Assembly: GCA_965224705.1 (NCBI GenBank)
Contig: OZ245056.1
Location: forward strand, 1,440,001-1,504,000
Source: Spirochaetaceae bacterium
Lineage (GTDB): Bacteria > Spirochaetota > Spirochaetia > DSM-2461
DNA length: 64,000 nucleotides
Reading direction: 5' to 3'
Position numbers and translations under genes: made by a program. This document shows positions 1 through 64,000 of the stretch, piece by piece. Under the pieces are notes generated by a model. It worked only from the letters and a program-made list of their open reading frames with translations, did not search any database and was not told where the DNA came from. The first letter of the stretch is position 1. The number at the start of each line of letters is the position of its first letter.

Positions 1-541
1 CCTCAAGAGAGGGATTGAGAGTGTCGCATCCGGCGTTCCGGAGGTCATCTTCCAGAGAAAAACCGGCCAACTCTTCGAAAGCCTGATTCATTGTCATGAT
101 ACGAAAATCCAGCTTATGGGATAAGTCATTCTTATCTCCAATTGTTTGGTATGCAAGGGTGAATAGCTTTTGCATTCTTGCTATGTTTGCTGCGGCATCT
201 GCACCGATTTCATACCATTCCAGCATGGAGAATTCCATACGGTGCCAGTTATCAATCTGCTCACCATTACGGAAACACTTACTGATTTGATATAGGGAGG
301 GAGAGCCTCTGGCAAGTAGAATTTTCATCCACACTTCCGGTGAAGGGATGAGGAAGAGCCGGTGAGTATTTCCTCTGGATCTGACGGCATTTGTTTCGAA
401 GAGCTCAATCTGGCTTTCGGGGATGGGTGATGGGGTGAGCGTTGGAGTTTCTACTTCCAGAAATCCAGCCTGATCAAAGTATTGGCGTATCTTTCTGTAC
501 AGAACTGATTTTTGCCGCAGGGCAGTCCATGAAGACAACAT
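1..541 (-). CDS. epmA: EF-P lysine--(R)-beta-lysine ligase (EpmA/GenX), 3' part runs off the window
   Basis: Not in the ORF track. Manual translation from ATG at 541: MLSSWTALRQKSVLYRKIRQYFDQAGFLEVETP...SPEVWMKILLARG...YQISKCFRNGEQIDNWHRMEFSMLEWY, the LysRS-like catalytic motifs without an anticodon-binding domain. Confidence 0.85.
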   Translation of the reverse strand, partial: MLSSWTALRQKSVLYRKIRQYFDQAGFLEVETPTLTPSPIPESQIELFETNAVRSRGNTHRLFLIPSPEVWMKILLARGSPSLYQISKCFRNGEQIDNWHRMEFSMLEWYEIGADAAANIARMQKLFTLAYQTIGDKNDLSHKLDFRIMTMNQAFEELAGFSLEDDLRNAGCDTLNPSLE

Positions 542-565
542 GTCGTAATTTTAAAAGGATCTCCA

Positions 566-580
566 GGAGGCTGTCGGACT
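566..580. repeat. Isolated terminal inverted repeat of MITE family A
   Basis: GGAGGCTGTCGGACT matches the family A end GGAGTCTGTCGGACTT. Confidence 0.55.
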
Positions 581-595
581 GTAATCAGCAGAGTG

Positions 596-769
596 TCAGT
601 CGCTGTTTATACAATCAGTTGGACAAACATCAACACAGGCACCACAGCTGATGCAGGCATCCTCTTCAATAATTCGGGCGTTATCCTGTTCACTGATGGC
701 GTCAACAGGGCATTCAGGTTCACAGGCACCGCAGTTGATACAGTCGTTTTTTGTAATAGTGTAAGCCAC
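596..769 (-). CDS. 2[4Fe-4S] ferredoxin
   Basis: Two CxxCxxCxxxCP motifs; GTG at 769 preceded by GGAG (ORF track starts at 781). Confidence 0.95.
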   Translation of the reverse strand: MAYTITKNDCINCGACEPECPVDAISEQDNARIIEEDACISCGACVDVCPTDCINSD

Positions 770-860
770 ATTCTTCTCCAATGAGTCGTTTCAAAATCAA
801 TTTATTGAAAGTTATTAAAAACTCTCTATAAGGTATCAGTTCGTGAAGGAATATCGCTAC

Positions 861-940
861 CCTGATGTTACCTCGACCAGATTCTCATTGAAAATGAAGC
901 TTTTGCCAAGCCTTTTACATGAAAAAATCAACTTTTCTAT
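861..940. repeat. Left copy of ~80-bp diverged direct repeat (partner 14524-14600)
   Basis: Shared core ATTCTCATTGAAAATGAAGC...CAAGCCTT...ATGAAAAA...TTTTCTAT. Confidence 0.8.
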
Positions 941-1105
941 TTGATCAATGTTACAATGCGCAGGCAGCGGTTGATGACGAAGGGAGCATACTGATCCTGG
1001 CTGGAGTAAATCTGACAGGTTGCTGGTTAAAGAGTCAATACCGTGTTCTTCATTCTTTTCGGGATGGAATTAGATGCGATTATCTTGATTTCTCTGGATT
1101 TCACC

Positions 1106-1134
1106 TTGACGCCTCAGATCGTTTCTCCTATTCT
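1106..1134 (+). promoter_or_regulatory. sigma70-like promoter of the sugar ABC operon
   Basis: TTGACG-17 nt-TATTCT, followed by imperfect palindrome AGGTGTTG-GA-CAACGCCT (1141-1158, possible operator) and AAGGAGG RBS. Confidence 0.6.
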
Positions 1135-1206
1135 TCAATAAGGTGTTGGACAACGCCTGGAAAATTAAAAATGCCAATTGAAAATGGTATTTAAGGAGGA
1201 AACGAT

Positions 1207-2481
1207 ATGAAGAATGCCTGGATCGCATTAATTCTTTCCATGGTTCTGTCTGTCAGCGTATTCGCTGGAGGTGGGCAGGAAACCGCCGTGGAAGGAGAGG
1301 ATGTCACGATCACGATGTTCCAGCTCAAAGTTGAGATTAAGGACGCTCTCGACGGCTTTGCTGCAAAATACTCCGCGATGGCTCCCGGAGTCACCGTCGA
1401 AGTGGAAACCCTCGGTGGAGGCGCGGATTATGGAGGGGCCATGAAGGCCAAGGCTCAGGCCGGTGACATGCCCGATATCTTCGTCATTGAAGGTAAAGGG
1501 GGTTACGATGTATGGAAGGACTACATTGCCGACCTCAGCGCGGAACCCTGGGTCAATGATACCGATCTCGAATTCATTGTGGATGGCACTGTCTACGGAT
1601 TCCCCGTAGCTATTGAAGGATATGGCCTTGCCTACAATGCCGATATTCTCGCGAAGGCCGGGATTGATCCCGCTTCCCTGACTACCCGCGGTGCCTACGA
1701 AGAAGCTTTTATGAAACTGGAGAGCATGAAAGGCGAACTCGGAATTGATGCTCCCGTGGCCATGGCCGCATCCCTGGCCGGAGGCATGTGGTGGGTAGCC
1801 GGTCAGCACAACCTGGCCGCCTACTGGGGCGGTGGACTGGATTTCACCGATACCAGCGTAATCAATTCCGCTCTGAGGGGGCAAATGGATGAAGATCGCT
1901 TCCGTGAATATGCCCAATATGTACAGCTTCTGTTTAAGTATGCCGATCAGAACATCCTTTTGAACGGCAGTTATGACGATCAGGTTGGTTCTTTCGCCCA
2001 GGGCCGCACGGCATTTCTGCACCAGGGCAACTGGGTGGATCCGAACATGAAGCAACTCGGGGTAAGCTTCAAAATGGGATATGCTCCCCACGCCTTCACC
2101 GAAAAGCCTCAGGAAGGGCTCTACCTCTTCGCTCCCAGCTGGTACTGTGTCAATGCCCAGAGCCCCAATGCCGATGCTGCCAAGGCCTTTTTGGCCGCCA
2201 TGGCGGGAACTCCCGATGGACATAACTACATGGTCAACGAAGCCGGCATGATCCCCGCCTTCAAGTCCGTTACCGACCAGCCCTCCGGTCAGCTCAGCCA
2301 GGCGCTGATGGCCGCCAATGCCAGGGGTGGAAACTACGGTGTATTCTTTGGAATGCTCCCCGATGGGGCCGGTCAGAATGTCTTCGGTCCGATCTACGAT
2401 CTGTACGCCCAGAATCAGGATGATCTTGATCAATTCATCGCTGATATGAAAGAGGCTATTGCGGGTCTTCCCAACATGTAA
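1207..2481 (+). CDS. Carbohydrate ABC transporter substrate-binding protein (MsmE-like)
   Basis: Signal peptide ending FAGGGQE, PDIF and QGNW motifs, followed by two permeases. Confidence 0.9.
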   Translation: MKNAWIALILSMVLSVSVFAGGGQETAVEGEDVTITMFQLKVEIKDALDGFAAKYSAMAPGVTVEVETLGGGADYGGAMKAKAQAGDMPDIFVIEGKGGYDVWKDYIADLSAEPWVNDTDLEFIVDGTVYGFPVAIEGYGLAYNADILAKAGIDPASLTTRGAYEEAFMKLESMKGELGIDAPVAMAASLAGGMWWVAGQHNLAAYWGGGLDFTDTSVINSALRGQMDEDRFREYAQYVQLLFKYADQNILLNGSYDDQVGSFAQGRTAFLHQGNWVDPNMKQLGVSFKMGYAPHAFTEKPQEGLYLFAPSWYCVNAQSPNADAAKAFLAAMAGTPDGHNYMVNEAGMIPAFKSVTDQPSGQLSQALMAANARGGNYGVFFGMLPDGAGQNVFGPIYDLYAQNQDDLDQFIADMKEAIAGLPNM

Positions 2482-2493
2482 TTGAATTGGGCG

Positions 2494-2630
2494 GGACTGT
2501 GTCAGGACTCGTCTTTGACCCGCATACGGCGTTGAAAAACCCGCTTAAAATGCTCATGTATACGCATAGCGCTTTTAAGCGGGTTCCCGCCCTGTTCTTA
2601 AGAACCAGATCCTTCGTCCTGACACAGCCT
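2494..2630. mobile_element. MITE family B, intercistronic
   Basis: 12-bp perfect inverted ends CTGTGTCAGGAC (2497-2508)/GTCCTGACACAG (2616-2627); internal AACCCGCTTAAAA...TTTTAAGCGGGTT stem; partial second copy at 14423-14470. Confidence 0.7.
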
Positions 2631-2677
2631 GTTTTTTCTCATCAGGCTCTCAGGATCCTTAACAGGAGCCATCCGCT

Positions 2678-3565
2678 ATGGATAACAAACGTTTTATCAA
2701 TATACTATTTTTATTCCCCGTGGTTTTCGCCTTCATCATGGTAATCGTCGTACCATTCTTTTTTGGCCTCTACTATTCCCTGACAGACTGGAACGGCATC
2801 AGTCCCATTGTAAACTTCATCGGCCTGGCAAACTACGTTGATTTTTTCACCATGCCGAGCTTTCTCTACTCTTTTTTGATTACCATAGCCTTTACACTCA
2901 TCAATGTGATTCTTGTCAACATTGTCAGTTTCGCCCTCTCCCTTATCATTACCAGCGATTTGAAGTTACGGAACTTTTACAGGGCCGGTTTTTTTGTACC
3001 CTATTTGATCGGCGGAATTGTCCTTGGATATATCTGGCAGTTTCTGTTCAATAACTTCCTTGTCTCGATCGGACAGAATCTGTCCCTCCAGTTTCTGCAA
3101 ACATCATTCCTGAGTCGGCCGGAATTTGTTATCTGGGCCATGTCGGCAGTCAATACCTGGCAGTATGCGGGATATCTGATGCTCATCTATGTGGCGTCGA
3201 TCCAGAGCATCCCCGCCTCGCTGACGGAAGCCGCCGAGGTGGACGGCGCCTCCTATTTGCGGCGGGTCATTCATATTCAGGTCCCCATGATGGCAAACGC
3301 CTTTACAATCTCCCTGTTTCTGACTCTGACAACATCCTTCAAGCAATTCGATATGAACTTCACCCTGACCAACGGCGGTCCGGCCACCCGGTTCATGGGG
3401 GCTCCTGTTAAAGCCAGCCAGTTGCTGGCAATGAATATCTTTCACACCGCCACCGCCAACAGAATGGCCGAGGCACAGGCAAAAGCCGTGGTGCTCTTCA
3501 TATCACTGGTGGTCGTCGCCTTGATTCAGGTTGCCATCAACAAGAAAAAAGAGGTGGAAATGTAA
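2678..3565 (+). CDS. Carbohydrate ABC transporter permease (MalF/MsmF-like)
   Basis: Multiple TM segments, EAAEVDGAS EAA loop. Confidence 0.92.
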   Translation: MDNKRFINILFLFPVVFAFIMVIVVPFFFGLYYSLTDWNGISPIVNFIGLANYVDFFTMPSFLYSFLITIAFTLINVILVNIVSFALSLIITSDLKLRNFYRAGFFVPYLIGGIVLGYIWQFLFNNFLVSIGQNLSLQFLQTSFLSRPEFVIWAMSAVNTWQYAGYLMLIYVASIQSIPASLTEAAEVDGASYLRRVIHIQVPMMANAFTISLFLTLTTSFKQFDMNFTLTNGGPATRFMGAPVKASQLLAMNIFHTATANRMAEAQAKAVVLFISLVVVALIQVAINKKKEVEM

Positions 3566-4482
3566 TGAGTACGATAGCAACGAATCAACCATCCGGCCTA
3601 TCCGCCCACGCTAAGGCGGTAGGAGGCAATTCACGGAAGACAGGAAAGATCATCCTTGAAGTCGTCACAGTCACGCTCTTCCTGCTGTTTATGGTCCCCT
3701 TCATCCTGGTCATCCTGAATTCAGCTAAAACTTCCAGGGAGATCATTTTCAATGCCATCGCCCTGCCTACCGACTGGGGTCAGATCTTGACCAATATTTC
3801 CCTTATCTTCAATAATCCGACAGTCGATTACTACGGGGCCTTTGTGGATAGTACCCTGATCACTGTCTTCTCGCTCATCGTCATCGTGGTTTTCTCATCC
3901 ATGGCGGCCTGGGTATTGGTCCGAAATAAAACTTCCTGGTCCACCTGGTTGTTCATGATCTTCGTAGCGGCCATGGTAATCCCCTTCCAGGTACTGATGT
4001 ATCCTTTAGTCCGGTGGATGAGGATCCTGGGTGACTTCCTACACCTCCGCCTGCTTGGCTCCATCCCGGGGATCGTCTTCGCCTACCTTGGGTTCGGATC
4101 ATCCCTTTCCATCTTCATCTTCCATGGATTTATCAAGTCCATTCCATACGAGTTGGAAGAAGCGGCCACCATCGATGGCTGTTCCCAGCAGAGGATCTTC
4201 TTTCAGATCATATTCCCGCTGCTCAAGCCCATCATCGTCACGGTATTGATTCTCAATGGAATCTGGATATGGAACGACTACCTGCTGCCCCTTCTGATGC
4301 TTGGTTCAAACGGCAGCGTGCAAACCATTCCCATCGCCGTGACGGCCTTCGCGGGGGCCTACCTCAAACAATGGGATCTCATTCTGACTTCGACACTGCT
4401 GGCGATACTGCCTGTGATAGTACTCTATATTTTTGCGCAGAGATATATCATAAAAGGGATGATTGAGGGCGCGATAAAGTGA
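3565..4482 (+). CDS. Carbohydrate ABC transporter permease (MalG/MsmG-like)
   Basis: EEAATIDGCS EAA loop, WNDYLLP motif, TAATG coupling. Confidence 0.92.
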   Translation: MSTIATNQPSGLSAHAKAVGGNSRKTGKIILEVVTVTLFLLFMVPFILVILNSAKTSREIIFNAIALPTDWGQILTNISLIFNNPTVDYYGAFVDSTLITVFSLIVIVVFSSMAAWVLVRNKTSWSTWLFMIFVAAMVIPFQVLMYPLVRWMRILGDFLHLRLLGSIPGIVFAYLGFGSSLSIFIFHGFIKSIPYELEEAATIDGCSQQRIFFQIIFPLLKPIIVTVLILNGIWIWNDYLLPLLMLGSNGSVQTIPIAVTAFAGAYLKQWDLILTSTLLAILPVIVLYIFAQRYIIKGMIEGAIK

Positions 4483-4506
4483 TCGGGAACCACCTTTGAA
4501 GGGCAA

Positions 4507-4593
4507 GCGGAACGGGGAAGAGCCCAGCCGAAAGGTTATCAGTATGCCGGGAGTAACGATGTGGACGACGCGGGGTGCTATGAGGATAATTCC
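4507..4593 (+). pseudogene. Fragment of an FGE-sulfatase (SUMF1-like) domain gene
   Basis: Translates AERGRAQPKGYQYAGSNDVDDAGCYEDNS, resembling the family segment ARGG...GYxYAGSNxxDxVAWYxxNS; no start, cut off at the 102-nt element. Confidence 0.55.
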
Positions 4594-4600
4594 AGAGCGC

Positions 4601-4702
4601 AGGGGGGATTCTCAAGGGGGACACCCCCTTGAGTCGTATTTTTCTTTGTTAAACTTTCTTTTTGTCGAAAAAAAAGAAAGTTTAGGCCCAGCGGCCCGAG
4701 CG
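4601..4702 (+). repeat. Invariant 102-nt double-hairpin element, copy 1
   Basis: CTCAAGGGGG-ACA-CCCCCTTGAG stem, T-rich run, AAACTTTCTTTT...AAAAGAAAGTTT stem; identical at 6659-6760, 8782-8883, 12520-12621. Confidence 0.95.
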
Positions 4703-4737
4703 ACCACCCACAAAAACATGCTACACTAAAATCCATT

Positions 4738-6507
4738 GTGAAAAAGAAACTGGAACAGGGCATCACCGATTTCAAGGAATTCATCAGTGAAAGCTGCTAT
4801 TTTGTCGATAAAACCCGTCTTATCGCCTATCTTATTGATCATCCCAGCAAGGTACACCTCATCACCCGCCCCCGCCGCTTCGGCAAAACCCTGAACCTCA
4901 GCATGATCCGCTACTTCTTTGAAGCCCCACCGTCGGGCGGTGAACGCATCGTTAGTAACGATGCCCCCCCCGAAGAGCCGTCCAATGCTGCGCTGTTCAA
5001 CGGCATGTCCATATCAAAACATCCCCGATGCCGCGAATACATGGGAAAATACCCTGTGATACACCTGAGTTTCAAGGACGTGAAAAAATCAACTTATCAA
5101 AACTGCATGGCTCTTATCAGGAACATGCTCTCTGCGGAATACCAACGGCATGAGTATTTGCAGAATTGTGGAGTGTTGCGCGATGCCGAAAAAGAGCTGT
5201 TTTCCAAAATATTGGACAAAAAAGGCAGCGATCAGGACTGCGAGGAATCCATAATTTTTCTGTCTATATGGCTCAAGCGCGCCTACGGCAAACCGGTCTA
5301 CATCCTTCTGGACGAGTACGACACCCCGCTGCACGCCGCCTACACCGACAACTTCTACGATGAAATGATCGCCTTCATCCGCAGCTTCATGGTGCAGAGC
5401 TTCAAGGACAACCCCAATTTGAAGCAGGCGGTGGTTATCGGCATACTCAAAGTGGCCCAGGAAAGCATCTTCAGCGACTTCAACAATCCAGCGGTGTCTA
5501 CCCTGCTCGATCCCGAAATGGAGGACTGCTTCGGCTTCACGGAACCCGAAGTGGAGGCCATGGCGGACTACTATGAGCTTGGGGACAGGATGGACGGCAT
5601 CCGGGAATGGTACAACGGCTACATCTTCGGCGGGGACACGATCATCTACAATCCCTGGAGCATAGTCAATTACCTCAGGAGACCATCGGCCGGACTGCGT
5701 CCCTACTGGGTGCACACCAGTGCCAACAGGATGGTCAAGGAAACACTGCAGCTGAACAAAAGGGACAGCCGGGAAACCATGGAAAGGCTGCTTAAGGGAG
5801 AGGAGGTCAGACGGGAAGTAGCGGTCAACATCGTCTATCCGCAGATACGAACCCGCCCGGATGTGGCATGGAGTTTTCTACTCCACGGCGGTTATCTCAA
5901 GGCCAGCGAAAGGCGGCAGCATGAGATGAGCCAGGACTACCGACTGGAAATTCCCAACCGCGAGGTGCGCTATTCCTACATGACCACAATCAAGGACTGG
6001 CTGGAGGAGGATGTGGAGGCGGGCGAGTCCTTTCATTCCTTTATCCGCGGCATCAGGGAAGGGAATGCTGCCCTGATCGAGAGGGGGCTGGGGAAGGTTC
6101 TCTTAAGCATGGCCAGTTATTACGACACCGCTGGTGAAGACGAAGAACTGGAGCGGGTGGAAGGCTTCTACCACGGTCTGGTACTGGGGATGCTGGCCTA
6201 CCTGAGCGGCGAGTACACGGTGGAGAGCAACCGGGAATGCGGCATGGGCCGCCCCGACATCGTATTGATTCAACGCGGCTCCGGGCGACCCGACCATGTT
6301 CTGCTGTTCGAGTTCAAACGGGAGCCTGCCGCCGGAACCACACCGCTCAAGCAGCTGGCACAGGAGGCCTATTCCCAGGCGGAGCAAAAATACCTGGAGG
6401 GGGTGCAAGAGAAGTGGAACCCGGGGGAGATTGTCATCTACGGAGTGGGCTTTCGCGGCAAGGCACTGGCATTGGAAGCAAGCGGGGAGAACGAAGCTCT
6501 CCCATGA
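4738..6507 (+). CDS. AAA-ATPase-like domain + PD-(D/E)XK nuclease protein, array copy 1
   Basis: Walker A RPRRFGKT, Walker B ILLDEYD, WYNGY and YNPWS motifs, C-terminal EGFYHG...SNRECGMGRPDI...FEFK (AAA-ATPase_like/PDDEXK_9 type). Confidence 0.92.
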   Translation: MKKKLEQGITDFKEFISESCYFVDKTRLIAYLIDHPSKVHLITRPRRFGKTLNLSMIRYFFEAPPSGGERIVSNDAPPEEPSNAALFNGMSISKHPRCREYMGKYPVIHLSFKDVKKSTYQNCMALIRNMLSAEYQRHEYLQNCGVLRDAEKELFSKILDKKGSDQDCEESIIFLSIWLKRAYGKPVYILLDEYDTPLHAAYTDNFYDEMIAFIRSFMVQSFKDNPNLKQAVVIGILKVAQESIFSDFNNPAVSTLLDPEMEDCFGFTEPEVEAMADYYELGDRMDGIREWYNGYIFGGDTIIYNPWSIVNYLRRPSAGLRPYWVHTSANRMVKETLQLNKRDSRETMERLLKGEEVRREVAVNIVYPQIRTRPDVAWSFLLHGGYLKASERRQHEMSQDYRLEIPNREVRYSYMTTIKDWLEEDVEAGESFHSFIRGIREGNAALIERGLGKVLLSMASYYDTAGEDEELERVEGFYHGLVLGMLAYLSGEYTVESNRECGMGRPDIVLIQRGSGRPDHVLLFEFKREPAAGTTPLKQLAQEAYSQAEQKYLEGVQEKWNPGEIVIYGVGFRGKALALEASGENEALP

Positions 6508-6658
6508 AGTCTGCGTCAACCGCTTCAAAGCGGTCCGTGCCCTGTCCTATGAAGAGGGACCTAACCCATAAATATAACGACATCTCCACTAAGCAAATTT
6601 TCCCCAAGTTCACCCAAAAGCCCCTGAAGAGAGCAAAAAACCCGCTTTTCACGAAGCG

Positions 6659-6760
6659 AGGGGGGATTCTCAAGGGGGACACCCCCTTGAGTCGTATTTT
6701 TCTTTGTTAAACTTTCTTTTTGTCGAAAAAAAAGAAAGTTTAGGCCCAGCGGCCCGAGCG
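6659..6760 (+). repeat. Invariant 102-nt double-hairpin element, copy 2
   Basis: Identical to 4601-4702. Confidence 0.95.
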
Positions 6761-6794
6761 GCCACTCACAAAACCATGCTATGCTAAAGATGTC

Positions 6795-8561
6795 ATGAAA
6801 AAGAATCTGACTCAGGGCATCACCGATTTCAAGAAATTCATCGACAATAACTGCTACTTTGTTGATAAAACCCATTTCATCGGTTGCCTTATCGACGACC
6901 CCAGCGAAGTGCACCTCATCACCCGCCCCCGGCGCTTCGGCAAAACCTTGAACCTGAGCATGATCCGTTACTTCTTCGAGGCCCCACCGTCGGGCGGTGA
7001 ACGCATCGTTAGCAGCGATCCACCACCCAATGCCTCATTGTTCAATGGCATGTCCATATCAAAACACCCCCAATGCCGCGAATACATGGGGCAGTATCCG
7101 GTAATACACTTGAGTTTCAAGGATGCCAAGGGTTCTTCGCATACGGAGTGCATGGAGATCATCAAGGATATGCTCTCCGCAGAATATCAGCGACATGAAT
7201 ACTTGCAGGACTGTGAAGTGCTGCGCGAAATTGATAAAGAATTATTTCTCAAAATATCGAATAAAAAAGGCACTGATCAGAACTGCGCACAGTCGATAAA
7301 ATACCTTTCCTCCTGGCTTAAGCGCGCCTACGGCAAACCGGTCTACATCCTTCTGGACGAGTACGACACCCCGCTGCACGCCGCCTACACCGACAACTTT
7401 TACGATGAAATGATCGCCTTCATCCGCAGCTTCATGGTACAGAGCTTCAAGGACAATCCCAATTTGAAGCAGGCGGTGGTTATCGGCATACTCAAGGTGG
7501 CCCAGGAAAGCATCTTCAGCGACTTCAACAATCCAGCGGTGTCCACCCTGCTCGATCCCGAAATGGAGGACTGTTTCGGCTTCACGGAACCCGAAGTGGA
7601 GGCCATGGCGGACTACTATGAGCTTGGGGACAGGATGGACGGCATCAGAGAATGGTACAACGGCTACATTTTCGGCGGGGACACGGTCATTTACAATCCC
7701 TGGAGCATAGTCAATTACCTCAGGAGGCCATCGGCCGGGCTGCGTCCCTACTGGGTGCACACCAGTGCCAACAGGATGGTGAAGGAAACGCTGCAGCTGA
7801 ACAAAAGGGACAGCCGGGAAACCATGGAGAAACTGCTCAGGGGAGAGGAAGTCAGGCGTGAGGTGGCACTCAACATCGTCTACCCGCAGATACGAACCCG
7901 CCCGGATGTGGCATGGAGCTTCCTGCTCCACGGCGGCTATCTGAAGGCCAGCGAAAGGCAGCAGCACGAGATAAGCCAGGACTACCGGCTGGAAATTCCC
8001 AACCGAGAGGTACGCTATTCCTACATGACCACAATCAAGGACTGGCTGGAGGAGGATGTAGAGGCAGGCGAGTCCTTTCATTCCTTTATCCGCGGCATCA
8101 GGGAAGGGAATGCCGCTTTGATCGAGAGAGGTCTGGGTAAGGTTCTCCTGAGCATGGCCAGTTATTACGACACCGCTGATGCCGTTGGTGACGACGAGGA
8201 AATGGAGCGGGTGGAGGGCTTCTACCACGGCCTGGTACTTGGAATGCTGGCCTACTTAAGCGGCGAGTACACGGTAGAGAGCAACCGGGAATGCGGGATG
8301 GGCCGCCCCGACATCGTATTGATTCAGCGCGGCCCTGGGCGGCCCGATCATGTTCTGCTGTTTGAGTTCAAACGGGAGTCTGCCGCCGGAACCACGCCGC
8401 TAAAGCAGCTGGCGCAGGAGGCCTATTCCCAGGCGGAGCAAAAATACCTGGAGGGGGCAAAGGAGAAGTGGAACCCGGAGAAAATTGTCATCTATGGGGT
8501 GGGCTTTCGCGGCAAGGCACTGGCTTTGGAGACAAACGGGGAGAACGAAGCTCCCCCATGA
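6795..8561 (+). CDS. AAA-ATPase-like + PD-(D/E)XK nuclease protein, array copy 2
   Basis: Same motifs as copy 1, intact ORF. Confidence 0.92.
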   Translation: MKKNLTQGITDFKKFIDNNCYFVDKTHFIGCLIDDPSEVHLITRPRRFGKTLNLSMIRYFFEAPPSGGERIVSSDPPPNASLFNGMSISKHPQCREYMGQYPVIHLSFKDAKGSSHTECMEIIKDMLSAEYQRHEYLQDCEVLREIDKELFLKISNKKGTDQNCAQSIKYLSSWLKRAYGKPVYILLDEYDTPLHAAYTDNFYDEMIAFIRSFMVQSFKDNPNLKQAVVIGILKVAQESIFSDFNNPAVSTLLDPEMEDCFGFTEPEVEAMADYYELGDRMDGIREWYNGYIFGGDTVIYNPWSIVNYLRRPSAGLRPYWVHTSANRMVKETLQLNKRDSRETMEKLLRGEEVRREVALNIVYPQIRTRPDVAWSFLLHGGYLKASERQQHEISQDYRLEIPNREVRYSYMTTIKDWLEEDVEAGESFHSFIRGIREGNAALIERGLGKVLLSMASYYDTADAVGDDEEMERVEGFYHGLVLGMLAYLSGEYTVESNRECGMGRPDIVLIQRGPGRPDHVLLFEFKRESAAGTTPLKQLAQEAYSQAEQKYLEGAKEKWNPEKIVIYGVGFRGKALALETNGENEAPP

Positions 8562-8781
8562 AGTCTGCGTCAACCGCTTCAAAGCGGTCCGTGCCCGCCC
8601 CCTGTCCTATGAAGAGGGACCTAACCCATAAATATAACGACATCCCCACTAAGCAAATTTTCCCCAAGTTCACCCAAAAGCCCCCGCCAAGCCGTCAGTC
8701 CAAATCACCCCGCACCTTTCGTCCTTCGCAACCAACCCCAAAGCCCCTGAAGAGAACAAAAAACCCGCTTTTCACGAAGCG

Positions 8782-8883
8782 AGGGGGGATTCTCAAGGGG
8801 GACACCCCCTTGAGTCGTATTTTTCTTTGTTAAACTTTCTTTTTGTCGAAAAAAAAGAAAGTTTAGGCCCAGCGGCCCGAGCG
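8782..8883 (+). repeat. Invariant 102-nt double-hairpin element, copy 3
   Basis: Identical to 4601-4702. Confidence 0.95.
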
Positions 8884-8910
8884 GCCACTCACAAAATCAT
8901 GCTACACTAA

Positions 8911-10595
8911 CCCCTATTTCTCACCAACATAAAATTGCATAAAAATCCTGGAGAATTTCTGTTCTCTCCGCTAATATATCAAACAAAAAGTTTCCAGTTG
9001 ATTGATCCTTGTTATTTCCGTCCAATTTAAGTCGATTTCTTCTGATTTTTTTTGCATTTTTTCAACCCTCGGTGCACAGCTTCCCCAGGGAATCCAGATG
9101 AGAACTATCAACTGTTTTTATTACCGCTCAGATGGCCCGGGATGTTCGTATCCAGATGTCCCACCAGGGAAAACTCTCCGGAAGACTGATCCAGACTCGG
9201 CGAACCGTAATCTTTACAGCGGCCGAAACTTTAAGCATCCTTAATCGGATTGTAGAGGACATGCTTCGAGTTTCATCACCGCTGACCTGCAGAATTGTTC
9301 TTCGAAGATGGACAAAGAAAATATAGGCGATTGTCGAGAAATACAATCGAAGCTGATTCGAACTCATCCACCAGGTGGAGGTGCGGTCGGCAAACAGATA
9401 AAGCTGCTGTTCTTTGATGCGATTCTCCATATCGCCGCGTGCACAGTAGACATCTTCATACAGCGATTGGGCATCCCCTTCTTCAGCAGAAATGTCCGTC
9501 ACAATAAAGCGGGGATTTTTCTTGCCCGGCAGATGTTCCACCCTGGCAATGACATCCCGATTGCGACTCCAACTGCTTTCGGTCTTCCAGGAAAAACGGG
9601 TAAAAACACGTTCGGCTTCTTTGCTTTTACCGAAGAGCTTTTCAGCCCTGACCATCTGCGGATCAATCTTCTTCAGCAGCCTCGTATTTCCTGCCATACC
9701 GGTGATATATCTGACTTTCAATATCTCACACTGTTTCAGGATACTCTCACGGCAGAAGCCCGAGTCTCCACGAAAAATGATACGAACATCAGGAAATTTG
9801 GCCCTGATCGCGCCAACCAGCTTGACCAGAATCTCTTCGGTACCCTCACAGGCATCCAGGCTGGACGGCCGCAGCCGGGCGATCAGGGGAAAATCATCAC
9901 AGAACACGTAGAGCGGAAGGTAGCAGTAGTGATCGTAATATCCGTGAAAAAACCGCTGCTGCTGCTCGCCGTGGATGGGAATGTCGGTGGCATCAAAATC
10001 CAGAATCAGGGTTTCCGGCGGCTCCTCGAAACTCTCAAGAAACAGTTGACAGAGAAGCTCTTCAATCCCCCTGGCATCCCAGGTGATTTTGCTGTACCGG
10101 TCCCTGGTTTTTTCATCCAGCTCATGACCGAGTTCCAATCTGTTCAGGGTGCTCTTTCCGGCAACTGGCGTTTTATCATCCCGCCCACATATATATTGAA
10201 GCAGTGGATCTTCGCGCAATTGTTCATGATCATTGAGATCTTCATAGCCCTGACAGATTCCGAAGATTCTCTGTTTCAGAAGAGTAGCCAGGCTATGTGT
10301 AATTTTTTCCTGATCTCTTTTATCGGTGAAAAAATCTGACAGCTTTTCAATAATTCTGTGCTTCTGCTCAACCTGCTGGAGGAGAAGAAATCCGGCATCG
10401 GAACTGTTGACCTTGCCGTCATTCTTTACAATAATTTTGCGGGATTTTCCGATTTCCATCCCTTGCAATTCGAGCTGATGGGCTTTACACTCTGTATTAG
10501 CAAAGCGGGCTTCTTTTTGTTTGTTATTTTTTTTCATGTAAATATTTTAGCATGGGAAGCCTGCTTTGTCTCAAGGTCTTGGTGAGAAATAGGGG
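8911..10595 (-). mobile_element. IS1380-family insertion sequence, 1685 bp
   Basis: 17-bp perfect TIRs CCCCTATTTCTCACCAA (8911-8927)/TTGGTGAGAAATAGGGG (10579-10595); CTAA target duplication (8907-8910, 10596-10599); empty site visible upstream of copy 1. Confidence 0.95.
9128..10537 (-). CDS. IS1380-family DDE transposase
   Basis: GYEDLNDH, LDFDATD, FHGYYDHYCYLPL, RGDSGF, YCARGDMENRIKE motifs. Confidence 0.93.
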   Translation of the reverse strand: MKKNNKQKEARFANTECKAHQLELQGMEIGKSRKIIVKNDGKVNSSDAGFLLLQQVEQKHRIIEKLSDFFTDKRDQEKITHSLATLLKQRIFGICQGYEDLNDHEQLREDPLLQYICGRDDKTPVAGKSTLNRLELGHELDEKTRDRYSKITWDARGIEELLCQLFLESFEEPPETLILDFDATDIPIHGEQQQRFFHGYYDHYCYLPLYVFCDDFPLIARLRPSSLDACEGTEEILVKLVGAIRAKFPDVRIIFRGDSGFCRESILKQCEILKVRYITGMAGNTRLLKKIDPQMVRAEKLFGKSKEAERVFTRFSWKTESSWSRNRDVIARVEHLPGKKNPRFIVTDISAEEGDAQSLYEDVYCARGDMENRIKEQQLYLFADRTSTWWMSSNQLRLYFSTIAYIFFVHLRRTILQVSGDETRSMSSTIRLRMLKVSAAVKITVRRVWISLPESFPWWDIWIRTSRAI

Positions 10596-10607
10596 CTAAA
10601 ATCCATC

Positions 10608-12362
10608 ATGAAAAAGAATCTGACTCAGGGCATCACCGATTTTAAGGAATTCATCGACAATAACTGCTACTTTGTCGATAAAACCCATCTCATAGCGCAT
10701 ATTATCAATGACCCCAGCAAGGTGCACCTCATAACCCGCCCTCGGCGCTTCGGCAAAACCCTGAATTTAAGCATGATCCGCTACTTCTTCGAGGCCCCGC
10801 CGCCGCACGGCGACAGCAGCGATCCACCACTCAATGCTGCACTGTTCAACGGCATGTCCATATCAAAACATCCCCAATGCCGCGAATACATGGGGAAATA
10901 CCCTGTGATACACTTAAGTTTCAAGGACGTGAAAAAATCAACATATCAAAATTGCATGGCTCTTATCAGGAACATGCTCTCCGCAGAATACCAACGGCAT
11001 GAGTATTTACAAAATTGTGGTGTATTGAATGACAGGGAAAGGGTAAAATTTGAGAAGATACTGTACAATGAGGGCAGCGATCAGGACTGCGAGGAATCCA
11101 TAACCTTTCTGTCTATATGGCTCAAGCGCGCCTACGGCAAACCGGTCTACATTCTTCTGGACGAGTACGACACCCCGCTGCACGCCGCCTACACCGACAA
11201 CTTTTACGATGAAATGATAGCCTTTATCCGCAGCTTCATGGTGCAAAGCTTCAAGGACAATCCCAATTTGAAGCAGGCGGTGGTCATCGGCATACTCAAA
11301 GTGGCCCAGGAGAGCATCTTCAGCGACTTCAACAATCCGGCGGTGTCCACCCTGCTCGATCCCGAAATGAAGGACTGCTTCGGCTTCACGGAACCCGAAG
11401 TGGAGGCCATGGCGGACTACTATGAGCTTGGGGACAGGATGGACGGCATCAGGGAATGGTACAACGGCTACATCTTCGGCGGGGACACGGTCATCTACAA
11501 CCCCTGGAGCATCATCAACTACCTAAGCGCTCCGGAGGCCGGACTGCGTCCCTACTGGGTGCACACCAGTGCCAACAGGATGGTGAAGGAAACGCTGCAG
11601 CTGAACAAAAGGGACAGCCGGGAAACCATGGAGAGGCTGCTTAAGGGAGAGGAGGTCAGGCGGGAGGTAGCGGTCAACATCGTCTACCCGCAGATACGAA
11701 CCCGCCCGGATGTGGCATGGAGCTTCCTGCTCCACGGCGGTTATCTCAAGGCCAGCGAAAGGCAGCAGCACGAGATAAGCCAGGACTACCGGCTGGAAAT
11801 TCCCAACCGAGAGGTACGCTATTCCTACATAACCACAATCAAGGACTGGCTGGAGGAGGATGTAGAGGCAGGCGAGTCCTTTCATTCCTTTATCCGCGGC
11901 ATCAGGGAAGGGGACGCGACCCTGATAGAGGAGGGTCTTGGGGAGATTCTCCTGGGCCTTGCCAGCTTCCACGATACCGCCTCCCAGGGCGAAAAAGAAG
12001 AAAAGAAGCGAGCGGAGGGCTTCTACCACGGACTGGTACTGGGGATGCTGGCCTACCTGAGCGGCGAGTACACGGTGGAGAGCAACCGGGAATGCGGCAT
12101 GGGCCGCCCCGACATCGTATTGATTCAGCGCGGCTCCGGGCGGCCGGGTCATGTTCTGCTGTTCGAGTTCAAACGGGAGCCTGCCGCCGGAACCACACCG
12201 CTCAAGCAGCTGGCACAGGAGGCCTATTCCCAGGCGGAGCAAAAATACCTGGAGGGGGCGCAGGAGAAGTGGAACCCGGGGGAGATTGTCATCTACGGGG
12301 TGGGCTTTCGCGGCAAGGCACTGGCATTGGAAGCAAGTGGGGAGAACGAAGCTCTCCCATGA
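10608..12362 (+). CDS. AAA-ATPase-like + PD-(D/E)XK nuclease protein, array copy 3
   Basis: Same motifs, intact ORF; separated from its promoter by the IS. Confidence 0.92.
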   Translation: MKKNLTQGITDFKEFIDNNCYFVDKTHLIAHIINDPSKVHLITRPRRFGKTLNLSMIRYFFEAPPPHGDSSDPPLNAALFNGMSISKHPQCREYMGKYPVIHLSFKDVKKSTYQNCMALIRNMLSAEYQRHEYLQNCGVLNDRERVKFEKILYNEGSDQDCEESITFLSIWLKRAYGKPVYILLDEYDTPLHAAYTDNFYDEMIAFIRSFMVQSFKDNPNLKQAVVIGILKVAQESIFSDFNNPAVSTLLDPEMKDCFGFTEPEVEAMADYYELGDRMDGIREWYNGYIFGGDTVIYNPWSIINYLSAPEAGLRPYWVHTSANRMVKETLQLNKRDSRETMERLLKGEEVRREVAVNIVYPQIRTRPDVAWSFLLHGGYLKASERQQHEISQDYRLEIPNREVRYSYITTIKDWLEEDVEAGESFHSFIRGIREGDATLIEEGLGEILLGLASFHDTASQGEKEEKKRAEGFYHGLVLGMLAYLSGEYTVESNRECGMGRPDIVLIQRGSGRPGHVLLFEFKREPAAGTTPLKQLAQEAYSQAEQKYLEGAQEKWNPGEIVIYGVGFRGKALALEASGENEALP

Positions 12363-12519
12363 AGTCTGCGTCAACCGCTTCAAAGCGGTCCGTGCCCACC
12401 CCCTCTCCTATGAAGAGGGACCTAACCCATAAATATAACGACATCCCCACTAAGCAAATTTTCCCCAAGTTCACCCCAAAGCCCCTGAAGAGAACAAAAA
12501 ACCCGCTTTTCACGAAGCG

Positions 12520-12621
12520 AGGGGGGATTCTCAAGGGGGACACCCCCTTGAGTCGTATTTTTCTTTGTTAAACTTTCTTTTTGTCGAAAAAAAAGAAAGT
12601 TTAGGCCCAGCGGCCCGAGCG
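12520..12621 (+). repeat. Invariant 102-nt double-hairpin element, copy 4
   Basis: Identical to 4601-4702. Confidence 0.95.
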
Positions 12622-12655
12622 GCCACTCACAAAACCATGCTATGCTAAAGATGTC

Positions 12656-14416
12656 ATGAAAAAGAATCTGACTCAGGGCATCACCGATTTCAAGAAATTC
12701 ATCGACAATAACTGCTACTTTGTCGATAAAACCCATTTCATCGGTTGCCTTATCGACGACCCCAGCGAAGTGCACCTCATCACCCGCCCCCGCCGCTTCG
12801 GCAAAACCCTGAACCTGAGCATGATCCGTTACTTCTTCGAGGCCCCGCCACCGGGCGGCGATAGCAGAGATCCACCACCCAATGCCTCATTGTTCAATGG
12901 CATGTCCATATCAAAACATCCCCGATGCCGCGAATACATGGGAAAATACCCTGTGATACACCTGAGTTTCAAGGACGTGAAAAAATCAACTTATCAGAAT
13001 TGCATGGCTCTTATCAGGAACATGCTCTCTGCGGAATACCAACGGCATGAGTATTTACAAAACTGTGGAGTGTTGCGCGATGCCGAAAAAGAGCTGTTTT
13101 CCAAAATATTGGACAAAAAAGGCAGCGATCAGGACTGCGAGGAATCCATAATCTTTCTGTCTATATGGCTCAAGCGCGCCTACAAAAAACCGGTCTACAT
13201 CCTTCTGGACGAGTACGACACCCCTCTGCACGCCGCCTATGCCGACAACTTTTACGATGAGATGATCGCCTTCATCCGCAGCTTCATGGTGCAGAGCTTC
13301 AAAGACAACCCCAATTTAAAGCAGGCGGTGGTCATCGGCATACTCAAAGTGGCCCAGGAGAGCATCTTCAGCGACTTCAACAACCCAGCGGTGTCCACCC
13401 TGCTCGATCCCGAAATGGAGGACTGCTTTGGCTTCACGGAACCCGAAGTGGGGGCCATGGCGGACTACTATGGGCTTGGGGACAAGATGGACGGCATCAG
13501 GGAATGGTACAACGGCTACATCTTCGGCGAAGACACGGTCATCTACAATCCCTGGAGCATAGTCAATTACCTCAGGAGGCCATCGGCCGGGCTGCGTCCC
13601 TACTGGGTGCACACCAGTGCCAACAGGATGGTCAAGGAAACACTGCAGCTGAACAAGAGGGACAGCCGGGAAACCATGGAGAGGCTGCTTAAGGGAGAGG
13701 AGGTCAGACGGGAGGTGGCCCTCAACATCGTCTACCCGCAGATACGAACCCGCCCGGATGTGGCATGGAGTTTCCTGCTCCACGGCGGCTACCTGAAGGC
13801 CAGCGAAAGACGGCAGCACGAGATAATCCAGGACTACCGGCTGGATATTCCCAACCGCGAGGTCCGCTATTCCTACATGACCACAATCAAGGACTGGCTG
13901 GAGGAGGATGTGGAGGCGGGCGAGTCCTTTCATTTCTTCATCCGCGGTATCAGGGAAGGGAATGCCGCCCTGATTGAGAGAGGACTTGGGAAGGTTCTCC
14001 TGAGTATGACCAGTTATTACGACACCGCTGATGCCGCTGACGATGACGAGGAAATGGAGCGGGTGGAAGGCTTCTACCACGGTCTGGTTCTGGGGATGCT
14101 GGCCTACCTGAGTGGCGAGTACACGGTGGAGAGCAACCGGGAATGCGGGATGGGCCGCCCCGACATCGTATTGATTCAGTGCGGCCCTGAGCGCCCCGTC
14201 CATGTTCTGCTGTTCGAGTTCAAACGGGAGTCCGCCGCCGGAACCACGCCGCTAAAGCAGTTGGCACAGGATGCCTATACCCAGGCGGAGCAAAAATACC
14301 TGAAGGGGGCACAGGAGAAGTGGAACCCGGGGGAGATTGTCATCTACGGAGTGGGCTTTCGCGGCAAGGCACTGGCTCTGGAGGCAGGCGGAGGGGCGTT
14401 TCGCGGCCAGTTCTGA
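12656..14416 (+). CDS. AAA-ATPase-like + PD-(D/E)XK nuclease protein, array copy 4
   Basis: Same motifs; last ~9 residues differ from copies 1-3. Confidence 0.92.
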   Translation: MKKNLTQGITDFKKFIDNNCYFVDKTHFIGCLIDDPSEVHLITRPRRFGKTLNLSMIRYFFEAPPPGGDSRDPPPNASLFNGMSISKHPRCREYMGKYPVIHLSFKDVKKSTYQNCMALIRNMLSAEYQRHEYLQNCGVLRDAEKELFSKILDKKGSDQDCEESIIFLSIWLKRAYKKPVYILLDEYDTPLHAAYADNFYDEMIAFIRSFMVQSFKDNPNLKQAVVIGILKVAQESIFSDFNNPAVSTLLDPEMEDCFGFTEPEVGAMADYYGLGDKMDGIREWYNGYIFGEDTVIYNPWSIVNYLRRPSAGLRPYWVHTSANRMVKETLQLNKRDSRETMERLLKGEEVRREVALNIVYPQIRTRPDVAWSFLLHGGYLKASERRQHEIIQDYRLDIPNREVRYSYMTTIKDWLEEDVEAGESFHFFIRGIREGNAALIERGLGKVLLSMTSYYDTADAADDDEEMERVEGFYHGLVLGMLAYLSGEYTVESNRECGMGRPDIVLIQCGPERPVHVLLFEFKRESAAGTTPLKQLAQDAYTQAEQKYLKGAQEKWNPGEIVIYGVGFRGKALALEAGGGAFRGQF

Positions 14417-14422
14417 GTTGGC

Positions 14423-14470
14423 CCCGCATACGGCGTCGAAAAAGCCGCTTGAAATACTCATGTATACACA
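14423..14470 (+). repeat. MITE family B internal remnant
   Basis: CCCGCATACGGCGTCGAAAAAGCCGCTTGAAATACTCATGTATAC aligns to about 2519-2564. Confidence 0.7.
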
Positions 14471-14477
14471 TCGTCCA

Positions 14478-14530
14478 GGAGTCTGTCGGATTTTAAGGAT
14501 TCGAGGCGATTTTGATGATTTCTCCTGATG
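14478..14530 (+). repeat. Truncated MITE family A (left end)
   Basis: GGAGTCTGTCGGATTTTAAGGATTCGAGGCGATTTTGATGATTTTCTCCTGATG aligns to the start of 47805-47966. Confidence 0.8.
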
Positions 14531-14600
14531 CTGTCTCAACCAAATTCTCATTGAAAATGAAGCGTGTGTCAAGCCTTTATATGAAAAAGCCATTTTCTAT
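14524..14600. repeat. Right copy of ~80-bp diverged direct repeat (partner 861-940)
   Basis: Aligns to 861-940. Confidence 0.8.
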
Positions 14601-14628
14601 GTTTTAGACATACCCTAAAACAGGAATC

Positions 14629-14928
14629 TTGGCCCATTTCTTCTATGCCGTTTTTTGTTCAGGGAAGAAACGAATTCTTGAGATGGGGTTGGTCCGCTCC
14701 GGTCTTCTTATGATGAAAACAATGCAGCGGATGCGGCCTCTTTTCATTGTGGTTTCAGATAAGGAGCGGCTTGTTGGACGAATTCATGGCTATAGCGACG
14801 GTTCCTTTTTTCATATACAATTACCTCGTCCTTATCCGATGATTCCCGGGATGCAGGTGAGTCTTTCAGACTCCAGCGGTAGAGAGACGTATTTCAAGCT
14901 TTTTACCCCGGATCAGTCGACCGATTGA
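14629..14928 (+). CDS. Hypothetical protein
   Basis: Longest ORF in the interval; no recognisable motif, start uncertain. Confidence 0.3.
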   Translation: MAHFFYAVFCSGKKRILEMGLVRSGLLMMKTMQRMRPLFIVVSDKERLVGRIHGYSDGSFFHIQLPRPYPMIPGMQVSLSDSSGRETYFKLFTPDQSTD

Positions 14929-15076
14929 TGATGAGGCGGTTCAATTCTGAAATCAAACGTCGGTCAACCCCCTCCGGGGATATTGAAACAGTGGCTGTTT
15001 CGTTGGAAATACCTGAAATTCCTGGATCAGGTGAAAAACTCAGGGTGAAGAAGGATGGAATAACGAGGGTTGTGAT

Positions 15077-15721
15077 GTGAGAAATTTGTTATATACAGGA
15101 TTATTGCTTTTGCTGTACATCATGATTGGCTGCAGCGAATCATCTCCAGTGATAGAGCAGGTGGATTGGCGGGTTATTCACCGCAACCAGGACTTTCAGC
15201 GTGAAGAGTTATACCTTTTTGTTCGCATGTCAGATCCTGATGATGATGATGACCCGAACTTGATAACTGTCATTGCTGAAGGGACAGGATTTCAGTGGAA
15301 TTTTTCTCGAAGCGAGTGGATATTTATTGAAACTGATGGGGGGGATTTCTGGGGTATGCCGGGAATGATTCCATACTCCGGAAAGAGCCTGCCGAACGTG
15401 TTGTATACGGTTCGACTTACAGATTTAGCTGGTCAGACCGATGAAACGAAATTCCGACTGACATCAGACAGGGTTTCAATCACAGATATCAACTGGCCCG
15501 TTGTGAATGTTTCCAATGGCGTGCTCAGATACTCCGGGAAATATGATAAGCCGGTATTAATACTGCGTTCCAGTGATATGGATATGATTCACAAAACTCG
15601 TGCTTTTAATGGGTATGCACTCCCTGCAGGTCTCAGAGCCGTATGGTGGGAAATCTGGATCAGTCTTGACGATAAAGGCAGCGGTATCCGCATTGGTCCC
15701 CGGCGTTTACCGGTTCCATAA
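15077..15721 (+). CDS. Hypothetical lipoprotein
   Basis: Hydrophobic leader ending MIG-C. Confidence 0.7.
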   Translation: MRNLLYTGLLLLLYIMIGCSESSPVIEQVDWRVIHRNQDFQREELYLFVRMSDPDDDDDPNLITVIAEGTGFQWNFSRSEWIFIETDGGDFWGMPGMIPYSGKSLPNVLYTVRLTDLAGQTDETKFRLTSDRVSITDINWPVVNVSNGVLRYSGKYDKPVLILRSSDMDMIHKTRAFNGYALPAGLRAVWWEIWISLDDKGSGIRIGPRRLPVP

Positions 15722-17287
15722 GAAAGGGATCCATCGAAACCACTTATTGAATGGTTTTCTACCATGAGCAGCCGCATAATCGGAGGCCGCTTTATCCAGT
15801 GGATACAATGATCCGCACTGTTCTTTGAGACTGTGCCAGTGCTTGATTATCCAGATATACAGATCGGCCTCGGTTCTACCCGGGAAACGAGAGAGAATTT
15901 TTTCCCTGCGTACTATTTCCACAATGGGGATGTAGAGATTGCGGTGCCAGGAATGTACAGCCTCTTGAAAAGAGATTTCATCATTTTTTTCAAGGCTCAT
16001 ATAGTATTTGTGTCCTTCCAGATGATTCAATACTTCATGCCAGCGGCCAGGGGTTGTAAATGCAATCGTTTCTACGGGAATCATTTGATCAATACCTGTT
16101 TGTCCAAGCACACATTGCCGTTCCCACTCAATGACAGCTTTGAGTATTTCATCTCTTGTGGCATTTGCACTGATGGACAGTTCTGATGTGAGTTCTATCA
16201 CCTCCGCATCAATTGCAAGGACACCCTGGGTCAGCGCAACAGAAACACGATGATTTCCATCCCTTACGAAATACACATCGCCGATTTTCAGCAGCTTTAC
16301 TGGCGGAAGAACAACATCTGTGAGGTATGCACTGTCTATGCGCATCCAGCGATAGCGTAGATGCTCCTTCCTTGGAAAGAAATGACGGCTGAAATCCCGG
16401 TATCGATCTTCACTTCCCGCTATGGACTTTATTGGTACAGTCTGCATCCCAAGGTATTTTTCCCCACTTGTTTTAACCAGTTTCTTAATATCATGGAATG
16501 CCAGCAGCTGCCCTGCCTGTGGATTGACAATACTGCGCAGAGATTCCATCCAGGCCAGCAGTTTTGCTTTGTTGAAATCCTGCTCTACCAGGTTATTCAA
16601 GTATGGTTTGTTTTCCATCCCCTTCTCCCAATCGAAGATGATATGATTATATGCATTAACAATCCTTGTATTATAGAACTCAGACTGCCTCTGAGCATTG
16701 ATATCGTATAAATGAACGTGTCCATGTATCAGATAGCGCGGCTTGAATAGTTTTATAAACCATAGAAAGCATTTAAATCCCTGATGACATGGATCTTCGC
16801 GATCGTGAATTCCTTTTGGAGCAGCGTGTGTAACGAGTAAATCAGCCCATCGTCCATACGAAATCCGGTATATCATCATATGGGGGATAAGCTTGAGTAT
16901 TCTGAAAAACATTTGCAGCTCAGTATACTGGTGTTCTTCATTATTGTATCTTTGACTCCCACCCAGTCCTGCAATTATAATCCCGGTTTTTTTATCTCTC
17001 CTGATCGTACCATCCACACAGCATGATCCATAACTCATTGCGATTGAATTTTTTATATGGTCTGGAGGATATGTTTTTTGAGTTGGATGAAACATTGAAA
17101 GACCTGTCAGATTGTGATTTCCGAACACAAAATACAGAGGTTTGTTCAGGCAGGAGACTATGTATTCATAGTAGGAAATATCAAGATCTCCGGCTCCAAT
17201 AACAAAGTCAACCGTGTTAAATCTTTCTTTGATATTATGAGAATAGACAAGCGGATCTACATGATCCGCAACAGCCAATACCCTCAT
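15707..17287 (-). CDS. Calcineurin-like metallophosphoesterase fused to a ParB/Srx-like (DUF4032-like) region
   Basis: DH, GAGD, GNHN, THAAP, HGHVH in N-half; VRDGNHRVS and FPGRTEADLYIW in C-half. Confidence 0.8.
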   Translation of the reverse strand: MRVLAVADHVDPLVYSHNIKERFNTVDFVIGAGDLDISYYEYIVSCLNKPLYFVFGNHNLTGLSMFHPTQKTYPPDHIKNSIAMSYGSCCVDGTIRRDKKTGIIIAGLGGSQRYNNEEHQYTELQMFFRILKLIPHMMIYRISYGRWADLLVTHAAPKGIHDREDPCHQGFKCFLWFIKLFKPRYLIHGHVHLYDINAQRQSEFYNTRIVNAYNHIIFDWEKGMENKPYLNNLVEQDFNKAKLLAWMESLRSIVNPQAGQLLAFHDIKKLVKTSGEKYLGMQTVPIKSIAGSEDRYRDFSRHFFPRKEHLRYRWMRIDSAYLTDVVLPPVKLLKIGDVYFVRDGNHRVSVALTQGVLAIDAEVIELTSELSISANATRDEILKAVIEWERQCVLGQTGIDQMIPVETIAFTTPGRWHEVLNHLEGHKYYMSLEKNDEISFQEAVHSWHRNLYIPIVEIVRREKILSRFPGRTEADLYIWIIKHWHSLKEQCGSLYPLDKAASDYAAAHGRKPFNKWFRWIPFLWNR

Positions 17288-18669
17288 TTCCTGCTCTTTG
17301 AAATTACAGCCATTCTTTTGAGATACGATATCAGTTTTGATTTGTCAATCACTTCTATCGTACGACTTTTTGCGTAATCCTTTGCGGAGTATGTCACATC
17401 AGCGCTGGTAATAATATAACCATTTTTTATACCTTTTTTCTGCAGATACTCCTGGAATATACGCAAAGTTTTTACATCTATATCTTCCATACTTCTGAGA
17501 ATTCTAAAGCATCTCTGGGATTGCATTTCATTGAGCCACCGTTTTGGTTTTTTTGATTCAGCAAGTATCTGGGCACCATCTCTTATTGGTTTATAGCTGG
17601 TTACATTATAACCTGATACTTCAATAATCTGATGGCAAATCCTTTCAAATTCCTCAGGAGAAGCCGTTATAAAGTCTAATAATGAATCGTGTTTTTTTAG
17701 ATCCCTGTACTGATTTAATTTTGCAGGAACATCACGGAAATTCTTATTTATCTGATGAATCATTTCCCACTGCTCAAGTGCTTCTTCCAGATTATTCAAT
17801 TTCTCATGGCATTGTGATAGAAAGTAACGGGCAAACAATGTTCTGTTTGACTCCCGGTCATCGCCTGGAGATTCAATTGCGTGTTCAAAATTTATCTGAG
17901 CCTTTCCGGCATTGCCAAGGGACATATAGCATAATCCTCTTTCGATGAGGGAAGCCTGTCTCATTTCATGATCATGGTATGAAATATCAAATGATGAAAT
18001 GGCCTGTCTGTAATTTCTGTGGTCTTTGTAAAGACATCCAAGATAAAAGTGAGCTTTGCAGTCATTTGGTGAAAGTTCAATAGCCTTTTCCAGGGCCGGT
18101 TTTGCTTCGGCAGGGTTTTGTGCATTGTACATCACCTGACCATAGGCCCTGTAAGCATCTCTATGTATGGGGTTGTATTTGATCGTCTGTTTGTAGTAAT
18201 GTGCTGCTTTATTGGATTCATTTTGCTTTTCAAACAACTGACCAGCTTGATAGTAGTATCTGGCTTCGACAGGGGCGAGTTTTATGAGTAAAAGGTATTC
18301 CTTGAGAGCCTCCACTTCTTCGCCGAATTCTATATATAGAGAAGCAATCGCTTCTCTGAAATCCTGCTCTCGGCAGATACCTGAAAAAATGGAGTGCTTG
18401 TTGACTATCCTGTATTCCTGTAATGCCATTTTTTTCTCGCCTGCCAGCTCATAGGATTTGCCCAGGAGGTAATGAGCATCATAGTTCTGGGGATCTTTTT
18501 CCAGGAGCTTCTTTGCATAGTTGATTGCTTGAGGATATCGGCCATTTGAGATGATATCCTGTAATCCAGTTATTCTCTTTGGAGCCAGATTGATTATGAT
18601 TATACGAACCAGGAGCCCTAAAATGGTAGAAGAGAGAATGATCAGAAAAACAAGTATACCAATATCCAT
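17284..18669 (-). CDS. Membrane-anchored TPR protein with C-terminal Mrr-like restriction-endonuclease fold
   Basis: N-terminal TM from MDIGILV, TPR repeats, C-terminal SPEEFERIC...GYIITS...AKDYA...IEVID pattern; start moved from the ORF-track 18855. Confidence 0.75.
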   Translation of the reverse strand: MDIGILVFLIILSSTILGLLVRIIIINLAPKRITGLQDIISNGRYPQAINYAKKLLEKDPQNYDAHYLLGKSYELAGEKKMALQEYRIVNKHSIFSGICREQDFREAIASLYIEFGEEVEALKEYLLLIKLAPVEARYYYQAGQLFEKQNESNKAAHYYKQTIKYNPIHRDAYRAYGQVMYNAQNPAEAKPALEKAIELSPNDCKAHFYLGCLYKDHRNYRQAISSFDISYHDHEMRQASLIERGLCYMSLGNAGKAQINFEHAIESPGDDRESNRTLFARYFLSQCHEKLNNLEEALEQWEMIHQINKNFRDVPAKLNQYRDLKKHDSLLDFITASPEEFERICHQIIEVSGYNVTSYKPIRDGAQILAESKKPKRWLNEMQSQRCFRILRSMEDIDVKTLRIFQEYLQKKGIKNGYIITSADVTYSAKDYAKSRTIEVIDKSKLISYLKRMAVISKSRK

Positions 18670-18682
18670 CACAGAAACCAGT

Positions 18683-19411
18683 ATGTCAGATACAGGGACT
18701 GATGTCAAACGAGCCGCAGGGAGCCTATTATTGATTATCCTGGTGTTCTGTACTGATATTTCTCTGGGAGCTCTTTCTGCTGATGAATGGTTTGAAAAGG
18801 GAATTGAGGCTTTCAAGTGGCGGAGAATTGATGATGCTGCCGCTTGTTTCATCAAAGCAGAAGAGGAGAACCCGTCTTCTCCAGTTTATCCATTCTATGC
18901 CGGCCTTTGTTATCATCAAAGTGGCCGATTCACCGACGCAGAAGCTGCATATGAAAGAAGTCTGTCTCTTGGCGGTGATACGGACGATGTTTTGCTGAAT
19001 CGCGGCAATCTCCGGTGGAAAAGAGGAAACATTCAGGGTGCAGTGGAAGACTACACAACGGTTATTGAGGGTGGAGGAAAGAATGTTTCGTCTGCTTTGC
19101 TGAACAGAGCCAACCTGGAGCTCAATCAGGAGAAGTATGATGAATCCGTCAGGGACTACTCATTATATTTGAAAAGAGAACCTGATTCCCCTGACCGGAA
19201 AAAAATTGAAAAAGTAATTGCCCTGGTGAATGAAAAAATCCAGGAAGCCATGATAGCCGAAGCACGACGCATTCAGGAGGAAGCTCGTCGACAGGCTTTA
19301 TTGGAAGAAGTGAGAGGCTCGCTTGGGGATAGTGGAGAAAACACTAAGAGTATCAGTGCTGGTTCCGAGAATCTACGAGAAGAATTTGAAGAATCGGATT
19401 TGGAGGACTAA
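18683..19411 (+). CDS. TPR protein with signal peptide
   Basis: TPR motifs (FYAGLCY, LNRGNL, LNRANL); start uncertain. Confidence 0.75.
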   Translation: MSDTGTDVKRAAGSLLLIILVFCTDISLGALSADEWFEKGIEAFKWRRIDDAAACFIKAEEENPSSPVYPFYAGLCYHQSGRFTDAEAAYERSLSLGGDTDDVLLNRGNLRWKRGNIQGAVEDYTTVIEGGGKNVSSALLNRANLELNQEKYDESVRDYSLYLKREPDSPDRKKIEKVIALVNEKIQEAMIAEARRIQEEARRQALLEEVRGSLGDSGENTKSISAGSENLREEFEESDLED

Positions 19412-21453
19412 TGATGAACAGGAAGTCCATGTTGACAGTTATCGCAGGTACCCTGCTGGTGGTTGTTCTATTCAGTCTTCTTCTCATTGCTCTGAACAGG
19501 GGCGATGGCAGAAGTGAGAGCGAAACAGGTTCGACCCTGAGTACAGTGGAAAGAGATAATCTACTGACTCTAGTACGGAACTATTATGAACGGGGTGAAT
19601 ACCAGATGGCATTGGAGCTGTTGAATGAGTTATTGATAGCAGATTCCAGTGATGAAGAAGCCGAGAGTCTGCTGGATGAAATCCTTACCGCCAGAAACGA
19701 CAGCAGTGAAGCTTCAAATAGTTCAGAACTCAGTGAACTCGAAGAGCAGAATGAGAATTCTGAGAAACAGCTGCTGAGCCAGACGAATTCTCAAGTCCAG
19801 GAAGATCCGGAAGAACGGGCTGCAAGGCTGGAAGCAGAAGAACAACGCCGTAAAGAAAGGGAAATCAAGAAGAAAGAGGCGGATAATCATGTTCAAAATG
19901 CCAGGAAGGCACTGGCCAGGGGTCAATTTGATGACGCTGTAGCCGAAGCTGATAATGCACTCCGTATTATCCCCGATTCTTCAGAAGCTGCTCAGATAAA
20001 AAAAGAAGCGGAACAGGCAAAACGAGATGCTGAGAGTGCGGAAGAACGTCGGATACGTGAGGAAAGAGAAAAAGAGCTGGTAAGAATTCTCAGTGATGCT
20101 CAGGATGCACTGGAATCCAAAAACTACTCCAGTGCACGTCGTTCAGCGGATTTGGCGAAGGAAATTGATCCTGCTTCCAATAAGCCATGGGTAATAGAAG
20201 GTGATGCATGGTTCCAGGAGAATCCGGACAGTCAGAAAAACAGACAGTTGGCCAGAGACTCATATGAAGAGGCACTTGACCTGGATCCTGCCGACTGGAT
20301 TCCTCACTATCGGCTTGGTCAAATTGCTGCATCTGAAGGTGATCTTGATGATGCTATAGAACACTATGAGAAAGCCGTCAGTCTAAACCGATCCGCCACG
20401 GAAATATTATATGAACTGGGTAAGGCCCAATACCGGGATAAACGTTACCGTGATGCAAGCAAATCCTTTGAAAGAGTTTCAAGTTTAGAGCCTGACTTGA
20501 AGAGTAACTGGTTCAACCTGGGATTGAGTTTTTTAAAGATTGAACAGGTGGCTGATGCAGAGCGGGCATTCAAGGAAAGCATTCAGATTCGGCCGGATCA
20601 TGCTGCCAGCTACTACGAACTTGGTCACATTCAACTTGGAAGAGACAGGTGGCAGGAAGCAGCCGATTCATTTACCATGGCTGCGAATCTTGTTCCACGA
20701 AATGTTTCTTACTGGCGTGGATTGGGAGTTGCCTATTTCAGGGATGAGTCGTTTGAAAATGCGAGAAATGCTTATGAAACAGCAGTAAGTCTTACACCCG
20801 ACCATGGGGATACTCATTACAATCTGGCTTTGATCAGCATCAAACTCAAGGATATCAACAGTGCACTTGAACATGCTGCTGAGGCCGTGAAATCTGATAG
20901 AAGTAATCCGGTTTACTATTACACTCTGGGTCTGGCTGCTCAGGAAGCCGGTCTCCGGGATGATGCAATTGACAGTTACAGGCAAGCTGCCGCATTGGAT
21001 GCTCGCTACTCAAAACCCCTCATCAATCTTGGAGTTCTTCTTAATGAATCTGGTGAATACGACCAGGCTCTTGAAATATTGCTCAGGGCATTCCGCATCG
21101 AACCCAATGCAGTAACGGTCTGGAATAATCTTGGAAAAGTGTATCTCCATAAGAAAAACTACACAGACAGTCTCAGGTTTTTTCAAAAGGCTGTTGCCCA
21201 GGAACCGAATGATCCGGAATTGCAGATGAACCTGGCCCTTGTTTTGACGGAGAACAACAACACAGATGAGGCAATTCGTGCCTATAAGAAAGTCCTTCTC
21301 CTGGAGCCTTCCAACAGTATTGCCTATGATAAATTAGCAAGAGTGTACTTCTCCACAGGGAAGACAGCTGAAGCAAAAAGAGTTGTTTCTGATCTTGAGA
21401 AGCAGAACCCCGATTATCCAGGATTGAGTGATCTGAAGTCCCTGCTGCTCTGA
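19411..21453 (+). CDS. Large membrane-anchored TPR protein
   Basis: N-terminal TM, charged coiled region, more than 10 TPR units. Confidence 0.85.
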   Translation: MMNRKSMLTVIAGTLLVVVLFSLLLIALNRGDGRSESETGSTLSTVERDNLLTLVRNYYERGEYQMALELLNELLIADSSDEEAESLLDEILTARNDSSEASNSSELSELEEQNENSEKQLLSQTNSQVQEDPEERAARLEAEEQRRKEREIKKKEADNHVQNARKALARGQFDDAVAEADNALRIIPDSSEAAQIKKEAEQAKRDAESAEERRIREEREKELVRILSDAQDALESKNYSSARRSADLAKEIDPASNKPWVIEGDAWFQENPDSQKNRQLARDSYEEALDLDPADWIPHYRLGQIAASEGDLDDAIEHYEKAVSLNRSATEILYELGKAQYRDKRYRDASKSFERVSSLEPDLKSNWFNLGLSFLKIEQVADAERAFKESIQIRPDHAASYYELGHIQLGRDRWQEAADSFTMAANLVPRNVSYWRGLGVAYFRDESFENARNAYETAVSLTPDHGDTHYNLALISIKLKDINSALEHAAEAVKSDRSNPVYYYTLGLAAQEAGLRDDAIDSYRQAAALDARYSKPLINLGVLLNESGEYDQALEILLRAFRIEPNAVTVWNNLGKVYLHKKNYTDSLRFFQKAVAQEPNDPELQMNLALVLTENNNTDEAIRAYKKVLLLEPSNSIAYDKLARVYFSTGKTAEAKRVVSDLEKQNPDYPGLSDLKSLLL

Positions 21454-21575
21454 GGACGGGTTCAGGACACAGATAATCTCACTGATTGACCTGCGACGGA
21501 TACCGGGAGGGAATCGGCCAATGAGGCGGACGTCATCATGAGATTTGCGAAAAAGTTGACTGTTACCCCCCCCCC

Positions 21576-21604
21576 TTGAATAAATAAAAAAAGCCAATTA
21601 CAAT
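21576..21604 (+). promoter_or_regulatory. sigma70-like promoter of tctCBA
   Basis: TTGAAT-17 nt-TACAAT directly after a C10 run. Confidence 0.55.
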
Positions 21605-21728
21605 ACAAAGAACAATTCCATTATGAAGTTTTTCGATGAATTCGATAGCGATAAACTCAATAGAATTCGATAGGATTGAATTGCTGATAAAAATCGTCAG
21701 CAATAAGAGCTAATTAAGGAGGAAAACC

Positions 21729-22718
21729 ATGAAAAAGCTCGCATTAGTAATTCTGGTTCTGATACTGCCGATTGTCACGACAGCGGCAAACGGGACCGGG
21801 GACGATGATGAAATGGGGATAGAGGAAATTCATTTCCTAATCCCGGGAGGTGCTGGAGGAGGCTGGGATACCACCGCACGCGGTGTGGGTCAGGTTTTGA
21901 GCACGACAGGACTCATCAAAACGGCTTCATACGAGAATATGTCCGGCGGCGGCGGCGGGGTAGCCATTGCCTACCTGATCAAGACAGCCAACTCAAAAGT
22001 AGCCCAGCGTACCCTGATGGTTAATTCCACCCCCATCATCACCCGGTCGCTTTCCAAAGTCTTTCCCCAGTCGTTTAGAGACATAGTTCCGGTAGCCGGT
22101 GTAATTGCCGATTATCAGTGCTTTGTCGTGCCGGTTGATTCGCCCTTTCGCATGTGGCAGGATGTCGTTGATACCTTTATGGCGGATCCCACCTCGGTCA
22201 AGATTGCGGGAGGCTCCGCAGTCGGCAGCCTGGATCACATAGTGGCAGCTCTGGCCTTCAAGCAGTCCGGCGGCGATCCATCCATGGTGGAATACATTGC
22301 CTACGATGCTGGTGGAGAAGCCATGACAGCCCTGCTCTCAGGTGAAACCGGTCTGTTATCCACAGGTGCGGGCGAGGCACTGGAACTGGCCAAAGCCGGT
22401 CAGGTGCGCATACTGAGTGTCACTGCCGAAGAACGGCTAGGTGCGGCCCCCGATGTCCCCACCTTGACCGAGCAGGGATTTGATGTCGTCTTTGCCAATT
22501 GGCGGGGATTCTTTGCTCCTCCGGGAACATCGGTCGAACAGGTTGCCGCCTACAACGAAATCTTTGCCAGCATGTACGACACCCAGGAATGGGAGGCAAT
22601 GCGCAGCAAGAACGGTTGGGTGAACACCTATAAGAATCAGGACGAATTTGTTCCTTTCCTGGAAGAACAAGAAAAAGCTATCGGCACGCTGATGCGTGAA
22701 CTGGGCTTTATCGAATAA
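21729..22718 (+). CDS. tctC: Tripartite tricarboxylate transporter substrate-binding protein
   Basis: PGGAGGGWDTTAR, GGGGG, DVPTLTEQG, NWRGFFAPPG. Confidence 0.92.
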   Translation: MKKLALVILVLILPIVTTAANGTGDDDEMGIEEIHFLIPGGAGGGWDTTARGVGQVLSTTGLIKTASYENMSGGGGGVAIAYLIKTANSKVAQRTLMVNSTPIITRSLSKVFPQSFRDIVPVAGVIADYQCFVVPVDSPFRMWQDVVDTFMADPTSVKIAGGSAVGSLDHIVAALAFKQSGGDPSMVEYIAYDAGGEAMTALLSGETGLLSTGAGEALELAKAGQVRILSVTAEERLGAAPDVPTLTEQGFDVVFANWRGFFAPPGTSVEQVAAYNEIFASMYDTQEWEAMRSKNGWVNTYKNQDEFVPFLEEQEKAIGTLMRELGFIE

Positions 22719-22721
22719 TCC

Positions 22722-23225
22722 ATGAAAACCATCAGCAAACAAATTGCTGGCGGATTGATCTTCCTTGCCATCTCCCTTTTTTACGGGATTAAGGCAAGGG
22801 GGATTGAACTCTTCTTTTATAAAGAAGGGCAGATATTCACAGCCCGTACCATACCCTATGCCCTGAGCATACTGGGAATCATCTTTTCTGTCCTCTACCT
22901 GATATTTCCCATTGTACGGCTGCTGCGGCTTCAAAAGAAATCAGTGCCAGGCCACAGCGGCGATACCGAAGGCAATGATGCGGCCAGCCATGATTGGAAA
23001 ACAGTCGTTATGCTGCTGATACTCATGATCCTCTATGTGACAATGTTTTCGCTTCTTGGCTTTATTATTGCCACCATCGCCTTTTTGATGGGCGGCTTTT
23101 TTATTATGGGCAAACGCAGATGGAAGGCCCTTCTTATTGTCCCGACTGCTATCGTCGTTATATTCTGGCTGCTGGTAGAAGTATTGCTGAATATCCATCT
23201 GATGAGCGGTAGTTTATGGATGTAG
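22722..23225 (+). CDS. tctB: Tripartite tricarboxylate transporter small membrane subunit
   Basis: Small multi-TM protein between tctC and tctA. Confidence 0.85.
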   Translation: MKTISKQIAGGLIFLAISLFYGIKARGIELFFYKEGQIFTARTIPYALSILGIIFSVLYLIFPIVRLLRLQKKSVPGHSGDTEGNDAASHDWKTVVMLLILMILYVTMFSLLGFIIATIAFLMGGFFIMGKRRWKALLIVPTAIVVIFWLLVEVLLNIHLMSGSLWM

Positions 23226-23325
23226 ACCTTGCTGGATGAACTGATGCTGCAGCAAAGCCGGTCAGGCAGGCCCTGGCCATGGAATTCTAATCTAAAAGTA
23301 TATAAAGTACATAGGAAGAATAATT

Positions 23326-24843
23326 ATGTTTGAAGGAATTACAAGCGGATTATTTACCGTATTCAATCCGATCAACCTTCTTATGGTAATCATCGGCTGC
23401 TTTGCGGGAACCTTTGTGGGCCTGCTTCCCGGACTGGGGCCCATCACGGCCATCGCACTGATGATCCCGGTAACCTATGGTCTGGCCCCCTCTTCGGGAC
23501 TTATTCTTATGGCCGGGGTTTACTATGGGGCAATTTTCGGCGGATCGACATCGTCCATCCTTATAAATGCACCGGGTGTAGCGGCCACCGTGGCCACCTC
23601 ATTCGACGGCTATCCTCTGGCAAAGAAGGGATATGCCGCCAAGGCCCTGAGCGTTGCCGCCTACTGCTCATTCACCGGCGGTACCATTGGGGCCATACTT
23701 CTGTTGGTGGCTGCACCCCTACTCTCCCGGGTTTCGCTTAGTTTTCAGTCCTCGGATTATTTTGCTCTGATGATGCTGGGATTAACCGCCGTAGCGGCCT
23801 TTTCGGGCCGGGGCAACTTCCTGAAAGGAATGATGATGACCGTACTGGGACTCATGCTGGCTACCATCGGCACCGACCTTTCCACAGGAGTACAGCGCTT
23901 TGTTTTTGGAAACATGAATCTGGTCGATGGAATTAGCTTTCTTCTTGTGGTTATGGCCACCTTTGCCATTGGAGAAGTTCTTTCGAATGTATTCAATGCC
24001 GAAAAACTCACTCACGATCAACAAAAAGCCCTTTCGTCCAAAATGGGAAAAATGCGCCTTAGTAAACAGGAAGTCAAGGAGATTGCCCCGGCAGCCGGCC
24101 GCTCATCGCTGCTGGGATTCATCGTGGGCGTGCTCCCCGGAGCCGGTGCCACCATAGCCAGCTTTCTCGCCTACGGCATGGAGCGCAGCATCGCCAAACC
24201 CGACAAACAAAAAGAGTTTGGTAGGGGCAGTCTACGCGGGCTTGCCGCCCCGGAAGCCGCCAACAATGCCGCCTCTTCAGGATCATTTGTACCCCTGCTC
24301 ACACTGGGAATACCTGGATCGGGAACCACTGCGGTCATGCTGGGAGCTCTAATATCTTTTGGCGTACAGCCAGGTCCGCGCCTGATGGTAGACAACCCCG
24401 AAGTATTCTGGTCGGTAATCATCTCCATGTATGCGGGCAACATCATCCTGCTCATCCTCAATCTTCCCCTGATACCCTACATTGCGAAACTGCTTGCCAT
24501 ACCACGCCCCTACCTGCTGCCCATGATCCTTTTTCTGTCCCTGATTGGAGTCTACCTTATATCATTCAACTTTTTTGAAATGTTTCTTATGGTGGGTTTA
24601 GCGGCGGCGGCCTTTGTACTGCGTCTCCTGGATTTTCCTATGCCGCCCCTTATACTTGGCTTCGTGCTCGGAGGAATGATGGAAGAAAACATCCGCCGTT
24701 CTGTTACCATCCATAATAATTCCCTGTCCTTTATCTGGAAACGCCCAATCACCCTGACCCTGTTGATAATCACCGCCATCCTGCTGCTGCTGCCCATGAT
24801 CCGTGCATTCTTATCGTGGCTCAAGGAACACAGGCAATCATAA
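23326..24843 (+). CDS. tctA: Tripartite tricarboxylate transporter large membrane subunit
   Basis: GLLPGLG, ATSFDGYP, APEAANNA, LTLGIPGS. Confidence 0.95.
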   Translation: MFEGITSGLFTVFNPINLLMVIIGCFAGTFVGLLPGLGPITAIALMIPVTYGLAPSSGLILMAGVYYGAIFGGSTSSILINAPGVAATVATSFDGYPLAKKGYAAKALSVAAYCSFTGGTIGAILLLVAAPLLSRVSLSFQSSDYFALMMLGLTAVAAFSGRGNFLKGMMMTVLGLMLATIGTDLSTGVQRFVFGNMNLVDGISFLLVVMATFAIGEVLSNVFNAEKLTHDQQKALSSKMGKMRLSKQEVKEIAPAAGRSSLLGFIVGVLPGAGATIASFLAYGMERSIAKPDKQKEFGRGSLRGLAAPEAANNAASSGSFVPLLTLGIPGSGTTAVMLGALISFGVQPGPRLMVDNPEVFWSVIISMYAGNIILLILNLPLIPYIAKLLAIPRPYLLPMILFLSLIGVYLISFNFFEMFLMVGLAAAAFVLRLLDFPMPPLILGFVLGGMMEENIRRSVTIHNNSLSFIWKRPITLTLLIITAILLLLPMIRAFLSWLKEHRQS

Positions 24844-24984
24844 GTAGAGAATCCAATGTCAACCAAACCCATTGAACTCTCCCGGGTTTTAAATTCTCAA
24901 GGGTTGAAGAACTGCTTTTATTGAGGTAGTCTTTGACTGAAGAGTTGATCAGTCAATTGGTTGAGATAAAAAGGAGAACGTGTC

Positions 24985-26691
24985 ATGAAAAGAATGTTTA
25001 TTTCCCTATTGGCGGCTAGCCTGCTGACCCTGTGCCCCTGGAGCCTTGCCGCCCGGGGTGATGAAGAGGCAGGTAAGAATGGAGAAATAACGGTTGAATC
25101 CGGAGTGAAGAGGGGGGGCATTGTGAATGTAACCTCTTCAAAACAGGGAGTTTTGATCAAGAATTTCAACCCCTTTTCTCCAAACGCTCTCCGCCCTACT
25201 TTCGGATGTTTTTACGAACCCCTGGTGTTTGCCAATGCCTACTCAGGGGACATCCTGCCATGGCTGGCCGAATCATTCTCATGGTCAGAGGATCTGAAAA
25301 CCCTGAACTTCAATCTGAGGAAGGATGTTCAGTGGAACGATGGAAGCGGTTTTGATGCGGATGATGTCATCTTCACGGTTGAACTGGGTAAGGATAACAA
25401 GGTTCTCGACAAGATTGGAATCTGGAAGCAGGGTCTTGTTTCTATTGAAAAAATTGATCGGTACAGCGTTGCATTCCATTTTGATGAGGTGAATACCACC
25501 ATACTCCCTGGCCTTGGAAGTCTTTATATAATCCCTGAACACATCTGGGCTGCCATCGATAACCCCTCCGAGTGGACGGGCAACGAGAATCCTGTAGGGA
25601 CGGGGCCCTTTCTTTTTGAGGATAACTCCTTCTCCGAGCAGTCCTACAGACTCAAAAAAAATCCCTCCTACTGGCAGATGGGCATGGATGGAAAACCGCT
25701 TCCCTACATCAACGGTATCCAGTACATAGGAGCCACCGGTAATGCCCAGGCCCAGATGAAGATTATATCGGGGGAGATTGACTGGGGAATGTACTTTATC
25801 GCCAATATTGAGGAAACCTATGCCAAGAGAGATAAACTTCACAACCACTATTGGATTCCCGAGGGAAACCTCGTTTACCTGAACCTGAACAATGGAACAG
25901 AGCCCTTTAACAGCAGAAATATGAGAAGGGCCCTGGCCATGGCCATTGATCAAGAGGAAATTACAACCATTATGAACTCCGGTGCTGTTCCCGCTGATCA
26001 GGGAGGGGTGAAAACCGGCTACCTCTCATGGATACCCCAGAGTGCTTCAAAGTACAAATTGAGCTTTGATCCCCCGGGAGCGGTGAAGATTATGGAAGGA
26101 GAGGGATATACAAAAAACGATAAGGGCATTATGGAAAAAAATGGAAAAGAACTATCCTTTGCCCTCTATGTTCCCACCGGCTGGACCGACTGGATAACCG
26201 CAGTAGAAACCATAAGCAATCAACTCAAGGTGGTAGGTATTGAAGCCCGGGTAACCCAGGTGGCCTGGCCCTCCCCCTTTCTGGATAATATTACAACTGG
26301 CGAATATTACATTTCCATAGATTTTGTTAATTCAGGTTTCTCACCCTACTATCAATACAATAGTATTCTCCCATCAAGGCATTGGGCTGAAGTTGGAGAA
26401 GAGGCAACAGGCCATTCCCAGGTGAGATTTAAGGATCCAGCCATCGACCGGGCCTTTGATGACTACAGAAAAACCGATGACCCCGACAAACAATTGGAGA
26501 GTATAGGCTATATCCTGGAAACCGTAATGAAGGAAACGCCCCTGATCCCGCTCTTCTTCAACCCCACATGGTTTGAGTACTCCACACGGAACTTCACCGG
26601 ATGGCCCAATGCCGAGGATCCCTACACCATGCCCATGGTGGCTAATATGGACAAAATGCCCATATTCTTGCGCATTCAGCCCAGAAAGTAG
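24985..26691 (+). CDS. ABC transporter family-5 (Opp/Dpp-type) substrate-binding protein
   Basis: LRKDVQWNDG, PVGTGPF, VPTGWTDW, FTGWP; resembles oligosaccharide-binding members. Confidence 0.9.
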   Translation: MKRMFISLLAASLLTLCPWSLAARGDEEAGKNGEITVESGVKRGGIVNVTSSKQGVLIKNFNPFSPNALRPTFGCFYEPLVFANAYSGDILPWLAESFSWSEDLKTLNFNLRKDVQWNDGSGFDADDVIFTVELGKDNKVLDKIGIWKQGLVSIEKIDRYSVAFHFDEVNTTILPGLGSLYIIPEHIWAAIDNPSEWTGNENPVGTGPFLFEDNSFSEQSYRLKKNPSYWQMGMDGKPLPYINGIQYIGATGNAQAQMKIISGEIDWGMYFIANIEETYAKRDKLHNHYWIPEGNLVYLNLNNGTEPFNSRNMRRALAMAIDQEEITTIMNSGAVPADQGGVKTGYLSWIPQSASKYKLSFDPPGAVKIMEGEGYTKNDKGIMEKNGKELSFALYVPTGWTDWITAVETISNQLKVVGIEARVTQVAWPSPFLDNITTGEYYISIDFVNSGFSPYYQYNSILPSRHWAEVGEEATGHSQVRFKDPAIDRAFDDYRKTDDPDKQLESIGYILETVMKETPLIPLFFNPTWFEYSTRNFTGWPNAEDPYTMPMVANMDKMPIFLRIQPRK

Positions 26692-26721
26692 CGACGCCCC
26701 ATCGGGGATGCAGGGATATTG

Positions 26722-27744
26722 ATGAAGTATATATTAGCGAAGATCTTCTGGTTTGTATTTGCCCTCTTTATTGCCATAAGTATAAACTTCATCCTCCCCC
26801 GGATGATGCCCGGCGATCCTGTCAGTGTACTGGTGAACAAACTTCAGGGAATTGATGAAGGCTCCATAGATGCCATAAAGGCGGCCTTCGGGGTTGATAC
26901 GGATAAAAACATCTTCCAACAGTATGTTGAGTACCTGGTAAACCTTCTCAATGGCAACCTTGGAATATCCATCAGCAATTATCCCCACAAGGTGTGGGAC
27001 GTTATGTCAACTGTCATGCCCTGGACCATTGGCCTGATGGGTTTATCCACCCTATTCAGTTTCACCCTGGGCACCCTGATTGGAATTACCGTGGCCTGGA
27101 AGCGGGAAACGCCCCTGGCGAACGGGGTGTTGGGGATTTTCCTCTTCATCCGATCCTTTCCCTACTTCTGGTTAGGGCTTATTCTGGTTTACTTCTTTGC
27201 GTTCAAGAATCCCATCTTTCCCCTGGGAGGAGCCTATTCCATCAGCGTTATACGGGGAGACGGCTGGCCCTTTTTTAGATCGGTCATTACCCATGGGCTC
27301 TTGCCTGGTTTGACTATCAGCATAAGCTCCATGGGTTACTGGATGCTTACGGTCCGCAACAACATGATCAATGTTCTTGCGGAGGATTACATCGTTGTGG
27401 CAAAGGCAAAGGGACTTCCTGTCGCGAGAATTAGAAATCGTTATGCCGCTAGAAACGCCATCCTTCCCTCGGTATCCGGTTTTGCCATGGCCCTGGGATT
27501 CGTCATAGGCGGAAGTCTTCTTACCGAGATGGTTTTTTCCTATCCGGGCATAGGCTTCATGCTTTACCAGGCGGTTCAGCAACAGGATTATCCGTTAATC
27601 CAGGCCATTTTCCTATTCATTGCCGTGGCGGTGCTGGTTGCCAACCTGCTTTCCGACCTGGTTATCATGCTGCTTGATCCGAGGGTCAGAGACGGAGGAG
27701 CAAAAAATGAAGCAGGATGTATTTCGTCTATTCATCGACAATAA
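26722..27744 (+). CDS. Opp/Dpp-type ABC permease (OppB-like)
   Basis: MPGDP, AKAKGLP, FSYPGIG, DYPLIQ, DPRVR. Confidence 0.92.
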   Translation: MKYILAKIFWFVFALFIAISINFILPRMMPGDPVSVLVNKLQGIDEGSIDAIKAAFGVDTDKNIFQQYVEYLVNLLNGNLGISISNYPHKVWDVMSTVMPWTIGLMGLSTLFSFTLGTLIGITVAWKRETPLANGVLGIFLFIRSFPYFWLGLILVYFFAFKNPIFPLGGAYSISVIRGDGWPFFRSVITHGLLPGLTISISSMGYWMLTVRNNMINVLAEDYIVVAKAKGLPVARIRNRYAARNAILPSVSGFAMALGFVIGGSLLTEMVFSYPGIGFMLYQAVQQQDYPLIQAIFLFIAVAVLVANLLSDLVIMLLDPRVRDGGAKNEAGCISSIHRQ

Positions 27745-28567
27745 AAAAGCTCTGGCGGGTCTTATCATTCTGGGGATCTTCATCCTCATCGCCATTTTCG
27801 CCCCCCTCCTTGCCCCCTTCGGGCCAAAACAAAATGTGGATGACCTGGGGAATAAAAATGAGTTGATGGCTCCTCCCTCAGCCAAACACCTGCTGGGCAC
27901 CACTAACGCTGGTTACGACCTCTTCTCCCAACTCCTCTACGGTTCAAGGGTTACTCTGGGAGTGGGCATCATCACCGGCTTAATCACCACCTTCATCTCT
28001 CTCACCGTGGGAATGCTGGGAGGCTATTTGCGGGGCCCTGTGGATGATGTAATTTCCTTCATCTGCAACATTTTCCTCGTCATACCCAGTCTTCCGCTGG
28101 TAATCGTCGTGGCATCCTATATCTCAATCAAGGGCGTTGTCCCCATCGTCCTCATTCTTGCCTTTACGGGGTGGGCCTGGGGATCCAGGATCATCAGGGC
28201 CCAGGTTCTTTCCATAGGAGAGAGGGAGTATGTAAAAATGGCCGAGGTTATGGGAGAACATTCCCTGATGATCGTCTTCCGGGAGATTTTACCCAACATC
28301 ATATCTCTGGTAATGGCCATCTTTTTTACATCCACCATCGCGGCCATCATAGGCGAGGCCACACTGGAGTTTATCGGTCTTGGTAATATCTCCACGGTAA
28401 CATGGGGAACCATGCTTTTCTGGGCCCAGAATAATTCGGCCCTTCTTCTCGGTGCCTGGTGGTGGTTTCTTCCGCCGGGGCTGCTCATCGGACTTCTGGG
28501 CACGTCTTTCGCTTTGATGAACTTTGCCGTCGATGAAATCTCAAACCCCAAAATAAGGAAAAGATGA
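27707..28567 (+). CDS. Opp/Dpp-type ABC permease (OppC-like)
   Basis: HLLGT, EILPN, WWWFLPPG; ATG at 27707 after GGAGG. Confidence 0.92.
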   Translation: MKQDVFRLFIDNKKALAGLIILGIFILIAIFAPLLAPFGPKQNVDDLGNKNELMAPPSAKHLLGTTNAGYDLFSQLLYGSRVTLGVGIITGLITTFISLTVGMLGGYLRGPVDDVISFICNIFLVIPSLPLVIVVASYISIKGVVPIVLILAFTGWAWGSRIIRAQVLSIGEREYVKMAEVMGEHSLMIVFREILPNIISLVMAIFFTSTIAAIIGEATLEFIGLGNISTVTWGTMLFWAQNNSALLLGAWWWFLPPGLLIGLLGTSFALMNFAVDEISNPKIRKR

Positions 28568-28570
28568 CCC

Positions 28571-29629
28571 ATGAAGGATGTTCTAAAAAACACCGGGACT
28601 GACCGGGGTGAACCTTCACAATCGAAAACATCGGCTTATCCCGAAAGCGGCTCCGATACATTGCTGAAGCTTGTTAATCTCAATGCCGGTTATCAGATGA
28701 AGCAGGGGAAGATTAAAGCCGTCGATTCCATAAACCTGGAGTTAAAACGGGGGGAATTCCTGGGAATAGCCGGAGAATCGGGCTGCGGAAAATCTACCCT
28801 GGCTTACACAATCATGGGGCTTCTTGAGGATAATGGCCGAGTCTTTGATGGCCAACTTTTTTTCGATGGACGAAAGATTAGCCCTACCGACGAGAAGGTC
28901 TACAGAACAATTCGCTGGAACAAGGTATCCATGGTGTTTCAATCCGCCATGAACTCCCTGAACCCCGTTCTTACCATTAGAGAACAGCTTACCGATGCCC
29001 TCCTCAGCCATGACAGAAATTTGAAAGCCGCCGATGCTCTGGAAAGGGCTAAAAGCAGGCTCAGACTTGTTGACATAAGCGAAGATCGTCTGGATGCCTA
29101 TCCCCATCAGCTTTCGGGGGGAATGAAACAGCGGGTGATGATAGCCATGGCCCTCATAATGGATCCCGATATTATCATCATGGATGAACCCACCACGGCC
29201 CTGGATGTGGTGGTACAGAGAACCATAATCGATAAGATCGCAGAACTACAGAGGGAATTTCAATTTGCCGTTATCTTCATTACCCACGATATCTCCCTCC
29301 TTGTTGAAATATCCGACAAACTCATCATCATGTACGCCGGACAGGTGGTGGAGAGCGGCCCGGCCGCGAGGGTTTACAACTATCCGGCCCATCCCTATAC
29401 AAGGGGACTCATGCGCTCCTTTCCTTCCCTCACGGGCAAACTCATTGAATTTGGCGGGATCCCGGGCAAACCGCCGGATTTTCTAAGTCTCCCCGGAGGG
29501 TGTCGCTTCAGCCCCCGCTGCCCCGAGGCGAAAGATGTTTGTAGACTTGAGGACCCCGATTTCATCCAGGTGGGGGAAGATCACCATGGCCGATGTCATT
29601 TCGCCAGGAGGAAGGGTGAAAGAGAATAA
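28571..29629 (+). CDS. Opp/Dpp-type ABC ATPase (OppD-like)
   Basis: GESGCGKS, LSGGMKQR, DEPTTALD, GCRFSPRC. Confidence 0.95.
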   Translation: MKDVLKNTGTDRGEPSQSKTSAYPESGSDTLLKLVNLNAGYQMKQGKIKAVDSINLELKRGEFLGIAGESGCGKSTLAYTIMGLLEDNGRVFDGQLFFDGRKISPTDEKVYRTIRWNKVSMVFQSAMNSLNPVLTIREQLTDALLSHDRNLKAADALERAKSRLRLVDISEDRLDAYPHQLSGGMKQRVMIAMALIMDPDIIIMDEPTTALDVVVQRTIIDKIAELQREFQFAVIFITHDISLLVEISDKLIIMYAGQVVESGPAARVYNYPAHPYTRGLMRSFPSLTGKLIEFGGIPGKPPDFLSLPGGCRFSPRCPEAKDVCRLEDPDFIQVGEDHHGRCHFARRKGERE

Positions 29630-30584
29630 CCAGTTATTGGAAATCCGGGGGGTGAGCAAACAATTCCCCATTCGTCGATTAGGAAGGGACCAATCTGTTC
29701 ACGCCATGCATGATGTTTCCTTTTCCATCGACAATGGCGAGATCCTGGCCCTCGTAGGAGAATCGGGAAGCGGTAAAAGTACAACAGCCAAGGTCATTGC
29801 CAAGCTCTACGAACACGATGAGGGCCTGGCCCGTTTCAAGGGAAAGGATATTGGAGTGATCCGTTCAAGGAAGGAATCCCTTGAGTACAAAAAAAATGTC
29901 CAGATGATATTCCAGGATCCCTTTGGTTCCCTCAATCCCACACATACCATCAATACCATCCTGGAACGTGCCTTTGTGATTCACAAACTCTGCCCCAGGA
30001 GGGAAATACCTGAAAGGGTTGAGGAACTTCTTGCTCATGTAGGAATGGTGCCGCCGGAGCAGTATTTGCGAAAATTCCCCCATGAACTTTCGGGAGGGCA
30101 GCGGCAGAGAATCAATATTGCCCGGGCCATATCCGTGAGACCCAAACTGCTTCTGGCCGATGAGCCCACATCGATGCTCGACGTTTCCATCAGGATGATT
30201 ATCATGAATATGATTAGACAATTTCGAGACAACCAGGGAATTTCCTGTCTCTACATAACCCACGATCTTGCTGGCGCCCGATACATCGCCGACAGAATCG
30301 CCGTTATGTATGCCGGAATGGTTATGGAGGTGGGAAGGGCCGAGGATGTGATCCAGAAGGTCTACCATCCCTATTCTCAACTCCTCAAGGCCGCAGCGCC
30401 CAAACCGGAGAATCTCTTCAACCGGGAAAAACTCACCACAAAGGGAGAGATACCCAGCCTTATCAAGCCCCCATCGGGTTGTCGATTCCACCCCCGCTGC
30501 CCTGTCGTCCGACCGGAATGCTCTGAAAAGATTCCTCCGATGAAGGAAAAAGGGGATGGCCATCTGGTGAGATGCATACTCTGA
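29616..30584 (+). CDS. Opp/Dpp-type ABC ATPase (OppF-like)
   Basis: GESGSGKS, LSGGQRQR, GCRFHPRC; GTG at 29616 after AGGAGG. Confidence 0.93.
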   Translation: MKENNQLLEIRGVSKQFPIRRLGRDQSVHAMHDVSFSIDNGEILALVGESGSGKSTTAKVIAKLYEHDEGLARFKGKDIGVIRSRKESLEYKKNVQMIFQDPFGSLNPTHTINTILERAFVIHKLCPRREIPERVEELLAHVGMVPPEQYLRKFPHELSGGQRQRINIARAISVRPKLLLADEPTSMLDVSIRMIIMNMIRQFRDNQGISCLYITHDLAGARYIADRIAVMYAGMVMEVGRAEDVIQKVYHPYSQLLKAAAPKPENLFNREKLTTKGEIPSLIKPPSGCRFHPRCPVVRPECSEKIPPMKEKGDGHLVRCIL

Positions 30585-30605
30585 GTCGGTGCGGAGGGAA
30601 ATGAG

Positions 30606-31664
30606 ATGCATCTAAGGGAACTGGCCGCAGGGGAGGTCGAGAAGGGAACTTTTCCGGCCATCTCCATGCTGGTGGAAAAACGCGGCCAGAGGCAATTCAC
30701 CTTCCACGGCGGTAAACGCCAGATCTTTCCCGAGGAAGAACCCATTTCCCCGGATACAATCTATGACCTTGCCTCCCTCACGAAGCCTCTGGCGACGACT
30801 CTGGCGGCTCTCAATGTTTTTGAAGCCGAGGGGATCCGATTCGACTCCCCAGTTTCCCGATTCATCTCCCGAATGAGGGGAAGAGAAATTACCCTGGAAT
30901 CCCTCTTCACTCATACTTCCGCCCTGCCTCCGGTTTCCAATCTTTACGAGGAATTCGCTACCGAGGATGAAATTGATAGGGAGAAATGCCTGGCCAGGCT
31001 TTTTTCCCTGGAGCCTCAAACTGAATATGAATCCCAGGTAATCTATAGCTGCACCGGATACCTTCTTCTTGCACGGGTCATTGAAGAAATCACCGGAATA
31101 AATCTGTCCAGGCTCTTTGAAACATTGATTGTCGAGCCGACGGGACTGGGGGGCATTGGGTTTTCCCCCGATGAAGATCAAAGATCCCTCGCTGCGGCCA
31201 CAGAGTACTGTTCCTGGCGTAAGAGATGGCTGAAGGGAGAGGTCCATGATAAAAATGCCTGGTGTTTTCCAGGGGGAGGGGGAAACGCGGGATTATTCGG
31301 TACCCTGAAAGGGGTCAGTTCCCTTGCGGATGTTTTTCTTCAGGAAGGTTATCTTAACGGTCGGCAAATCCTCTCTCCCCGCGGACTTTTTTGCATGACC
31401 CATAATATGACCGGTGATCTTTCGCCAAAGAGAGCCTACGGTTTCCTCATGCAGGATGCAGGCAGCTTTGCCGGGCCCTGTTTCTCCTCGTCGGCCTTCG
31501 GGCATACCGGTTTCACCGGCGTCAGCCTATGGATTGATCCTGCAAAAGAACTCAAGATAGTGATCCTTACAAACCGGGTTCATTTCGGAAGGGATAAAAC
31601 GTCCGCGGCGACTATTGATTTCAGAAGGCGGATTCACAGCCATATCGCGGAAGAATATGCCTGA
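30606..31664 (+). CDS. Beta-lactamase-fold serine hydrolase (AmiE/NamA-like by context)
   Basis: SxxK (ASLTK), YSC, GEVHDKNA, HTGFTG. Confidence 0.85.
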   Translation: MHLRELAAGEVEKGTFPAISMLVEKRGQRQFTFHGGKRQIFPEEEPISPDTIYDLASLTKPLATTLAALNVFEAEGIRFDSPVSRFISRMRGREITLESLFTHTSALPPVSNLYEEFATEDEIDREKCLARLFSLEPQTEYESQVIYSCTGYLLLARVIEEITGINLSRLFETLIVEPTGLGGIGFSPDEDQRSLAAATEYCSWRKRWLKGEVHDKNAWCFPGGGGNAGLFGTLKGVSSLADVFLQEGYLNGRQILSPRGLFCMTHNMTGDLSPKRAYGFLMQDAGSFAGPCFSSSAFGHTGFTGVSLWIDPAKELKIVILTNRVHFGRDKTSAATIDFRRRIHSHIAEEYA

Positions 31665-31673
31665 TGTAAGGAA

Positions 31674-32759
31674 TCAGCCTCCCCCCGGTAATTCTGCCGG
31701 ATGGATTACATAGCAGGCGCCGCCTGAACCTTCAAGCCAGCGCTGCTGCAATTGATCGCAGCGGTAGGTTCTTTTTACCTGGGAATCGGTTCTTCCCGCA
31801 GGGTCCTGAACGAATGCGCCTCCGGCTCCATCAAAACCGGTGATGACAATGAGGTGGCCCGCAGTGGAGGGGATGGGACTGCCGTCCAGGGGGCGATCCT
31901 CTTCCCTGTTCCAGGACACACTCATAACCAGGGGGATGCCCTGGCTAAGGTAGGGAAGGAGGTCATCCAATCTGGAAAAACGGCGGACCGTACTCCTCAG
32001 TCCCAGGCTTCCCACATAGGCTGTATTGAAACTCCAGTTGCCGTTTCCCCCGTAGATGGGATCGTAGGTTCCCTCCAGGGCTTCTTTTAGTCCCTCCTCA
32101 CTGTTTTGCGAATACCCCCGCCAATAGTAAAGGATCATGCATAAACAGGTGGGGCTGCACCAGGAACGTCCTCCTTTGCTGTAGTTAAACTGAGATTGAA
32201 CCGGTACATCTTCAATGCAAACCCTCTTTAGTATGTCCCCCGGGAGGGAAGATCCTGCCCGGGGCATAGGCGAACTAAAGGTGAGGGCCGCGGCGTTGAG
32301 AATGGGCATTGCCCCTCCACTGACCTGGTTGAGCCTTATCATCATCTGAAAACGCCGACAGCATCGTTTGAGCGTCAGGGTGTCGGTGGAAACGGCGGCA
32401 TCTTCATCCTCCTGATCTATGAAGGAGAACTTCTGGATCAAGGCTTTCGGAGGAGCCCATACCGCCATCCGGTACCAGGTTGTCCACCGATGGCCGATCT
32501 CCCCCCTCAGGAATACTTCCATCCACCCATGGTTCCCGCAGAGGGCATTCCACGAAGGGATTATCTCTTGAATATCGAAGGGGCTTTCCACCACCGGGCT
32601 GAGCAGTTCCACCGTCCCGGCAATGGGAAGGGTGCTCTTCCACCCCAGGGAGGAGTAAACTGACTCTTGATCTAAGGCATTTTTCCCGGTAGTCTGAAAG
32701 TCGAAGAGGCGGAATCCTGTTTTGTAAGCACCATCATTTTGCTGTATCATGTTATCCAT
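31674..32759 (-). CDS. C39-like cysteine peptidase
   Basis: SQ...WCSPT, GNWSFN, GHLIV, QDPA catalytic pattern. Confidence 0.85.
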   Translation of the reverse strand: MDNMIQQNDGAYKTGFRLFDFQTTGKNALDQESVYSSLGWKSTLPIAGTVELLSPVVESPFDIQEIIPSWNALCGNHGWMEVFLRGEIGHRWTTWYRMAVWAPPKALIQKFSFIDQEDEDAAVSTDTLTLKRCCRRFQMMIRLNQVSGGAMPILNAAALTFSSPMPRAGSSLPGDILKRVCIEDVPVQSQFNYSKGGRSWCSPTCLCMILYYWRGYSQNSEEGLKEALEGTYDPIYGGNGNWSFNTAYVGSLGLRSTVRRFSRLDDLLPYLSQGIPLVMSVSWNREEDRPLDGSPIPSTAGHLIVITGFDGAGGAFVQDPAGRTDSQVKRTYRCDQLQQRWLEGSGGACYVIHPAELPGGG

Positions 32760-32905
32760 GCAAGTTTGTAAGATACTAAAAAGTCGCGGGATAAACCAGT
32801 TGTTTAACTCCTTTGTGTGTTTCCCCTTGTTTTTCTGATACTACACTATCATGGTGGAGTTTTAAAGCTCTCTGAATTCTAAGATTTTCCATTGGGAGGC
32901 CATTC

Positions 32906-34390
32906 ATGCACGAATTGGGACGCCCCGGTGCTTTGTTCATGCTCGGGTTGTACGGATGCGAAAAACTTGGCGAAAAAGATAAAAGACTCCTTGAGCTGAT
33001 TAAACCTTCCGGGATAATTCTTTTTAAGAGAAATATCCAGACCGCCGAACAGGTTGATCGCCTCATTGATGAAACCGCAAGGTTTCTTGGGTACAAACCG
33101 CTTATTTCGATTGATCAGGAAGGAGGCATCGTCAGCCGCCTCACCGAGGGCTTCACTGTTTCTCCGGGAGCCATGGCCCTGGGCCGGACGGGGAATAGCC
33201 AATATGCCTACGAGGCGGGGAAAATACTGGGAAAAGAGATGAAAGCCCTGGGCATCGACTGGGATCTGGCCCCGGTTGTCGATATTAACAACAATCCGGA
33301 TAATCCGGGGATCGGAATCCGTTCTTTTGGCGATAAAAGAGAAATCGTCACCGAATTTGCCGGGCAGTTTGTCCGCGGCCTGGAAACCCAGGGCATTATT
33401 TCCTGTCTGAAGCACTTCCCCGGTAAGGGACGGGTAAGGATAGATGCCCATCTGGATATGCCGGTTCTCGACGTGGAAGAAGCCGTGCTATTTGAAGAAG
33501 AACTCCATCCGTACATGAAGATTAAGTCCCCCAGCTGGATGCCAAGTCATGTCCATTATTCGGCACTCCAGACCAAGAAGGAACCCGCTTCGGTGAGCCG
33601 AGAAATCCTCACCGATTTAGTGAGGGGACGCCTTGGATATGGCGGTGTCCTTGTTGCCGACGACATGACGATGGGGGGTGTAACCAACTACTATTCGGTT
33701 GCCCAGGGGGTCAAGCTTTCCTTCTATGCCGGCATGGATGTCCTGCTTATCTGCCATGATTATGATAAGCAGGTTGAGTCCTACAATGTTCTTGTAAAAG
33801 AGGTCGAACAAAATGAGACGGCCCGAATGAGGATGGAGGAATCCCTCAAACGGATAGAAGGCCTCTTTCTTTTGAGGAACGTCGAAAAACCTTCCAGGGA
33901 TTGCCTGGGAGAACCGGCCCATCTTCAGGTGATGAGGGAGATAAGCGGTAAGGCCGTTGAAATATTGAAGAACGAAGATAAGGCCATTCCCCTCAAAGGT
34001 GTTGATCTGATTTATGCGGTTGATTTGGGAACCGGAAAAGTTCAGGTGGAGGATAAAAACCGGGAGGCTTGCCCACCGGCTTTCCGGCTTTCCCGTGAAA
34101 CAGGGGCCCCCGTGACAAGAATTACACAGGAAATTCTTGCCGCCCCTACCGAAGCAGCCAGGGCCGCCGGGGGCAAGAAGGTTGTTATCTTCACGGAAAA
34201 TGCCCACCTCGACGGAGGGATGAAGGCTTTTATCCGGGAACTTTCCCGTAAGGCAGGGGTGTTGACGCTATGTGCGTTGAGGAATCCCTACGACCGGGAC
34301 ATTGAGGGGGTACGGAATGCGGTCTGCTCCTATGGATATACGCCGATGCAGCAGGAGAGTATCGTTGAGCTGATGCTGGGTGGGGGATAA
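32906..34390 (+). CDS. nagZ: GH3 beta-N-acetylhexosaminidase, copy 1
   Basis: IDQEGG, APVVD, RSFG, KHFPGKG-x4-DAH, ADDMTM. Confidence 0.88.
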   Translation: MHELGRPGALFMLGLYGCEKLGEKDKRLLELIKPSGIILFKRNIQTAEQVDRLIDETARFLGYKPLISIDQEGGIVSRLTEGFTVSPGAMALGRTGNSQYAYEAGKILGKEMKALGIDWDLAPVVDINNNPDNPGIGIRSFGDKREIVTEFAGQFVRGLETQGIISCLKHFPGKGRVRIDAHLDMPVLDVEEAVLFEEELHPYMKIKSPSWMPSHVHYSALQTKKEPASVSREILTDLVRGRLGYGGVLVADDMTMGGVTNYYSVAQGVKLSFYAGMDVLLICHDYDKQVESYNVLVKEVEQNETARMRMEESLKRIEGLFLLRNVEKPSRDCLGEPAHLQVMREISGKAVEILKNEDKAIPLKGVDLIYAVDLGTGKVQVEDKNREACPPAFRLSRETGAPVTRITQEILAAPTEAARAAGGKKVVIFTENAHLDGGMKAFIRELSRKAGVLTLCALRNPYDRDIEGVRNAVCSYGYTPMQQESIVELMLGGG

Positions 34391-34589
34391 TCAAACGATG
34401 TCCGCCTCTGAACTTTAATGAAAAATTACGATATTTCATTAAGCACATTTCTTCTTTCTGCTGCCTCTGAGCCTGTATGCCTGGAGGAACGCATCGCTGA
34501 CAAACTGGGCGTCATTCTTTTTGGCAAAGGCCTTTCGGCCTGGGGAATTTTCCTATGCTTTTTTATTGACCCATGCTACACTCTATACC

Positions 34590-36353
34590 ATGAAGAAACG
34601 CTTGTCCCAGGGTATCTCTGATTTCAAGAAATTCATCGACGAAAACTGTTATTTTGTCGATAAAACCCATCTCATCAAGTATCTTATCGACAATCCCAGC
34701 GAAGTACACCTGATTACCCGCCCCCGGCGTTTCGGCAAAACCCTGAATTTGAGCATGATCCGCTATTTCTTTGAGGCTCCCTGTCCGGGGAGTTCCGAAC
34801 CGGCTAACGGCTATCTCTTTGACACTATGTCTATACGCGATCATCCCCGGTGCGTCCAGTACCAGGGGCAGTATCCGGTGATACATTTAAGTTTCAAGGA
34901 TGCCAAGGGGGCTTCGTTTGATGAATGTATGGAATTGATCAGGGATATGCTCTCCACGGAATACCGTCGGCATGGGTATTTACAAGATTGTAAAGTATTG
35001 CGTGATTCTGAGCAGAAAGTTTTCTCCAAAACAATTGATAAAAACGGCACAGATCAGGATTATGCACAATCCATAAAACACCTCTCATCCTGGCTAAAGC
35101 GAGCCTACGGCAAGCCAGCCTACATTCTGCTGGACGAGTACGACACTCCCATGATGGCCGCCTACCTTGGGGGGTATTACAGCCAGATGGCATCCTTCAT
35201 CCGCAGCTTCATGGTACAGAGCTTCAAAGACAACCCCAACCTGAAGCAGGGGGTGGTCATCGGCATACTCAAGGCGGCCCAGGAGAGCATCTTCAGCGGC
35301 TTTAACAATCCGGCGGTGTCCACCATCCTGGACCCGGACATGGAGGACTGCTTTGGATTCACCGATGGCGAAGTGGTGAAAATGGCATCGTATTACGGCC
35401 TGAAAGACAGAATGGAGGAGATACGGCAGTGGTACAACGGCTATGTTTTCGGCAGCGGCACCGTTATCTACAACCCCTGGAGCATTGTCAGTTTTCTTAA
35501 CAAGCCAGCAGCGGGTCTACGCCCCTACTGGGTAAACACCAGCGACAACAGGCTGGTGCGGGAGGCCCTGCAGTTGGAAAGAAACGAATCCATCGAAATT
35601 GTCTCCCGCCTGCTGGGGGGAAGGGAGGTGAGAAAAGAGGTCTACCACCACATCGTCTACCCGGAGATAGCGAAGAGCCCTGATGCGGTGTGGAGTTTTC
35701 TTCTCCATGGCGGCTATCTGAAGGCCACCGACCGGCAGCAGCATGAATACGGCCAGGATTATCGTCTGTCGATTCCAAACAAAGAGGTGCACTATGTTTA
35801 CAACAAGATCATTAAATCCTGGCTGGATGACGAGTTTCAGGCCAGGGAAGATTTTCTGGCCTTCATCCGGGGCGTGAGGGAGATAAATCCCCGCCTGATT
35901 GAGCTCAGCCTGACTGCGATGCTGCGGGTACTGGCCAGCTTCCACGACATGGCCCCAACCGGGCGCCCGAAGTCGGATAAAAGGAATAAGAAAAGCGGAG
36001 AGATGTTCTACCACGGCCTTCTTCTGGGCTTGCTGGCCTATCTTGGCGGAGAGTACATGGTGGAGAGCAACCGGGAATACGGCACCGGTCGGGCGGACAT
36101 AGTGCTGACCAAGCGCGCCGCCCGGGGGTGTAGCTGGAGCGACGAGGCTCTGCTCTTTGAACTGAAGCAGGAAGACAGCGGCAGCACAACCCCGCTGAAG
36201 CAGGTGGCCGCCGAGGCCTTAAGTCAGGCCATGGAAAAGTACACGGACGGCGCAATGGCCAGGTGGCAGCCCAAACGCTCTCTGGTGCTGGGGGTGGGTT
36301 TTCGCGGGAAGGATCTGGCACTGGTCTACGAAAGCCTGCCGCATGCTGGCTGA
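34590..36353 (+). CDS. AAA-ATPase-like + PD-(D/E)XK nuclease protein, dispersed copy 5
   Basis: RPRRFGKT, ILLDEYD, SNREYGTGRADI...FELK; start aligned to paralogs (MKKRLSQG). Confidence 0.92.
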   Translation: MKKRLSQGISDFKKFIDENCYFVDKTHLIKYLIDNPSEVHLITRPRRFGKTLNLSMIRYFFEAPCPGSSEPANGYLFDTMSIRDHPRCVQYQGQYPVIHLSFKDAKGASFDECMELIRDMLSTEYRRHGYLQDCKVLRDSEQKVFSKTIDKNGTDQDYAQSIKHLSSWLKRAYGKPAYILLDEYDTPMMAAYLGGYYSQMASFIRSFMVQSFKDNPNLKQGVVIGILKAAQESIFSGFNNPAVSTILDPDMEDCFGFTDGEVVKMASYYGLKDRMEEIRQWYNGYVFGSGTVIYNPWSIVSFLNKPAAGLRPYWVNTSDNRLVREALQLERNESIEIVSRLLGGREVRKEVYHHIVYPEIAKSPDAVWSFLLHGGYLKATDRQQHEYGQDYRLSIPNKEVHYVYNKIIKSWLDDEFQAREDFLAFIRGVREINPRLIELSLTAMLRVLASFHDMAPTGRPKSDKRNKKSGEMFYHGLLLGLLAYLGGEYMVESNREYGTGRADIVLTKRAARGCSWSDEALLFELKQEDSGSTTPLKQVAAEALSQAMEKYTDGAMARWQPKRSLVLGVGFRGKDLALVYESLPHAG

Positions 36354-36400
36354 TATTGAACACCGAGTCCATTGAGACGGGTCGTACTCCTGGAAAGGCA

Positions 36401-36988
36401 TCAGTCGGAATCGGGCAGGCCGTTCATGACATAGGTTCCTGTGTAAAGGAAATCACACAATCGTGACGGATTGTACATATAAGAAGGATATCCATAATCG
36501 ACCCAATTGGAGATTTCTTTATCATATGCGGCATCCATGCGGATAATTTTCCCGTCTTCATATCGGATCAGCTGATCACTCTTATAAGTCTTATCATTAT
36601 AGGTAATCCTAATACCGAGATAACGAACAGCTTCTTTTATATCGGTTTTTTTCAATTTAGATTCTTCATGTCCCGGAGAGTGAGGGGATTCCACTATGAA
36701 TCTAATGGATCCTTCCTCTAGTTTTTCAGTATCATAATACCCCTCATCGTTCCAAATTCTGTAAAACCGGGATATCCAGATATTGTCATGTATAACCCCG
36801 CCCTCCTGATCAACAACATCTATATGTATACTCTCCAGGTGTTCATCCAAATTCGGCAAATTGTTAATCTGGACCGTAAAACCGAAGAAGTAAATATCCG
36901 GATCACTGTCCGCAGGCAGTTGAAGACAGGATGTAAGTAATAACACCGCAAAACCAATGAAAATAAGCAAATGAATTGATTTTTTCAT
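36401..36988 (-). CDS. Hypothetical lipoprotein
   Basis: MKK...LLLTS-C lipobox, GAGAGG RBS, AT-rich. Confidence 0.75.
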   Translation of the reverse strand: MKKSIHLLIFIGFAVLLLTSCLQLPADSDPDIYFFGFTVQINNLPNLDEHLESIHIDVVDQEGGVIHDNIWISRFYRIWNDEGYYDTEKLEEGSIRFIVESPHSPGHEESKLKKTDIKEAVRYLGIRITYNDKTYKSDQLIRYEDGKIIRMDAAYDKEISNWVDYGYPSYMYNPSRLCDFLYTGTYVMNGLPDSD

Positions 36989-37077
36989 ATTTTTACACCT
37001 CTCGAAGATGAAGAAGCCGGATGATGCTTCAATTCGCTGAAGGCATTATCTTCGGATACTCTAATATGTCCTGAGAA

Positions 37078-37146
37078 GCAGATGAACATCGATAAGAATC
37101 TACGAAAACTGGCGAAAATCGGCGAAATCTGCGAAATCTGCGGATA
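37078..37146. repeat. Short tandem/palindromic GCAGAT...ATCTGCG repeat element
   Basis: Five 9-10 nt units (AATCTACGA, AAACTGGCGA, AAATCGGCGA, AATCTGCGA, AATCTGCGG) preceded by inverse arm GCAGATG. Confidence 0.7.
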
Positions 37147-37311
37147 AAACAGGTTGATTCTCTCAATACAGGACACAATGTCAATAGTTATGGGTGGTTC
37201 CGACAGCCAATGATTCCTTCACCAATTCCGTATTCTCAAGGGTTGAAAAGCAGTTTTTTGACTGAAGAGTCGATCAGACGAGTGGTTGAGGTAAAAAAGG
37301 AGGACGTGTTT

Positions 37312-37495
37312 GTGAAAAGAATGTATTTCTCCCTATTGGCAGTCGGCCTGCTACCTTGTGTCCCTGGAGCCTTGCCGCCCGGGGTGATGAAGAAGCAGGC
37401 AAGAATGGAGAGATAACGGTTGAATCCGGGGTGAAAAGGGGCGGCATTGTGAATGTAACCTCTTCAAAACAGGGAGTTTTGATTAAAAATTTCAA
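37312..37495 (+). pseudogene. Truncated, frameshifted duplicate of the 5' end of the family-5 SBP gene
   Basis: Aligns to 24985-25169 with a 1-nt deletion in the signal-peptide codons; upstream region from 37232 aligns to 24893. Confidence 0.9.
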
Positions 37496-38101
37496 GCCTT
37501 TGGGAGAAACCCATACCGCCATTCGGTACCAGGTTGTCCACCGAGGGCCGATCCTCCCCCTCAGGAACACTTTCATCCACCCATGGTTCCCGCAGAGACA
37601 TTCCACGAAGGGATTATCTCTTGAATATCGAAGGGGCTTTCCACCACCAGGCTGAGCAGTTCCACCGTCCCGGCAATGGGAAGGCTCCTCTTCCATCCCT
37701 GGAGTCTGTCGGACTTACGCCTCACGGCTCGATTTTGCCCTTCTCTCCAGAAGCAAGCCTCCTGCTTGCTTCTGGAGAGCCGCCTTCGTTCGTTTTCGCC
37801 GCCATCCGTGGCGGCTTTTCCTCGCTATCGCTCGGCACTCTCTCAGGATGCGAGTCCATAGACTCGCATCCCCTGCTGCGGCGTTGCCAAAATACTCACG
37901 TAGCCCAACTACGCTCCGTTTTTGTCGCCTTGCACCAGGAAAAAATCATCAAAAATCGCCTCGAAGCCTTAAAGTCCGACAGACTCCCAGGGAGGAGTAA
38001 ATTGACTCTTGACCTGAAGCATTTCTCCCGGTAGTCTGAAGGCCAAGGAGACGAAAGCCTGTTTTGTAAGTGCCACTATTCTGCGGGATCATGTTATCCA
38101 T
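37492..38101 (-). pseudogene. Truncated duplicate of the C39-like peptidase gene, interrupted by a MITE
   Basis: Aligns to about 32438-32759 apart from the MITE insert. Confidence 0.9.
37701..37987 (-). mobile_element. MITE family A, long form with internal hairpin insert
   Basis: TIRs GGAGTCTGTCGGACTT/AAGTCCGACAGACTCC; absent from the paralogous site at about 32645. Confidence 0.9.
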
Positions 38102-38248
38102 GCAAGTTTGTAAGATACTTAAAAAATCGCGGGATAAACCGGCTGTTTAACTCCTTTGTGTGTTTCCCCTTGTTTTTCTGATACTACACTATCATGGTGG
38201 AGTTTTAAAGCTCTCTGAATTCTAAGATTTTCCATTGGGAGGCCATTC

Positions 38249-39733
38249 ATGCACGAATTGGGACGCCCCGGTGCTTTGTTCATGCTCGGGTTGTACGGAT
38301 GCGAAAAACTGGGCGAAAAAGATAAAAGACTCCTTGAGCTGATTAAACCTTCCGGGATAATTCTTTTTAAGAGAAATATCCAGACCGCCGAACAGGTTGA
38401 TCGCCTCATCGGTGAAACGACAGGATTTCTTGGGTACAAACCGCTTATCTCGATTGATCAGGAAGGAGGCGTCGTCAGCCGTCTCACCGAGGGCTTCACT
38501 GTTTCTCCGGGAGCCATGGCCCTGGGCCGGACGGGGAATAGCCAATATGCCTACGAGGCGGGGAAAATACTGGGAAAAGAGATGAAAGCCCTGGGTATCG
38601 ACTGGGATCTGGCCCCGGTTGTTGATATTAACAACAATCCGGATAATCCGGAGATCGGAATCCGTTCTTTTGGCGATACAAGAGAAATCGTCACCGAATT
38701 TGCCGGACAGTTTGTCCGCGGCCTGGAAACCCAGGGCATTATTGCCTGTCTGAAACACTTCCCCGGTAAGGGCCGGGTATGGATAGATGCCCATCTGGAT
38801 ATGTCGGTTCTCGACGTGGAAGAAGCCGTGTTATTTGAAGAAGAACTCCATCCTTACATGAAAATTAAATCCCCCAGCTGGATGCCAAGTCATGTCTATT
38901 ATTCGGCACTCCAGACCAGGAAGGAACCCGCTTCGGTCAGCAGAGAAATCCTCACTGATTTAGTGAGGGGACGCCTTGGATATGACGGTGTCCTTGTTGC
39001 CGACAACATGACGATGGGGGGTATAACCAACTACTATTCGGTTGCCCAGGGGGTCAAGCTTTCCTTCTATGCCGGCATGGATGTCCTGCTTATCTGCCAT
39101 GATTATGATAAGCAGGTTGAGTCCTACAATGTTCTTGTAAAAGAGGTAGAGCAAAATGAGACGGCCCGAATGAGGATGGAAGAATCCCTCAAACGGATAG
39201 AAGGCCTCTTTCTTTTGAGGAACGGCGAAAAACCTTCCAGGGATTGCCTGGGAGAACCGGCCCATCTTCAGGTGATGAGGGAGATAAGCGGTAAGGCCGT
39301 TGAAATATTGAAGAACGAAGATAAGGCCATTCCCCTCAAAGGTGTTGATCTGATTTATGCGGTTGATTTGGGAACCGGAAAAGTTCAGGTGGAGGATAAA
39401 AACCGGGAGGCTTGCCCACCGGCTTTCCGGCTTTCCCGTGAAACAGGGGCCCCCGTGATAAGAATTACACAGGAAATTCTTGCCGCCCCTACCGAAGCAG
39501 CCAGGGCCGCCGGGGGCAGGAGGGTCGTCATCTTTACGGAAAATGCCCACCTCGACGGAGGGATGAAGGCTTTTATCCGGGAACTTTCCCGTAAGGCAGA
39601 GGTATTGGTGCTATGTGCGTTGAGGAATCCCTACGACCGGAACATTGAGGGGGTACGGAATGCGGTCTGCTCCTATGGATATACGCCGATGCAGCAGGAG
39701 AGTATCGTTGACCTGATGCTGGGTGGGGGATAA
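38249..39733 (+). CDS. nagZ: GH3 beta-N-acetylhexosaminidase, copy 2
   Basis: Same length as copy 1, about 22 aa differences by manual count. Confidence 0.88.
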   Translation: MHELGRPGALFMLGLYGCEKLGEKDKRLLELIKPSGIILFKRNIQTAEQVDRLIGETTGFLGYKPLISIDQEGGVVSRLTEGFTVSPGAMALGRTGNSQYAYEAGKILGKEMKALGIDWDLAPVVDINNNPDNPEIGIRSFGDTREIVTEFAGQFVRGLETQGIIACLKHFPGKGRVWIDAHLDMSVLDVEEAVLFEEELHPYMKIKSPSWMPSHVYYSALQTRKEPASVSREILTDLVRGRLGYDGVLVADNMTMGGITNYYSVAQGVKLSFYAGMDVLLICHDYDKQVESYNVLVKEVEQNETARMRMEESLKRIEGLFLLRNGEKPSRDCLGEPAHLQVMREISGKAVEILKNEDKAIPLKGVDLIYAVDLGTGKVQVEDKNREACPPAFRLSRETGAPVIRITQEILAAPTEAARAAGGRRVVIFTENAHLDGGMKAFIRELSRKAEVLVLCALRNPYDRNIEGVRNAVCSYGYTPMQQESIVDLMLGGG

Positions 39734-39799
39734 TCAAACAATGTCCGTCTCCCCCTGTGCTCCCTGTTTACCCATGGTCTGATTGAGTGGGAGAAGCGG

Positions 39800-41062
39800 G
39801 TGATCAAGAACAGCGAAAAAACCACCTGGTTTGGCTCCGAGGTACTGACCGACCACGAAGAGGGTCAGGGGCTGCGCGACTACCTTCGGGGCCGCAAGGT
39901 AGGAATACTGGCCCATTCAGCATCCCTGGACCGCCGCCTGCGGCCAGTATGGGAAAGAGTCGCCGCCCTTGGGAAAATCAAAATAACAGCCCTTTTTGGA
40001 CCTCAGCATGGATTCGCTGGAGAGAAACAGGACAATATGATCGAGAGTGGGGACACCTACAACCCCGAACTTGATGCTCCGGTGTTCAGCCTCTATGGCG
40101 AAACCCGTCGGCTCAAGCCTGAGTGGCTTGATTACTTTGATGTGCTGCTGATCGATCTGCAGGATGTGGGTGTTCGGGTCTACACCTTTCTGACAACCCT
40201 GACCTACATCCTGGAAGACCTTGCCAACCGGGACGATAAGGAGGTCTGGATCCTTGATAGGCCAAACCCCGTTGGAAGGGCAGTGGAGGGGCTGCGGCTG
40301 AAACGGGGCCATGAGAGTTTCGTGGGGGCCGCAGAAATCCCCATGCAGCATGGCCTCACCATGGGCGAGTTTGCCTCCTGGTATATTGGAACAGGGCGGT
40401 TAAACACCCGTTTAAAAGTTGTTCCAATGATCGGCTGGAAGCCGGAAAACCCCTGGCCGATGGACCACCCCTGGCTGCAGCCAAGCCCCAACATGCCGGG
40501 ACTCTATACCGCCCGTTCCTACCCCGGCACCGTCCTCCTGGAGGCAACAACCCTGTCGGAGGGGAGGGGAACCACTCGGCCGCTTTCGCTATTCGGCCAC
40601 CCGGAGGTGAACTGGGAGGATGTCCACGGCTGGATTGAGGCCTACGCACCGGGGGCCTTTGATGGGGTTGGCCTGCGCCGGGCTGTCTTTGAACCAACCT
40701 TTCATAAACACTCAGGGAAGAGGTGCGGCGGCTATGAACTCATCGCCGAAGATCCCCTCTACGATCCCCGCCGATTCAAACCCTATCGGCTTATCACATG
40801 GGTGCTCATGGCGATTCGCAGACAGCATCCGGACCTTCCCCTCTGGATTTCGCCTCCCTACGAGTACGAATACAGGCGGATGCCCATCGATGTCATCAGT
40901 GGGAGCGATCGGCTGCGCCGCTGGGTGGACGGGGATGGAAGCGCTGTTGACTCTCTGGAAGCCTTTATTTCCGCGGACGAGGAATCCTGGCGTGAAGAAA
41001 TCCGCGGCTGGCTCCTCTATGGGGGGCGGGAAAAAGGACAATCCCCTGACAGCCATGACTGA
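39800..41062 (+). CDS. namZ: DUF1343 family exo-beta-N-acetylmuramidase (NamZ/YbbC-like)
   Basis: LFGPQHG, SLYG, DLQDVGVRVYT, LDRPNP, SEGRGTTRP. Confidence 0.85.
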   Translation: MIKNSEKTTWFGSEVLTDHEEGQGLRDYLRGRKVGILAHSASLDRRLRPVWERVAALGKIKITALFGPQHGFAGEKQDNMIESGDTYNPELDAPVFSLYGETRRLKPEWLDYFDVLLIDLQDVGVRVYTFLTTLTYILEDLANRDDKEVWILDRPNPVGRAVEGLRLKRGHESFVGAAEIPMQHGLTMGEFASWYIGTGRLNTRLKVVPMIGWKPENPWPMDHPWLQPSPNMPGLYTARSYPGTVLLEATTLSEGRGTTRPLSLFGHPEVNWEDVHGWIEAYAPGAFDGVGLRRAVFEPTFHKHSGKRCGGYELIAEDPLYDPRRFKPYRLITWVLMAIRRQHPDLPLWISPPYEYEYRRMPIDVISGSDRLRRWVDGDGSAVDSLEAFISADEESWREEIRGWLLYGGREKGQSPDSHD

Positions 41063-42887
41063 CTCCCCCAACATCGACGCTTCGACCCTGCGTAATCGGG
41101 CCTCCGAACTTGCCGAGAGGTTTGTGAAGGAGGAGACTCAGTTTCACCTTGGGTTTCTTCCAACGGAAAAATCCCACCCCGCTACCCAGAATTTCAGTTT
41201 CACCATTGCAAAGGATACCCTCGAAGGAATCCGGTGCCTCCTCGCGGTGGATGCGGACATTCCTCCTGTGGCCCGAAGAGTCTTTCGCTCGGACTCCTAC
41301 GATAAACTGGTGAATGCCATGGCCGCGGCGGGGCGGAACCACAATAAAATCTGCTTCTCCGGCTGCGGAAGCACCGGGAGATTGGCGGTGATGCTGGAGG
41401 CCATGTGGCGGCAGGCATGGGAAGACCGTGCCGGTCTGGAGCCTGGTGCGGCGGACAGTTCCAGGGACAGCCCCGATCCGGCCCTTCGGATGGCCAACCT
41501 CGGCAGAAGCATTATCACCGGGGGGGACAGGGCCCTGGTTCGATCCGTTGAGAACTTTGAAGACTTTCCCCAGTTCGGCGCCCGGCAGGCTGCCGAATTG
41601 GGCCTTGAAAAAGGAGACATCCTGATAGCCATGACCGAGGGGGGCGAGACGCCCTCGGTACTGGGAACGCTGGATCAAGCATTGAGCCGCGGCTGCCGGG
41701 TCTTTCTGGTTTTTAACAATCCCGCGGAGCTGCTGCGGGAACACATCGAACGTTCGCGGCATGCCATTGACAACCCGGAGGTTACCGTCCTCGACCTGTA
41801 CACCGGATCCATGGCTTTATCCGGTTCTACGCGTATGCAGGCAACGACCATTGAGATGCTCGTGGTCGGTGCCGCCGTGGAGGAGGCATTTTCGATTCTG
41901 GCCAACGAAAAGCCCCAGGATCGAGAATCACTGGCCGAAATCTTTGCAGCGATGCTCGGTGACCTGAATTCACCGGAGAATCTTCGCGTCATTGCCCGTT
42001 TGGCGGAGGGCGAGCGAAAGGCCTATTCCTCCGGCGGGCTGGTCACCTACTTTGCCCCGCACTGCCTGCTTGATTTATTCTGCGATACCAGTGAACGTAC
42101 TCCAACCTTCATGCTCCCCTGCTTCAGGGCTTCGGACGATCATTCATCGCCTTCATCCTGGGCCTATGCAAAAGACCCGACGCGGCCCAGTGACCAGGCG
42201 TGGCGTGCTATGCTTCGACGCTCCCCGCGGGGACTTGGGTGGCAAAGCCCGGACTACCGGGCCATGGGGGCTCCTTCCGGCTTCGTCGATAATCCACCCT
42301 CCCTTGGAATCCGGGAGATCGCCCGCTACGCCATAGGATCGGAGGCGGATTCATCGAGGCCCCGGGAGGCCCCGAATTGGTGGCTCCAGGTAGCCGGAGC
42401 CGACTGGCCTCCTGGCGGTCTTCAGGGTGTCGATACCCTCTGGCTGGGGGGGCCGGTAAAACCGGAGGCAGAGTTTTACCCTGGCAGGACCCTGGCGGCG
42501 GAAGAGTTTGAGTTTAGAAACAGGGGGGATTTTTTAGAGGGCCCCTCAGGAATCCCCACAACCTATAGGATGGGAGTGAACATCGAAGACAGCCCCATTG
42601 CCCTGTGGCAGCATATTCTGATAAAGCTCCTTTTCAACACCCTCAGCACCGCCACCATGGGACTCATGGGCAGAATACGGGGCAACTGGATGATACAGCT
42701 CAATCCAACCAATAAGAAGCTCATCGACCGGGGAAGCCGAATTGTGGCCCATCTGGCCGGGATCGACTACCCTTCGGCATGTATGGAATTATACCTTTCC
42801 ATTCTCTCCCAATCATCTTTGGAATCTGGTGGAGATCGGGCAACGACCTCTCCCGTGGCGGCGGCCCTCCAGCGTCTTGGATGTTGA
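41055..42887 (+). CDS. Long MurQ/GCKR-like SIS-domain sugar-phosphate protein
   Basis: TEKSHP, GCGSTGRLA, VENFED, GSTRMQAT, NTLSTATM...GNWM...TNKKLIDR parallel MurQ motifs; 610 aa; start re-chosen at 41055. Confidence 0.75.
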   Translation: MTDSPNIDASTLRNRASELAERFVKEETQFHLGFLPTEKSHPATQNFSFTIAKDTLEGIRCLLAVDADIPPVARRVFRSDSYDKLVNAMAAAGRNHNKICFSGCGSTGRLAVMLEAMWRQAWEDRAGLEPGAADSSRDSPDPALRMANLGRSIITGGDRALVRSVENFEDFPQFGARQAAELGLEKGDILIAMTEGGETPSVLGTLDQALSRGCRVFLVFNNPAELLREHIERSRHAIDNPEVTVLDLYTGSMALSGSTRMQATTIEMLVVGAAVEEAFSILANEKPQDRESLAEIFAAMLGDLNSPENLRVIARLAEGERKAYSSGGLVTYFAPHCLLDLFCDTSERTPTFMLPCFRASDDHSSPSSWAYAKDPTRPSDQAWRAMLRRSPRGLGWQSPDYRAMGAPSGFVDNPPSLGIREIARYAIGSEADSSRPREAPNWWLQVAGADWPPGGLQGVDTLWLGGPVKPEAEFYPGRTLAAEEFEFRNRGDFLEGPSGIPTTYRMGVNIEDSPIALWQHILIKLLFNTLSTATMGLMGRIRGNWMIQLNPTNKKLIDRGSRIVAHLAGIDYPSACMELYLSILSQSSLESGGDRATTSPVAAALQRLGC

Positions 42888-44092
42888 AGACTCCCAGGGG
42901 TTTTTGCTTGAATAACAGCATTCTGGAAATAGATATTGGAACACTGCAGGAGAATATGGCACGGATAGTCGAAGTCGCTGGCGCTTCCTGTAGGGTTGCC
43001 GCCGTGGTAAAGGCGGATGCCTATGGTTTGGGTGCGGCGGGAATTGCCCCTGCCCTTATATCCCGGGGGGCCTCCATGCTGGCGGTTGCCCGCTGCGGTG
43101 AGGCATTGGAGTTAAAGAGGATCCACCCTGGTTTGGTGAATATCCTGATAATGGGGCTTTGCGGAGATGATGAGCTGGAGAAAGCCTGCGGTAACAACTT
43201 TATAATAACCATAGACAGCTGCAGACAGGCAAAACTGCTATCCGACATGGCCGTGAAAAAAAACCTCAAAGCCAATATTCACATTAAAATTGATACGGGC
43301 TTCAACCGCCTCGGTTTGAAAACCTCGGATCCGAAGGCTGTGGATGAATACAGGATGATATGCTCCCTTCCCCGCCTGAAGGTGGGGGGCGCTTTCAGCC
43401 ACCTTGGACTTGAAAGCTTTGAATCCGACAAAGAGCAGATGGACCGGCTTCAGCGATTTTTTGATAAGCTGGAATTTGAAAACCTGCCTATCGGGTTGAA
43501 ACACGTATGCGACAGTATTGGGTTTGTCCGTTATCCCCAGTACAGGCTGGACATGGTTCGGATAGGGGCACTCTTATACGGAATGAAGCCCGTCGAAACT
43601 TCCCTGACAGATGATCTTGATCTGCGGTTTCCCCTTCGGTGGAAATGTCCTGTGATCAGAATAGCAAGGCTTAAAGGGGGTGAGGGGGTCGGCTATAATT
43701 ACAGCTGGAGGGCCCCTCCGGAAGGCGCTCTGATAGCCACTCTGCCGGTAGGCTATGCCGATGGCTATCGCCGCCTCCTGTCCAATAGGGGGGAGGTCCT
43801 GCTTAAGGGGAAGAGGTGCTCCGTGGTAGGCTTGATCTGTATGGATCAGATGGTAATTGATATTTCCGCTGTTCCCGGCGCAGATTTGAATGATACCGTA
43901 ACCCTGCTGGGAAGGGATGAGACGGGTCATGAAATATCTGCTATTGAAATGGCGGAATGGGCTGGAACCAATAGAAATGAAATTCTTTCTTCTATCGGGC
44001 GGCGGGTTGAACGGCATTATGTAAGGAGCGGCAGGGTGGAAGCCCTTTTGAACTACCTGAATTCACCTCCTTATAAAAGGGTTGATCTATGA
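42881..44092 (+). CDS. alr: Alanine racemase family protein
   Basis: VVKADAYGLG PLP lysine, KIDTGFNRLG, GVGY, GYADG, ICMDQ; start uncertain. Confidence 0.85.
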   Translation: MLKTPRGFCLNNSILEIDIGTLQENMARIVEVAGASCRVAAVVKADAYGLGAAGIAPALISRGASMLAVARCGEALELKRIHPGLVNILIMGLCGDDELEKACGNNFIITIDSCRQAKLLSDMAVKKNLKANIHIKIDTGFNRLGLKTSDPKAVDEYRMICSLPRLKVGGAFSHLGLESFESDKEQMDRLQRFFDKLEFENLPIGLKHVCDSIGFVRYPQYRLDMVRIGALLYGMKPVETSLTDDLDLRFPLRWKCPVIRIARLKGGEGVGYNYSWRAPPEGALIATLPVGYADGYRRLLSNRGEVLLKGKRCSVVGLICMDQMVIDISAVPGADLNDTVTLLGRDETGHEISAIEMAEWAGTNRNEILSSIGRRVERHYVRSGRVEALLNYLNSPPYKRVDL

Positions 44093-45276
44093 CGGAAACG
44101 GAGCTTAAGAAACTTCTTGGGGACATCAAGAAACACGAAAAATTTATAATTGGACTGAGGAGAGAACTTCACAGAATTCCAGAACTGGGACTTGATGAAA
44201 AGGAGACTTCCGGCCTTATCCGGAAAACACTCTCAGCCCTGAATATTGAATACACCTCCAGGGACACCGCTGTGACCGCAGTTATAAGGGGAAAATCCGA
44301 AACCCCTGTCGTAGGGCTCAGGGCGGACATTGACGGCCTTCCGATTCATGAGAAAACAGGACTGAGTTTTTCCTCTGTTAACCCAGGGAAGATGCATGCC
44401 TGCGGCCATGACGGACATACCGCCATACTGCTCGGGGCTGCGAAATGGTTTTCAGACAACCAGGACAAACTTAAAGGGACCGTTAAATTATTCTTTCAAC
44501 CCGCAGAGGAGTCTGTCGGTGGGGCCGAGGAGATGATAAAAAATGGCGATCTGGAGAATCCCACCGTTAATAAGATTTTCGGTCTTCATGTAATGCCCTA
44601 TCTCAAACCGGGCTTTGTGGAAGTGAAAAAGGGGGTTTTAAACGGTTGTAGTTCAAACATATCGATAGATATAAATGGGGTATTAGGACATGGGGCCTAT
44701 CCGGAAACCGCCGTTGATGCGGTGATGGTTGCCGCCCAGGTTGTTAGCGGGGCCCATACCCTGGTCAGCCGCCGAGTTTCGCCCCTGGAGCAGGCTGTTA
44801 TTAGCTTCGGGATAATTGAAGGGGGGAAGGCCCAGAATATTATTGCCGATAGAGTATCCATCCGGGGGACAATGCGTGCCGCCGATGAGAAAGTCAGGGA
44901 TCAACTCATCGTACGGCTTAAGGATCTTGTTAAGCATACATGTGCCGCCCATGGAGCTGTCGGGGAGATCGATATCTCCTACGGCTATCCCACCCTCATC
45001 AATAACAGCGAAGAGACAGAACGAATCGCAAGAATTGCGGGGCGGATGCTCGGAAAAGAAGCCGTCCACTGGAAAGAATCCCCAAGCCTGGGAGTCGAGG
45101 ATTTCGCATTCTTCCTCAAGGAGAGGCCCGGAGCCTTCTATCATGTCGGCTGCGGTTTTGGCCAAGGAAGGGAGTGCCGCCTCCATTCCTCCGATTTTCT
45201 TCTCAATGAGGATTGCCTTATTGTGGGAACCGCCATGCAGACTGCCCTGGCCCTTGATGTATTTGATAATGGCTGA
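44089..45276 (+). CDS. M20D family amidohydrolase
   Basis: LHRIPEL, RADIDGLP, HACGHDGH, FQPAEE, EDFAF. Confidence 0.9.
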   Translation: MTETELKKLLGDIKKHEKFIIGLRRELHRIPELGLDEKETSGLIRKTLSALNIEYTSRDTAVTAVIRGKSETPVVGLRADIDGLPIHEKTGLSFSSVNPGKMHACGHDGHTAILLGAAKWFSDNQDKLKGTVKLFFQPAEESVGGAEEMIKNGDLENPTVNKIFGLHVMPYLKPGFVEVKKGVLNGCSSNISIDINGVLGHGAYPETAVDAVMVAAQVVSGAHTLVSRRVSPLEQAVISFGIIEGGKAQNIIADRVSIRGTMRAADEKVRDQLIVRLKDLVKHTCAAHGAVGEIDISYGYPTLINNSEETERIARIAGRMLGKEAVHWKESPSLGVEDFAFFLKERPGAFYHVGCGFGQGRECRLHSSDFLLNEDCLIVGTAMQTALALDVFDNG

Positions 45277-45310
45277 CTCCTTTGCAAAGGAAGTGCGGCC
45301 AGAAGCCGGT

Positions 45311-45334
45311 GAATCTTAAAAGTCCGACAGACTC
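45311..45334 (-). repeat. MITE family A end remnant
   Basis: GAATCTTAAAAGTCCGACAGACTC. Confidence 0.65.
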
Positions 45335-45365
45335 TTTGGGTTCATCTTTTGGAGGAGGGATCACT

Positions 45366-46652
45366 ATGAAATCACCCTGTGAAGTTCGCAATGGACAGTT
45401 GTATTTTGAAGACTGTAGAGCGGAAGATATGGCCCAAAAATATGGAACACCTCTCTACCTCATGTCTGAAACCTTCATGGAGGCAAGGATTGACGAGATA
45501 AAAAGGAAATTCATAGATAAATACCCCGAAGTTCAGGCGGTTTATGCGAGTAAGGCGTTTCAGACTCTCCAGATGTGCCGAATGATCTCCGAATCGGGGC
45601 TTGGACTCGATGTCGTTTCCGGCGGAGAACTTTACACGGCCCTGAAGGCGGGAGTTGATCCGAGAAAAATCTATTTTCATGGTAACGCAAAAACCGATGA
45701 GGAACTTCTATATGCCGTAAAGGCCGGGGTGGGAAGACTCGTTGTTGATAGCCTGGATGAACTAAAAGCCCTCGAAGCAATTGCCCGAGAGGAAGACAAA
45801 AGGGTATCCATTTTATTCCGGATAACCCCCGGCGTGGACAGCCGTACCCATGGGTACATCTCAACCGCTGGTGTCGATTCAAAATTTGGCATTCCCCTCC
45901 AGAAGGACACCAGGAATCGTTACATAATCAAAGCAATGGAATGTTCCCATATAGTCCTTAGGGGATTCCATTTTCATGTGGGATCTCAGCTAATGGAGAA
46001 TGTCTCCCACCTGATGGCCCTTGATATTCTGATCAGATTACTCAAAGATGTGAAGGAGGAACTTGGATTTCCAACGGAAGAAGTGAACCTGGGAGGCGGA
46101 TTTGGCGTTCGGTATACAAAAAACGACAAACCCCAGCCATTTGAACATTTTACCGATCCATTGATGCTCAGGCTCACAGAGCAGTGCAGGAGATACGGAC
46201 TGATGCGTCCCGGGGTAACGATAGAACCGGGGCGGTGGATTACGGCGGAAGCCGGAATAACCCTGTACCGAATTTGCTCGGTAAAAAAGATACCCGGAAT
46301 AAAAACCTGGGTTTCCGTTGACGGCGGCATGGGAGATAATATTAGACCGGCGCTGTACCAGGCGGAATATGAAGCCTCCCTTGTGGACAGGGCGGGGAAG
46401 GAGGGAAATACCCCCTGCTCCATTGCCGGAAGATACTGTGAAAGTTCGGATGTTCTTATCCCTGAGGCGAATCTTCCAGATCCCGCGAGAGGAGATGTTC
46501 TGGCCGTTTATGCAACCGGGGCCTACAACTTTTCCATGGCCAGCAGCTACAATCGAGTGAGAAAACCGGCGGTTGTCCTGGTAAAAGGCGATAGACATAG
46601 GATGAGTGTAAAAGGGGAAACCTACGAGGACATAGTAGCCAGAGATGTTTGA
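45366..46652 (+). CDS. lysA: Diaminopimelate decarboxylase
   Basis: YASKA, HGNAKT, SKFG, HFHVGSQ, NLGGG, EPGR, CESSD; ATG after GGAGG. Confidence 0.93.
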   Translation: MKSPCEVRNGQLYFEDCRAEDMAQKYGTPLYLMSETFMEARIDEIKRKFIDKYPEVQAVYASKAFQTLQMCRMISESGLGLDVVSGGELYTALKAGVDPRKIYFHGNAKTDEELLYAVKAGVGRLVVDSLDELKALEAIAREEDKRVSILFRITPGVDSRTHGYISTAGVDSKFGIPLQKDTRNRYIIKAMECSHIVLRGFHFHVGSQLMENVSHLMALDILIRLLKDVKEELGFPTEEVNLGGGFGVRYTKNDKPQPFEHFTDPLMLRLTEQCRRYGLMRPGVTIEPGRWITAEAGITLYRICSVKKIPGIKTWVSVDGGMGDNIRPALYQAEYEASLVDRAGKEGNTPCSIAGRYCESSDVLIPEANLPDPARGDVLAVYATGAYNFSMASSYNRVRKPAVVLVKGDRHRMSVKGETYEDIVARDV

Positions 46653-46662
46653 GATCGCCTCA

Positions 46663-46686
46663 TGAGGCGTAAGTCCGACAGGCTCC
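46663..46686 (+). repeat. MITE family A right-end remnant
   Basis: TGAGGCGTAAGTCCGACAGGCTCC. Confidence 0.7.
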
Positions 46687-46724
46687 TGGATCTGACCGGA
46701 AACAGTTTTACTCACAGGGTCGGA

Positions 46725-47174
46725 CTAATCAAGAATCCGATAATCCACCATTTCAGCTCGAGGAGTACCATCCGTACCGCCGATAAGTCGGCATACAATG
46801 AGTAATTGACGGCCTGGAGGGATGTAATCCGCTGTTGGTTTTCCGGGCCGTGTCGAGGGAAATACATCCAGCCAGGATTCTCCCCTGAACAGGATCTGGC
46901 AGGCATAGGAACGAACCTCCCTGGTGCCTATCCAGGCTCCCCCCAGAAGTGTAACCCATACATTTATACCCGCAGCGGTTTCTTCAATATATGAGTCACC
47001 AACGACACCCTCCAGGATAACCAATCGCTGAGATTGAACTGCTTCTTCTACAAGGGCAGGATCTTCCAATGAAGATAACACAAAATCAAAATCTACAATT
47101 TCGCTGAATGATTGTCCCCAGGAAAAAAGAGGAAAGGAAAGAAGGATTGTTGCAAAAAGGGCTTTCACAGGCAT
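46725..47174 (-). CDS. Hypothetical exported protein
   Basis: Signal-peptide-like N-terminus; fills the interval. Confidence 0.65.
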   Translation of the reverse strand: MPVKALFATILLSFPLFSWGQSFSEIVDFDFVLSSLEDPALVEEAVQSQRLVILEGVVGDSYIEETAAGINVWVTLLGGAWIGTREVRSYACQILFRGESWLDVFPSTRPGKPTADYIPPGRQLLIVCRLIGGTDGTPRAEMVDYRILD

Positions 47175-47244
47175 CTCAGATTCTTATAATAATTGAAAAG
47201 AATTGAAATATCAACTCCTTGAGAGCACAGGGATGTCTGATAAA

Positions 47245-47274
47245 TTGACATTCATACAGCGGACAAGTTACAAT
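47245..47274 (+). promoter_or_regulatory. sigma70-like promoter giving a leaderless mRNA
   Basis: TTGACA-18 nt-TACAAT, 6 nt before ATG 47281, no SD. Confidence 0.65.
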
Positions 47275-47280
47275 TAAATT

Positions 47281-47799
47281 ATGAAGGATGTCAAAATAGA
47301 TATTCACATGAGGAAAACGGATCCTATTCCTGATGGCCTGGTGTTAAAGATTGAGGGTCAAATCAGTACATCCAACGCCCTTCAATTTCAGAAAAAAGTG
47401 ATTGAAGCGATGGGGTTTGATTTCGTGTATCTGTTTTTCGACTGCAGGAAACTATCATCGATTTCCAGCTCAGGAATTGGAGCGTTTGCATATATTCAGG
47501 ATTTGGTGAGCGAAAAAGATGGGAGAATGATTCTTTGTGGGCTGCCCCATAAAGTCTCCCGTCTGTTCAATCTTCTTGGGTTCAGTGAGTATTTTATCTA
47601 CTGCAGCAACATTGGTGAAGCAATCGAGAAACACTACAAAGAAGTTATAAATCTGGTTGACGACTACGTATTCCCTGTGATTTTCCGCTGTCCGGGTTGT
47701 TCACGAAAACAAAAGGCTACTGAGATGGGAGAATTTCAATGTGCTGACTGTAAAACAGCCCTCATCGTGGAGGAAACAGGTGATATCCATCTTAAATGA
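47281..47799 (+). CDS. STAS anti-anti-sigma factor with C-terminal zinc ribbon
   Basis: ISSSGIG motif; CPGC...CADC. Confidence 0.85.
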   Translation: MKDVKIDIHMRKTDPIPDGLVLKIEGQISTSNALQFQKKVIEAMGFDFVYLFFDCRKLSSISSSGIGAFAYIQDLVSEKDGRMILCGLPHKVSRLFNLLGFSEYFIYCSNIGEAIEKHYKEVINLVDDYVFPVIFRCPGCSRKQKATEMGEFQCADCKTALIVEETGDIHLK

Positions 47800-47804
47800 T
47801 TCAA

Positions 47805-47966
47805 GGAGTCTGTCGGACTTTAAGGCTCGAGGCGATTTTTGATGATTTTTTCCTGATGCAAGGCGACAAAAACGGAGCGTAGCTGGGCTACGTGAGTATT
47901 TTGGCAACGCGGCAACAGGGAAAAGGGGCAAAAATCGAGCCGTGAGGCGGAAGTCCGACAGACTCC
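47805..47966 (+). mobile_element. MITE family A, full short form (162 bp)
   Basis: 16-bp perfect TIRs; flanks CAA...AAG. Confidence 0.9.
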
Positions 47967-47976
47967 AAGATCTGAG

Positions 47977-49614
47977 TCAAATCTGCAATCTCTCATGGTG
48001 TCCGCCATACATTTTGTCCCTGAGTAATGCTATATCCTGATTTTCAAGGTACTCTTCGAATTTCATTCGACGATCAATAATGCCCTCAGGTGTGAATTCG
48101 ATGATACGATTTGCAATGGTGTTGATGAACTGGTGGTCGTGGCTGGCAAAAACAATCGTACCGGAAAACTCAATGAGGCCATTGTTCAAACTGGTAATGG
48201 TTTCCAGATCCAGGTGACCGGTGGGATCATCGAGAACAAGGACATTGGCCTGACTGAGCATCATTTTTGACAGTAGACATCGGATCTTCTCTCCTCCCGA
48301 CAGTACTCTTACCTTCTTCAGAGATTCGTCCTGCGTAAAAAGCATGCGGCCAAGGAAACTTCGGATATAGGTTTCATCCTGTTCTTCTGAATACTGACGA
48401 AGCCAGTCGATGAGATTCATCTTGTTATCAAAAAAAGACTGATTCTCTTTTGGGAAGTAATCAACAGTGGCCGTAACACCCCATTTGAAACTGCCGGAAT
48501 CCGGCTTTGAATCACCAGCAATGATATCCATAAAAGTGGTTTTAGCCAGGTTATTCGGCCCGACGAAACCGACTTTGTCACCTCCCTGAAGGTTCAGATC
48601 CCAATCCTTGAAAAGAACGTCCCCATTCAGAGATTTAGTGAGTTTTTCGGTTTCCAATACAACCTTCCCCAATGCCCGCTCTGGAGAAAATCCGCAATAG
48701 GGGAATCGTCGGGAGCTTTTTGGCAGGCTGTCAAGATCAAGCTTTTCCAGTTCCTTCATTCGACTTGTCGCCTGACGGCTTTTAGCCACATTCGCTGCAA
48801 ATCGCTGAATAAATGCCTTGAGTTCTGCTGCACGGACTTCCGCTTTTTTGCGCTGATCTTTCTGCTGCTGTGCTATAAGCTGACTTGCCTGCTGCCAGAA
48901 TGAGTAATTCCCCATGTAAAGGCTGATCTTATTGAAGTCAATATCAGCGATATGAGTACAAACCTTGTTAAGAAAATGTCTGTCATGGCTTACAACGATA
49001 ACAGTGTTATTGAACTTCAGCAGAAATTCTTCCAGCCATTGAATTGATTCTATGTCCAGGTGATTCGTTGGCTCATCAAGGAGAAGGATGTCTGGATTAC
49101 CGAACAAGGCCTGGGCGATAAGAACTCGTACCTTGATGCTTTCATCCACTGAGCCCATCAGGTTATCGTGGAAACTATCATCAATCCCCAGCCCTGCGAG
49201 TAGAATGGCGGCTTCACTTTCAGCTTCATACCCTCCCATCTCAGCAAATTCACCCTCAAGTTCTGCAACTCTCATGCCCTCTTCATCGGTCATACTGGTT
49301 TTGGAATAGATCTTCTCCCTCTCTTTCATTACCGAGTAAAGTTTTTCATATCCTGAAATTACAGCGTAAAGGATCGAGTAGTCATCAAAAGCATCTCGCC
49401 GCTGAGCCAGAACAGCCATGCGCAAATTGTCCGGGATATGAATCTGCCCGGAATCATATTCCTGTTCTCCTGAAAGGATGTTGAGAAAAGTTGACTTCCC
49501 GGAACCATTTGCGCCGATTAAGCCATAACAGTTCCCGGGAGTAAATTTGATATTCACATTTTTGAACAACAGCCGTTTCCCGAAAGAAAGACTGACATCT
49601 GAAACTGTAAGCAT
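47977..49614 (-). CDS. ABC-F family ATPase (YbiT-like)
   Basis: Two ABC cassettes, no TM; GANGSGKS, DEPTNHLD, SHDR. Confidence 0.92.
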   Translation of the reverse strand: MLTVSDVSLSFGKRLLFKNVNIKFTPGNCYGLIGANGSGKSTFLNILSGEQEYDSGQIHIPDNLRMAVLAQRRDAFDDYSILYAVISGYEKLYSVMKEREKIYSKTSMTDEEGMRVAELEGEFAEMGGYEAESEAAILLAGLGIDDSFHDNLMGSVDESIKVRVLIAQALFGNPDILLLDEPTNHLDIESIQWLEEFLLKFNNTVIVVSHDRHFLNKVCTHIADIDFNKISLYMGNYSFWQQASQLIAQQQKDQRKKAEVRAAELKAFIQRFAANVAKSRQATSRMKELEKLDLDSLPKSSRRFPYCGFSPERALGKVVLETEKLTKSLNGDVLFKDWDLNLQGGDKVGFVGPNNLAKTTFMDIIAGDSKPDSGSFKWGVTATVDYFPKENQSFFDNKMNLIDWLRQYSEEQDETYIRSFLGRMLFTQDESLKKVRVLSGGEKIRCLLSKMMLSQANVLVLDDPTGHLDLETITSLNNGLIEFSGTIVFASHDHQFINTIANRIIEFTPEGIIDRRMKFEEYLENQDIALLRDKMYGGHHERLQI

Positions 49615-49643
49615 GAGTTTTCTCCTTATGTTCTATTTTGAAT

Positions 49644-51608
49644 CTAATCCAATGCGGCAAGAAATCCCTGCATTTCATCTTCTGCTTCCCGGACAAATTT
49701 CTCCAACAGTTCATCCTGAGAATACGTTATGAATTTACCCAGCGTACTTGATGCATCAGAATCGATATCCCGGTTGTGCCGTGCATAGGTGGATTGATAA
49801 AATGCCAGTTTCTTCTCCGGGTTAATACCATAGTTTAAAATCGTCCGGGCACCATCCTGAAGAAGATTCAGTTTGACCAGCAGATCATCATCCGAATCAA
49901 CCGACCAGACTCCCAGGTAAATCGGATTGTTGTTAATCGTCATATCTCCAACAAACTCCCCCCGCAAAACGGAATTACGATCACTGCCGAGATATCCTAC
50001 AAAGTCCAGATGCTCGGCCAGTTTCCTGTCGGTGGCCAGGAAATCTCCTGTCGAGGGATTCAAGGTGAAAATGATAACTTTGTCCAGTGATTGTCCATAG
50101 CTTTTTAGCTGAACATCTCTGTATTCGGCAAGGTTAACATGTTTTTCAAGTTCTGCACGCCTATTTGCCACCTGACGTGCCGTCGTGGACAGCCAGGTAT
50201 TCAGCGCTGGATGTTCTCCCTTCCATTCGCTTACCCGGGATTCAAGCTGTTTTTCATCAATGCTTTTCTGCCAATAGGAGAGGACAACTCTAAAGAGATC
50301 CCGAAGGTTGTGTTGACGGCTGAAGCGTTCCAGGAGTTCATAAAGAAAGATTTCCTTCTTGCGTAATCGCCATATAGCCGTAACAATATCCGTACGAGAG
50401 GATTCACTGTTGATAACAATTTCCTCAGCAAGGCCCTGAAGTTCGTGAAACCGCCGCTGCAGCGAAGAGAATCGCTTCGTCAATCCAAGGGCAGATCGCT
50501 CAAATCGGATTGTCCAGGTCGTCCCCACACCTGTTTGACTCTCTACTTTCAGGCGGTCAGGGCCAAAAATACTCCACACCTGAACCGTACCGAACCCTTC
50601 ACCCTTACCGGCCGTTTTGGTTGATTTCCCAATGAAAGCCGGCATTCCTTTCTCGTCGCATTCAAGTAACGCTTCAGGTATTCCATGGCCATTGTCTGAT
50701 ATTCTCAGCAGCACGGCATCATTTCCCTCATTGGTCAGGGAGATGGATAACCGTCCGGGTCTATCTCCCCCCTCCATGGCATCTATCGAGTTGGAAGCAA
50801 GATTGACCAATGCCCGGCTTATATTCAGCCAGTGACCCAGTACGGTGGGTTTTGGGGCCGAAAGAGTAATCACCAGTTCTATTTCTGACCCACATGCTTC
50901 AATGTAGGGAACAAGGCGTTCCAGAATCAACTCCTGAATATTGACTTCATGGGCCATGGCCATGGAATCTCGGTATGTATTGAGCATATTCACCAGAGAG
51001 GTGGTTTCACGGTTGATATCTTCAATAATTCGTCCGGCATTTTCCGGTGCCAGGGCATTGACCATGGCATTGAGAGAACTCAACACCTTGCGGGCATCAT
51101 GCCGGGTCCGTCCAATTTCATCGGCAGCGGGTGCCTTGCGGGATTCAGAACCAATATTCTTGAGGATGGCCTCCCGAGACGCAGTGAGTCGATAGTAAAC
51201 CATGTTTCGGTAAACGATGTTGTCTTCAGGATCGAAACCCTTATTCTGGAAAAATTCCAGCGTTTCGTGCTGTTTCTCCCAGACATAGAGATAAATCTGT
51301 GATTTTTCTGGAATCTTTTCAGCCAGATGTTCAATAAAGGAAGTTCCAATGCCTCTGCCCCGGCCATAGGGGCTGGTTACAAGCTTGTAGATCAAATACT
51401 CGGATCCATCGGATGAAACATAGGTAAGGATGTATCCAAGGATTTCACCTTCCTCAATCCAGGCAAAGCTGTGTTCACGGTCTTTCCGCGCGGAGGCATC
51501 TTTTATATAAGGCGATGGAATGATGAATGTATCAATATTGAGCAGGGGATTTGTATGAATCCGCTTTTCAATCTCCGGGGTGAGTATAACTATGTTTTCA
51601 TATTTCAT
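49644..51608 (-). CDS. GNAT domain-histidine kinase fusion protein
   Basis: RGRGIG...FFQNKGF (GNAT); RHDARK H-box, NLASNSIDA N-box, DNGHGI G1, GEGFG G2; unknown C-terminal ~280 aa; ATGA overlap with upstream gene. Confidence 0.8.
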   Translation of the reverse strand: MKYENIVILTPEIEKRIHTNPLLNIDTFIIPSPYIKDASARKDREHSFAWIEEGEILGYILTYVSSDGSEYLIYKLVTSPYGRGRGIGTSFIEHLAEKIPEKSQIYLYVWEKQHETLEFFQNKGFDPEDNIVYRNMVYYRLTASREAILKNIGSESRKAPAADEIGRTRHDARKVLSSLNAMVNALAPENAGRIIEDINRETTSLVNMLNTYRDSMAMAHEVNIQELILERLVPYIEACGSEIELVITLSAPKPTVLGHWLNISRALVNLASNSIDAMEGGDRPGRLSISLTNEGNDAVLLRISDNGHGIPEALLECDEKGMPAFIGKSTKTAGKGEGFGTVQVWSIFGPDRLKVESQTGVGTTWTIRFERSALGLTKRFSSLQRRFHELQGLAEEIVINSESSRTDIVTAIWRLRKKEIFLYELLERFSRQHNLRDLFRVVLSYWQKSIDEKQLESRVSEWKGEHPALNTWLSTTARQVANRRAELEKHVNLAEYRDVQLKSYGQSLDKVIIFTLNPSTGDFLATDRKLAEHLDFVGYLGSDRNSVLRGEFVGDMTINNNPIYLGVWSVDSDDDLLVKLNLLQDGARTILNYGINPEKKLAFYQSTYARHNRDIDSDASSTLGKFITYSQDELLEKFVREAEDEMQGFLAALD

Positions 51609-52918
51609 TGTGCGTTCACTTCTGTCTTCCAAGAATCAATAATTCCGGGCTGGTTAACCCTGTACCGTCGAAAAACGGCATCGCCCCTTCGTACCCGTTC
51701 GCCAACAAAAACTGTGACATTGCTGCCTTTACCAGCTTCATCAACTGAAATACCATCCCTCAATATTCTGTTGACTTCCACCTGAAGCGTTCCCGTTGTA
51801 GAACCCTGGATGAGTAATACATCACCTGCTGCCATTTTTGCACTTTGAATTCGAATTTCGGCCACCCCGGGCTTACGGAAGTAATTGACCACCGTACCAA
51901 CGGTTTCCTTCTTATAGTCTGCCTGACTGTTGGGTTTCTCTGCCCACTCACCAACCGGTTTTCCAAGATAGTGTCCGCTGTGAAAACCTCGATTGAACAC
52001 GGATTCAAGCTCCTGGGTGAGTTCCTTTTTCAGTCTGTCAAAACCGGGACAGGGAACGAAGGGGGAACGAACCTCTTCTGCAATCTTCCACCATACATCT
52101 ATTGCCCTGCGGTAGGTTTTGGTAACAGTTGATACATATTCAGGATTGCGCATACGCCCTTCGATCTTAAGCGATGCGGCCCCTGATGTCAGAATTTTAT
52201 CAATGAACGGCATTGTACAGAGATCTTTTGGACTCATCACATAATTCCGGCCTATTTCAAACTCATATTGGCCCTCAGTATCAATAATTCTGTACTCCCG
52301 GCGACAGGGCTGGAGGCATTTCCCCCTGTTCCCTGAGTGTCCGGTAACAGATTCCGACAGGAAGCATCGGCCGCTGACAGAGACACACATGGCTCCATGG
52401 ATGAAAACCTCCAGTTCCACGAGGTCTGCTTCATCCTTTCCCAGTCTGGCTGTAAGATTTTGCCGAATACGGGAGAAATCATTGAGGGAGCATTCCCTTG
52501 CCATAACAAAGCGGCGGATTCCATACGTTTTATAGTATTCCACTATGCCTGCTGAATTGCTGACCGAAGCCTGGGTGGATAGATGCATGTCCATACCGTG
52601 CTTTCTTACCATCTGAATAACAGCCGGATCCCAGCCAATAACAGCATCCACCCCGGCGGTTTGGGCTGTATCAACAACAGTTTCAAGGGCGGTTAATTCG
52701 TTTTCGAATATAATTGTATTAAGAGTGAGGTAACCCCGCGCCCCATAATTCCTGCACTGCTGCATCACTTCCGGCAATTCCGCAAGAGAAAAATTCCGTG
52801 CTTTATGCCGCATATTAAATGTACCCGCACCAAAGTACACCGCATCCGCTCCAGCCTTGAGGGCCGCTGTCAGACAGGCGGCATCACCAGCAGGAGCTAG
52901 AAGTTCAGGAGGTTTCAT
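51605..52918 (-). CDS. U32 family protein (TrhP/PrtC-like RNA hydroxylation family)
   Basis: ELLAPAG, HGAMCVSVSGRC, NRGKCLQPCR, SLKIEGR. Confidence 0.9.
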   Translation of the reverse strand: MKPPELLAPAGDAACLTAALKAGADAVYFGAGTFNMRHKARNFSLAELPEVMQQCRNYGARGYLTLNTIIFENELTALETVVDTAQTAGVDAVIGWDPAVIQMVRKHGMDMHLSTQASVSNSAGIVEYYKTYGIRRFVMARECSLNDFSRIRQNLTARLGKDEADLVELEVFIHGAMCVSVSGRCFLSESVTGHSGNRGKCLQPCRREYRIIDTEGQYEFEIGRNYVMSPKDLCTMPFIDKILTSGAASLKIEGRMRNPEYVSTVTKTYRRAIDVWWKIAEEVRSPFVPCPGFDRLKKELTQELESVFNRGFHSGHYLGKPVGEWAEKPNSQADYKKETVGTVVNYFRKPGVAEIRIQSAKMAAGDVLLIQGSTTGTLQVEVNRILRDGISVDEAGKGSNVTVFVGERVRRGDAVFRRYRVNQPGIIDSWKTEVNAQ

Positions 52919-53065
52919 CTTTTATCCAGTGCAGTCAGAATACTTACTCATACTGCTTTTAAGAGATCTGCCATGTTGCCATAGTTGTACTGATGGAGTA
53001 AAGGGGCCTTATCTACTTAAAAAAATGCTTTTGCTCAGTAATTCAAAAAAACAACAGAACCCGCA

Positions 53066-53232
53066 TAGAAATTCCCCAAACTAAAAAAAATCATCCACCC
53101 TGTCCCAGTAATCCATGAAAACTCTTGTGCCTCCTTGTAGGGACAGTTCTGTCCACCTTTTATACTTTTTGGAGAAGAAGATGCATCTTTGCTGAAGTAA
53201 AGGAGATGTCGGAGGCGTTTGGGGAATTTCTA
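53066..53232. mobile_element. Candidate MITE family C
   Basis: 16-bp perfect inverted repeat TAGAAATTCCCCAAAC (53066-53081)/GTTTGGGGAATTTCTA (53217-53232), non-coding interior; single copy in window. Confidence 0.6.
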
Positions 53233-53241
53233 AAGGAGGTG

Positions 53242-53271
53242 TTGACAATATCGATTTGCTCCTATTATAAA
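53242..53271 (+). promoter_or_regulatory. sigma70-like promoter
   Basis: TTGACA followed by TATTATAAA at -10 spacing. Confidence 0.5.
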
Positions 53272-53280
53272 CTTTGCATA

Positions 53281-53356
53281 GTGTCGCGAAGGTTGTAGAA
53301 CACGAAATTTCTGTGCTTCTCGTCGTCCTTCAATTGGAAAATTCCGCAATGGACAC
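53281..53356 (+). ncRNA. Candidate structured RNA or leader
   Basis: Nested pairings GTGTC/GACAC, GAAGG/CCTTC, AGAA-CAC/GTG-c-TTCT immediately after a promoter; family not recognised. Confidence 0.3.
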
Positions 53357-53372
53357 ACTCTTCATGGCACCA

Positions 53373-53535
53373 GGAGTCTGTCGGACTTTGAGACTTCGAG
53401 GCGATTTTTGATGTTTTTTTTCCGATACAAGGCGGCAAAAGCGGAGCGTAGCTGGGCTACGTGAGCATTTTGGCAACGCCGTAGCGGGAAAAAAGGGCAA
53501 AAATCGAGCCGTGAGGCGTAAGTCCGACAGACTCC
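53373..53535 (+). mobile_element. MITE family A, full short form (163 bp)
   Basis: 16-bp perfect TIRs, colinear with 47805-47966. Confidence 0.9.
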
Positions 53536-53537
53536 TG

Positions 53538-53717
53538 GGAGTCCCACTAATTGGGGACTTGCGAAGTGATTTCGAGGATTCTCCCCGCTTCAAGACGGCC
53601 TGTATGCATGCAGCGCACAGGCAGGCCGGGGCAAGCGTATGGACTGCGTGAGCATTCGGCAATGCGGAAGCAGGAAAAGGAAAAAATCACCGCAGGCATT
53701 TCAATCCGGCAGGCTCC
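53538..53717 (+). repeat. Degenerate MITE family A-like copy in tandem
   Basis: GCGTA...CGTGAGCATT.GGCAA...AAAATC...CCGGCAGGCTCC parallels the family A right half. Confidence 0.55.
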
Positions 53718-53758
53718 TCGCTAAAGCGTAAACCTTTTGAGAATAGGAGTAATAGACA

Positions 53759-54229
53759 GTGAAACGTCGTCTTACACTGATCCTTCTGTGCCTGATCCCC
53801 TTCGTGATCTCCGCCCAGAACAAGAAAGATGTAGCCCTCGTGTATCCATCGGGTCACACAAAATTCGCGGGCCGTGCCCGTAAGGACATCTTCAAGGCTT
53901 TCAGAGGCCAGGCCGTGAACCTGGATGAGTTCAAAATGAGAGAGGCCATGCCGGATATCCTGGAGAAATACGACACCGTTCTCTTGATGCTCACGCCCGA
54001 AGACCTCAAGGCGAAAAACATCCAGGCCATACTTAAAGCGAGTCGGGAGGCAAACCAGAAAACAGGTCAGAACGCGGGCAGGAAAACGGCGAGAGTCCTT
54101 GTTTGGCAGCTTGCGGCGGTGAAGGGGGATGTCGCAGGTGTCGATGCCGTTACATCGGCCACCAAAGAGTCCCCGGCCAAAGCGACTCTCAGGAAGAGCA
54201 TTCTCCCCTTCCTTTTGGGATCGCCGTAG
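53759..54229 (+). CDS. Hypothetical exported protein with DAVTSAT motif
   Basis: AGGAG RBS, signal peptide ending ISA-Q. Confidence 0.7.
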   Translation: MKRRLTLILLCLIPFVISAQNKKDVALVYPSGHTKFAGRARKDIFKAFRGQAVNLDEFKMREAMPDILEKYDTVLLMLTPEDLKAKNIQAILKASREANQKTGQNAGRKTARVLVWQLAAVKGDVAGVDAVTSATKESPAKATLRKSILPFLLGSP

Positions 54230-54563
54230 ATGCGAAAACTGGGTGCTATCGCCGTAATATCGGCGGGTTGGGTGATACTACACATCCGATTTTTATGAAA
54301 AATGTGCCCCCGGCACCCCGGTGAGAATCACTGGCCCCTACGGGCGTTTCGTCTACAAACCCGATGGACGCGGGAAAAGCCTTTTCATCGCCGGAGGAGT
54401 GGGTGTGACACCGTTCTTGAGCATCATCGACACATTGAAAGAGCAGAGTTTGGAGACTCCAGTTCATCTTCTATGGCTCTGTTCCATGGAAACGGATTTC
54501 TTCGATCGGGAAGAAGTGGAAGACGGCGCATTCATCGCGAAGCGTTTTCTTTTTAATTCATAG
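54230..54563 (+). pseudogene. Remnant of a ferredoxin-reductase-like (ferric reductase type) gene
   Basis: GPYGRF...LFIAGGVGVTPFLS NAD-binding motif in an 80-codon fragment lacking the FAD domain and C-terminus. Confidence 0.7.
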
Positions 54564-54633
54564 GCAAACCGTGCATCGCAGGGACAAAGCTCGTCAGGAT
54601 CATTGAAAAGGCTTAGAAACCTGCATGCTGCAA

Positions 54634-54662
54634 TTGACACCACGGATGTTAAAGTATAGGCT
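54634..54662 (+). promoter_or_regulatory. sigma70-like promoter
   Basis: TTGACA-17 nt-TAGGCT. Confidence 0.45.
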
Positions 54663-54837
54663 TTAATGTGACTGATGCGTATGATTTGAAAACTTATTCA
54701 TTCTTTGAGGAACACATCGGAGGTAGTTGGGTTCAATAAAAAATGGTTTACCTTGAGAATCATTACAGTTTGATGTACATTTGCTCCGATATATCAGGAA
54801 AGAACCTCAAGAAATAGCAGGAGAAGAGTAATCCAGA

Positions 54838-55485
54838 ATGACAATATCTTTAATGCAGATAATAGCATGGTGTGCTTCCATTCCGGTTTTCTTTGCTTTC
54901 TTCATGAAGACAATGATCCCATTGAGGATCGTGGCTATTTCAAGCAATTGTATCTTCATTCTGTATGGGGTCCTTGGAATACTTCAGGGAATCTCGGAGG
55001 TATTGCCGATTATGGTGCTGCATCTCAGTCTGCTGCCACTGAATTGTATTCGGCTTAAACAGGCAAGACAGCTGATTAAACGCGTTGAAACAGCATCATC
55101 CCAGGAGAAATTGTCGAATGAACTCATCCCCTATATGACCTTGAAAAAATATAAAGAAGGTACAACCCTATTTCATAAAGGAGACCGTGCGGATCGATTC
55201 TACTACATCAAGAAAGGTTCTGTCATAATTACCGAACTGAACAAGACACTGGGAGAAAACAAGGTTTTTGGCGAAGTAGGCATTTTTGGCCCTGGCTCGG
55301 TCAGATCTGCCGGGGTTGTCTGTCTTGAAAACAGTGAAATATACAACATTTCAAAGAGAAAAATGCTGCAGCTCTATTTTCAGAATCCAAAGTTTGGTTT
55401 TTTTATCGTTCGGCTGTTGTCGAATTACGCATTGGATAATGTTAATAAACTGCATTATCCTGATGTTGAGGATGAGACAGAATAG
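54838..55485 (+). CDS. Membrane protein with cyclic-nucleotide-binding domain
   Basis: Three N-terminal TM segments; FGEVG...RSA cNMP motif; no HTH. Confidence 0.85.
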   Translation: MTISLMQIIAWCASIPVFFAFFMKTMIPLRIVAISSNCIFILYGVLGILQGISEVLPIMVLHLSLLPLNCIRLKQARQLIKRVETASSQEKLSNELIPYMTLKKYKEGTTLFHKGDRADRFYYIKKGSVIITELNKTLGENKVFGEVGIFGPGSVRSAGVVCLENSEIYNISKRKMLQLYFQNPKFGFFIVRLLSNYALDNVNKLHYPDVEDETE

Positions 55486-55559
55486 AAAATCCGTCTCCTG
55501 CGAAACCTGTTTCCCTGAATTTGAGGTTCCTGTTGTTATACTTCGGTCAGAGTTGCTTA

Positions 55560-55588
55560 TTGACAATGAAGAATAAGTATTCTATTTT
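55560..55588 (+). promoter_or_regulatory. sigma70-like promoter of the MCP gene
   Basis: TTGACA-17 nt-TATTTT. Confidence 0.45.
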
Positions 55589-55641
55589 GTGACTATCTTT
55601 TATGCCATTCTCTGTATAGAGTTTTTTCTGGAGGTATTATC

Positions 55642-57567
55642 ATGAGTGTTTTGAACAATATCAGCATATCCACCAAGCTCATTCTTTTCCTGTTTATCCC
55701 GCTGTTAATAATTTCTGTACTTATCTATGCAGGGATATATTTCACCTTGAATGATCTTGAATCATACATGATGAATGAAACGGAAAAAATGCTTATGAAC
55801 AAGCATAAACAGGAATTGAAATCTGTGACTGAAGTCGGGATCTCAGTGATACTGAGCGTTTACAATGATCCCGATATTCCTGAGGAAATGAAATTCAATA
55901 TGGCGGCATCCCATCTTCGGGAACTTGAATTTGGAACTGATGGATACTATTTCGTGTATGAAAATGGCACCGGAAAGAATCTGATCCATGGTGGTAACTC
56001 GAATCTTGAAGGAGTGAACCTGTGGGAATTTCAAGATCCCAACGACCCTCAGTTCATGATACAGGAATTAGACCGGGTTGCCAATGAGGGCTCTCTTTTT
56101 CATCAGTACTACTGGACTAAAAGAGATACTGATACCACCCATCCAAAGCTTGGAACGGCGCAGCTGATTCCAGGTACCAACATGTGGATTGGAACTGGAA
56201 CGTACCTGGATGAAATCGAGACTGAGCTTCAAGTCGTGCACGATTCAGTTGTACGGAAAAGCAATGAGAGGCTGCAGCCGTTTATAATTGGGTTTATTGC
56301 ATACCTTCTAATTGCCCTGCTGTTCATCATCCGGCTGTCACGTAGTTTTACCAGACCGATAAACAGTGCAACAACATTTGCAACAGCTATGGCAGGTGGT
56401 GACTTATCTGTTTCACTGGCAGTGGAGTATGATGGCAAAAATGAAATCGGGATGTTGATAGGCTCATTGAATCAAATGAAGAGCAATTTCTGGAACATGG
56501 TTAACAGCCTTCAGGAGGTTTCAGCCAAACTGTTGACAAGCAGTGACCAGATCAATAATTCTGTTACTTCAATGAATCAATTTGCAGATAATCTGGTGAG
56601 GGGTATATCCGGGATTGAGGATCAGATTATTTCTTTTGAACAATCAGTGGACCATACGAAACAATCCTCAGATGATATCAATACTTTTATTAACAAGCTG
56701 ACGGAACTGATCGTTAACCAGGCATCGGCCCTGACTGAATCTACTGCTTCCATTGAGCAGATGTCATTGAGTATTCAAAACATTGCCAAATCAACCGATG
56801 AGAAATTCCTTCTTGCAAGGGAACTGGAGTCACGAGCACAAAAAGGTGTTTCCGAAATGCAGGTTACAACAGGGATTATCAAAGAGATGGCTGAATCGGC
56901 CAATGTAATGATGGATATGATCGCCGTTATCAACAATATTACAACACAGACAAACTTATTGGCCATGAATGCATCTATTGAAGCAGCCCATGCAGGTGAA
57001 GCTGGTAAAGGGTTTGCTGTTGTTGCCAATGAAATTCTCAAGCTGGCCAAGGATACTTCGGCCAATGCCAAACAGATTTCTGATTCTTTGAAGAATACCA
57101 TGGCATTGATCAGCAATTCAAAGAAGTCAATCACCAATACCGAGCAGTTATTCGACAATCTGGTGGTAGAGATTAAGGGATTGGCAAGCAGTATGACTGA
57201 AATGAAGAATCATTCCCAGGAACTGGCAACTGGCAGTACTCAAATCACCTATGCCCTGGGTGATATCATGTCAATAACTGAAAATGTGAAAGAATCATCC
57301 AGTACCGCTCTTGAAAAAGTTGGAACAATTGATGGACATATCGATAAACTGGTTAATGATTTCACCAAGACCAAAGATGGACTTGAGATAATCGTTTCAA
57401 GTACTCAGGAGCTGTCGCAGCACATTGTTCATGTACAAACCATTGGTGAAAACAATTCAGGCATAGTTTCCAGCCTTGACACCACTGTTGTATCATTCAA
57501 TCTTTCTGAGGAACAGAAAAAAAAGAACTCTGATGAAAAAAAATCAGATGAAGCTGAGGACTCCTGA
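55642..57567 (+). CDS. Methyl-accepting chemotaxis protein (Cache sensor, HAMP)
   Basis: Two [29 protein letters not shown]. Confidence 0.95.
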
Positions 57568-57579
57568 GCTCCCAGGCTC

Positions 57580-58875
57580 CTAAACTTCTTTGCAGGCCTT
57601 ATACAGGTTGGCAAATAGGGTCTGGATCTGATCTTCAGGCAGGGATGAGTACGCTATTCGCACTAAATCAGCCAGCGCAATCACTCCTGTGTCATATCTG
57701 GTCAAAAGCTTTTGCCTAACAGCTTCGCCATCACCTTTCTTGATATGGACACACATGAAGTAGCCTGAATTGAATGGTAGAGCTTCAAACTCCTCTAAAT
57801 ACTCCGGGTGAGACTTTAAAATACTCACTAAAAGATCATGCCGCTGTTTCAACAGATTGTATGCACGCTTCTTTTCCTTCTTATAATCCGCATCGTTATA
57901 CGCAGCGAGAAGCAGGGACTGAGAAAGATGAGAGTCATTGGAAATGCTTCCTCTGACCCGGCCGGCAGCTTTATCTTCTAAAACACCAAGAGCCTTGCTG
58001 CTTAATCCCCTGCCGGCAAAAGTAATAAAACCAACCCGCAATCCCCATACATAATCCTCCTTTGTTGCACCATCAACTTTGCATGCAACAATACGCTCGT
58101 GGAGATTGGCACATCGGGCAAACAGCGATTCCTTGAAGATTCCTTCCCGGTAAACCAGACCAAAATAAGCATCATCGGTTATTAGAAGAATCGTTTTCCC
58201 TGCATCGGCAGCCGATTTCAAAGCCAGTACAACGGCTTCCGCCTCGTTCTCTGTGAGAGTATATCCTGTAGGATTATTGGGAAAATTAAATAAAACAATC
58301 TTTTTATCACCCGGCATCATCAATGCCTGTTGTAATCCCTCAGTATTGAAATCACCCGTTGAATCCCTGCCCTTAAAGGTCGGATAGGTTTTAAATACGG
58401 TTTGATAGGCTTCCGAGAAAAGAAGCCTGTAATTTCCCCAGTAATGCTCCGGCAGGATGATTTCATCACCCTCATCAAAGAAAAGGTAACCGGCCACTGC
58501 CAGCCCATGCGTAAGGGCGTTAGTGACTACCGGCCGAGATATCTCCGTGTTTCCCAGCAGAGGATTTTTTTCTCTGATCATTTCCTTCCAGAGGTCCCGA
58601 AGAGCTGGCTTCCCATAGCTGGGAGCATAACTGAATACATCTTTGGGGTTGAGTTTTATAAGTTTTTCAAGGGAGGCCAACCGCAGGGGAGTCCCATCGT
58701 CGTTCCTGGCTTCCCCTATCGAGGCATTGATGGTTTTGTTCCTGGCTTCCAGACCTTGAGCAACAAGACCTTTTCGAGGGAAGAAGATACCTCTTCCCCG
58801 TTTGGACAGAAGTCTCAGTGCTGCTTTTCCTTCGATTTCCAGAATACTGTTCAATTCAGTGGCTTGCGGATTCAT
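57580..58875 (-). CDS. Class I/II PLP-dependent aminotransferase
   Basis: NFPNNPTGY, DDAY, GATKE...GLRVG. Confidence 0.9.
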   Translation of the reverse strand: MNPQATELNSILEIEGKAALRLLSKRGRGIFFPRKGLVAQGLEARNKTINASIGEARNDDGTPLRLASLEKLIKLNPKDVFSYAPSYGKPALRDLWKEMIREKNPLLGNTEISRPVVTNALTHGLAVAGYLFFDEGDEIILPEHYWGNYRLLFSEAYQTVFKTYPTFKGRDSTGDFNTEGLQQALMMPGDKKIVLFNFPNNPTGYTLTENEAEAVVLALKSAADAGKTILLITDDAYFGLVYREGIFKESLFARCANLHERIVACKVDGATKEDYVWGLRVGFITFAGRGLSSKALGVLEDKAAGRVRGSISNDSHLSQSLLLAAYNDADYKKEKKRAYNLLKQRHDLLVSILKSHPEYLEEFEALPFNSGYFMCVHIKKGDGEAVRQKLLTRYDTGVIALADLVRIAYSSLPEDQIQTLFANLYKACKEV

Positions 58876-58915
58876 ATTGACCTCCCTTCTATTTTATTCG
58901 ACAGATGAATTCCTG

Positions 58916-61312
58916 TCATCCAGACAACCGGGATAATGCTGCAAGTTTCATTAATCCCTTCCTGACTCTGTAATTTATGCTGTTGGATTCAAAGTGACCA
59001 TTTTTTTGCTCCCTACCAGCATTCATACCAGCGAGGAGGGTCATGACTTCATCCATATCTTTTGCCGTCCAGACATGAAACGCTCCTGCTTTGATTGCAG
59101 CCATAACTCTGTCAGACAGGATAACATTGTTCACATTGCCAGCAGGTATGATGACTCCCTGCTGTCCAGTTAATCCCCTGGCTCTACATACTTTGAAAAA
59201 ACCTTGAATCTTTTTTTGTATCCTGCCTACAGGCTGGATCTCTCCCAGCTGGTTTACAGCACCCGTAACCGCCACATCCTGCCGAATCGGCAAATTAGCA
59301 ATTGCAGAAAGAAGGGCGGCCAGTTCCGCAGCAGATGCTGAATCACCATCAATTTCATAGTAAGACTGTTCAACGGCAAGACTGGCTGTCAATGAGATAT
59401 TACGATGTGCAAACCGCTGTCTTATATATCCTTCCATGAGGAAAACACCCTTGTCATGAAGTTCTCCTGAAAGTCCGGATTCCCTCTCTATGTTGATCAG
59501 TCCATCCTTCCCCGGGCTGACTGCTGCTGTAATTCTGAGAGGGATCCCAAATGAATACGCACCCCTTTCCAGTACAGCCAATCCGTTAACGGTACCAATT
59601 CTCCTTCCTTCAACAGAGAGCATAATCATTCCATTTTCGATCTGTTCCATGAGAACTTGTTCTGGTAGATTATTCATGTACTCCCGGCAGTCAATTGCCT
59701 TTTGAATCATTTCTCTGTCAATACATGATTTGCTTTCTTGAGCGGCAGTATAATCCGATTCCCGGATAAGATCTCCGATTAAACTGAACTGTGTGCTGAG
59801 CCTGTCGCGCCGTTCTGCCAGATGGATACCATAGGCAATGATTTCCCTGATGCCATCCGGATTAACAGGCTTGAGATTCTCCTTACGTACAAAACCATGG
59901 ATGAAGGCAGCATATTCATTCTCGGTTTCTGCCTGTCGCGGCATATCCGCGCTGAACTCAGCGGTAATCTTAAACAGTTTGAAAAAATCGTCATCATTCT
60001 CACCAATGGATTGATAGATCCTTTCAGAGCCGATTAGAATTACCGTTGTTTCCGTAGTAATTGGTTCAGGTTTCATTAGAATTGGAAGAGGGCCGAGGGA
60101 TGTTGACTGTACTTCCGGTACAACGTGTCTGGTTTGAAAAGCCCTTTTCAGTTCTGGCCAGAGATTCTCCCTGGAGAATACATCTTCTGCCTGAAGGATG
60201 AGAAAACCTCCATCGGCCTTTAGGAGGGAACCAGCCTTTATCATCATCATGTTTGTCCGGATTTCTCCCGAAACATCGTATCTGGCTTCAATGGAACCGA
60301 AAAGATTCAATTTTGTCGGATTGGTTTCATGAACAACGGGCCGCCTGTCGACTCCATGTCTGTCCAGTACAATATTCACCCCATAGTGAACATCCAGGTC
60401 GACCTCCTCCGCTCCTTCGTCATTATCATCTCCAATGAACCAGTGAGCGTTTTCTACAACATCAGCCGCTATGGCTTCAAGGTGATTTCGAACATCCTCA
60501 CCCTTCCACTGCTTCAATATAACCGTGCATTCTTCCCCGATCCCGGGCTGTATCGTTTCCGTTCTCAGTTCTTTCAGCTTTCTTTCCAGTGACTCCCGGG
60601 CCGTTTTCAAATCTCGATGTATTGAGTTCATATCGTCCATGAGGGCAAAATAACGTTCCCGGGTTTCCTTCCATGTTTCTTGAGAAACAGACCCTGTGGG
60701 GATCTGATTCTGCAGTTCCTCAAAGCGCACTGTTTCACCATCGATAATCGGAGCAATATCCATGGACAATCCTTCCTGTACATCCTCGGTTTGTACCATA
60801 CGGAATCCCTCCGCATTGAGCTGACTCTCAAATTCCGCCAGGATTTCATTTTCCTTCCTTTCAACTCCATGAATCAGGGCAACCTTTTCAGTTTTGTACG
60901 TTTCCGAGTCAAGATCTTGGGTGATTCTGTTTTGAATCCGTTTGATAAGAAGAATTATGTCTTTTTTCAGTTTGCCAGCCGTCCCCTCAGGAAGAATCAG
61001 GGGCCTGGGTTTGTCTGGTTCATTGAAATCCTGGACATAGACAATGTCCCGCAGATTTCCATTTTTTCGGTTATTATGATTAAGAATATCAAGTATTGCT
61101 GTATGCTTCCCGATTCCGGATTCTCCCACTACAAGTATGTTATACCCTTTTGCGTTGATGGCCATGCCCATCTTCAGGGCTTTTACAGCTCTTTCCTGAC
61201 CAACAACCGACCAGGTTCGTATGCTGTTGGGTGCTGCGGGGCTGGAATTTGATGGCCTGTTTATATCCAGGACAATATCCTTGTATTTCAGTTCAACTGG
61301 CAGCTGCAACAT
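58916..61312 (-). CDS. Lon-like ATP-dependent protease (LonB/LonC type)
   Basis: VGQERA, GESGIGK, DGDSAS catalytic Ser, downstream Lys in IQKKIQG; start uncertain. Confidence 0.9.
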   Translation of the reverse strand: MLQLPVELKYKDIVLDINRPSNSSPAAPNSIRTWSVVGQERAVKALKMGMAINAKGYNILVVGESGIGKHTAILDILNHNNRKNGNLRDIVYVQDFNEPDKPRPLILPEGTAGKLKKDIILLIKRIQNRITQDLDSETYKTEKVALIHGVERKENEILAEFESQLNAEGFRMVQTEDVQEGLSMDIAPIIDGETVRFEELQNQIPTGSVSQETWKETRERYFALMDDMNSIHRDLKTARESLERKLKELRTETIQPGIGEECTVILKQWKGEDVRNHLEAIAADVVENAHWFIGDDNDEGAEEVDLDVHYGVNIVLDRHGVDRRPVVHETNPTKLNLFGSIEARYDVSGEIRTNMMMIKAGSLLKADGGFLILQAEDVFSRENLWPELKRAFQTRHVVPEVQSTSLGPLPILMKPEPITTETTVILIGSERIYQSIGENDDDFFKLFKITAEFSADMPRQAETENEYAAFIHGFVRKENLKPVNPDGIREIIAYGIHLAERRDRLSTQFSLIGDLIRESDYTAAQESKSCIDREMIQKAIDCREYMNNLPEQVLMEQIENGMIMLSVEGRRIGTVNGLAVLERGAYSFGIPLRITAAVSPGKDGLINIERESGLSGELHDKGVFLMEGYIRQRFAHRNISLTASLAVEQSYYEIDGDSASAAELAALLSAIANLPIRQDVAVTGAVNQLGEIQPVGRIQKKIQGFFKVCRARGLTGQQGVIIPAGNVNNVILSDRVMAAIKAGAFHVWTAKDMDEVMTLLAGMNAGREQKNGHFESNSINYRVRKGLMKLAALSRLSG

Positions 61313-61357
61313 TGTTTGAATATAGCGGTAAATCATTCTCTGGACTATAATGGAGCG

Positions 61358-62119
61358 ATGAAATTAGCAGAATTTGATAAATGGGCAAGGTCTGTTCTGG
61401 AATTTCAGGGTATTGATTCTCTTGATTCAGCCATAAATGGGATACAGGTTGGAGATGTCAATGCTGAAATTTCCAGAATTGCCTTTGCAGTAGACGCCTG
61501 TGAGGACTCTTTTGTCCAGACAAAGGAAAGTGGGGCCCAGGCTCTTTTTGTTCATCACGGCCTGTTTTGGGGATCGGCTTATGCTCTCACAGGTGTTCGA
61601 GGCAGCCGTATTCGTTTCCTCATGAAAAATGACATAGCTCTATACGCCTGTCACCTGCCTCTGGATCGTCATCCGGAACTTGGAAACAATGCACAGATGG
61701 CCAGAGTTCTGGAGTTGACCCAACTGAAGGAATTTGGGGACTATAAGGGACAGAAAATCGGCTGTAAAGGTCTTTTAAAAACTGGTATGGATCTGGAATC
61801 GGTTGTAATTCGTCTGTTCGGCGCATGGGACAGTAGAATCAATGCCTTGAGATTTGGACCAAAGAAGATTTTCAATGTTGGAATTATCTCCGGAGGGGCT
61901 GTTTATGAGGTAAGCCAGGCCATTGATGAGAAATTAGACCTTTATATTACCGGCGATTCATCCCATAATATCTACCATGAATGCAAGGAGGCTGGAATCA
62001 ATGTTCTTTTTGCTGGCCATTACCTTACCGAATTGTTCGGAGTCCGGGCCATGTCGGAACGTGTAAAAACGGAATTGGGACTGGAAACTCATTTCATTGA
62101 TGTTCCAACCGGATACTGA
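61358..62119 (+). CDS. Nif3/YbgI-like dinuclear metal-centre protein
   Basis: NGIQV, HHGLFW, HLPLD, GHYLTE; ATG after TATAAT and GGAG. Confidence 0.92.
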   Translation: MKLAEFDKWARSVLEFQGIDSLDSAINGIQVGDVNAEISRIAFAVDACEDSFVQTKESGAQALFVHHGLFWGSAYALTGVRGSRIRFLMKNDIALYACHLPLDRHPELGNNAQMARVLELTQLKEFGDYKGQKIGCKGLLKTGMDLESVVIRLFGAWDSRINALRFGPKKIFNVGIISGGAVYEVSQAIDEKLDLYITGDSSHNIYHECKEAGINVLFAGHYLTELFGVRAMSERVKTELGLETHFIDVPTGY

Positions 62120-62132
62120 TGGAGAAGACCAT

Positions 62133-62651
62133 TTGAAGAAGTATAAATATTTCTTGCTTGCGGCTGTTATTCTGGCTGCAGACCAGATCACCAAAATTCT
62201 GATTGTTAAATACATCCCTCTGCACAGTATTGGATGGAGTTTCTCCGGTGATTTTTTTCGTCTCATACATGTGAGAAATCTGGGAATGGCATTCAGCCTG
62301 GGGAATAGCTTCCCCCCCCTGCTCAAGACAGTCGTAATGATCATACTTCCCCTCAGTGTTCTGTCAGTAATCGGTGTGCAGATTGTTCGCAACAGCAATC
62401 TGACAAACGATCAGCGCTGGATATTTGCCGTAATACTTGGGGGAGGTCTGGGGAATCAAATTGATCGCATTTTCAGACAGGAGGGTGTTGTTGATTTTCT
62501 TGATTTCAAGTTTTATGGTCTACTGGGTATGGAAAGATGGCCTACTTTCAATATAGCCGATTCAAGCCTTGTAATCTCAATGATTCTACTGATTCTGTTC
62601 CAAATCATTCAGGAGGTAAGATTAAAAAAGAATCATGAACAAGAAGCTTAA
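62133..62651 (+). CDS. lspA: Lipoprotein signal peptidase II
   Basis: DQITK, NLGMAFS, GNQIDR, VVDF, FNIADS; TTG start after GGAG. Confidence 0.93.
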   Translation: MKKYKYFLLAAVILAADQITKILIVKYIPLHSIGWSFSGDFFRLIHVRNLGMAFSLGNSFPPLLKTVVMIILPLSVLSVIGVQIVRNSNLTNDQRWIFAVILGGGLGNQIDRIFRQEGVVDFLDFKFYGLLGMERWPTFNIADSSLVISMILLILFQIIQEVRLKKNHEQEA

Positions 62652-62919
62652 CACATTTTGTTTCTTAGTCATTGCAACAATTCTCAATCTCGTCATGCTT
62701 GCAGTCCTGGCGGTTGTTCTCCTTCTTTTTTTTGAACTGACTTTCAGAAATATCGAGGAGGTATCTCAAGGGCTGTCATTGCTGGCCATCATAGTCATTC
62801 TTTCCGGCTCCATTGGCGGTTCTTTTTTACTCTATTCCAGAATTATGAAATGGGCCGCCGAAAAATGGAATCTGGAGAATTACCTGACTTCGATGTTTAA
62901 ATCTGGTAGAAAGCATTGA
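62635..62919 (+). CDS. Small two-TM membrane protein
   Basis: AGGAGG RBS, operonic with lspA. Confidence 0.75.
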   Translation: MNKKLNTFCFLVIATILNLVMLAVLAVVLLLFFELTFRNIEEVSQGLSLLAIIVILSGSIGGSFLLYSRIMKWAAEKWNLENYLTSMFKSGRKH

Positions 62920-63341
62920 ACTCTGTCGATGAATTCTGGAAATCCCGTGAAGAGGAACTGGGGACCGCTATCCTTTACAAAACGCTGGGCAAAATGATTC
63001 AACCAGAGAGCAGGATTCCTCTCTGGGGTATTCTATACACAACGGTCAATGCTGTCTATTTTCAGACATTTGAGTCTGAGAGCTGGATATCTTCCCTGAT
63101 CTCAAGAAAGAATGGCCGGAAAAAAACTGAAGACAAAATCATTGAAATCCCTGCTTCATCTCTCATTCAAGCTGAGATTATCCAGCCAGAGAAAAAAATA
63201 TTAAAACTGTTCAGTCAATCACCCACGGTCCGCTTCTCCTGGTATGATACCATTTCAGATGAAAAACAGATCTTACTTGCTGAAATAGTTGGTAACGCTG
63301 AGGCTCTTCTTTCCTCAGTGCCCGGGAACAGCCTGCCATGA
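62916..63341 (+). CDS. Hypothetical protein
   Basis: Overlapping stop/start with upstream gene. Confidence 0.7.
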   Translation: MNSVDEFWKSREEELGTAILYKTLGKMIQPESRIPLWGILYTTVNAVYFQTFESESWISSLISRKNGRKKTEDKIIEIPASSLIQAEIIQPEKKILKLFSQSPTVRFSWYDTISDEKQILLAEIVGNAEALLSSVPGNSLP

Positions 63342-63401
63342 TGGAAAAATCTGAAGGACACGTTTTCATGCCGGAGAGAGATTCACTGTAAGGAGATAAT
63401 T

Positions 63402-63989
63402 GTGAAAAAAGGATTCATTGTTATAGTGCTGCTGTTTGCGATGTTCCTTCCTGGATCATGTATGACGGCCAGTATTATCTGGACACCCATAGGGAAAGCA
63501 ACGGCTACTGTTGGTTTGAGTTCAGCGAAAGGCGCAAAGTTGCTGGCGATTCGGAGTATTAACGGTCAGAGGCAGGCAAATCCATGGACGTTTTATGTCC
63601 CGTCTAAAACTCAAGAGTCCAGACCCAGAATACTTGGAGAAGGTAGGAATGCCAATGTCGTCCTCCTGGACGCATCTGTTGATTATGAACTGGAATTAGG
63701 TCTTTATCAGTCCCGGAGACTCCCGCAGCAGGATCGTCCAGAATGGCATGAATCAAAACCCGTCATTACACTCAAAGCTCTGGATCCGCAGGGAAAATAT
63801 GTTATGACTTTTCATGGCCCTGCTTTTTCCCTGGACAGCGGCAAGAAGACTTTTGGAATACTTCGATTAAGAAAGGGATTGACATCAATACAGCAGTGGG
63901 AATTATACGGTACTGTTGTCCCTGACGCCGAAAATGCCTATAAGAGAACAACCTTTTACGAGTTTGAGGAAGTTAAACCAATTTCTTAG
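63402..63989 (+). CDS. Hypothetical lipoprotein
   Basis: AAGGAG RBS, leader ending PGS-C. Confidence 0.7.
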   Translation: MKKGFIVIVLLFAMFLPGSCMTASIIWTPIGKATATVGLSSAKGAKLLAIRSINGQRQANPWTFYVPSKTQESRPRILGEGRNANVVLLDASVDYELELGLYQSRRLPQQDRPEWHESKPVITLKALDPQGKYVMTFHGPAFSLDSGKKTFGILRLRKGLTSIQQWELYGTVVPDAENAYKRTTFYEFEEVKPIS

Positions 63990-64000
63990 CTGTCCATGAC

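Follow-up and report, generated by a model that had tools for sequence, protein, structure and literature searches.

DUF1703 proteins (PF09820 AAA-ATPase_like plus PF08011 PDDEXK_9) were described by Knizewski et al. (2007, PMC1913061), and expansions of the family with intragenic recombination (25 events, Table S4; PHI) have been reported in Cardinium cCpun and a midge Rickettsia (Siozios et al. 2019, PMC6387759). The latter report describes 25 paralogs with a mean identity of 39% and no homogenisation, suggests secretion, and gives no breakpoints or modules. In the Type III mod genes of H. pylori, TRDs move between loci (Furuta and Kobayashi 2012, PMC3467074). The STAND/NLR proteins (archaeal ATPases PAB2304, 2qen, and SSO1545, 2fna; Avs; plant NLRs) combine an NBD-HD1-winged helix fold with an effector domain, and in fungal NLRs (PMC13449251) balancing selection and introgression accompany sequence exchange among paralogs.

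The window, i.e. the whole 64,000-nucleotide stretch of spirochaete DNA analysed here, contains a four-gene DUF1703 array (c1-c4) and a copy of another subfamily (copy 5, c5):

4738..6507, + strand: c1, DUF1703 ATPase-nuclease, 589 aa (PF09820, E 5.5e-44; PF08011, E 1.6e-11)
6795..8561, + strand: c2, DUF1703 ATPase-nuclease, 588 aa (predicted structure, pLDDT 92)
10608..12362, + strand: c3, DUF1703 ATPase-nuclease, 584 aa
12656..14416, + strand: c4, DUF1703 ATPase-nuclease, 586 aa
34590..36353, + strand: c5, DUF1703, other subfamily (nucleotide identity 68-69% to c1-c4 and 93% to g2930376)

The spirochaete genome (3.0 Mb) carries 44 intact paralogs at 23 loci, four of which are c1-c4. Both the N-terminal PF09820 and the C-terminal PF08011 domain score above the Pfam cut-offs in c1 and c5. 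The proteins resemble those of Knizewski et al. in the RPRRFGK[T/S] Walker A and DEYD Walker B motifs, the four-part architecture and nuclease motifs I-IV; the Walker motifs and the nuclease E, D and ExK residues are intact in all 44 paralogs, and the motif IV residue is Q in 42 and E in 2. As in Cardinium and Rickettsia, a lineage-specific expansion in a host-associated bacterium is accompanied by intragenic recombination among paralogs, but this genome differs in its 44 copies, its homogenised subfamilies and its discrete, conserved module alleles found across species. The likeness to the H. pylori mod genes lies in recombination at conserved motif-coding sequence that carries a variable segment to non-orthologous loci, in tree incongruence and in sharing across species; unlike them, the present genes appear to have no methyltransferase or cognate partner and have five modules instead of one, and their role in specificity is predicted.

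Each of the six pairs among c1-c4 is the closest pair in some segment, which bears out the central claim of the preliminary description. Nucleotide differences are fewest for c2 and c4 in codons 1-64 (4/189; remaining pairs 21-33), c3 and c4 in loop codons 65-90 (10/78; 15-40), c1 and c4 in codons 97-183, between Walker A and B (6/261; 35-83), c1 and c2 in codons 184-300 (9/351; 12-24), c2 and c3 in codons 388-435 (1/144; 8-11) and c1 and c3 in codons 520-600 (8/243; 21-41). The groupings first noticed in the sequence agree with these counts: c2 with c4 at the N-terminus, c1 with c2 by the SGGERIVS loop and c3 with c4 in the loop region, c1 with c4 between the Walker motifs, and c2 with c3 in the later block; those by promoter type, VAVNI/VALNI and REPAAG/RESAAG (c1 with c3, c2 with c4) are also correct. 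The 62 informative sites of c1-c4 fall into 27 runs (38.8 expected; p=0.0008). For c1-c4 alone, PHI gave p=0.015 with all sites and no significance with the 34 synonymous sites (p=0.25); for 16 close paralogs, it gave p<=0.0005, and p=0.0002 with synonymous sites only. Each of five segments rejected the trees of the other four and the whole-gene tree (p-AU <0.001), so a single tree does not fit all segments. Short tracts near codons 69-84, among the 79/231 flagged pairs, were shared-gap artefacts and were left out.

The variation falls into five modules:

6834..7049, + strand: module I (c2 residues 14-38) plus an indel-rich loop (65-85)
7122..7310, + strand: module II of c2, helical insert lying between the two Walker motifs, residues 110-172 (c1 5077-5265, c3 10926-11114, c4 12974-13162)
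7533..7745, + strand: module III of c2, last NBD strand plus HD1, residues 247-317, two coupled halves (c1 5488-5700, c3 11337-11549, c4 13385-13597)
7950..8036, + strand: module IV of c2, winged-helix wing hairpin plus the next helix, residues 386-414
8103..8210, + strand: module V of c2, pre-nuclease helical linker, residues 437-472

These modules reassort almost freely, with 49 combinations among 63 subfamily-A proteins, and Cramer's V is near the null between modules and 0.5-1.0 within II and within III. The pre-nuclease linker had been described as differing in all four copies; c1, c2 and c4 in fact share one allele class with small indels, and c3 (11907-12011) carries the other allele. 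Nor is the c3 patch in module II private, since a related block occurs in paralog g1939079 and in P0016, P0025, P0035, P0047 and P0050 from other assemblies. Exchange across subfamilies was detected for module II in 56/56 genes, for module III in 52/56 and for the nuclease core in 0/56. Subfamilies share their longest exact runs at the Walker A/B anchors (median 16-30 nt, compared with 9-20 nt in the C-terminal half), in agreement with where exchange crosses subfamilies.

Partners of the exchange were also identified outside the array, as the preliminary description had proposed. Both c2 and c3 share exact tracts with a paralog 338 kb away:

7047..7368, + strand: 318-nt c2 tract identical to g1112652 (ends approximate)
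11832..12219, + strand: 385-nt c3 tract identical to g1112652 (ends approximate)
G000:C1:1110895-1112652, minus strand: paralog g1112652

Copy 5, which the odd blocks of c2 and c3 had been noted to resemble, is excluded as a donor: it differs at 58/210 nt in the c2 block and 62/132 nt in the c3 linker, with no differences to g1112652 in either, and the resemblance to copy 5 is therefore old. Identical tracts between dispersed paralogs measure 385, 318, 579, 494 and 272 nt. The G009 array contains a duplicated two-gene unit, suggesting that unequal crossover is also at work. Judging from the exact tracts and from proteins present on a single contig, exchange appears to be ongoing.

Several module alleles span species, while each subfamily has a uniform nuclease half. 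All nine groups with at least three copies hold 2-5 module-II classes, yet one nuclease class, a result that is partly circular because the subfamilies themselves were defined by trees of the whole gene and of the backbone; eight of the nine hold 2-3 module-III classes. Within a single genome, alleles that differ in 30-59% of their residues sit on backbones only 2-6% apart. G000 subfamily C and G009b have both module-II and both module-III alleles in common, at synonymous distances of 0.18-0.26 (backbones 0.23-0.28, recA 0.22); such cross-species pairs were hand-picked, whereas the class counts of the groups are systematic. Other pairs are closer than recA: copies of G009c and G012 differ at 9/1713 nt (recA 0.62 of synonymous codons), and G000-B and G001b are 0.31-0.38 apart (recA 0.59). 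Cross-species sharing can thus be introgression.

Omega was never above 1 in windows, per-module codon models or recent changes, with values of 0.17-0.24 in modules and 0.14-0.15 for recent changes. Rather than fast-evolving segments under positive selection, the modules are old conserved allele classes, with purifying selection within each allele.

The c2 model comprises an NBD (residues 1-255), HD1 (261-312), winged helix (327-400), helical segment (404-460) and PD-(D/E)XK nuclease (467-580), i.e. a predicted STAND/NLR-like NBD-HD1-winged helix fold plus nuclease; the middle region, left as 'small helical' in PMC1913061, is modelled here as a STAND-like winged helix and helical linker. The best structural matches, over residues 3-420, are STAND-type folds: 2qen (Z 18.1, rmsd 3.7, 300 aligned), 2fna (16.5), plant resistosomes (14.7 and 13.4) and EfAvs5 (11.8), with Orc1/Cdc6 at about 10. 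Orc1 was the top match of one search (E 2e-4), and since Orc1/Cdc6 share the NBD-HD1-winged helix arrangement, the fold does not cleanly separate STAND from Orc1/Cdc6. Unlike the STAND/NLR proteins, these have no TPR, LRR or WD40 sensor, their effector is C-terminal, and their variation falls within the NTPase module and wing rather than in repeats; the model has 57 helical residues between the winged helix and the nuclease, and a profile search detected no repeat family. PADLOC gave no match, which is no evidence either way on defence, and NCBIfam and PDB sequence searches returned no named or tested relative. When flanking ORFs were compared with each other, without annotation, no ORF family lay beside more than a few of the 23 loci.

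The intergenic regions contain the following elements:

8911..10595, - strand: IS1380-family element (transposase 9128-10537, NF033539 above cut-off)
6655..6770, + strand: double-hairpin element (~115 nt, z -4.2) upstream of c2, including a terminator-like stem; further copies at 4596-4712, 8778-8893 and 12516-12631
6780..6785, + strand: putative extended -10 box TATGCT, 9 nt 5' of the c2 start; putative TACACT boxes at 4722-4727 (c1) and 8903-8908 (c3, displaced)

The IS1380 element has 17-nt terminal inverted repeats, a CTAA target duplication and an identical copy elsewhere in the genome, and is inserted between the -10 box and start codon of c3, splitting the c3 promoter. The motif.G.TA...T lies 7-10 nt before the start in 40/44 copies (background 1.4%). 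The double-hairpin element gives 27 forward matches genome-wide, located next to family genes or fragments, and none in Rfam; as the G001 and G009 arrays lack it, the mosaic does not depend on it. Non-coding nuclease-tail fragments lie behind several arrays, and their join with the element is also found in three other runs. An Rpn-like internal antitoxin was rejected for these fragments, as the ATG is out of frame and the fragments arise at microhomology with the element.

We slightly favour, at little better than even chances, the view that c1-c4 are patchwork members of the 44-copy family whose modules are exchanged by homologous recombination at conserved anchors, with old alleles kept by selection for the specificity of a predicted NLR-like defensive nuclease that depends on activation. 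Ordinary RecA-type recombination between anchor motifs would move the modules, by non-reciprocal conversion and unequal crossover; the presence of RecA and MutS, the lack of a recurring neighbour gene and the likewise patchy IS1380 copies point to RecA. Balancing selection would keep several specificity types, the NBD insert (II) and wing (IV) may read the trigger (foreign DNA or a phage or mobile-element component), module III may keep the ATP switch self-compatible, and ATP-driven assembly would license the nuclease. Set against this view are the lack of a PADLOC match, tested relative, sensor repeats or partner gene, and omega values that never exceed 1. A neutral account, porous-barrier concerted evolution, is less probable though a serious competitor: here too copies exchange sequence, but the modules are simply the regions of weak constraint that lie between anchors, and divergent blocks, which resist conversion, return across subfamilies, strains and species and last with no selection for diversity. 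The modules are the least conserved parts across 119 distant homologs, so that relaxed constraint explains their positions; anchor lengths predict where exchange crosses subfamilies, and the presence of MutS, the transfer between species and the omega values also fit. Against it, whole modules swap freely, so drift that homogenises backbones should remove classes, but all nine groups keep several; both alleles recur in sister species at distances like that of recA, and the module-II classes of G009a differ from those of the other G009 copies (10 G009 genes examined).

It is improbable that modules II and III instead form a self-compatibility code of selfish or addiction type, deciding, among the dozens of paralogs in a cell, which subunits co-assemble or whose nuclease is held off, not reading a foreign trigger. 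In Apaf-1/CED-4-type STANDs, the NBD insert and HD1, which correspond to II and III, form ring contacts. The two halves of module III are coupled across 46 residues (V 0.94), whereas modules IV and V show no linkage over a gap of 23 residues (V 0.16), and an acidic half pairs with a basic half (rho -0.85; the 38 distinct pairs are not independent). A joint interface code is disfavoured by the free reassortment of II and III (V at the null), and the charge coupling is also present, though weakly, in distant homologs (rho -0.37), so the module III coupling may be an ordinary intramolecular fold contact. Programmed variation with silent cassettes feeding an expression site, as for vlsE, pilE and msp2, would match the block-wise exchange between anchors and the tail fragments, but it is very unlikely given that 44 genes are intact and 40 of them have a -10-like box of their own, that the fragments contain nuclease tail without variable modules, and that neither a signal-type N-terminus nor a recurring recombinase neighbour was seen. 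We give equally little credence to an assembly that merged several strains or mis-polished its repeats. The source may be of metagenome type, no public run contains half the words (best run 44%, a share that does not show a strain difference) and no contig spans the array; the 44 frames are nevertheless open, 47 proteins from other assemblies carry the same alleles in new combinations, the same modules vary in G001 and G009, two congeneric species show the mosaic pattern, and short-read contigs from other runs change from one allele to another at module boundaries (7651, 7720-7746, 8108), making a chimera unlikely.

Recombination among DUF1703 paralogs is already published; in the freely accessible literature, no module map, cross-species allele analysis or functional test of DUF1703 was found. 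A few old, discrete part versions common to species likely mark the specificity-setting parts. Since one module of 30-70 residues changes on an almost constant backbone, these natural chimeras make what is recognised, and by which part, directly testable with few constructs, in a very large family (14,704 cluster representatives at E<=0.001). As a speculative extension that we consider rather doubtful, DUF1703 may form a class of NLR-like bacterial immune nucleases that has no sensor and a combinatorial specificity, and whose few ancient NBD insert, lid and wing alleles are kept across species by balancing selection and reshuffled among copies. If so, every strain would carry its own repertoire, a prokaryotic parallel of MHC and fungal NLR diversity.

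The genome, a single contig of 3.0 Mb, encodes FlaA and so belongs to a spirochaete. It contains 44 full-length open DUF1703 genes, spread over 23 loci, together with fragments; none of the 44 has lost the Walker motifs or the nuclease residues E, D, and ExK. Part of the window turns up in public runs that carry the label mollusc metagenome, a sign that the organism is host-associated. The array under study (c1–c4) is as follows:

4738-14416, four genes head-to-tail, 584–589 aa each

These genes have the DUF1703 architecture (PF09820 plus PF08011) and belong to subfamily A (16 members), whereas copy 5 falls in another subfamily. Copy 5 is flanked by two near-identical GH3 (NagZ-like) genes (32906-34390 and 38249-39733), which form a direct repeat of ~1.6 kb in a peptidoglycan-recycling region (32740-39740).

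A -10-like box lies 7–10 nt upstream of the start codon in 40/44 copies (background, 1.4%), which suggests that the copies would be transcribed separately, as nearly leaderless RNAs. The IS1380 element between c2 and c3 separates c3 from its box. Upstream of most subfamily A genes sits a 115-nt double hairpin, one stem of which resembles a terminator. Nuclease-tail fragments joined to this element at a short microhomology trail several arrays, and the same junction is present in three other runs. In the present genome (G000), such joined fragments are located as follows:

G000:C1:506884-507486, fragment–hairpin join
G000:C1:1645686-1645886, fragment–hairpin join
G000:C1:2215445-2215642, fragment–hairpin join

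A 55-nt repeat directly after c4 (14474-14531) has a great many genome copies among the matches listed. A few loci (G000:C1:1181375-1185000 and 1656600) are adjoined by ORFs that we take to resemble the Rpn/PD-(D/E)XK transposase family and group II intron reverse transcriptases, and an array in the congener G009 is followed by ORFs that, from their motifs, are presumably methyltransferase-like and restriction-enzyme-like (L013 14193-15816).

As the preliminary description proposed, every pair of array copies is closest somewhere: in nucleotide comparisons, all six pairs rank top in some segment. Informative sites among c1–c4 are clustered (27 runs versus 38.8, p = 0.0008), and the PHI test suggested there is significant for c1–c4 (p = 0.015) and the 16 subfamily A copies (p ≤ 0.0005). 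At synonymous sites, PHI gave p = 0.25 for c1–c4 alone (34 sites) and p = 0.0002 for the 16 copies; protein-level convergence is thus ruled out as the cause. No single tree fits, since each of five segments rejects the other four trees and the whole-gene tree (p-AU < 0.001). The idea that paralogs outside the array contribute held for g1112652 (G000:C1:1110895-1112652, minus strand), located 338 kb away on the opposite strand, but not for copy 5, which is not a partner. The exactly identical tracts that g1112652 shares with c2 (318 nt) and c3 (385 nt) come from one genome and thus give no direction of exchange.

Chimeric assembly is a very unlikely source of the mosaic: module variation recurs in other assemblies, congeners, and short-read contigs, and allele switches occur at module edges in short-read contigs of other runs. 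The family was found in 7 of the 31 genomes searched. The complete congeners G001 and G009 contain arrays of 6, 4, 6, and 3 copies, whose members are nearly identical and differ just in the same modules as c1–c4. Only a single contig on record carries the c1 protein, and the same is true of c2 (partial call), c3, and g1112652; the c4 protein, as queried, was not found. The first 65 database matches included 8 from the same genome; from the 57 others, 8 subfamily A2 and 2 partial proteins were dropped, and the 47 kept plus 16 own proteins (63 in total) show 49 module combinations, a share inflated by the use of 90% cluster representatives. In G015, from a different genus, a shorter and only distantly similar ATPase family (~525 aa, 24–33% identity; L019, L006, and L012) forms tandem arrays.

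Five blocks (modules I–V; c2 numbering) reassort almost independently, and a further indel-rich loop lies at residues 65–85. In the predicted model (pLDDT 92), they correspond to the N-terminal helix region (14–38), a helical insert from the Walker A strand to the Walker B strand (110–172), the last NBD strand plus the lid, HD1 (247–317), the wing of the winged helix (386–414), and the pre-nuclease linker (437–472). The two halves of module III are coupled and oppositely charged, c3 being among the few recombinants between them. The insert between Walker A and B, which we take to be the 'initiator-specific motif', is of a kind that makes ring contacts in STAND oligomers. Over residues 1–412, the model is most similar to archaeal STAND-type ATPases (2qen, Z 18.1; 2fna, Z 16.5), plant NLRs, Avs5, and MalT, followed by Orc1/Cdc6, which, according to PMC4599002, contacts DNA via NTPase and C-terminal regions alike. 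For the C-terminal part, a limited comparison gave a weak match to the CidB nuclease domain (Z 8.5). This predicted likeness to STAND/NLR proteins is no proof of function.

RecA and MutS are encoded in the genome, and RecA-type exchange between conserved anchors around Walker A/B would shuffle the modules; exact matches between subfamilies are longest near these two motifs. An out-group allele is nearer than the farthest in-group allele in 56/56 genes for module II, 52/56 for module III, and 0/56 for the nuclease core, the last value being partly circular because groups were defined by whole-gene trees. Neither subfamily nor species boundaries confine modules II and III, whose trees show 14 and 11 label changes against the minimum of 6 for the nuclease and winged-helix core; for module III, the subfamily A and B clades are rejected (p-AU 0.008 and 0.018). 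Unequal crossover operates too: in G009, a pair of copies recurs with 0 and 1 differences. No neighbour gene family recurs next to more than a few of the 23 DUF1703 loci, and IS copies look patchy as well.

The proposed dN/dS analysis, run as codon models by region, showed purifying selection on the modules and no positive selection: no region exceeded an omega of 0.25, and recent changes within modules II, III, and IV gave 0.14–0.15. Since omega is low and synonymous diversity is raised along with amino-acid diversity in the variable blocks, the alleles are old, conserved types. Classes found in more than one genome number 5/18 for module II, 5/8 for III, and 3/11 for IV. In the sister pair G000/G009, the shared-allele distance is close to the recA distance, as expected for inheritance through the species split; counter to inheritance, however, G000-B and G001b are closer than recA. 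Inter-species transfer is evident from a DUF1703 gene differing at 9/1713 nt between G009c (L015 2339) and G012 (L018 4053), a recent event; the adjoining ORF presumably encodes an IS30-type transposase, judging from its motif.

We give about an even chance that selection for specificity keeps the alleles. Persistence without selection for diversity, to which we assign roughly a one-third chance, is favoured by this transfer, by the closeness of G000-B to G001b, and by the modules being the least constrained parts across the DUF1703 family at large, but all nine groups with at least three copies hold 2–5 module-II classes and a single nuclease class, which speaks against neutrality.

The family was defined in PMC1913061. 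The accessible text of PMC6387759 describes expansion and intragenic recombination of DUF1703 in Cardinium and Rickettsia, but reports no breakpoints, modules, or homogenisation, and the portions available of PMC3424549, PMC10952713, PMC8195603, PMC7159879, and PMC5760070 add no functional test of DUF1703. Among the papers covered, the nearest analogues are TRD movement (PMC3467074) and fungal NLR shuffling (PMC13449251). The mosaic is real and well supported and is a case of a published tendency; its anatomy is finer than that published, with five modules on a predicted NLR-like scaffold and conserved cross-species alleles.
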